This document shows positions 1-32,000 of a stretch of 32,000 nt of DNA, piece by piece. The stretch comes from Gemmata obscuriglobus. Its GTDB lineage: Bacteria; Planctomycetota; Planctomycetia; Gemmatales; Gemmataceae. Position 1 is the stretch's first letter, and the number at the start of each line of letters is the position of its first letter. Position numbers and translations under genes: made by a program. The stretch lies in the NCBI RefSeq assembly GCF_008065095.1, contig NZ_CP042911.1, positions 8,580,001 to 8,612,000 of the forward strand. The letters run 5' to 3'. A model generated the notes under the pieces. That model saw only the letters and a list, made by a program, of their open reading frames with translations. It was not told the origin of the DNA and searched no databases.

Positions 1-101
1 GCCTTCCGGAGCGAGCCGGTTTCGGTTTGGCACCCGATCAGCGCCCCGGCGAGGAGTGCGAGTGCGGCCGCGGAACCGGGCCGGAACGCGCGACGAGACA
101 T
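1..101 (-). CDS. putative lipoprotein, N-terminal fragment (gene continues beyond the left edge)
   Basis: Minus-strand ATG at 101-99, with AGGGAGG (plus coordinates 112-118) 10 nt upstream. Translation is MSRRAFRPGSAAALALLAGALIGCQTETGSLRK: a charged n-region, a hydrophobic core and an L-I-G-C lipobox. It is too short in this window to appear in the ORF track. Confidence 0.4.
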   Translation of the reverse strand, partial: MSRRAFRPGSAAALALLAGALIGCQTETGSLRK

Positions 102-460
102 GTGCAACAAACCTCCCTGGCCGGCGGGACGGAAGTCCCGCGAGCCGGAGGTTTAGCACAGTGACAGAGAATTACCAGACGAGAGCGACGAAACGGCGCG
201 GCGTGCTGGGAACGGCGCACATGAAGGAAAGTCCTGTGCGCGAGTCGAGATGCGCTTACTTGCGGTGCCGGATCCGGGAACGCATCCGACGCTTCTTCCG
301 CCCAACCTTACGCCGTCCGGTTCCGCGTCGCCGCCCCATAGCTCGCTCCTGAAGTCTGAATTGGTAACGTGAGGTTCGTGTTTCGTTTAAGAAAGAGAGG
401 TTCTACGCCGCCGCCCGGCGCGCGACAAGCCCTGTCGCGTGTTCCTGGCGCCGCACCCGT

Positions 461-481
461 CAGGGCCTTTCCTTATTTCAC
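461..481. repeat. left terminal inverted repeat of the IS (CAGGGCCTTTCCTTATTTCAC)
   Basis: The reverse complement of 1690-1710 is CAGGGCCTTTCCTTGATTCAC, which matches this repeat at 19 of 21 positions. Confidence 0.75.
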
Positions 482-541
482 CTTGCTTACACGAGGGAAC
501 GTGGCTATGTGGGGCGCCTTCTCGCAGCCAGGAAGGTACCC

Positions 542-1688
542 ATGTCTCCTTGCACCCTGGTCGATGCCCTGGCGGCGGTTCCCGATCCCCGCAGCAAGCA
601 CGGCCTTATCCACCCACTCGCCCCCTTCCTCGGACTCGTCGCCCTCGCCATGCTCATGGGGCGCACCAGCCTCAATGGCATCGCTCGCTTCGGGCGACAG
701 CACGGACCCGCCCTCGCCCATGCCCTCGGCTTCCGACGCGGCAAGACCCCGGCCGTTTCCACGCTCTCCCGCACCCTGCGACGCTTCGACGCCGACCAAC
801 TGGAGCACGTCCTCTCGTACTGGATCGCCAGCCGCGTCGACCCGGCCGCCTTCACACACATCTCCATCGACGGCAAGACCCTTCGAGGCTCTCGCAACGG
901 CGCGATCCCCGGTCAGCACCTGCTGGCCGCATACGCCCCCACCGTCGGTGCCGTACTCGCCCAGGTCAAGGTCGATGCGAGCACCAACGAGCACAAGGCC
1001 GCCTTGACGCTCCTCGGCATTCTGCCGCTGCGAGGGAAGGTCGTGGTCGGCGACGCCATGTTCTGCCAGCGAGACCTGGCCGAGGAGGTGGTCGGGGCCG
1101 GCGGCGACTACGTGCTCACGGTGAAGGACAACCAACCCGGATTGGGGATCGACATCCGAGCCGGGTTCGCCTTCGAGACCGCCGCCCGATCGATCGCGGC
1201 GGCCACTTCCCCCTGGGGATCGGCCTCCGCCCGCCCCGAGCCGCATCGCCACGACCGTCGATAAGGGTCACGGCCGCATCGAGAAGCGGACGCTGCAAAC
1301 GACCTCGATTCTGACGTGCTCGCCGACGTGGGCGGGGGTGAAGCAGGGCTTCCAGTTGACGCGTGAGCGGACGGTCCGAGGCCAAACGACGGTCGAAGTG
1401 CATTTCGGCATCACGAGCCTGTCGGCCGAGAAGGCGGATGCGGCCACACTCCTGAACCATGTGCGGACGCACTGGCGCATCGAGAACGAACTGCATTACG
1501 TGCGTGACGTGACACTGGGCGAGGACGCGTGTCGTGTGCGCATGGGGCACGCACCACAGGTGCTGGCGGCGCTGCGGAACGCCGTGGTGCACCTGTGGCG
1601 TGAGGTCAAGGCGGTGAGTTGCCCGGAGGCGATCGAGCGGCTCCAGATGGACCCGGCAATGGCCAAGGGACTTATCGGAGTTACGTAG
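542..1688 (+). pseudogene. ISAs1-family transposase split by a +1 frame change
   Basis: The N-terminal part (ATG 542, SD AGGAAGG) runs in one frame to a stop at 1264. The conserved TVDKGHGRIEKRTLQTT...HWRIENELHYVRDVTLGED part runs in the next frame, open from about 1140 to 1688. The switch must lie between about 1140 and 1256. The C5/G4 run CTTCCCCCTGGGG at about 1207-1219 is the obvious slippage or indel site. Confidence 0.8.
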
Positions 1689-1689
1689 A

Positions 1690-1710
1690 GTGAATCAAGG
1701 AAAGGCCCTG
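1690..1710. repeat. right terminal inverted repeat of the IS (GTGAATCAAGGAAAGGCCCTG)
   Basis: Pairs with 461-481 and starts 2 nt after the transposase stop at 1688. Confidence 0.75.
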
Positions 1711-1863
1711 GGGTACCCGTTAGAACCCGTTCGACCGGCGCAAGCGGCGCCGCTCGCGAGCCCTCGGGGCGGTGGGACGATTCTCCGCCGGATGCGGGGG
1801 CACGCCGTAGCCGATAGCAGTATCGGCAGGGTTTGATGAGGTGCCGCGTGCCGGTGGTCCGGG

Positions 1864-1892
1864 TTGTCCGTATTTGGCACCGTCGATATACT
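1864..1892 (+). promoter_or_regulatory. candidate sigma70-like promoter for the FAS-like cluster
   Basis: TTGTCC (1864-1869), a 17-nt spacer, then TATACT (1887-1892), in the only AT-richer patch upstream of ATG 1933. The promoter consensus for this lineage is not known to me. Confidence 0.25.
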
Positions 1893-1932
1893 TTCTACTT
1901 GTTTACAATGCGCGGGACGGAGAGCGCCGCGG

Positions 1933-2421
1933 ATGCGGTTCCACCTGATCGACCGAATCGACCGCTGCGAGCCGGGCAAGTCCCTCGCCGCCGCGAAGTT
2001 CCTGGCGCTGGGCGAGGAGTACCTCAAGGACCACTTCCCGCAGTTCCCGGTCATGCCCGGCGTGCTGATGCTCCAATCGTGTGTCGAGGCGGCCGCATGG
2101 CTGTGGCGCGCCACCACGGATTACGAGCACCCGGTGATCGTGCTGCGCGATCTGAAACTTGTAAAGTACGGGACGTTCATGCTGCCCGGGCACCGCATGG
2201 ACGTCACCGTCGAGTTGACCAAAACGGACGCCGCCGCCGGCACCGCGACGTTTAAGGCCGAGGGCGCGAACGAATCGCGTGAATCGACGGTGAAGGCGAA
2301 CTTCGTGCTCCACGGTTACTCGCTCGCGGGTCGCGGCCCGACCGGGGACGCGACCGACGCGAAGTTGATCGAACACTGGAAGGCGCGGTGGGCGCTGCTT
2401 ACCGGCGGGTTGCGCGGCTAA
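1933..2421 (+). CDS. FabZ/FabA-like hotdog-fold dehydratase paralog with the catalytic Glu position replaced by Gln
   Basis: Carries the motif DHFPQFPVMPGVLMLQSCVEA, against the FabZ pattern HFPxxPxxPGVLxxEAxAQ. His is present, and the Glu position reads Gln. I prefer the start MRFHLIDRI over the ORF-track start at 1864. Confidence 0.8.
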   Translation: MRFHLIDRIDRCEPGKSLAAAKFLALGEEYLKDHFPQFPVMPGVLMLQSCVEAAAWLWRATTDYEHPVIVLRDLKLVKYGTFMLPGHRMDVTVELTKTDAAAGTATFKAEGANESRESTVKANFVLHGYSLAGRGPTGDATDAKLIEHWKARWALLTGGLRG

Positions 2422-2501
2422 CAGTTTGGAGTGAGACGGTTTAGTTCCGTCTCTCCTCTCAAAGAAACAGGCGGACCGGGAACGATAGACAGGACGCACG
2501 A

Positions 2502-3266
2502 ATGCTGCTGAAGGACCAAATCGCGCTGGTAACGGGCGGGAGCCGCGGGATCGGCCGCGGGATCGTGCTGGCGCTCGCACGCGAAGGCGCGAAGGTGACC
2601 TTCGTTTACCACAGCAACGCCGACGCCGCCAACGCACTGGCGCAAGAGGTGGCCGCTGCAGGTGGCACCGCGAAGGGTGTTCAGGCCGACGTGGCCGATC
2701 CGGCCGCCGCACAGACCGTTGTGGACGGCGTTCTGGCGGAACACGGGCGGCTCGATATTCTGGTGAACAACGCCGGCGTTATCCGGGACAAGCTGTTCCT
2801 GAAAATGGAAGCGGACGACTGGAACGCGGTCATCAACACGAACCTGACCGGGACGTTCGCGTTCTGCAAGGCCGTCGCCCAGCAGATGGCCTTCAAGCAG
2901 CGGTCCGGGCGGATCGTGAACGTGTCCAGCATCGCCGCCGAACACGTGAACAAGGGCCAGGCGAACTACGCGGCGAGCAAGGGCGCGGTCAACAGCTTCA
3001 CCCGCGTGCTGGCCGCGGAACTGGCCGCCCGCAACGTGCTGGTGAACGCGGTGGCCCCCGGGTTCATCGCGACCGACATGAGCCAGGCTGTGCGCAACCT
3101 GGCGGGCGAAGACAACCTCAAAAAGATCATTCCGGTGCGGCGGCTCGGGACACCGGACGACATCGCCAACGTGGTCCTCTTCCTTTGCGGCCCGGCCGCG
3201 GCGTACGTCACCGGGCAGGTGATTACCGTGGACGGCGGCCTCAGCCTCGGGGCGGTGTCCGGCTGA
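2502..3266 (+). CDS. fabG: 3-oxoacyl-ACP reductase (SDR family, FabG-like)
   Basis: Shows TGGSRGIG Rossmann motif, NNAG, the S...YxxxK triad (SSIAAE..., NYAASK) and PGFIATDM. AGGA lies 7 nt upstream of the ATG. Confidence 0.9.
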   Translation: MLLKDQIALVTGGSRGIGRGIVLALAREGAKVTFVYHSNADAANALAQEVAAAGGTAKGVQADVADPAAAQTVVDGVLAEHGRLDILVNNAGVIRDKLFLKMEADDWNAVINTNLTGTFAFCKAVAQQMAFKQRSGRIVNVSSIAAEHVNKGQANYAASKGAVNSFTRVLAAELAARNVLVNAVAPGFIATDMSQAVRNLAGEDNLKKIIPVRRLGTPDDIANVVLFLCGPAAAYVTGQVITVDGGLSLGAVSG

Positions 3267-3293
3267 GCCCCAAGCCGGTTGGAGAACACTCAG

Positions 3294-3683
3294 ATGACAC
3301 GCGAAGATATTTTCGACAAGGTCCGCAAGACCCTGATTGAGGCCCTGAGCGTCGACGACGATCAGGTCACCCCGACCGCCCGGCTCAAGGGCGACCTGGG
3401 GGCCGAGTCCATCGACTTCCTGGACATCGTGTTCAGGCTCGAGAAGCAGTTCGACGTGAAGATCCCGCGCGAAGAGCTCTTCCCCGAGTCGATCTTCCAG
3501 GGCGACGCGGCGTTCGTCTCCGGCGGGAAGGTCACCGCGGTGGGGCTGGCCGAGCTCGAAAAGCAGATGCCCTACGCGGACCTCGCCGAGTTCAAAAAGG
3601 ACCCGCGTCTGGACAAGGTCGAGGACCTGTTCACCGTGGAACTGATCGTTCGTTACCTGGAATCCAAAGTCGGGAAGAAGTGA
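3294..3683 (+). CDS. acyl carrier protein with a roughly 45-aa internal insertion (129 aa)
   Basis: Phosphopantetheine-site motif DLGAESIDFLDIVFRLE. A helix-IV-like LFTVELIVRYLESKV lies at the C-terminus, separated by an extra segment PESIFQGD...PRLDKVED. ATG 3294 has GGAG 7 nt upstream. The ORF-track TTG at 3279 overlaps that SD. Confidence 0.8.
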   Translation: MTREDIFDKVRKTLIEALSVDDDQVTPTARLKGDLGAESIDFLDIVFRLEKQFDVKIPREELFPESIFQGDAAFVSGGKVTAVGLAELEKQMPYADLAEFKKDPRLDKVEDLFTVELIVRYLESKVGKK

Positions 3684-3769
3684 GCCGCGGGCGGCGCGGA
3701 GGCGGGTGCCCGGGCGCCGCGTTGCCCGCTCCCCGGCTCGAACGGCATGCCCCGCACTGAGAACTGTTT

Positions 3770-4261
3770 ATGCGCTGGACGTGGATCGACCGGTTCGTGG
3801 CGTTCGAGTCCGGCAAATCGGCGACCGCGGTGAAGAACCTCAGTCTCGCCGAAGACCACTTCGCGGACCACTTCCCGGGCTTCCCGGTGATGCCGGCGCC
3901 CCTCATCCTCGAAGGGCTCGCCCAGACCGGCGGCATTCTCGTCGGCGAGGCTCGGCAGTACCGCGAGAACGTTGTGCTCGCGAAAATGTCCAACATGAAG
4001 TTCCACCGCGACGCCCTCGCGGGCGAACAATTGACCTACACGACCACGCTGATCGACCTCAACGACACCGGGGCTCGGGTCGCCGCGACCGCGCGCAGTG
4101 GTGCCGATCTGGTTGTGGAAGGTGAGATTCTGTTCGCGCATGCGAACCCGAGCCAGCTCCCGCCGGGGTTGCCCGACACCAAATTCGTGTTCAACGGTGA
4201 GCTGACACACCTGTTGCGGATGGCCGCAGCGGTAAGTAAACCTGCGGCCGCCGGCGGGTAG
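3770..4261 (+). CDS. FabZ/FabA-like hotdog-fold dehydratase (His and Glu both present)
   Basis: Motif DHFPGFPVMPAPLILEGLAQTGG matches the FabZ active-site motif, including Glu. Confidence 0.85.
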   Translation: MRWTWIDRFVAFESGKSATAVKNLSLAEDHFADHFPGFPVMPAPLILEGLAQTGGILVGEARQYRENVVLAKMSNMKFHRDALAGEQLTYTTTLIDLNDTGARVAATARSGADLVVEGEILFAHANPSQLPPGLPDTKFVFNGELTHLLRMAAAVSKPAAAGG

Positions 4262-4287
4262 CGGTACTACGGAGCGCGAAACGATCT

Positions 4288-4316
4288 GAAGCCCCGTTCG
4301 GGGCTTCTCTTATTTC
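4288..4316 (+). terminator. rho-independent terminator-like hairpin inside the cluster
   Basis: GAAGCCCC (4288-4295), loop GTTC, GGGGCTTC (4300-4307), followed by TCTTATTTC. It lies 27 nt after the dehydratase stop. Confidence 0.6.
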
Positions 4317-4433
4317 GCTCGGGCCTAATAACCCAAATTACCCGTTTTACCGCTCTTTCCGGAACGCAAAACCTGAGAGTGTAAGCGAATCGGACGCAAG
4401 TCCGGCGGCGGAATACACTACCACTTGAAATAA

Positions 4434-4487
4434 CCGGTACCCGCGCGGAGCGGACCGGACCCGCGGAGTTCAGCGCGAGTGGCCGAC
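4434..4487 (+). repeat. copy 1 of a dispersed roughly 55-65 nt repeat (core CGCGGAGCGGACCGGAC-N-CGCGGAG)
   Basis: A 17-nt core identical to 13634-13650. Flanking similarity is CCGG(T/C)A upstream and TTCA..GCG(A/T)GAGTGG..CC.ACA downstream. It abuts or overlaps the KS-paralog start codon. Confidence 0.6.
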
Positions 4488-5762
4488 ATGGCAAGTACCC
4501 CCCGCCGCACCGTGCTGACCGGGTTCGGCGTGCTCAGTCCGATCGGTTCGACGCCCGAAGCGTTCTGGGACGCCCTGGTCGCGGGGGTGTGCGGCGTTCG
4601 CACGATCTCGCTCCTGGACGCGTCCGAACTGCCGTGCCACATCGCGGGCGAGGTGCCGAACTTCTCCGCGAAGGCGATGATCGACAAGAGCTACCGCCGC
4701 TCGCTCAACGCGATGGCACGCACCGTCGAGTTGGGGGTGATCGGGTCGCAGCTCGGGCTGGCCAACGCCGGGATCGCGAAGGGGACCGTTCCGGCGCACC
4801 GGATCGGGATCGAGTTCGCGTCGCTCATGGGTGCTACCGAACTGAACGACATGGCCGCGGCCAGCCGGATCGCGTCGCCCGACGGAAAAACGCTGGACTA
4901 CGGGGTCTGGGGCTCGGCCGGGCTGAACGAGATCGCGCCGCTCTGGATGCTCAAGTACCTGCCGAACATGCCGGCGTGTCACACGACCATCCTCTACGAC
5001 ATCCAGGGGCCGAGCAACACCCAGATCCCCGGCGACACCTCCGGCCTCGTCGCCCTCGCCGAAGCGGCCCGCATCATCCGCCGCGACGCGGCCGACGTGA
5101 TGGTCGTGGGCAGCAGCGAGGGGCGCATCAACCCGATCACGCTGAGCCGCTACAACCTGTTCCTGCAACTGTCGAAACGCAACGACGACCCGGCGCACGC
5201 GGTCCGGCCGTTCGACCTCACCCGCGACGGCACCGTGTACGGCGAAGGGGCGGCGGTGTTCGCCCTGGAAGAGCTTGAACACGCCAGGGGCCGGAAGGCG
5301 AACATCGTCGGCGAACTGGTCGGGTGGGCGGCGGGGGTGGACCGCGGGAAGAAGGGGCCGGGGCTGGCCCGCGTCATCCGGAACGCGCTGGCGGCGGCCG
5401 GCATTGAGCCGAAGGACGTGGACCACGTCAACGCGCACGGCACCGGCACCACGGTGGGCGATGCGTTCGAGGCCCGCGGCATTGCCGACGTGTTCGGGCG
5501 GGATGTGCCGGTTTTCGCGCCGCTGAGCCGGTTCGGCAACCTCGGGGCCGCGTCCGGGCTCATGGAACTGGCGTGCAGCGTGCAGGCGTTCAAGAACGGC
5601 CTGCTGCCCGGAACGCTGAACCACGAGAGCCCCGATCCGGCGTGTCCTATTAGCGTCCACGTTGGCGCGCCCCGGCCCGTCACGAAGCCGTACGTCGTGA
5701 AGGTCACTTACACCGACCTGGGCCAGTGTGCGGCGGCGGTGGTGAAGCGGTGGGATTCGTAG
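4479..5762 (+). CDS. beta-ketoacyl synthase paralog lacking the catalytic Cys (chain-length-factor-like partner)
   Basis: Has the KS fold throughout. The active-site position reads [11 protein letters not shown] instead of TACxxG (Cys to Asp). The first His is kept (VNAHGTGT). The second His motif reads [11 protein letters not shown] (His to Asn). The start is either GTG 4479 or ATG 4488. Confidence 0.85.
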
Positions 5763-5868
5763 ACCGCGGAGCAGTTTTGACCGGGGGCGAGCGGGATCGA
5801 GAGGCGGGAGCCAGTTCTTCGCCTTTCCTGTCCCCGTCGAACGCTCTTCTTTGGTGAGAGGCGGAGAG

Positions 5869-7158
5869 ATGCGTAAACGGGTCGTCATCACCGGGATGGG
5901 CGTCATCACCCCGCTGGGGCACAGCGTGGCCGAGCTGTTCGCCAACTCCGCCGCGGGGCGCACCGCGGTCGGCCCGATCCGGCACTTCGACGCGCGCACG
6001 TTCCCGACCACCTTCGCCTCCGAGGTAAAGGGGTTCGATCTCGCGAAGTACCTTCCGGACGCGAACCGTTTCGACAACTGCGGCGTGAACACGAAGTTCG
6101 CGCTGGCCGCGGGCAAGCAGGCCCTCGCCGACGCCGGGCTGCTCGACGTGAAGGGCGACCGGTCGCGGATGGGCGTGTACCTCGGCTCCGGCGAGGGCAA
6201 AGAGGACTTCGAGGCCCTCACGACCAGCACCGCGCAGGCCACCGCCCCGGGCGAGCGGGTGTGCAACATCCGCGAGGCCGTCGGGCTGCTGTACCGGCGC
6301 CTCAGCGGCCCGCAAGAGGCCGAGCAAGAGATGTACGGCCCGTCCGGCTACCTCGCCGACACGTTCGTGCTGGAGGGGCCGTTCGCGTCGTGCCAAACGG
6401 CGTGCGCGGCCAGCTCGCAGGCCATCGGCGAGGCGGCCGAGATGATCCGCACCGGCGAGGCGGACGTGATGCTCGCCGGCGGGTCGCACAGCATGATCAT
6501 GCCGCTGGGCATCACCGGGTTCAACCGGCTGACGGCCCTCTCGCAGCGCAACGACAGCCCCCAGACCGCCAGCCGCCCGTTCGACCTGACCCGCGACGGG
6601 TTCGTCATCGGCGAGGGGGCGGGGCTGGTCGTGCTGGAGGACCTGGAGCACGCGAAGAAGCGCGGCGCGAACATCCTCGCCGAGCTGACCGGGTACGGCT
6701 CGACGGCCGACGCGTTCCGGATGACGGACCCGCACCCGGAAGGGCGCGGGGCGATCCGCTGCATGCGGGACGCGCTCGCGGACGCCGGGCTGAACCCCAC
6801 CGACATCGGGTACATCAACGCGCACGGCACCAGCACCCAGGCGAACGACTCCGCGGAGACGGCGGCCATCAAGGCGGTGTTCGGCGATTACGCCTACAAG
6901 CTGCCGGTGTCGAGCAGCAAAAGCATGCTGGGCCATTTAATCGCTGCGGCCGGCGTGGCCGAACTGGTGATTTCGGTAATGGCGCTTCAGAAAGGTGTGA
7001 TCCCCCCGACGATCAATTTGGAGACGCCGGACCCGGTGTGCGACCTCGATTACGTCCCCAGGACCGCGCGCGAGGTGCGGTTCGACCACGTGCTGTCGAA
7101 CAGCTTCGGCTTCGGCGGGCAGAACATCGCACTGGTCGCGAGCGCGTTCCGGGGGTGA
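5869..7158 (+). CDS. beta-ketoacyl-ACP synthase (FabF/KAS II-like), catalytically intact
   Basis: Shows [15 protein letters not shown] (Cys), INAHGTST (His), [15 protein letters not shown] (Lys/His) and the C-terminal NSFGFGGQN. Start [12 protein letters not shown] has GAGAGG upstream. It carries an extra roughly 40-aa segment ([10 protein letters not shown]...EQEMYGPSG). Confidence 0.9.
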
Positions 7159-7312
7159 GTCGCTCCGCGGCCCCCGTGAATGGCCGGGGCGGTGCTCCGA
7201 TGATAAGAAGTTGGTGATTCTAACCAGGAGCCGGTGACAGGAGGTTGCCCCGTCGGTCAAGCGGCGGGCGGCGCTGGTCGCGTTGGATTCATTCCGACCC
7301 GGGAGGTCCAGG

Positions 7313-8305
7313 GTGGTTTTCTGGCTGACGATCGTCGTCTCGCTACTTATCGCGGTCCCGCCGGTCGCGGCCGGGTTATTCCTGTCCGTCGTGTACCTGT
7401 ACGTGCGATGGCGGTACATGGGGTTCCTGACCCGCATCTTCCAGGAGAAGCCGCTGTTCGTGGTGCCGCGCGGCGAGCCGGACCCGCTGGCCAGCGAGGT
7501 CACCATTGCCGCGGCCGACGGGCTGGCGCTGCGCGGGTGTTACATCCCGACCACCGCGCCCGAACGTAAAGGCGTGATCCTGTTCGGCCTGGAATTCGGC
7601 TCCAACCGGTGGGCGTGTCGCCAGTACTGCCAGGCGCTGATCGCGTCCGGCTACGACGTGTTCGCGGTCGAAACGCGGAACCAGGGCGAGAGCGAGCGCG
7701 ATGCGAACTACGAACCGCTCCAGTGGGTCACGGACCGGGACGTGTCCGACATGCGGTCGGCGGTCGCGTACCTGAAGTCGCGCCCGGACGCTCCGGCCAA
7801 CGGGATCGGCATTTTCGGGATCAGCAAGGGAGGCAGCACCGGGCTGATCGTCGCCGCCGCCGACCCCTGGGTGAAGTGCGTCGTCACCGACGGTATGTAC
7901 GGCACGCACACGACGCTGGTGCCGTACATGCAGCGCTGGATTCAGATCTACAGCGGAAACCGGCGCATCCAGAAGGTGCTGCCGAACTGGTTCTACGGCG
8001 CGATCGGCACCGTGGGCGTGAAGAAGGTGGCACGCAACCGCGGGGTGACGTACCCGAGTGTGGAAAAGGCCGCGGCGAAGTTGTTCCGGCCGCTGCTGAT
8101 GATCCACGGCGGCGGCGACACGTACATCAAGCCGGAAATGGCCCAGTCGCTGTTCGCCCGCGCGACCGGTCGTAAGAAGCTGTGGGTGGTTCCCAACGCG
8201 AAACACAACCAGGCGTTGCACGTCGCGACCGACGATTACAACCGCACGGTGACCGAGTTCTTCGACCGGCACCTGGCGAAAAAAGCCCTGGAGGCGGTGG
8301 GGTAG
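7313..8305 (+). CDS. membrane-anchored alpha/beta hydrolase (Ser-Asp-His; S9/dienelactone-hydrolase-like)
   Basis: N-terminal TM helix VFWLTIVVSLLIAVPPVAAGLFLSVVYLYV. Nucleophile elbow GISKGGS, HGGGDTYI (Asp) and NAKHNQ (His). GTG 7313 has GGGAGG (7301-7306) 6 nt upstream, so I prefer it to the ORF-track TTG at 7283. Confidence 0.75.
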   Translation: MVFWLTIVVSLLIAVPPVAAGLFLSVVYLYVRWRYMGFLTRIFQEKPLFVVPRGEPDPLASEVTIAAADGLALRGCYIPTTAPERKGVILFGLEFGSNRWACRQYCQALIASGYDVFAVETRNQGESERDANYEPLQWVTDRDVSDMRSAVAYLKSRPDAPANGIGIFGISKGGSTGLIVAAADPWVKCVVTDGMYGTHTTLVPYMQRWIQIYSGNRRIQKVLPNWFYGAIGTVGVKKVARNRGVTYPSVEKAAAKLFRPLLMIHGGGDTYIKPEMAQSLFARATGRKKLWVVPNAKHNQALHVATDDYNRTVTEFFDRHLAKKALEAVG

Positions 8306-8368
8306 GTCGGCTTGACGCTGGGAGAGACGGGGGGAATAAGGCGGCGCTCGTTTCCCCCGGAGCCGCTC

Positions 8369-9202
8369 ATGCGTACCTGTCTCGTGACCCTCGTCATCGC
8401 CGCTCTGCCGGCCGCCGCGGCAGAGCCCGCCGTTCTGCCCGCCCCCCGGAACACCGCCGACCGGCACGTGCAGACCGTGTTGAAGCGGCTGAAGACCGAG
8501 GGCATGAGCGGTGTTATCGAGTTCGTCTTCGACGAGAAGACCGGGAGCCCGCCGGCGGCCGACAAACGGGCCGAACTGGCGGCCAACTTTCTCCGCGTCC
8601 GCAACGTGCAGGTGCAGGCGCTCGGGAAGCCGGCCGGCGACCCGGAGTTGCTCCGCGCCGACGTGTCCGGCCGGTCGCTGGTGCGGTACGTGTACGCCGA
8701 GCCGATGGAGCGCGGGCTGGTCATCTGGCAGTTCACCTTTTACCGCGCCGAAGGCGGTGACTGGCGGTGCCTCACCTTCCAGTCGGGCGACGGCTCCGAG
8801 GCGGAGTTCCGGGCGCTCGCGGCGGACGCCGACTTCGCGGACGCGAAGAGGAACGCCGGCGCCGCGCTCGACGCGCTGAAGGCGGGGGGCGTGTCCGGGC
8901 TGTTCGACGTGGTTTGGGCCGACGGAAAAAACGTCATCTCTGCGGAGCGCGGTCCGGTGGAGAAGACGTTCGCCAAGCTCCGCGACGACGCCGCGGCGCT
9001 GCTCGGCAAGTCACAGGGCGATGCCGAGTGGGTGCGGACGGAGGCGGTGGGCCGGCGGCTGGTCCGGTTCATCTACCTGGACAAGTACGAGCGCGGCACG
9101 GCGGTGTGGAAGTTCACCCTGTACCGCGTGGGCGGCGAATGGAAGTGGTGCAACGTGAACTTCAACGGCGACCCGGCGACCAGTTTCTCGGTCGTCCCGT
9201 GA
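8369..9202 (+). CDS. exported hypothetical protein built from two tandem homologous domains
   Basis: Signal peptide MRTCLVTLVIAALPAAAAEP. There is a clear internal duplication: GRSLVRYVYAEPMERGLVIWQFTFYRAEGGDWRCLTFQSGD versus GRRLVRFIYLDKYERGTAVWKFTLYRVGGEWKWCNVNFNGD. I recognise no family. Confidence 0.6.
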   Translation: MRTCLVTLVIAALPAAAAEPAVLPAPRNTADRHVQTVLKRLKTEGMSGVIEFVFDEKTGSPPAADKRAELAANFLRVRNVQVQALGKPAGDPELLRADVSGRSLVRYVYAEPMERGLVIWQFTFYRAEGGDWRCLTFQSGDGSEAEFRALAADADFADAKRNAGAALDALKAGGVSGLFDVVWADGKNVISAERGPVEKTFAKLRDDAAALLGKSQGDAEWVRTEAVGRRLVRFIYLDKYERGTAVWKFTLYRVGGEWKWCNVNFNGDPATSFSVVP

Positions 9203-9230
9203 GCCGCCCGAAGGTTCGGTGAAACTGTCA

Positions 9231-9257
9231 GAAACCCGCGGCCCAGCCGCGGGTTTC
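9231..9257 (+). terminator. GC-rich hairpin between the exported-protein gene and the GH3 gene (no U-tract)
   Basis: GAAACCCGCGG (9231-9241), loop CCCAG, CCGCGGGTTTC (9247-9257): a perfect 11-bp stem. Confidence 0.4.
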
Positions 9258-9275
9258 GTCGCGCGCGGGTGTGCT

Positions 9276-10970
9276 ATGTCTCTGAAACGCTTCCTCCTCG
9301 TCCGCCTCGGTCGGCTCCTGACCTACCCGGTGCGGCGGCAGTTGCGCCAGTTCGAGGTCGCGTGCCAGAACCCCGAAGCGGTTCAAACGGAACTGCTCCG
9401 CGACATCATCCGCAAGCAGGCGGACACGCAGTTCGGCCGCGACCACAAGTTCGGCACGGTGCGCGCCGTCGCGGACTTCCGGGCGAACGTCCCGGTCGCG
9501 CCTTATGAGTACGTTAGCCCCTACATCGAAAAAGTGCAGAACGGCGACACCCGCGCGCTCTTGGCCGACAAGCGGGTGCTGATGTTCGCCCTCACGAGCG
9601 GCACCACCGCGAGCCGGAAGCTGATCCCGGTGACGGACGCCTACCTGGCGGCGTACCGGCGCGGGTGGAACATGTGGGGCGTGAAGATGTACCGCGACAA
9701 CCGCGGGCGCCGGATCGCCATGCGGCCCATCGTGCAGCTCGGCGGCGACCCGGAAGAGTTCCGCACCCCGGCGGGCACCCCGTGCGGCAACCTCTCCGGC
9801 TACACCGCGATGGTGCAGAAGCGGATCATTAAGCGGATGTACGCGGTGCCGTACGTGACCGGCAAAATCAAGGACGCCCGGGCGCGCTACTACGTCGCGC
9901 TGCGGTTCTCGGTCGGCCGTAACGTGTCGCAACTGATGGCCGCCAACCCGAGCACGCTCGTCCAACTGGCCCGCACCCTCGACGCCGAAAAAGAGCACCT
10001 GCTGCGCGACCTTCAGAACGGCACGCTCCGCGCGGACCTCGACATTCCTGCCGACGTTCGTGCGTACCTGGAGCCGCGGGTGTCCCGCGACGCGGCCCGG
10101 GCGCGCGAGCTGTCCGCGGTCGCGTCGAAGATGGGTCGGCTGTACCCGCAGGACGTGTGGCCCACGGAAGGGACGGTCATCAACACCTGGACCGGCGGCA
10201 GTATGGGGCCGTACCTGCGCCAGTTGCCGCAGTATTACGGCACACCGCCGGTTCACGATCTCGGGCTGCTCGCGAGCGAGGGCCGGTTCACGATCCCGCT
10301 GTCCGGCGGCACCGCGAGCGGCGTGCTCGACATCTGGTCGCACTACTTCGAGTTCGTGCCGGAAGCCGAAATGGAGTCCGCGCGGCCGACGGTGCTCGGC
10401 GCGCACGAACTTCAGGAGGGCAAGAGCTACTTCATCCTGCCGACCACGAGTTACGGCCTGTACCGCTACCACATTTCGGACCTCGTTCGCGTCACCGGGT
10501 TCTACGGTCGCACGCCCGAAGTCGAGTTCCTCGGGAAGGGCCACCGGTTCGCGAACCTCACCGGCGAGAAGCTGAGCGAGTACCACGTGACCAAGGCGTT
10601 CGACGCGGTGGCGCAGGGCGTGCCGCTTCCCGTGACCGCGTACTCGATCGCGCCGATCTGGGACGACCGGCAACCGTACTACGCACTCTTCCTCGAAGAG
10701 CCGGACGCCGCGAACGGGTCCCTCAAGCCGTTCCTGGCGGCGCTGGACGCGCGACTCGGCGTGGAGAACGTGGAGTACGCCGCGAAGCGCGAGAGCGGGC
10801 GGCTCGGGGCGCTCCGGGCCGCGGTTGTCCCCGCGGGCACCTGGGGGGCATGGGATCGCGCGCGACTGGCACAAACGGGCGGCTCGCCGGAGCAGTACAA
10901 GCACCCGTGCCTGATCGGTGACCTGAAGTTCCGCGACACGATGACCGTCTTACGTGAGGTCGGCGCCTAG
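9276..10970 (+). CDS. GH3-family (auxin-responsive promoter family) adenylate-forming acyl-acid amido synthetase homolog
   Basis: Shows FALTSGTTASRKLIPVT (the GH3/ANL nucleotide motif), LLASEGRF (compare YASSE) and YRYHISDLVRVTGF (compare YRLGDVV). Length is about 565 aa. I prefer start MSLKRF. Confidence 0.85.
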   Translation: MSLKRFLLVRLGRLLTYPVRRQLRQFEVACQNPEAVQTELLRDIIRKQADTQFGRDHKFGTVRAVADFRANVPVAPYEYVSPYIEKVQNGDTRALLADKRVLMFALTSGTTASRKLIPVTDAYLAAYRRGWNMWGVKMYRDNRGRRIAMRPIVQLGGDPEEFRTPAGTPCGNLSGYTAMVQKRIIKRMYAVPYVTGKIKDARARYYVALRFSVGRNVSQLMAANPSTLVQLARTLDAEKEHLLRDLQNGTLRADLDIPADVRAYLEPRVSRDAARARELSAVASKMGRLYPQDVWPTEGTVINTWTGGSMGPYLRQLPQYYGTPPVHDLGLLASEGRFTIPLSGGTASGVLDIWSHYFEFVPEAEMESARPTVLGAHELQEGKSYFILPTTSYGLYRYHISDLVRVTGFYGRTPEVEFLGKGHRFANLTGEKLSEYHVTKAFDAVAQGVPLPVTAYSIAPIWDDRQPYYALFLEEPDAANGSLKPFLAALDARLGVENVEYAAKRESGRLGALRAAVVPAGTWGAWDRARLAQTGGSPEQYKHPCLIGDLKFRDTMTVLREVGA

Positions 10971-11026
10971 TGCGCGTGGCCGGGGGCGTTCTGCTCGGGG
11001 TGGCAGCGCGGCACCAAAGCGGCGGC

Positions 11027-11140
11027 TGAGCCAAGGCGATTTTGACAGGATCGACAGGATAAACAGGATTTAAATCGACCTGTCTTCATCCGGTGAATCC
11101 TGTCGATCCTGTCAAAATCGCCTTCGTAAACACGAGGCCG
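11027..11140 (+). repeat. palindromic ACAGGAT-heptamer repeat element, copy A
   Basis: Perfect 25-nt inverted repeat GCGATTTTGACAGGATCGACAGGAT (11036-11060) / ATCCTGTCGATCCTGTCAAAATCGC (11097-11121). ACAGGAT occurs three times forward and twice reversed. It is near-identical to 12658-12771. Confidence 0.8.
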
Positions 11141-11342
11141 GCGTGGGCGCGAAACGCAGCCGCGACTATCCGCCCGTCCCGTCACCCGTTCTTGGCGACT
11201 GGCCCGCGTGCTTTGTGTGGTCGGGCAATTCGCGCATCGTGAAGGTGGTTGCGGTTGTGTCGCGAGGCGGGCCGGCGGCCCGCGCTCCAGCGCCGCATCG
11301 ATATACTCACCCCTGTTTCATACCCTCGCCGAGTGAGTTGTC

Positions 11343-12560
11343 ATGCCAGCCGCCGCGCCCGCAATTACTGTCGACACCGCCGCCGCCGTGGAGCGGCTCT
11401 TGCGCTTCCTGTCGGTCAACGCGATCACCGGGCACGAAGGTCCCATCGGTAAGGAACTCGCCGCGGCGCTTCAGGAAGTCGGCGTGCCGGCGAAGGCCAT
11501 CACCTTCGACGACGCCCACACGCGCATCCCCGAGCCGACGCCGATCGGCAACCTCATCGTCAAACTTCCCGGTACCGGGAAGAAGGGCGCGCAGCCGATC
11601 CTGTTCATGACGCACATGGACACGGTCCCGCTGTGCGCCGGTGCGAAGCCGAAAATCGCCGGCAAGCGGGTCGTAAACGAACTGGAAGGCACCACCGCGT
11701 TGGGCGGCGACAACCGCACGGGGTGTGCGGTGCTCGTAACCCTGGCCGCGGAACTCATCAAGCAGAAACTCCCGCACCCGCCCATCACGATGCTGTTCAC
11801 GGTCCGCGAGGAGAGCGGGCTGTTCGGCGCGAAGCACCTCAACCCCGTCGACCTGGGCGGCCCCGCCGTGGGCTTCAACTTCGACGGCCGCAGCGCCGCG
11901 GACGTGATCGTCGGCGCGATCGGGGCCGACCGCTGGTTCGTGGACATTCGCGGGAAAGCCGCGCACGCCGGGGTCGCTCCGGAAAAGGGCATCTCCGCCA
12001 CAATGGTACTCGCGCTGGCAATGGCCGAGGTGTACGAGGGCGGGTGGTTCGGCAAGGTGATCAAGGACGGCCGCGAGGGGACCAGTAACGTCGGGCTCGT
12101 GGGCACCGCCGACGGCAAGAGCGCCGGGGACGCGACCAACGTGGTCACGGACTTCGTACACGTGAAGGGCGAGAGCCGTAGCCACGACGCGAAGTTCGTG
12201 CGCGAGATCACCGCCGCTTATAAGACCGCGTTCACCAACGCCGCCGCGAAGGTCAAAGACCACGAGGGCCGGGCCGCGAAAGTGAAGTTCACTTCGCGAC
12301 TCGATTACGTGCCGTTCCGGCTGAAGTCCGACGCGCCTGTTGTGAAACTGGCCGAGGTGGCAATTCAGAAGATCGGGCGCACGCCGAACCTGCGCACGAC
12401 GAACGGCGGGCTGGACGCGAACTGGATGGTGAAGCACGGCATCCCGACGGTGACCTTCGGGGCCGGACAGAACGAGATTCACACGGTCAAGGAGTTCGTG
12501 GACCTGCGCGAGTTCGAGAGCGCGTGCCAATTGGCACTGGTGCTCGCGACCGCCGAATGA
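11343..12560 (+). CDS. M20-family metallopeptidase (peptidase T-like)
   Basis: Shows HMDTVP, GGDNRTGCAV (bridging Asp) and REESGLFGAKH (Glu-Glu). Length is 405 aa, similar to PepT. Confidence 0.85.
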   Translation: MPAAAPAITVDTAAAVERLLRFLSVNAITGHEGPIGKELAAALQEVGVPAKAITFDDAHTRIPEPTPIGNLIVKLPGTGKKGAQPILFMTHMDTVPLCAGAKPKIAGKRVVNELEGTTALGGDNRTGCAVLVTLAAELIKQKLPHPPITMLFTVREESGLFGAKHLNPVDLGGPAVGFNFDGRSAADVIVGAIGADRWFVDIRGKAAHAGVAPEKGISATMVLALAMAEVYEGGWFGKVIKDGREGTSNVGLVGTADGKSAGDATNVVTDFVHVKGESRSHDAKFVREITAAYKTAFTNAAAKVKDHEGRAAKVKFTSRLDYVPFRLKSDAPVVKLAEVAIQKIGRTPNLRTTNGGLDANWMVKHGIPTVTFGAGQNEIHTVKEFVDLREFESACQLALVLATAE

Positions 12561-12657
12561 ATGAGTGGAATGCTAAACGTCTTGGGGATCGTGCCACAAT
12601 GAGTTCGGCTTCGTGGCCGGCCCGGGACGAGGGCGTGTGGCATCAACGCTCGACGGA

Positions 12658-12771
12658 TGAGCCGAGAAGATTTTGACACGATCGACAGGATGAACAGGAT
12701 TTCAACTCGATCTGTCTTGATCCGGTGAATCCTGTTCATCCTGTCAAAAATTGTGTTCGTGCATACGAGAC
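12658..12771 (+). repeat. palindromic ACAGGAT-heptamer repeat element, copy B
   Basis: Same orientation and layout as copy A. GACAGGATGAACAGGAT (12684-12700) is perfectly complementary to ATCCTGTTCATCCTGTC (12729-12745). Shared flanks are TGAGCC.A...GATTTTGAC and TTCGT..A.ACGAG. Confidence 0.8.
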
Positions 12772-12831
12772 TCGCACGGACCGAAACTGCGATCATCTAC
12801 CCACTCCGCCATCAGTTCTTATCAGGCGCAC

Positions 12832-12864
12832 GCAACGAACCCGGCTGGTGGCCGGGTTCGTTGC
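12832..12864. terminator. bidirectional terminator-like hairpin between convergent genes
   Basis: GCAACGAACCCGGC (12832-12845), loop TGGTG, GCCGGGTTCGTTGC (12851-12864): a perfect 14-bp stem. It lies 29 nt beyond the minus-strand gene stop. Confidence 0.55.
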
Positions 12865-12892
12865 ATTCCGTTACCTGGTACTGATGCAGCGC

Positions 12893-13411
12893 TTACACCG
12901 CGGCGTTGAGCGGCGGGATGGTGCGGTTGTACCCGCCGGAGCGGTGCAGGATCGACCACGCTTCTGCGGTCCGGCCCCCGGCTTCGACGGTCACCAGGAA
13001 CCGCCCGCCGTGAACTTCGGACTCGTAGTAACGGGCGTCGTCTTCGGGGATGCCCAGGCCGATGAGCGCCCCCACCAGCCCGAGGATCGCGGCGCCGCCG
13101 GCGGCGTTGAGCAGCACCGTGCCCAGCGTGCCGATCGCCAGCACCGGCCCGATCACCGGAATGGTTCCGGCGAGTACACCCAGCCCCACCAGCGCACCGG
13201 CTCCGGCGCCTACTACGGCTCCGGCGGCCGCGCCCTCGCCCGCAAGCGTCTCGTTGTTGCGCTCGTTGACCATGTTGCCGTCGGCGTCGCGGGCGATCAT
13301 CCCGATGTTATCGTCGCTGAAGCCCGCGTCACGCAGCTCGTTGATCGCCGTTTCGGCTTCCGAACGGGTGTAGAACACGCCCACAACCGCGTTCGCCGTT
13401 GCCTTCTTCAT
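12893..13411 (-). CDS. general-stress-protein-like membrane protein (YflT/17M-like N-domain plus glycine-zipper segment)
   Basis: Start MKKATANAVVGVFYTRSEAETAINELRDAGF with GGGAGA upstream. Contains a Gly/Ala zipper GAAAGAVVGAGAGALVGLGVLAGTIPVIGPVLAIGTLG. The C-terminus reads EDDARYYESEVHGGRFLVTVE. The ORF-track N-terminal extension to 13687 is Arg-rich and implausible. Confidence 0.7.
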   Translation of the reverse strand: MKKATANAVVGVFYTRSEAETAINELRDAGFSDDNIGMIARDADGNMVNERNNETLAGEGAAAGAVVGAGAGALVGLGVLAGTIPVIGPVLAIGTLGTVLLNAAGGAAILGLVGALIGLGIPEDDARYYESEVHGGRFLVTVEAGGRTAEAWSILHRSGGYNRTIPPLNAAV

Positions 13412-13623
13412 GTCCGTTCTCCCGACTGAGAAAGGGCGGGCATGGGTTTCCCCTGCCGGCCCGAACCCGATGCAGACGGAGAAGGTAGAAGCACACGCGG
13501 TGCCGAATGTTCGGCTCCACTTCCAGAAACCCGAAGTGTTCTCATCGCGCGGCGTGATTCTCGCCTTTGAGCGTTGTCCGCGAACGGAGTTGAACGAGCG
13601 CCTCACGCGTCGGATCCGCAGGG

Positions 13624-13690
13624 CCGGCATGCACGCGGAGCGGACCGGACGCGCGGAGCATTCACTCACGGCGTGAGTGGGCCACACTCA
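13624..13690 (+). repeat. copy 2 of the dispersed repeat (core CGCGGAGCGGACCGGAC-N-CGCGGAG)
   Basis: Matches 4434-4487. This copy also contains the hairpin CACTCA-cggcg-TGAGTG. Confidence 0.6.
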
Positions 13691-13912
13691 TAAGGCTGTG
13701 CATGGGTGCGTCACATCAACTTGAAATCACTGAAGTGTGGTTGAAGAAGAGCGGCGATTGGGTGCGTCACCCGCCTGCCGACGCAGGCGGGTGCAACCGC
13801 GGCGTGTTCGGGTCTCTCGGCCGATCGCCAAGGCCGCGCTAGCGGGAATGGACCGCACTTGGTATCACGCGCCTTGAGGGCAAAGGCTCGCGGCGCGGCA
13901 CCGGTATCGTGG

Positions 13913-15391
13913 TCAGAAGTCCGTTTTGTACTTTTCGCCGAGCTTGCGGCGGGCGTCGGACATGGTCTGATCGATCTTGCTCCAGGTCGCGATCCGGCGC
14001 TTGTGGTCGTCCGCGACCACCTTCGCCATCTCGCCCTGAACCTGGGGCAGGTTGGTTTGCACCCCCTGGGGCGCGACGATCGCCCCGCGGTACCCGCCCC
14101 ACCACCCGCCGTAATGCGGCCAGCCCCAGTTCGGGTACACCCCCCACTGCGTGTACGAGTAGCCCTTCGACGCGGCCGCGGTCACGTCAACCGGCACCCC
14201 GCGCAGGCTGGCCGCGATGGCACGCAGCCCCTGGGCGGCCTGGTGCGCCGCGTCCACAGCCGCCGGGTCCACGTTGCGCCGCGAGAGCTGCTCCAGTTGG
14301 GCCGCGGCCTTATCGTGCCACGTCGCGGTCTTGCCGTAGTCGCTGCTGTCCTTCACGTATTTGATGTCCGTCAGGATGGCGTCGGCCGCGCGCAGGTAGC
14401 GCTGGGTGGCGCCGGCGCTCGGTGCGTCGCCGGGTGCGGCGGGCGCGTCGGTGCCCTCCGGCCGCGGGAACGCGAACAGCGACACGATGCGCCGCAGGTC
14501 GTCGCCCGACAGCGGCCCCGACAGCGTCATCGTCTTGTCGGTGAAGGTCGCCTCCCACTTCTCCAGGCCCGCGAGCGAGACCCCGTACCCGTCGATCATT
14601 TCAAGGAACAGGTCCTTCAGCACCCCCTTGTACCGGTTCACGTCCTCGGGGAAATCGACGACCAGTTTCCCGGCCACGGCGTCGGTCACCTTTGCGGAGA
14701 ACGTGAGCCCTTTTACGCGGCTCAAGAACGCCGCCAGCGCGGACTGGTTCACGCCCTTGTGCTTGACCAGCACCGGGCTGACGCTCAAGCCGTACCGGAG
14801 GAGCGCCGGCTCCAGCACGTCTTCGAGGTCGAGCGCGATCGTGACCGTGTCTCCCCCGGCGGCGTCCGCGGCCGTCTTGAGGTACGGGACCAGCGGGGGC
14901 AGCTTGCCGCCGCGGTGCGCCTTGAGCCACCGCGACACGTACTGCCGGTCGGCCGGGTACACCGCTGCGAGCGTCTCGCCCGGGAAGCTGGTGAAGTACA
15001 CCTCGCGCGGCGACACGACGGTCAGTTGCCCCGCGATCTCGTCCGTGGTGCCGCCCTCCTGGGCCGCGAGCGTCTTGAAGTTGGGGAGCCCCTTCACCTT
15101 CACGAGCCCGACCTGGAAGTCGCGGCTCATGGTGGTGAAGTTGACCTCCCCGGCGATGGCGACGAGGTCGGCGTCGGGCGGGAAGAACCCGAGCCCGCCG
15201 TGCCCGCTCTGCTGAACCTTCTCGGCCCACTTGTCCCTCTTGGCGAGCGGGCTGGCGGCGGCGGCCTTCACGTCGATGAGGACGAGGGCGTTGGTGTTGG
15301 CGGAGCTGTGCTTGAGCAGGTCGTCGTAGGGGCCGGCGCCGGCGGCCGGCGCGCACGCGAGCAGCGCCGCGACGGCAAGGGAGCGGTACAT
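13913..15391 (-). CDS. secreted hypothetical protein (492 aa) with a Trp/Gly/Tyr-rich patch near the C-terminus
   Basis: Signal peptide MYRSLAVAALLACAPAAGAGP. Amino-acid composition is balanced, unlike the Arg-rich plus-strand ORF 13859-15424 that overlaps it. I recognise no family. Confidence 0.7.
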   Translation of the reverse strand: MYRSLAVAALLACAPAAGAGPYDDLLKHSSANTNALVLIDVKAAAASPLAKRDKWAEKVQQSGHGGLGFFPPDADLVAIAGEVNFTTMSRDFQVGLVKVKGLPNFKTLAAQEGGTTDEIAGQLTVVSPREVYFTSFPGETLAAVYPADRQYVSRWLKAHRGGKLPPLVPYLKTAADAAGGDTVTIALDLEDVLEPALLRYGLSVSPVLVKHKGVNQSALAAFLSRVKGLTFSAKVTDAVAGKLVVDFPEDVNRYKGVLKDLFLEMIDGYGVSLAGLEKWEATFTDKTMTLSGPLSGDDLRRIVSLFAFPRPEGTDAPAAPGDAPSAGATQRYLRAADAILTDIKYVKDSSDYGKTATWHDKAAAQLEQLSRRNVDPAAVDAAHQAAQGLRAIAASLRGVPVDVTAAASKGYSYTQWGVYPNWGWPHYGGWWGGYRGAIVAPQGVQTNLPQVQGEMAKVVADDHKRRIATWSKIDQTMSDARRKLGEKYKTDF

Positions 15392-15989
15392 CGGGTGTCC
15401 TCGGTGGTGCGGGGGCGACGGTGATTTTAGTGCGCGGCCGATTCAGGACCGGTCTTCAGGGTACAGCGGCCCCGCGCCGTCACGCCGCGGCACGCGGGGA
15501 GTGAAACAGCGGAAATAATGGCGGCGCGTGCTCGTTGTCTTTGCACCCCGGAGGGGGCGCCGGGCGTCGCACAGGGCGGAAGCCCCGTGACTCAAGCTCC
15601 GCACGCGGGTCACACTCAAGCGGGCCGAAAGCGGTCGCGCACCAGCGGCGCCAGCCTGCCCTGGTCCAGATGTTGTGAGAATTGACGAGCGTCCATCCGT
15701 TTCGGTGATTCGCCCAACCCGTCTTTTCGCGCTTTTGAACCAGAATCGCGGGCGGAAAAGCCCGAATTCCTCAAGCCCTCTTGTTTCTGTACCGGACGTG
15801 CGCAAAAATAACTCCGACAACCACACCTAACGATGCACCGGCTTCGGGCCGCCCGCGTCGGGGTGTCGGGTCGCTTGTCCCCTACCGCCCACCGGCGGAC
15901 CGGGCGGGTAGCCCGGCAACCGCGGCGTGGGCGCTTCCAGGGCCGGTGCCGGCGTTTACCGGCGCGGTGTGAGCCGAGGGTCAAGCGAC

Positions 15990-17483
15990 ATGGCGATCAA
16001 GAAAGAGAAAGACACCGGGACGCTCATCCTCGAACTGGTGGACAAGCTCCACGAGGAACGCAAGATCGCCAAGGACGTGATCTTCAAGGGCATCTCGTCG
16101 GCCATCCAGGTGGCCGCGGAGCGCCACTTCCAGGTGGAAGAGGGGGTGTTCGTCAGCATCGACGAGGCCACCGGCCACATCGTCGCCAAGTACGGCGACC
16201 AGGAGCTGGACCCGATCACCCTCGGGCGCATCGCGGCGCAGTCGGCCAAGCAGATGATCATCCAGAAGATCCGCGAGGCCGAGTCGGACACCGTATTCAC
16301 CGAGTTCACCGGCAAGAAGTACGAACTCCTGGTCGGCACCGTCACCCGCGTGGACGCGGGCACCGCCATCGTGTCGCTCGGCAAGTCGGAGGCCCTGCTG
16401 CCGCGGAGCGAGCAGATCCCCGGCGAGACGCACCACGTCGGCGAGCGGGTCAAGGCGATCATCATGGAGGTCCGCAAGCAGGGCAACCGCGTCAAGATCG
16501 TGCTGTCCCGCGCGCACCCCGAGTTCGTGAAGGCGCTGTTCGAGGAAGAGATCCCGGAGATCGACGAGCGGATCATCGACATCCGGGCCGTCGCCCGGGA
16601 GGCCGGGTACCGGTCGAAGGTCGCGGTCACCAGCATCGACATGAAGGTGGACGCGGTCGGCGCGTGCGTGGGGGTCCGCGGGAGCCGCATCAAGAACGTG
16701 ATCGAGGAGCTGAACGGCGAGCGCATCGACATCGTCCGCTGGAACGACGCGCTCCAGGTGCTCATCCCCAACGCGCTCCAGCCGGCCCAGATCTCCGACG
16801 TGTTCACCTACCCCAAGCTGGGGCGGGCCATCGTGCTGGTCACCGACGACCAGCTCTCGCTGGCGATCGGCCGCCGGGGCCAGAACGTGCGGCTGGCGTC
16901 CAAGCTCGTGGGCTGGGACATCGAGATCATGACCCACGACGAGCTGGCCGAGGCGCTGGAGCGGGCCGAGCGGTGGTTCGGTCAGCTCCCGCACGCCTCG
17001 CCGGAATTGACCAACGCTCTGATTGAAGAGGGGTTCCTGTCGTACAACGACATCACCATGACCGACGACGAAGGGCTGGCCGAGTTCACCGGCCTGACCC
17101 AGGAGGCGGCGGACGAGGTGGTGATGTACGCGGAAGAGTACGCGGACGTCATGGAGCGGAGCGTCGAGGAGGAGCGCCGGCAGGCCGAGCTGGCCGCGAA
17201 GGAGGCCCGGCTGCAGGAGCAGGCCGACGCGGACGCCCAGGCGCGAGCCGAAGAAGAAGCTCAGGCCGCGGCCGAGGTGGGGCTGACCGAAGGCGCCCTC
17301 AACCCGGACGCGACCGGCGAAGTTGGCGTGACCGACGAAGCGGTCGAAGTGGCCGCGGGTGCGGAATCTGGCGAAATTGATGCCGCGGCCGAACCCGATG
17401 TGGTGGCCGAGGCCTCTACCTCTGGTGAGGTGACCGATCGTTCGGCGGACGCGCCTTCCGACGCGGACAAACCGGCCGAATGA
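15990..17483 (+). CDS. nusA: transcription termination/antitermination factor NusA with an acidic C-terminal tail
   Basis: Has the NusA N-terminal domain, S1 (GTVTRVDAGTAIVSLGKSEALLP) and two KH domains (GACVGVRGSRIKNV, AIGRRGQNVRLASKLVGWDIEI). Start MAIKKEKD. Confidence 0.93.
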   Translation: MAIKKEKDTGTLILELVDKLHEERKIAKDVIFKGISSAIQVAAERHFQVEEGVFVSIDEATGHIVAKYGDQELDPITLGRIAAQSAKQMIIQKIREAESDTVFTEFTGKKYELLVGTVTRVDAGTAIVSLGKSEALLPRSEQIPGETHHVGERVKAIIMEVRKQGNRVKIVLSRAHPEFVKALFEEEIPEIDERIIDIRAVAREAGYRSKVAVTSIDMKVDAVGACVGVRGSRIKNVIEELNGERIDIVRWNDALQVLIPNALQPAQISDVFTYPKLGRAIVLVTDDQLSLAIGRRGQNVRLASKLVGWDIEIMTHDELAEALERAERWFGQLPHASPELTNALIEEGFLSYNDITMTDDEGLAEFTGLTQEAADEVVMYAEEYADVMERSVEEERRQAELAAKEARLQEQADADAQARAEEEAQAAAEVGLTEGALNPDATGEVGVTDEAVEVAAGAESGEIDAAAEPDVVAEASTSGEVTDRSADAPSDADKPAE

Positions 17484-17717
17484 CGCCAGCAACGAACGGG
17501 AGCGAAGTATGAGTCGTTGATGCGACGGTCGGAACTGGCTCGGTGCCCCGACCCGCTCATTCTCGTGCCTCCGGCTATCCCGCCGAGAGTCCCCCTTTTC
17601 TATGGGGCCGGCGGGATTAGAATATAACTCATTCGGGGCGCGATCGGTCGATCCGGTATGCCCGCTCGCGCGGGCCGGTTCGGGGGTTGCTCGGGGCACC
17701 CCCAAGAGGAGTTCCGC

Positions 17718-20700
17718 TTGTCGAATCCGACGTCGAAAGACACGAAAGACAAAAAAGTCCGGGTGTTTAACCTGGCGAAAGAGTTGAACGTCGAGAGCAA
17801 AGTGCTCCTCGACTACTGCAAGGAACTCGGGTTCGCCGACATCAAGAACCAGCTCAACGGCTTGGAGCCGGAGCAGGCGGACGCGCTGAAAGAGCGCGTC
17901 AAGAAGGGGCCGAAAAGCGGTCCCGCGCCCGCGCCGGCCCCGAACGCGCCGCCGAAAAACGTCATTCCTCCACTGGCCAAGCCCATTCCTGCGATTCCGA
18001 AACCGCTTCCGAAGCCGGCGGTCAAACCGGCCGAACCGCCCGCACCGGCTGTGCAAGCCCCGGTCGCGGCTCCCGCTCCTGTTGCGCCCGCGCAGCCCGC
18101 GGCGCCCGCCCCGACTCCGGCGGTCGTCGCCGAATCGCCCAAACCCGCGCCGGCTCCTGCTGCGCCCCAACCGGTTGCGGCGGAGGTGAAGCCGGCCCCG
18201 GCGGTCGTCGCCGAAGCGCCCAAGCCTGCACCGGCTCCTGCTGCGCCCCAACCGGTTGCGCCGGCCGCGCCCCCGAAGAACGTGATCCCGTCGCTGGGCG
18301 GGAGCGGCATGCGGAACTTGAACCAGGGCCGCCCCGCGAATCTCAGCCCCCAGCGGCCGGCACCGGCGACGCCGCCGGCTCCCGCTGCCCCGGCAGCTAC
18401 CACTCCGACTACCGTTGCGGCGGCTCCCGCTGCCCCGGTCGCTACCACACCGGCTACCCCGGTGACTCCCGCCGCAGCACCCGCGCCGGTTGCACAACCT
18501 GCGCCCGCCGCGGTTGAGGCAAAACCGGCAGTCGCGGCAGAGGCGAAGCCGGTCCCCGCGGCCGAAGCGAAGCCGGCGCCTGCGGCGCCGGCTCGGACCG
18601 CCCCGGCGGTGCCGCCCTCGCCCGTCGCTCCGAAGCCTAACGTACCGGCCGCTGCGGCCCACCAGCCGCCGGCCCGTCCGACGCCCCCGCCCGCGCCCCC
18701 GGGGCCGCCGAAGAACATCATCCCGACGAACCTCGGCCAGCCGACACGCCCGGGCGTTCTGGACCGCAAGCCGGCCCCGCCGCCGCCGAAACACATCGCC
18801 CCGTCTCGCACGTCGGTGGGCCAGGCGCCGCCGCCGAGCGGCCAGCGGCCGCCGTCCGGGGCCACCGGCGCACCCGGCCCGCGTCCCTCCGGTCCTGGTG
18901 GTGCTGGCGGTCCGGGCGGTCCCGGATCGCCGCGCACGGGAGCGGGACAAGGCGGGCCAGGGGCTCAGAACCGCTCCGGTCCCGGTGGTCCGGCCAAGCC
19001 GGGCGGCCCCGGGCAGTCGGTGAAGCTCACCCCGGAGATGATCGAGCGGCTCCGCGCGGCCAGCGCCCGCGGGCAGCGGCTGTCGATCAACGAGGTTGCC
19101 AAGACCCCGTCCGCCCCGGCGCCTGGCGCGCCCGGTCGGCCCGGTGAACCGAACCGCCCGGGCGGCCCCGCCCGCACCGGCGGCGCACCGACCCCAGGCG
19201 CCCCGCGCCCGGTCGGTGGTGACGAAGAAGAAGACGAAAAGAAGAAGACCGGCGTCATCGGCCGCGACTCCCGGCACAAGGGCCGCACCGGCGGCGGCGA
19301 CCGGGGGCGCTCGTCCGGCGGCCCCCGCGTGGACCGCGGGTCGGTCGTGCTCGGGCCGGGCGGCGTCGAGATCGTGGAGCAGCAGTGGGGCTCCCGCCGC
19401 GGGCCGCGGGCCGCGCTCATGCGCAAGGCCATGCGCGGCAAGGTCGCGCCGGTCAAGAAGGAAGGCAAGATCGAGATCACGCTGCCCATCACCGTGCGTA
19501 GCCTTTCCGAGGCGACGGGGGTGAAGGCGGGCGAGCTCATCAAGCGCCTCATGAAGGAGACCAACCAGCTCTACGGCAACAACTCGCCGGTGGAGTTCGA
19601 CACGGCGGCGATGATCGCCGTCGACAACAACATCGAGCTGGTGGTCAAGCGGCAGAAGACGGCCGAAGAGGAGCTGATCGAAGAGTTCGAGCAGATGATG
19701 GAGAACGTGGACCCCGAGAAGCTGCGCCCGCGGCCCCCGGTGGTCACCATCATGGGTCACGTCGACCACGGCAAGACGTCGCTGCTCGACAAGATCCGGA
19801 AGTCGAACGTCGCGGCCGGCGAGGTGGGCGGGATCACGCAGGTGATCCGCGCGTGGTCGGTCACCCACAAGGTGCTCAACCCCGACGACCCGAACGAGGA
19901 GCTGCTCGAGAAGCAGATCACGTTCCTCGACACGCCCGGCCACGAGGCGTTCACCAAGATGCGCGCCCGCGGGGCCAACGTCACCGACATCGCGGTCATC
20001 GTGGTGGCGGCCACCGACGGCGTGATGCCGCAGACCGAAGAGGCGGTCAACCACGCCAAGGCCGCGGACGTGCGCATCATCGTGGCGATCAACAAGGTCG
20101 ACGCGCCGAACGCGAACGTCGAGCGCACCAAGCGGCAGCTCTACAACCTGAACCTGCTGCCGGACAACATGGGCGGCGACATCCAGTTCGTCGAGACCAG
20201 CGCCCTCACCGGCCAGGGCATCGACGACCTGCTCACCGCGATCTCGCTCGAAGCGGAGTTCAACCTCGCGGACGACCTGAAGGCCGACCCGGACCGCCCG
20301 GCGTTCGGCACCTGCCTCGAAGGGTACATGACCGCCGGCGAGGGCGTGAACGCGACCGTGCTGGTGCAGCAGGGCACCCTCCGCCCGGGCGACATCGTGC
20401 TGTGCGGTGCGAACTACGGCCGCGTCCGCACGATGTACAACGACCACGGCGTCGCGATCGAGGAGGCCGGCCCCAGCACCCCCGTTCGCATCACCGGCCT
20501 GGGCGGCGTGCCCAACGCCGACGACCCGTTCTACGCGGTGGACGAGCTCACGACCGCGGCGAAGATCGCCGAGGCCCGTGAGAAGAAGGACCGCGAGGCG
20601 TCGCTCAACCGGTTCCAGGCGGTCAAGGACCTGGACTCGCTGACCGCGGCCAAGAGCAAGCTGAAGGTCACGGAGCTGAAGATCATCCTCAAGGCCGAGG

Positions 20701-21302
20701 CCCGCGGCTCGGTGGAGGCGATCAAGAAGGAGCTGGAGAAGCTCACGCACGAGGAGGTGACCACCCGGGTGCTGCACGCCGGCATCGGGGCCATCACCGA
20801 GTCGGACGTCCAGCTCGCCCGCATCAGCCCCGACGACACGCTCGTCATCGGGTTCAACGTGACCGCCGACGACGCCGCCCTGCGGCTCGCCGACGAGCAG
20901 GGCGTCAGCCTCCGCGAGTACCAGATCATCTACAACCTCGTGGACGACGTGAAGGCGGCGATGGAAGGCCGTCTCAAGCCGATCGAGGAGGTGGTTCACC
21001 TGGGCCGCGCGGTGGTCCGCCAGACCTTCAAGGTGGGCAAGGTGGGCACCATCGCCGGGTGCTACGTCACCAGCGGTGTCCTCGAACGGTCCGCCCGGGT
21101 GCGGATCATCCGCAGCGGCGTCGTGGTGTTCCCGCCCGCCGAAAAGGTGGTCGGCCTCGACAGCCTCAAGCGGTTCAAGGACGACGCCAAGGAGGTCCGC
21201 GAGGGCTTCGAGTGCGGTCTGAAGGTTTCCAACTTCGACGACATCCGTGTCGACGACGTGATCGAGGCGTTCAAGATCGAGGTTCGTGCCCGTACCCTGT
21301 AA
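17718..21302 (+). CDS. infB: translation initiation factor IF-2 with a roughly 600-aa Pro/Ala-rich N-terminal region
   Basis: IF2_N motif [27 protein letters not shown]-domain motifs [17 protein letters not shown] and NKVD, plus the C-terminal domains. TTG 17718 has AAGAGGAG (17704-17711) 6 nt upstream, so I prefer it to ATG 17658. Confidence 0.92.
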
Positions 21303-21308
21303 CCGATT

Positions 21309-21398
21309 CGGAGTGCGGCGTTCGGAACGCGGAATCGAAGACCAAAAGACGTAACGGCTTTGTTGTCTTCGATTCCGCGTTCCGAACGCCGCACTGCG
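21309..21398. terminator. very long hairpin immediately after infB
   Basis: 21312-21342 is perfectly complementary (31 bp) to 21365-21395. The stem extends with one mismatch to 21309/21398, around a 22-nt loop. Confidence 0.6.
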
Positions 21399-21407
21399 GA
21401 TTACCAA

Positions 21408-21704
21408 ATGATGGTCATCGGCTCGTTATCAGTCCGGCTGCTCGTGCGCGAGAGCCGGACCTTGAAGGACAAACGACAGGTCGTGCGCAGCGTCCTCGAC
21501 CGAATGCGGGCGGCGTTCAACGTCTCCGCGGCGGAGGTGGACACGCACGACGACGTAAAATTGGTTACGCTCGCGTTCGCCGCGGTGGGGTTCGAGACCG
21601 CCGCAGTTCAAAGCGCGTTGCAGAAGATCGCTGACGCCCTGCGCGTCCACCCGGTCGCGGAATACCTCGGCAGCGAGGTCACGGTGGGGTCGGAAGTGGT
21701 TTAG
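21408..21704 (+). CDS. DUF503 (YlxP-like) protein
   Basis: MMVIGSLSVRLLVRESRTLKDKRQVVRSVLDRMRAAFNVSAAEVD matches the DUF503 pattern. It sits in the usual position between infB and rbfA. The ORF-track start at 21360 lies inside the hairpin. Confidence 0.8.
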   Translation: MMVIGSLSVRLLVRESRTLKDKRQVVRSVLDRMRAAFNVSAAEVDTHDDVKLVTLAFAAVGFETAAVQSALQKIADALRVHPVAEYLGSEVTVGSEVV

Positions 21705-21717
21705 CCGCGAGGTTGCC

Positions 21718-22047
21718 GTGACCCGACCGTGCCCGTTTTGCCGCGCCCAACTCGTGACCGTGGGCAGCGGATACTGTCCGAACTGCGCTCGGCTTGATGT
21801 CGCTCGCTCGTGGAGAAAGTGGCACGGTCCTGCGTACTTGGTATCGGCATCCTTGTGGTTGCTGAGTTTGGTATTCTGGCTGTTACTCTACTTCGATCTG
21901 TTCAGCCAGGACGGTCAGAGCCGGATTGATATGTCGGGCTGTGTCGCGGTTCTTTCCGGTGTCAATTTGCTGCTTTTTATCAAAAAATTCCGCGACTGGC
22001 ACGCAGGATTGAATTCATCTGCCACGAGGTCTGAACAACCCGAATGA
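21718..22047 (+). CDS. small zinc-ribbon membrane protein (109 aa), hypothetical
   Basis: GTG start with GAGG 5 nt upstream. CPFC-x12-CPNC zinc ribbon followed by two hydrophobic helices. The stop overlaps the rbfA start (ATGA at 22044-22047). It is visibly less GC-rich than its neighbours. Confidence 0.55.
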   Translation: MTRPCPFCRAQLVTVGSGYCPNCARLDVARSWRKWHGPAYLVSASLWLLSLVFWLLLYFDLFSQDGQSRIDMSGCVAVLSGVNLLLFIKKFRDWHAGLNSSATRSEQPE

Positions 22048-22535
22048 AATCGCACCGGTTAGCACGCGTGTCGGAGGTGGTCCGCGAGACGGCGGCCAAC
22101 GCCATCCTGTTCGAGATCAAAGACCCGCGGGTCAAGAACGTGACGGTCACGCGCGCGGAGGTGTCGGCCGACCTTCAGCACGCGAAGGTGTTCGTCTCGG
22201 TGATGGGGAGCGAGAAGGAGCAGTCGCTGACCATGCACGGGCTGAAGAGCGCCGCGGCCTACGTGCAGACGAAGATCGCCGACCGGCTCACGTCGCGGTA
22301 CGTCCCCCACGTCACGTTCATCCTGGACGAGGGGGTGAAGAAGAGCATCGAGATCGCCCGGATTATCCGCGAGGAGAACGAGCGGCTCGAAGCCGATCGC
22401 GGCGCGGCCCAGACGCCCCCTGAAGGGGAGCCGGGGGGCGACTCGCCCGAGAGCGATCCCGAATCGACGGACGAAGCCGAGCACGGACAAACGACCGAAG
22501 CCGCCGAAGGAACGACGGACCGCCCGAAACCGTAG
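22044..22535 (+). CDS. rbfA: ribosome-binding factor A with an acidic C-terminal extension
   Basis: RLARVSEVVRETAANAILFEIKDPRVKNVTVTRAEVSADLQHAKVFVSV is typical of RbfA. Confidence 0.9.
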   Translation: MKSHRLARVSEVVRETAANAILFEIKDPRVKNVTVTRAEVSADLQHAKVFVSVMGSEKEQSLTMHGLKSAAAYVQTKIADRLTSRYVPHVTFILDEGVKKSIEIARIIREENERLEADRGAAQTPPEGEPGGDSPESDPESTDEAEHGQTTEAAEGTTDRPKP

Positions 22536-22607
22536 CCGCGGCGCGGGCCGCGCCCGCTTCGCAGCAGTCCCCACGGGCGAACGCCAACGGAACCGGAGTC
22601 CCACCGC

Positions 22608-23414
22608 ATGCCGGCCATCACGAACAAGCAGCAGCTCCTGACGCAGGCGCAGGCGGCCCTCAAGAAGAGGTACCCGCTCCCCACCCCCGAGCCGCGCGAG
22701 CCGCGCCTGTTGCTCGATGAACTCATCTTCGCCATCTGCCGAGAAGGCAGCACCACCGAGGACGCGGAAGAGGCCTACGCGCGCATCCGGAAGGTCTTCG
22801 TGGACTGGAACGAGATCCGCGTCAGCACGGTTCAGGAGGTCGCCGACGCGCTGCGGCCGCTGCCCAACCCGGGGCCGCGCGCGGGGTGGATCATCGGCGT
22901 GCTGCACGCCGTGTTCGAGATGAACTACTCCTACGACCTCGGCGACATGGAGAAGAAGGGGCTCAAGAACGCGGCCAAGCAGATCTCCCGCTACTTCAAC
23001 GCCAAGGACCTCGAAACGAAGGGGCTCAAGCAGGCCGCGAAGCAGATCGAGCGGTTCAAGCGGGTGAACGACTTCGCGGTGGCGTGGGTGGTCCAGCGGT
23101 CCCTCGGCGGGCACGCGATCCCCCTGGACGGCCCGACCTTTCGCGTGCTCCGGCGGCTCAATGTGGTCGAGGAGGCCGAGGCCGAGGACATGGAGTCGCT
23201 CCGCGGCGGCATCGAGCACGTGATCCCGAAGGCGCGTGGCGAGGAGTTCACGGAGCTGATGAGTATCCACGCCAAGGAGACCTGCATCGAGAAGACCCCG
23301 CTGTGCGGCCAGTGTGTGCTCAAGGGCGAGTGCCCCACCGGGATCGAACTCTTGTCGAAGAAGTCCGACAAAGACAAAGAGAAGGCCGAGCCGAAGCCGA
23401 AGAAGTCGCGCTGA
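22608..23414 (+). CDS. endonuclease III-like (HhH-GPD superfamily) protein with a 4Fe-4S cluster loop and a Lys-rich tail
   Basis: The C-terminal CIEKTPLCGQCVLKGEC has spacing C-x6-C-x2-C-x5-C, the EndoIII/MutY Fe-S cluster loop. AIPLDGPTFRVLRRL resembles EndoIII IAVDTHIFRV. The internal duplication is KGLKNAAKQISRYF / KGLKQAAKQIERFK. Confidence 0.65.
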   Translation: MPAITNKQQLLTQAQAALKKRYPLPTPEPREPRLLLDELIFAICREGSTTEDAEEAYARIRKVFVDWNEIRVSTVQEVADALRPLPNPGPRAGWIIGVLHAVFEMNYSYDLGDMEKKGLKNAAKQISRYFNAKDLETKGLKQAAKQIERFKRVNDFAVAWVVQRSLGGHAIPLDGPTFRVLRRLNVVEEAEAEDMESLRGGIEHVIPKARGEEFTELMSIHAKETCIEKTPLCGQCVLKGECPTGIELLSKKSDKDKEKAEPKPKKSR

Positions 23415-23626
23415 GCCCGTTTTCTAACGAACCGGGGGCTCATGCCCCCGTCCGCCGACACGTCACGTTTTGCCGCTCCTTTTCTCCACTTCTCCCAATC
23501 TAACTGGCGCAAGCTCGGGTCATGGCCTCGTCTGCCCGATGAGGACGGGCCGCACAAATTGCTCAACCCGCACGGCCCTCATGGCCGATCAAGCCTGTTG
23601 CCAGCCGCCTAATCCGTCGAGGCTCT

Positions 23627-24880
23627 ATGACGTCCGCGCCGCTCGATCGGCTCGTGGGATCGCTCGCGGGGACCGGAATGACCCGGTTCTTCCGCCGCAT
23701 GTTCGACGACTACCCCGACCTCCTGATGAAGGACCTGACGGTCGAGGCCGTGAACCCCGACCGCACGATCAAGCTCGGCGGGCGGTGGGTCACCAACTTC
23801 GGTTCCGACAGTTTTCTGGGCCTGGACCAAGACCTGCGCGTGTGTGCCGCGCTCGAACGGGGCGTGCGGACGTGGGGCACGCACAACGGCACTTCGCGCG
23901 CCTTCTCCAGCGCCGAACCGAACGTTCGTGCCGAGCGTAAACTCGCCGAGTGGCTCGGCACGGAAGCGGCGCTCATCTACCCGTCCGTCACACTCGCGAA
24001 CGTGGGGGCGCTGCCGGCGCTCGTCACGCGGCAGGACGTGTTGGTCGCGGACCAGTTCGCGCACAACTCCATTGACGAGGGATTGAAGCTCGCAAAGGCT
24101 CGCGGGGTGCGGACGGCGAAGTTCGAGCACAACTCGCCCGCGGCGCTTGAAGAAACGCTCCGGGGCTTGCAGCCGTTCCGGCACGCGGTGGTAGCAGTGG
24201 ACGGCGTGTACAGCATGAGCGGCGAACTCCCGCCGCTTCAGGAGTTCGACCGCATTTGCCGGGCGCACAACGCGTGCTTGTACGTGGACGACGCGCACGC
24301 GAGCGGGGTGCTCGGCGAGCACGGTCGCGGTACGGTGCTGGCCTCGCTCGGGCACTACGACAACGTGCTGACGGTGGGCTCACTGTCGAAGGGCTTCTCC
24401 TGTCTGGGCGGGTTCGTCGCCGGTTCACAAGCGGCTGTTGACGTGCTCAAACTACGCTCGAACTCGTTGATTTTCGGTGGCCCGGTGCCGCCGCCGTATC
24501 TCGAAGCGGTTTGCGCCGTCGTCGACATTCTGATGTCGCCCGAATATCCGGCGCTACGGGCCAGACTCGACGCGAACGTGCGCAAGCTCGCCCAGGGTGC
24601 CGCGCGAAGAGGGTTCACCGTACTGGGCGGGTTGGTGCCGATCGTGTCGGTGCTGATCGGCGGCGAGGAGGCGACCCTGAAGGCCGGGCGGTTCCTGTAC
24701 GAACAGGGCTATTACGCACAGTCCGTCGTGTTCCCGGCGGTGCCGCACGGGCACGGGGTGTTGCGGATGCAGGTCAACGCGAACCACACACCGGCACAGG
24801 TCGATGGGCTGCTCGACGCACTCACCGCCCTGGCAGCCGGGACCGCAGTTCCCGAACCGGCGACCGCGGCTGCGGCATGA
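23627..24880 (+). CDS. alpha-oxoamine synthase family PLP enzyme (BioF / KBL / serine palmitoyltransferase-like)
   Basis: Shows VDDAHASGVLG, GSLSKGF (the PLP lysine) and DGVYSMSG. Substrate specificity cannot be assigned from the sequence alone. Confidence 0.85.
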   Translation: MTSAPLDRLVGSLAGTGMTRFFRRMFDDYPDLLMKDLTVEAVNPDRTIKLGGRWVTNFGSDSFLGLDQDLRVCAALERGVRTWGTHNGTSRAFSSAEPNVRAERKLAEWLGTEAALIYPSVTLANVGALPALVTRQDVLVADQFAHNSIDEGLKLAKARGVRTAKFEHNSPAALEETLRGLQPFRHAVVAVDGVYSMSGELPPLQEFDRICRAHNACLYVDDAHASGVLGEHGRGTVLASLGHYDNVLTVGSLSKGFSCLGGFVAGSQAAVDVLKLRSNSLIFGGPVPPPYLEAVCAVVDILMSPEYPALRARLDANVRKLAQGAARRGFTVLGGLVPIVSVLIGGEEATLKAGRFLYEQGYYAQSVVFPAVPHGHGVLRMQVNANHTPAQVDGLLDALTALAAGTAVPEPATAAAA

Positions 24881-24946
24881 TTTCCCCGTGCTTGTAGGGT
24901 CAGACTGGTATCAGACGAGGAGCCAAGGAGTGCTACGCGCAACCGA

Positions 24947-25276
24947 ATGATGCACTGGCTCTATCTGATCCTCGCGGGCTGCTGCGAGTGCGGGTTCACC
25001 ACCTGCCTGAAGCTCTCCGAAGGGCTGACCAAGCTCGGCTGGGCGCTCGCATTCGTGTTGCTGTCGATCATCAGCTTCGGGCTGCTCACGCTCGCGGCTC
25101 AGAAGATCTCGCTCGGCACGGCCTACGCCGTGTGGACCGGTATCGGCGCGGCCGGCACTGCGATCATCGGGATCGTGTGGTTCAAAGACCCTGCCACGTT
25201 CTGGCGGCTGTTCTTTTTGGCCGGCCTGATCGGCTGCATCATCGGGCTGAAAATCGTCTCGCCAGAAAAAGAGTGA
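24947..25276 (+). CDS. SMR-family small multidrug-resistance transporter (SugE/Gdx-like)
   Basis: About 108 aa with four TM helices. The conserved membrane-embedded Glu lies in helix 1 (LILAGCCECGFT), and the protein carries the AYAVWTGIGAAGTAIIG motif. Confidence 0.85.
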   Translation: MMHWLYLILAGCCECGFTTCLKLSEGLTKLGWALAFVLLSIISFGLLTLAAQKISLGTAYAVWTGIGAAGTAIIGIVWFKDPATFWRLFFLAGLIGCIIGLKIVSPEKE

Positions 25277-25413
25277 GGGATCGGCCGCAACGAGGCCCCA
25301 AAAGTGGGGGGCGCGGAGTCGGGGGCGTTTGTTCCTGCCTTCAGGCTCGGTTCCACCCACTTTGGGGCCTTTCCTGCGGTCATTTTCCGACGTCCCGCCG
25401 CCCGAACCGCTTC

Positions 25414-25422
25414 TGCTATAAT
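25414..25422 (+). promoter_or_regulatory. candidate extended -10 promoter element (TGcTATAAT) upstream of def
   Basis: A perfect TATAAT at 25417-25422 preceded by TGC, 44 nt upstream of the def ATG. No good -35 hexamer is present. Confidence 0.35.
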
Positions 25423-25465
25423 CACATTCAACGTCCCGAGAATCGAAGCTCAACGAGCAGGTGAA

Positions 25466-26020
25466 ATGAAGATCGTGAGGTACCCGCACCCGGCACTGCG
25501 GGCGAAAGCCAAACCGGTGATCGCCATCGACGCGGACGTGCAGAAGGCTGCGGCGCAGATGGTCGAGCTGATGTACCGGAGCGAGGGCCTGGGGCTGGCC
25601 GCGCCTCAGGTGACGCTCGATTACCAGATGATCGTGTTGAACCCGCTGGGCGAGGCCGACCAACCGGACCAGGAGGTCGTTGCGATCAACCCGGTCATCG
25701 TCGAGGCGAAGGGCTCCACGATCAACGACCGCGAGGGGTGCCTGAGTTTCCCCGGGCTGTACCAAAACGTGCGCCGGTACAAGACCGTGACGGTCAAGTT
25801 CTATAACCTGAAGGGCGAACTGGTTCAAACAACGGCGCACGACCTTGCGGCCCGTGTGTGGCAGCACGAGATCGACCACCTTCAGGGCACGCTGTTTATT
25901 GACAAGATGGGGTCGCTCGGCCTGTCACGCAGCCAGAAGGATCTGGAGAAGTTCATCTCGGACTTCGAGAAAGACAAGAAGAAGGGCGATCTGCCCCCGG
26001 ACATGGTCCAGGCGCTGTGA
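25466..26020 (+). CDS. def: peptide deformylase
   Basis: Shows GLGLAAPQ, EGCLSFPG and QHEIDHLQG. Start MKIVRYPHPAL. Confidence 0.93.
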   Translation: MKIVRYPHPALRAKAKPVIAIDADVQKAAAQMVELMYRSEGLGLAAPQVTLDYQMIVLNPLGEADQPDQEVVAINPVIVEAKGSTINDREGCLSFPGLYQNVRRYKTVTVKFYNLKGELVQTTAHDLAARVWQHEIDHLQGTLFIDKMGSLGLSRSQKDLEKFISDFEKDKKKGDLPPDMVQAL

Positions 26021-26118
26021 CGTTCGGCCCGTAATCGGTTGTCAGCTATCAGTCAGCGCTGACAGCACCGGCCACTCGCTCCGCTGACTGACCCCGCCCG
26101 CCGAGAACCGACAACTTC

Positions 26119-27126
26119 ATGCGCATCGTGATGATGGGGACGGGTACGTTCGCCGAGCCGACGTTCGAGGCGCTGATCGCGGCGTTCGGTGCGGACGTGG
26201 TGGGGCTGGTGACGCAACCGGAGCGCGACACCGGCAACAAGCGCGGCAGCACGCGCCAGACCGGCAAGGGTATGGCGAACATCGCCCGCGCGGCGAACAT
26301 CCCGGTCGCTCAACCCGAGAGCATCAACACACCCGAAGGGCTAACACAACTTCAGGCGATGGCGCCCGACCTGCTCGTGGTTGCGGCATACGGGCAGATC
26401 CTGTCGAAGGACGTCATCAACGCACCGACCCGCGGCATCATCAACGTTCACGCCTCGCTGCTGCCGAAGTACCGCGGGGCCGCGCCCGTCGCCTATGCGA
26501 TCCTCGGGGGCGAAGCCCGAACCGGCGTGACCATCATCAAGGTGACGCCCGGGCTCGACTCCGGCGACATGGTCCTTCAGGAATCGCTCGACATTCTCCC
26601 GACCGATACTACCGGCACGCTGGAAGCTCGCCTCGCAACCCTTGGCGCGGGGATGGCGGTCGAGGCCACGCAGAAGTACGCCGCGGGCGGCCCGGTCGAA
26701 GGTGCGAAGCAAGACCCCGCGCTAGTAACGAAAGCGCCGAAGATCAAGAAGGAGTTCGGGCTCATCGACTGGACGAAACCGGCGGGCTACGTCGAGCGGT
26801 TCGTGCGTGCGATGCAGCCGTGGCCGACCGCGTACACGTTCCTGCACCGCCCCGGTAAGGAGCCGATGCGGGTGATCGTGAGTAAAGTCGCGTGCGGTGC
26901 GATGTGCCCGTGTGGCCCCAACCGCCCCGCGACGGGGACTGTCAGCGGCAGCAGAAAGGACCCTGTGTCCGGCAACGTGGTCATTAGTGTCTGGGTGGGA
27001 GACAACATCTCCATCGACCTTTCCGAACTTCAGCCCGCAGGGAAGAAGAAGATGACCGCGGAGGAGTTCCTTCGTGGTTATCCGATCGTTGAAGGTATGC
27101 GGTTCGGACCGGAAGTGCTGTCATGA
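26119..27126 (+). CDS. fmt: methionyl-tRNA formyltransferase
   Basis: Shows MRIVMMGTGTFA, HASLLPKYRGAAPV and the C-terminal Fmt domain. It overlaps the rsmB start by 4 nt. Confidence 0.92.
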   Translation: MRIVMMGTGTFAEPTFEALIAAFGADVVGLVTQPERDTGNKRGSTRQTGKGMANIARAANIPVAQPESINTPEGLTQLQAMAPDLLVVAAYGQILSKDVINAPTRGIINVHASLLPKYRGAAPVAYAILGGEARTGVTIIKVTPGLDSGDMVLQESLDILPTDTTGTLEARLATLGAGMAVEATQKYAAGGPVEGAKQDPALVTKAPKIKKEFGLIDWTKPAGYVERFVRAMQPWPTAYTFLHRPGKEPMRVIVSKVACGAMCPCGPNRPATGTVSGSRKDPVSGNVVISVWVGDNISIDLSELQPAGKKKMTAEEFLRGYPIVEGMRFGPEVLS

Positions 27127-28520
27127 GTATCACCGCACGACAGGTCGCGGCCGACGTGCTGAACCGGTCCCGGTCGCGCGACGGGTTCGCCGCCGAACTC
27201 GTGGACGACGCCGTTAACGCCGCGAACCTCTCTCCGCAGGATCGTCGGTTCGTTACGCAACTGGTGTTCGGGGTGATCCGCCGCGGCGGCACCCTGGACG
27301 CGTTGCTCAAGCCGTTCATCCACCTGCCAACGCACGCGGTTCAGGACCGCGTTTGGGATTTGCTGCGTCTCGGGGCGTTCCAGCTTACGTTTCTCACGCA
27401 CGTTCCGAAGCACGCGGCCGTTCACGAGACCGTCGAACTCGCGGAGCACGTCGGCGCGCCGAAGGCAAAAGGGTTCGTCAACGGCGTGTTGCGCCGGATC
27501 GCGGAGCTGACCACCGACGAGTTCACGGACGCGCCTGGGGCCGCTGCGGTGCCGTTCGCGCTGGTCGAAAGCGCCCCGACGCCGTCGGAAGGGGGCGGGA
27601 GGGGTTCTTACCGCCGGCTTACCAAACCCGTTCTGCCTGATCCCGCAACCGATCCGGCACCATACTTCGCCGCGGCGTTCTCGTTCCCACAGTGGCTCGC
27701 GAACCGCTGGTTGAAGAGGTACGGCGTCGACGAGTGCGTCCGCTTGGGTTTTTGGTTCAATGCCGCACCGCCGCTGTGGGTTCGGGTGAACAAACTGCGC
27801 GCGAGCCGCGAGAGCTACCGCATCCAGCTCGCGGCGCAGACGATCGAGGTCGAACCCGGCGAGCACCCGCAGGCGCTGCGGTTTTCGCAGCATCACAGCA
27901 TCCGCGACCTGCCCGGGTACGCCGAAGGCGACTTCGCGGTGCAGGACCATTCGTCGATGTTGGTGGCGTCCGCGCTGGGTGTCCAGCCCGGGATGCGGAT
28001 TCTGGACGCCTGCGCCGCGCCGGGCGGGAAGACCACGCACCTGATGGAACTGATGGACGGCCGCGGGCACATCACCGCGTGCGACATCGACCCGAAGCGG
28101 CTCGAAACGGTCGCCGCCCTCGCACAGCGGATGCGGCTCACGGGCATCGAAACCGTTCTGCTGAAGGATAATGAGGAGTTCCCCGCGGGGCCGTTCGACG
28201 CCGCCCTGGTGGACGTGCCGTGTAGTAATACGGGCGTGATCGGGCGCCGTCCGGAGGTGAGGTGGCGCCTTAAACCGAACGAATTCGAGTACCTCATCCG
28301 CCTTCAAACGCGACTGCTGATCCTCGCGGCCGATCGCGTCAAGCCCGGCGGTGCGGTGGTGTACTCCACGTGCAGCATCGAGCCCGACGAGAACGAGGGT
28401 GTCGTGAAAGCGGTGCTCCGCGGGATGCGCGGGCTGACGCTCGAAGCGGAACACCACTCGGTCCCGGGGCGGCCGTCCGATGGCGGGTACTGGGCGCGAC
28501 TTCGGAAGGCGAACGCGTAG
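27123..28520 (+). CDS. rsmB: 16S rRNA (cytosine-C5)-methyltransferase RsmB/Sun
   Basis: Has a NusB-like N-domain. Also shows DACAAPGGKT (SAM binding), DVPCSNTGV and YSTCSIEPDENE (catalytic Cys motifs). Confidence 0.9.
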   Translation: MSITARQVAADVLNRSRSRDGFAAELVDDAVNAANLSPQDRRFVTQLVFGVIRRGGTLDALLKPFIHLPTHAVQDRVWDLLRLGAFQLTFLTHVPKHAAVHETVELAEHVGAPKAKGFVNGVLRRIAELTTDEFTDAPGAAAVPFALVESAPTPSEGGGRGSYRRLTKPVLPDPATDPAPYFAAAFSFPQWLANRWLKRYGVDECVRLGFWFNAAPPLWVRVNKLRASRESYRIQLAAQTIEVEPGEHPQALRFSQHHSIRDLPGYAEGDFAVQDHSSMLVASALGVQPGMRILDACAAPGGKTTHLMELMDGRGHITACDIDPKRLETVAALAQRMRLTGIETVLLKDNEEFPAGPFDAALVDVPCSNTGVIGRRPEVRWRLKPNEFEYLIRLQTRLLILAADRVKPGGAVVYSTCSIEPDENEGVVKAVLRGMRGLTLEAEHHSVPGRPSDGGYWARLRKANA

Positions 28521-28605
28521 CCGGCACGGTTGGCCTTGACGCGGTCCGACCGGGGCGGGTCTACTCTCGGTTCGGGTTCTCGCGATTACCAACCGGAACA
28601 CGTCT

Positions 28606-30999
28606 ATGGCCACGGACACGGCCCCGCCTTCGCCCGCCCCCGGCGGCGCCCTTGGCCCCGCTCCGCGGGGGGGGCGCGCTCAAACGTCGGCCGCCGACCC
28701 CACGACGCACTTGTGGCAGTTGCCGGTGCTGCTGATCGGCGTTGGCGTGTTCGTGTCCGCGTGGCAGGGGTGGCTCCCGGCCGGGCAGAGCGACCCCGCA
28801 TCCGCGTTCCGGCGCGCCGTCGAGTCACTTCGGGGCAGCTACGAGAAGCACGCCCCCGATCCTGAGGAGCTGAAAGCCAACCTCACCAGGGTGGCGACCG
28901 AAATCGACACCTTCCCCGAACACGCTCCGCTCGCCCGGTTCCACCTGGGCAGCGGGTACGTTCGGCTCGCCGAGATCACCCCCGCTCTGGAGGAGTCTCG
29001 GGGGTACTGGACGCTCGCCCGGCAGCACTTCGAGCGGGTCGATGAGAACCAGATTCGCGACCCGAATGACGCCCCGCGGCTGTCGTTCCGCAAGGCAAAA
29101 GTGCGGGCCGCGGTCGGGCTGCCGGCGGACGCACCGGCGGCCGACCTCGCGCTCCTCACCACCGTACTGAACGCTCCCCCGCCGGGCGAAGAGGGGGGCG
29201 ACACCAAGCGCCTTATTGCGGACCTGGCCCTGCGCCAAAACCCACCCGACCTGGCGGGTGCGAAAGTCGCATTGAACGACTATGTCCGGTCGGCCGGTCC
29301 GGTCACGCCAGCCGCTTCGCTCGCACGCGCGCGGCTCAAGCTGGCGGCCATCTTCCTCCTCACGAAGGAATACGAGCACGCCCGCAAGTGGCTCGGGCAG
29401 ATCGGCGCGGACGCGCCCGTCGACGTGTTCGCCCCCGCGAAAGCGGAGATGGCCCGGGTATTAATGGCCGAGGGCGACTACGCCGGAGCCACGAAGGAGC
29501 TGGACGCGCTGCGCGCCGTGCCCGGGTTGCCGACCGTGTACCGTGTGGGGTCGGCCTACGACCTCGGCGTGTGCAAGCTGCGGTTGCGCGAGCCCGATGC
29601 CGCGTTAAAACTCTTTGAGGAAGCCGTGAAGGGCACCGGCGAAGAGGCCGTCGCCGCCGCCGTTCAGTTGGCCGAATTGCACCTCCGGTCCCAGGATCAG
29701 AACCGACACAAGGCGGCGGTGCCGCTGCTCATGGACGCCGTCAAGGCCGCCAAGAGCGCCGCCGACTTCCGGAACGAGTTCGTGGCGGTTGCCGAGGTGC
29801 AGGCCGCGTTCGAACTCGCGGTCACCACGCTGCTCGCGGACGGTGCGTTCGAGCCCGCGCTGACGGTCGCGGACGCGTACGGCGCGGTGGCGGCATCCGG
29901 GCGCGAGCGCGAGAAGCGGGCCGACGTGCTGGCCGCGTGGGGCACGGCAATTATGAAGTCCCAGAGCCCGACCGAAGCGGGGCCGAAATTGAAGGCTGCG
30001 GCCGATGAGTACGCGGCGCTGGTCGCGTTTCAGCCCGGGACCGACGGAAAACTGGAACTGCTGCGCCGGGCCTCGGAACTGTACCGCCGCGCCAACGACC
30101 CGGGGGCGGCCGTGCAGCGGTTGCAGGAGGCGGTGAAGCTCCCGAACATCCCCGCGCAACTCATCGGCTCGGTGTGGCTGGAGCTGGCCGACGCGATGCT
30201 CGCCGCGAAGCAGACCGACGGGGTGTGGCGCGTGTTCAACGAGGTGATGGCCACCGAAGGGTACGCGTCCACCGCCACGCGGTACCGGCTGGCACGCCAG
30301 TTCGTGGACTCGCGACACGCGGGGCTGGTGCCCATGGGGCGGGCGCTGTTCGAGCAGATCGCGAAACAGCAAAACGTTTCGCCGGCCGAGCGCGAGTACC
30401 ACGAGCGGGCGCTCACCGAACTGGCGAACGACTTGATTCAGCAGGGCAACTTCAACGACGCCGAAGCGCGCGTGCGGACGCAACTGAGCATCTACCCGAA
30501 CGGCCCCGAGGCGCCGCTCGCGCGGTTGCTCCTGGGCGTGTGCCTGCTGTGGAAGGCCGATGCACCGGGCACGGAGCCCGCGGACGCGGCGAAGTGGCGC
30601 GAGGAGGCGGTGGCCGCGTTCAAACAGATCGTGGCGGATTGTAACCGGATCGAGCAGCGGAACACAAAGCTCAAGGATGGCGAGCAGTGGCTGCGGCTCC
30701 AGGCCTCGCTCCGAATCCTGAAGGCGTACCAGCAGATGGGCAAGTCGAACGATCTGCTGGGCGAGGCCAGCCGGTTGCTGGATCAACACAAGGGCACGGT
30801 CGACGAGCTTATCATCTTGAGCCTGATGTACCACGCGTTCAAGCAGAACAACGACCCGGTGAGCATGGCGGCGATTCGGGATCGGATGAAGGAGGCGTTC
30901 GACAAGTTGCCGCCGTCGGCGTTCCCGCAGACCGGTGAGGAAAAAGAGTACAGCCGAGGATACTGGCTGACGAAGTGGTTCGCCCCGGAACCGAAGTAG
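28606..30999 (+). CDS. large membrane-anchored helical-repeat (TPR-like) protein, hypothetical
   Basis: N-terminal TM helix WQLPVLLIGVGVFVSAW. The rest is a long Ala/Leu-rich alpha-helical repeat region. Coding-like composition, unlike the antisense ORF 29605-31584. Confidence 0.65.
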   Translation: MATDTAPPSPAPGGALGPAPRGGRAQTSAADPTTHLWQLPVLLIGVGVFVSAWQGWLPAGQSDPASAFRRAVESLRGSYEKHAPDPEELKANLTRVATEIDTFPEHAPLARFHLGSGYVRLAEITPALEESRGYWTLARQHFERVDENQIRDPNDAPRLSFRKAKVRAAVGLPADAPAADLALLTTVLNAPPPGEEGGDTKRLIADLALRQNPPDLAGAKVALNDYVRSAGPVTPAASLARARLKLAAIFLLTKEYEHARKWLGQIGADAPVDVFAPAKAEMARVLMAEGDYAGATKELDALRAVPGLPTVYRVGSAYDLGVCKLRLREPDAALKLFEEAVKGTGEEAVAAAVQLAELHLRSQDQNRHKAAVPLLMDAVKAAKSAADFRNEFVAVAEVQAAFELAVTTLLADGAFEPALTVADAYGAVAASGREREKRADVLAAWGTAIMKSQSPTEAGPKLKAAADEYAALVAFQPGTDGKLELLRRASELYRRANDPGAAVQRLQEAVKLPNIPAQLIGSVWLELADAMLAAKQTDGVWRVFNEVMATEGYASTATRYRLARQFVDSRHAGLVPMGRALFEQIAKQQNVSPAEREYHERALTELANDLIQQGNFNDAEARVRTQLSIYPNGPEAPLARLLLGVCLLWKADAPGTEPADAAKWREEAVAAFKQIVADCNRIEQRNTKLKDGEQWLRLQASLRILKAYQQMGKSNDLLGEASRLLDQHKGTVDELIILSLMYHAFKQNNDPVSMAAIRDRMKEAFDKLPPSAFPQTGEEKEYSRGYWLTKWFAPEPK

Positions 31000-31092
31000 T
31001 GTTCGGTCCGGGCGTGCGAAACGGCAGGGGGGTGAAGCTGTTCCGGCTTCGCCCCCCTGCCGTTTTCGCACGCCCGGACCGAACACTACTTC
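30992..31092. terminator. about 100-nt near-perfect hairpin between convergent genes, overlapping both stop codons
   Basis: 30992-31018 pairs with 31066-31092 (27 bp). After a 1-nt bulge, 31022-31032 pairs with 31052-31062. Then 31034-31038 pairs with 31046-31050 around a 7-nt loop. Confidence 0.65.
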
Positions 31093-32000
31093 GCCAGGTA
31101 GATCACGACCGCAACCGCGAGCCACACGAGCCCGAAAAGCACCCCCGCGATCATCCCCGTGATCGCGAGCCGTGCGGTGCGTTGCGCCCGCGCCAGCGCT
31201 TCGGCCGCCGCCGCCGCTTCGCGGATCGGCCCCACATCGAGCCCGCCGGTGCTTTCCTGCACCGCCGCCGCCGCCAGCGGGGGCAGCTTTCCGGACGGCT
31301 GCCCGTGCCGGTCCGGGACGTTCACGAACGGCAGCAGCGCCTGCACCGCCACGCCGGCGGTCGGGTAACGGTCCCCCGGCTCCTTGGCGAGCATGACTTC
31401 GACGACGTCGGACAGCGCTTCGGGGATCTCGTCGCGCAGCTCGCGTGGCGGGACCACCGGTGTGAGCTGGTGCGCGATCATCTTCGCCGCGGTCGTCCCG
31501 GCGAACGGCGGGCGGCCGGTCAGCAAGTGATAGAGGGTGGCGCCGAGGTTGTAGATGTCGGCCCGATGATCCGCGCTCTCGCAATTGCGGAGCTGCTCGG
31601 GGGCCGCGTAGTCCGTGGTCGCCAGTAGCCCGCTGTTGCGGGCAAGTTTCGTTCCCGATTCCTCGAAGAACTCCGCGAGGCCGAGGTCCAGCACCTTCAC
31701 GATGCCGTCGCCCCCGACGAGCAGGTTCGCGGGCTTGATATCCCGGTGGGCGACGCCCTTGTCGTGCGCGTGCTGGAGCCCGGCCGCGGCCTGCACGGCG
31801 TAACTGACCGCCTCGCCGACGGGCAACCGCCCCCGCGCGGTGAGGGTGCGGTCGAGGGTCTCGCCGTCAATGTACTCGAGTACGAGGAAATGGGTGCCCT
31901 TGTCGCAGGCGACGTCGTAGGCGTGAACGATGTTGGGGTGGTCGAGGGTCGCGGCGGCGCGGGCCTCACGGTAGAACCGCTCCACGTTGACGGGGTCGAG
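31086..32000 (-). CDS. Ser/Thr protein kinase, C-terminal part (N-terminus beyond the right edge), tail-anchored
   Basis: Hanks motifs HRDIKPANLL, DLGLA and DYAAPEQ. C-terminal TM helix ITGMIAGVLFGLVWLAVAVVIYL. The reading frame is still open at position 32000. Confidence 0.85.
   Translation of the reverse strand, partial: LDPVNVERFYREARAAATLDHPNIVHAYDVACDKGTHFLVLEYIDGETLDRTLTARGRLPVGEAVSYAVQAAAGLQHAHDKGVAHRDIKPANLLVGGDGIVKVLDLGLAEFFEESGTKLARNSGLLATTDYAAPEQLRNCESADHRADIYNLGATLYHLLTGRPPFAGTTAAKMIAHQLTPVVPPRELRDEIPEALSDVVEVMLAKEPGDRYPTAGVAVQALLPFVNVPDRHGQPSGKLPPLAAAAVQESTGGLDVGPIREAAAAAEALARAQRTARLAITGMIAGVLFGLVWLAVAVVIYLAK

Follow-up and report, generated by a model that had tools for sequence, protein, structure and literature searches.

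A private fatty-acid-style assembly line paired with a GH3-family ligase in Gemmata obscuriglobus and its PVC relatives: a probable source of an amino-acid-containing envelope lipid

What would a planctomycete make with a private set of fatty-acid-type elongation enzymes encoded beside an adenylating enzyme of the plant-hormone type? A stretch of the Gemmata obscuriglobus chromosome raises this question. In its 32,000 nucleotides (hereafter, the window), an accessory cluster of nine co-directional genes had been predicted at positions 1933-10970. Sequence analysis and the public gene calls agree that all nine are present on the + strand, in the order FabZ-like dehydratase (DH1), ketoreductase (KR), acyl carrier protein (ACP), second dehydratase (DH2), two ketosynthases (KSa and KSb), alpha/beta hydrolase (ABH), exported protein (HYP) and GH3 enzyme. 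Gene coordinates (Table 1) are those of the public gene calls on identical DNA, CP025958.1, converted to window positions. A Pfam and NCBIfam profile search of the span found no enoyl reductase, malonyl transferase or acc genes, as predicted, and the cluster holds no fabD, fabH, fabI or plsX. Our analysis indicates that this is a real cluster, which probably makes an amino-acid-containing envelope lipid.

Table 1. Features of the gene cluster and its flanks, in window positions.
Feature	Position	Strand	Basis or remark
Broken IS element, DDE_Tnp_1 transposase in two ORFs	542-1264 and 1338-1688	+	Pfam, public gene calls
Sigma-70-like promoter match	1864-1892	+	41 bp upstream of DH1; weak evidence
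DH1, FabZ/ApeI-like hotdog dehydratase	1933-2421	+	Pfam FabA; precomputed ApeI-like match
KR, FabG-type 3-oxoacyl-ACP reductase	2502-3266	+	TIGR01830, 282 bits
Dedicated ACP	3294-3683	+	PP-binding domain
DH2, FabZ-type dehydratase, His and Glu intact	3770-4261	+	fabZ, 88 bits
Terminator-like GC hairpin with T-rich tail	4288-4307	+	217-bp gap between DH2 and KSa
KSa, FabF-derived ketosynthase, full length, active-site Cys lost	4479-5762	+	Profile and sequence comparison
KSb, FabF-type elongating ketosynthase, Cys-His-His intact	5869-7158	+	fabF, 483 bits
ABH, alpha/beta hydrolase, membrane-anchored, Ser-Asp-His triad	7313-8305	+	GxSxG, Asp, His; N-terminal hydrophobic helix
HYP, exported protein built of two repeats	8369-9202	+	Lineage-specific insertion
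GH3-family adenylating enzyme, acyl acid amido synthetase type	9276-10970	+	Pfam GH3 N, M and C domains
M20 (PepT-like) metallopeptidase, downstream of GH3	11364-12560	+	Public gene calls, synteny

The flanks add little to the cluster. An IS element had been placed 220 bp upstream; the element is real, but its transposase is split (the first ORF matches Pfam DDE_Tnp_1_assoc and DDE_Tnp_1, the second is the C-terminal part of DDE_Tnp_1) and ends 244 bp before DH1. It is context, outside the cluster. The sigma-70-like match ahead of DH1 is the sole one in 11.5 kb, and with 0.8 expected by chance it is suggestive by its position alone. The gap between DH2 and KSa, with its hairpin (an 8-bp stem, 6 GC pairs), is a possible boundary between two transcription units; since the region has 3 such terminator-like sites against 9.3 expected, the hairpin is weak evidence. 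Membership of the M20 peptidase is doubtful because it is conserved in the closest Gemmata only (L006, L008, L009, L010, L011, L081 and L084).

Both ketosynthases are nearest to FabF, and they differ in their active sites, in line with the prediction of a ketosynthase with a Cys-less partner. KSb falls just below the cut-off of the fabF model TIGR03150 (483 against 493.75 bits) but passes NF005589, the FabF-II subfamily model. Its best PDB matches are FabF enzymes (~360 bits), and Cys, His and His are present in 72/72 orthologues. KSa, encoded directly upstream, has Asp in place of the active-site Cys and Asn in place of the second His. Among its orthologues the Cys position is Asp in 51, Glu in 6, Gly in 1 and Cys in none; Asn stands at the second His position in 42/58, and the full triad occurs in no lineage. 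On these residues, KSa is predicted to be a non-condensing, chain-length-factor-like partner, which may form a heterodimer with KSb.

The two different hotdog dehydratases and the FabG-type ketoreductase that had been predicted are likewise present. KR scores 282 bits against a TIGR01830 cut-off of 297.75, which it misses, and passes the subfamily model NF009466. It is an optional member of the cluster family: neither the Aquisphaera cluster nor that of the related contig L169 has it, and in L167 its position is taken by a B12 radical SAM gene. DH1 retains the catalytic His (54/54 orthologues) and has Gln at the catalytic Glu position, where its orthologues have Gln (43), Glu (10) or His (1); those of Aquisphaera, Ancaeobacter and L167 keep the Glu. 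DH2, whose best PDB match is FabZ, scores 88 bits against a fabZ cut-off of 155, with His and Glu each conserved in 57/57 orthologues. The ACP is as atypical as had been proposed, missing every NCBIfam ACP cut-off. Between canonical helices I-III and helix IV lie ~45 aa of extra sequence, an insertion rather than a tail, and PDB ACPs align to residues 1-64 only. The Ser is present in 52/52 orthologues. The insertion, too, is conserved, also in Aquisphaera, Ancaeobacter and L167, and is the hallmark of the cluster family. The absence of an enoyl reductase had been taken to favor a polyene-like product, which we regard as weak evidence: since Aquisphaera and L169 lack even a KR in the cluster, the pathway evidently relies on housekeeping reductases acting in trans.

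The synteny comparison that had been suggested showed that other genomes share the cluster. All genes except HYP form an eight-gene core that occurs in the same order on one strand in ~50 Gemmatales contigs, with GH3 identity ranging from 97% to 48%. Recurrence of this order in ~50 independent contigs means that the arrangement is not due to chance. The same gene set, partly reshuffled, was found in Aquisphaera giovannonii (Isosphaerales), Ca. Ancaeobacter aquaticus (Auribacterota), GCA_037439485 and two further contigs. The cluster is a conserved PVC-superphylum family, represented in Planctomycetota (Gemmatales, Isosphaerales) and Auribacterota. ABH and GH3 remain adjacent even where the FAS genes lie elsewhere (L041, L046, L055, L065, L066), which counts for an amide synthetase role of GH3. 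Some genomes (L032-L036, L038, L039, L052) have a solitary GH3 gene that lacks FAS genes within 10 kb, which tells against the pathway proposed below.

The usual extra members in relatives, missing from this window, are a response regulator and a DUF1571 (LolA/MucB-like) protein with a lipoprotein signal peptide. The latter is encoded downstream of GH3 in ~22 Gemmatales loci and in the non-Gemmatales L164-L169, which supports an envelope destination. Neighbors of the non-Gemmatales clusters include enolase-superfamily enzymes of the muconate-cycloisomerase/N-acyl-amino-acid-racemase group, and an aminotransferase with a 2-ketoarginine-methyltransferase-like enzyme; M20/M28 peptidases lie near relatives' clusters. 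Such amino-acid enzymes count for an amide-linked amino acid, but those counted as evidence stand outside Gemmatales, not in this window, which tells against that reading here.

ABH has the triad and membrane anchor ascribed to it. Its GISKGG, GDTY and KHN motifs are conserved in 89 orthologues, and its AF2 model (pLDDT 81) shows a hydrolase core with a lid, preceded by an N-terminal helix (2-45). Foldseek places the model near esterases, monoacylglycerol lipases and the PKS off-loading enzymes DcsB and GrgF, which makes ABH a candidate thioesterase or acyltransferase. The off-loading thioesterases and lipid esterases among these neighbors count for chain release by ABH. HYP, which had been presented as part of the system, is instead a lineage-specific insertion and not a core member. 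G. obscuriglobus and G. algarum (L001, L004) alone carry it, and the ABH-GH3 junction of other genomes holds unrelated guest genes or nothing. HYP has no Pfam or NCBIfam match and is unrelated to DUF1571 (hhalign probability 1%); its single-sequence model (pLDDT 38) is unusable.

The last gene encodes a GH3-family enzyme, as predicted, matching plant JAR1 over its full length (103 bits), with TSGTT, ASEGR and YRYHISD motifs conserved in 147 sequences. The only characterized bacterial GH3 is the planctomycete OlsH, described in 2025, which couples ornithine to free fatty acid and is encoded next to the alpha/beta hydrolase OlsI; together the two enzymes turn free fatty acids into N-acyl-ornithine lipids (PMC12493201). 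The GH3 of the window is not OlsH itself but its paralogue. It scores 121 bits against the NCBIfam OlsH equivalog cut-off of 620, all subfamily members tested also falling below, and in G. palustris and A. giovannonii the FAS-linked GH3 has a different accession from the OlsH-clade protein of the 2025 paper, so both paralogues coexist. A fatty-acid-hydroxylase-GH3 fusion was found in the subfamily and counts for an amide synthetase role. The GH3 had been expected to fill the place of an acyl-CoA-ligase-like enzyme; it is present, but given OlsH/OlsI it need not be a starter loader (PMC12493201). Because OlsH/OlsI builds its lipids from free fatty acids, by analogy an amide-forming role at the tail end of the pathway is more likely than starter loading for the window GH3.

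Taken as a whole, we favor the following reading tentatively, at a little under an even chance. KSb and the catalytically dead KSa would form a KS/chain-length-factor-like heterodimer that extends an unusual acyl chain on the dedicated, insertion-bearing ACP, with beta-carbon processing by KR and the two FabZ-type dehydratases. The housekeeping FAS would provide malonyl loading and, where it takes place, enoyl reduction. Membrane-anchored ABH would then remove the finished chain from the ACP by hydrolysis or transfer, and GH3 would adenylate the free acid and amide-link it to an amino acid, giving an envelope lipid of the N-acyl amino acid type. Most relatives have the DUF1571 lipoprotein and response regulator after GH3; in G. 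obscuriglobus, the M20 peptidase lies there instead and the unrelated exported protein has been inserted ahead of GH3.

Alternatively, but improbably, GH3 may act first, adenylating an acid (aryl, hydroxy or fatty) and passing it to the thiol of holo-ACP, after which the KS/CLF pair, KR and the dehydratases would extend it and ABH would release the product or transfer it to a membrane acceptor. Aryl-polyene (APE) clusters follow such logic, with the adenylating enzyme ApeH loading the starter, and share with the window type II FAS-like iterative logic, a KS and CLF, KR, two hotdog dehydratases (Pfam ApeI-like matches), an adenylating enzyme and a releasing hydrolase, as well as the LolA-like exported protein of the window cluster's relatives (PMC8253772, PMC8358021). 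In addition, the cluster has no FabH-type initiator, the Ca. Ancaeobacter ACP gene lies immediately 5' of GH3, as often with carrier-loading adenylating enzymes, and plant GH3.12 activates 4-substituted benzoates (PDB names). However, all characterized GH3s, from plants and OlsH, acylate an amino-acid amine, with no carrier-protein loader among them (PMC12493201); the 150 closest representatives include no GH3-ACP fusion; and several genomes keep an ABH-GH3 pair with neither ACP nor KS genes nearby. A loader is also not required, since malonyl-ACP decarboxylation allows a KS/CLF-like FabF pair to prime itself (bioRxiv 10.64898/2026.05.19.726425). The predicted aryl-polyene resemblance goes no further than gene logic, most defining APE features being absent. 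The window has a full-length CLF partner rather than half-size ApeC, one insertion-bearing ACP rather than two in tandem, GH3 instead of ANL-type ApeH, and an alpha/beta hydrolase where APE clusters have the annotated thioesterase ApeK; it has no ApeR, RND transporter, LolB-like, acyl- or glycosyl-transferase genes. Arylpolyene is not among the classes in an antiSMASH survey of Gemmata genomes (PMC10817699).

Less probable again is that GH3 and ABH are the Gemmatales equivalents of OlsH/OlsI, making a (trimethyl)ornithine lipid from free 3-hydroxy or piggy-back fatty acid supplied by the FAS module. The OlsH/OlsI genes of Singulisphaera acidiphila, from the same phylum, are likewise a GH3 gene next to an alpha/beta hydrolase gene; the GH3 nucleotide-binding motifs are shared, and the expected conversion of fatty acid, ATP and amino acid to N-acyl amino acid fits (PMC12493201). 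OlsH moreover requires free fatty acids from an unexplained source, and ornithine lipids occur in Gemmataceae. Against this stand the distance and coexistence of the two GH3 paralogues, the lack of an OlsG-type methyltransferase in the window, and the linkage of the window-type GH3 to a six-gene FAS-like module and usually a DUF1571 lipoprotein, both absent from the ols operon.

Slightly more doubtful still is a special fatty-acid module, in which a dehydratase and ketosynthase act like FabA/FabB to give an unsaturated or unusual fatty acid for ordinary membrane lipids, such as the omega-5 monoenes typical of Gemmata, while GH3 and ABH only recycle or activate. Anaerobic unsaturated-fatty-acid synthesis is usually marked by dedicated dehydratase and ketosynthase pairs (FabA/FabB), and the pairing here fits, as does the FabF affinity of KSa and KSb; C16:1 omega-5c is among the major fatty acids of Gemmata. 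Yet the insertion-bearing private ACP, dead ketosynthase and tight GH3/ABH/exported-lipoprotein linkage are foreign to known modules of this kind, and some Gemmataceae have a GH3 gene that lacks any FAS gene within 10 kb. Finally, it is hardly credible that this is the organism's housekeeping type II fatty acid synthase: KSb nearly reaches the fabF equivalog and KR comes close to the FabG cut-off, but the ACP, both dehydratases, KR and KSb each fall below equivalog cut-offs, one ketosynthase is dead, the fabD, fabH, fabI, plsX and acc genes are missing, several related genomes lack a FAS module within 10 kb of the conserved GH3, the Aquisphaera cluster has no KR, and the ACP insertion is seen in none of the PDB ACPs aligned, all of which agrees with the accessory status originally predicted.

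We found no characterized biosynthetic cluster that matches gene for gene, again as anticipated. In ishigamide synthesis by the highly reducing type II PKS Iga11/Iga12, a KS/CLF heterodimer, KR and DH also produce a reduced chain, which is finally joined to an amino acid as an amide; the organism group, ACP type and amide-forming enzyme differ, and Iga11 is a much poorer match to KSa (133 bits) and KSb than FabF is. The putative ladderane 'Cluster I' of anammox bacteria (amxACP, amxFabZ, amxFabF-mut/amxFabF2), from the same phylum, likewise has an ACP of its own, which bears an unusual structural element, its own FabZ homologue and two FabF homologues, the triad-less one immediately 5' of the intact one (PMC10139942, bioRxiv 10.64898/2026.05.19.726425). 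FabF-mut/FabF2 was shown to be a KS/CLF-like heterodimer that decarboxylates malonyl-ACP (bioRxiv 10.64898/2026.05.19.726425), and this common gene layout counts for a KSa-KSb heterodimer. The B12 radical SAM gene of the L167 relative is a further likeness. In contrast, the window cluster has two dehydratases rather than one and no phytoene-dehydrogenase-like gene, the Asp of KSa corresponds to Val or Thr in amxFabF-mut, and GH3, the alpha/beta hydrolase and DUF1571 are extra in the window family. There is also no specific sequence affinity, as E. coli and Thermus FabF outscore PDB 9s5h, presumably the anammox FabF-mut/FabF2 heterodimer.

In this uncharacterized cluster, a fatty-acid-style assembly line of its own is combined with an acid-amino-acid ligase of the plant-hormone (GH3) type. 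G. obscuriglobus and G. algarum contain several unidentified amino lipids (PMC10817699), and these are candidate products of the pathway that we propose.

The cluster is real and conserved, and it has the makings of a type II FAS/PKS-like lipid pathway set apart by a non-OlsH GH3 enzyme, a dead ketosynthase (KS) partner derived from FabF, and an acyl carrier protein (ACP) bearing an insertion. Public gene calls, taken from CP025958.1 (GCA_003149495.1), which encodes an identical ketoreductase (KR) protein, agree with Pfam and NCBIfam on the nine co-directional genes of the original prediction. Also as had been read, enoyl reductase, malonyl transferase, and acc genes are all absent from the cluster by Pfam and NCBIfam. 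The proposed division into two blocks at the boundary between the second dehydratase gene, DH2, and the first KS gene, KSa, fits a promoter-like match 41 bp before the first dehydratase gene, DH1, and a strong hairpin with a T-tract in the 217-bp DH2-KSa gap, each of them weak evidence. Because the transposase upstream of the cluster is split between two ORFs, this insertion sequence has probably been frameshifted or has decayed; in related genomes, its position is taken by other genes. Downstream of the cluster lie an M20 peptidase gene and then nusA and infB, the last encoding an unusually long IF-2 of 1214 aa whose N-terminal part is overlapped by the window's G+C maximum (78%). Long + strand ORFs without a family match, in a region where the public annotation has a minus-strand YflT-domain gene, may be artefacts of high G+C content. 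tRNA and Rfam scans of the window gave no match.

Features of the window and of related loci (L-numbers are fetched loci or contigs of relatives; DH, dehydratase; ABH, alpha/beta hydrolase; SDR, short-chain dehydrogenase/reductase)
Feature	Locus and coordinates
Cluster, + strand: DH1 (FabA/FabZ-like, ApeI-like), KR (FabG-like), ACP, DH2 (FabZ-like), KSa, KSb, ABH, HYP (exported protein), GH3	window 1933-10970
DDE_Tnp_1 transposase with DDE_Tnp_1_assoc domain, two ORFs	window 542-1264, 1338-1688
infB	window 17658-21302
G+C maximum	window, 18001-19000 especially
Long + strand ORFs without family match	window 12725-15424
Minus-strand YflT-domain gene (public annotation)	window, starting near 12893
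Guest genes at ABH/GH3 or KSa/KSb junctions	window 8369-9202; L023 8248-9603; L088 8552-9577; L070 3048-4040; L020 3718-4839; L028 4032-5432
SDR upstream of DH1	L126 122-934; L140 1355-2116; L114 2352-3173; L011 51-881
DUF1571 protein downstream of GH3	L074 11792-12697; L026 3698-4795; L164 11926-13407; about 20 other loci
Poly_export to solitary GH3	L035 6798-11692; L156 6478-11656
Partial cluster, DH-KR-ACP-DH and single KS	L159 239-6777
DH-ACP-DH-KS-KS-ABH-GH3-DUF1571-response regulator-...-enolase-superfamily enzyme-second hydrolase	Aquisphaera giovannonii (Isosphaerales) and related contig
DH-KR-ACP-DH-KS-KS-ABH-GH3	L170
Aminotransferase-DH-B12 radical SAM-ACP-DH-KS-KS-ABH-GH3-methyltransferase-sulfatase-DUF1571-enolase enzyme-hydrolase	L167 (GCA_037439485)
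Region of B12 radical SAM variant	L167 1992-5199, 11757-12896
ACP-GH3-methyltransferase-DUF1571-hydrolase-...-DH-KR-DH-KS-KS-ABH	Ca. Ancaeobacter aquaticus (Auribacterota, PVC group)

Scanning species-representative genomes with the GH3 protein gave 80 loci, nearly all labelled Gemmatales, Gemmataceae, or unclassified members of the Planctomycetota, with a few MAGs labelled discordantly, and a metagenome scan gave 80 more. When the window proteins were used in tblastn, about 50 contigs showed the eight genes other than HYP, all on a single strand and in unchanged order, at GH3 identities between 97% and 48%. Only the closest Gemmata have the M20 gene after GH3. About 22 Gemmatales loci instead encode, behind GH3, a DUF1571 protein whose lipoprotein signal peptide has the LxGC motif, and then a response regulator. 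Most relatives have such a DUF1571 gene downstream of GH3. These proteins combine the lipobox signal peptide with a Pro-rich linker, and most have the response regulator after them; within 10 kb, no DUF1571 protein is present in the window or in G. massiliana. Some genomes carry ABH-GH3 without FAS genes, or GH3 alone, as in Limnoglobus roseus. Twice, a solitary GH3 gene comes shortly after a polysaccharide-export (Poly_export) gene, with a Wzy-type O-antigen ligase-like gene between the two in L035 and a 492-aa ORF without a Pfam match in L156, and this arrangement may be a second recurring context. The metagenomic locus L159 has neither KSa nor ABH and shows about 0.9 kb without an ORF of at least 90 aa before GH3; it may be a decaying copy of the cluster.

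Starting from one GH3 member of 45% identity, we also recovered contexts outside the Gemmatales. Across all of these clusters, the invariant set is two dehydratases, a long ACP, the KS pair, ABH, and GH3. The Aquisphaera-type clusters have no KR, so KR is dispensable in cis and trans-acting housekeeping reductases must be usable. The original prediction had reasoned from the missing enoyl reductase, among other absent genes, to an unsaturated (polyene-like) or hydroxylated product; the absence stands, and the polyene inference is weakened because KR is missing from these clusters as well. In L167, a B12-binding radical SAM enzyme sits at the usual place of KR, scoring 62 bits versus 360 on the ladderane-type model. 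The same locus encodes an aminotransferase and a 2-ketoarginine-methyltransferase-like enzyme, a pairing known to produce beta-methyl amino acids.

Active-site residues were counted in alignments of orthologues extracted from 160 related loci. The intact ketosynthase, KSb, retains Cys, His, and His in 72 of 72 aligned orthologues. Its partner KSa is full length (427 aa, with both the N and C ketoacyl-synt domains) and about 33% identical to KSb, and in the window it has Asp, His, and Asn at the triad positions. Among 58 KSa orthologues, the Cys position is occupied by Asp (51), Glu (6), or Gly (1) and never by Cys, and the second His is mostly Asn. The KSa of distant clusters is crippled otherwise: in Ancaeobacter, Cys is present and the first His is lost. 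In rankings against PDB entries, both proteins scored best on ordinary FabF, above actinorhodin, ishigamide, and other KS/CLF structures, and KSb, at 483 bits, falls below the fabF equivalog cut-off of 493.75 and passes only the subfamily-level model. Aromatic type II PKSs also differ: their chain-length factor (CLF) has Gln at the Cys position, where KSa has Asp or Glu, and they carry cyclase or aromatase genes, whereas cyclase genes are absent here. The match to the actinorhodin CLF reaches no more than 104 bits.

Among characterised systems, the nearest counterpart of KSa/KSb is the pair of anammox Cluster I, a KS/CLF-like heterodimer that decarboxylates malonyl-ACP (bioRxiv 10.64898/2026.05.19.726425). 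There too, a FabF homologue lacking the triad directly precedes an intact one, and the cluster has a private ACP and FabZ. Cluster I differs in having B12 radical SAM and phytoene-dehydrogenase-like genes, which are absent from the window; the former occurs only in the L167 variant. PDB score rankings gave no sign of specific kinship with the entries 9s5h, 8ay*, and 7qv0, which from their names we take to be anammox proteins: KSb scored 295 bits on 9s5h_B versus about 360 on ordinary FabF, KSa 128 on 9s5h_C versus 217 on Thermus FabF, and DH2 61 on FabZ versus 50-54 on 8ay*/7qv0. Given this lack of special sequence affinity, the anammox similarity is one of design.

Both residues of FabZ, His and Glu, are intact in DH2 (57 of 57 sequences). 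DH1 always retains the His, while its Glu position is Gln in most Gemmatales, including the window, and Glu in Aquisphaera, Ancaeobacter, and L167. Both dehydratases have precomputed PF22818 ApeI-like matches, and both fall below the cut-offs of NF000582 (DH1 62, DH2 87; cut-off 113) and TIGR01750 (57 and 88; cut-off 155). KR scores 282 against an equivalog cut-off of 297.75, passing only a subfamily-level model, and ACP scores 64 against AcpP cut-offs of 66-71. The ACP aligns to solved ACPs over helices I-III only, with an insertion of about 45 residues before helix IV; this insertion and the ACP Ser are conserved in every lineage examined. About 10 loci share, 0.5-3 kb ahead of DH1, an SDR that is extended at its N-terminus. 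It earns only generic FabG-like or FabL-like scores, all below cut-off (FabL 158-177 versus 328), and could be the missing second or enoyl reductase.

The architecture had been likened to that of aryl-polyene (APE) clusters, and the likeness holds for the shared logic of two hotdog dehydratases (compare ApeI and ApeP) and a KR (compare ApeQ), whereas most of the defining APE parts are absent. APE clusters encode a half-size CLF, ApeC, two tandem ACPs, an ANL-type loader, ApeH, and a third KS, ApeR; the thioesterase ApeK is also encoded, as are LolA/LolB-like proteins and an RND transporter for export (PMC8358021, PMC8253772). KSa is full size, unlike ApeC as defined in PMC8358021; the window and all its relatives have one ACP gene, in contrast to the consecutive ApeE/ApeF; and GH3 is the sole adenylating enzyme beside two KS genes, with no ApeH-type acyl-ACP synthetase or FabB-like ApeR. 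LolA-like, LolB-like, and RND transporter genes are all absent from the window, and the relatives have a DUF1571/MucB_RseB-type lipoprotein and no RND gene. Arylpolyene is not among the biosynthetic classes that antiSMASH yielded in a survey of Gemmata genomes (PMC10817699).

ABH conserves GxSxG, Asp, and His among its orthologues and has a hydrophobic N-terminus. Its AlphaFold model (30 orthologues, pLDDT 81) shows a hydrolase core covered by a lid, preceded by a long helix at the N-terminus, and the model's structural neighbours are lipid/aryl esterases, monoacylglycerol lipases, and the polyketide off-loading enzymes DcsB and GrgF. The only NCBIfam matches of ABH are weak, to a lactonase (48 bits, cut-off 400) and a PHA depolymerase. 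In nearly all loci, the ABH gene immediately precedes GH3; in the window, HYP intervenes. HYP has no family match and is confined to G. obscuriglobus and G. algarum, and its reading as a diverged DUF1571/LolA-like protein was rejected at an hhalign probability of 1%. In other genomes, the ABH/GH3 and KSa/KSb junctions are empty or hold unrelated genes, making them landing sites for different guests in different genomes. These guests (DUF4058, a GFO/IDH/MocA oxidoreductase, family-less proteins) are mutually unrelated, and we rejected them as hidden core members.

GH3 has all three Pfam domains (N, M, and C), matches plant JAR1 over its full length, and conserves the nucleotide motifs TSGTT, ASEGR, and YRYHISD. 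It belongs to a large subfamily with members at 30-62% identity in a search of 1.8 billion cluster representatives. Fusions in this subfamily (representatives P0241, P0232, and P0203) include fatty-acid hydroxylase-GH3, DUF2062-GH3, and GH3 with a cyclic-nucleotide-binding domain. No fetched locus holds a second GH3 copy.

We propose a dedicated elongation line in which KSb would work with KSa as its chain-length partner, the special ACP would carry the chain while KR and the two dehydratases process it, ABH would remove the product from ACP, and GH3 would then link it through an amide to an amino acid. This is our leading reading, held at slightly less than even confidence. By analogy, the biochemistry of every characterised GH3 argues for the amide step; the persistent ABH-GH3 adjacency and the fatty-acid-hydroxylase fusion suggest it as well, as do the amino-acid-directed enzymes of related clusters, namely those of the enolase-superfamily racemase/cycloisomerase group and the aminotransferase with its ketoarginine-methyltransferase-like companion. 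What the line makes, from which type of chain and with which amino acid, is inferred. The DUF1571 lipoprotein, predicted from its signal peptide, points to the envelope as the destination.

The main rival places GH3 at the start of the pathway, loading a starter onto ACP as ApeH does. ACP adjoins GH3 in Ancaeobacter, which favours such a role, but no GH3 is known to load a carrier protein and there is no GH3-ACP fusion among the 150 closest representatives; we consider this reading unlikely. It is also the boldest variant: if true, this would be the first GH3 known to form a thioester in place of an amide. A variant of ornithine-lipid synthesis is decidedly improbable. OlsH, the planctomycete ornithine-lipid GH3 enzyme, works from ornithine, ATP, and free fatty acid, involving neither ACP nor CoA (PMC12493201). 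The window shares its design, with the GH3 fold, all three nucleotide-binding motifs, and an alpha/beta hydrolase gene paired with the GH3 gene as for OlsH and OlsI (Sinac_1601), but its GH3 reaches 121 bits on the OlsH equivalog NF052613, against a cut-off of 620, and all subfamily members tested likewise fall below that cut-off. The FAS-linked GH3 and the published OlsH-clade protein have different accessions in G. palustris (WP_210658859.1 and WP_210663547.1) and A. giovannonii (WP_148593974.1 and WP_148592567.1), so both paralogues coexist in these genomes; on score and on this mismatch, we rejected true orthology to OlsH. A methyltransferase after GH3 in L066 was also dropped as an OlsG equivalent, being of the protein-lysine methyltransferase type with a planctomycete domain. 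That the genes form only a special fatty-acid module is very improbable. We give almost no credence to the cluster being the housekeeping FAS, which we rejected given the sub-cut-off equivalog scores of DH1, DH2, KR, ACP, and KSb, a KSa without the Cys-His-His triad, the atypical ACP, and the lack of fabD, fabH, and fabI in the cluster.

Returning to the elongation line with terminal amide formation, it is possible, if tentative, that several PVC lineages share a pathway to an undescribed class of envelope lipid, in which a FabF/dead-FabF heterodimer assembles an unusual acyl chain, which may be unsaturated or hydroxylated, on the insertion-bearing ACP, and a second GH3 lineage distinct from OlsH attaches it to an amino acid. 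The first function for bacterial GH3 enzymes was assigned only in 2025, and the first report of a fatty-acid-type synthase with a chain-length-factor-like partner dates from 2026; these two ideas meet in one conserved operon of the culturable G. obscuriglobus. The cluster offers a second functional lineage of bacterial GH3 enzymes, and, in a culturable relative, a means to examine specialised ACPs and FabF/FabF-mut heterodimers; the system in anammox bacteria is genetically intractable. Gemmata's uncharacterised amino lipids (PMC10817699) could be its products, making the cluster a concrete candidate source for them. A solved product would yield a source of new ATP-dependent, CoA-independent amide-forming enzymes and would reveal how PVC bacteria diversify their envelopes.
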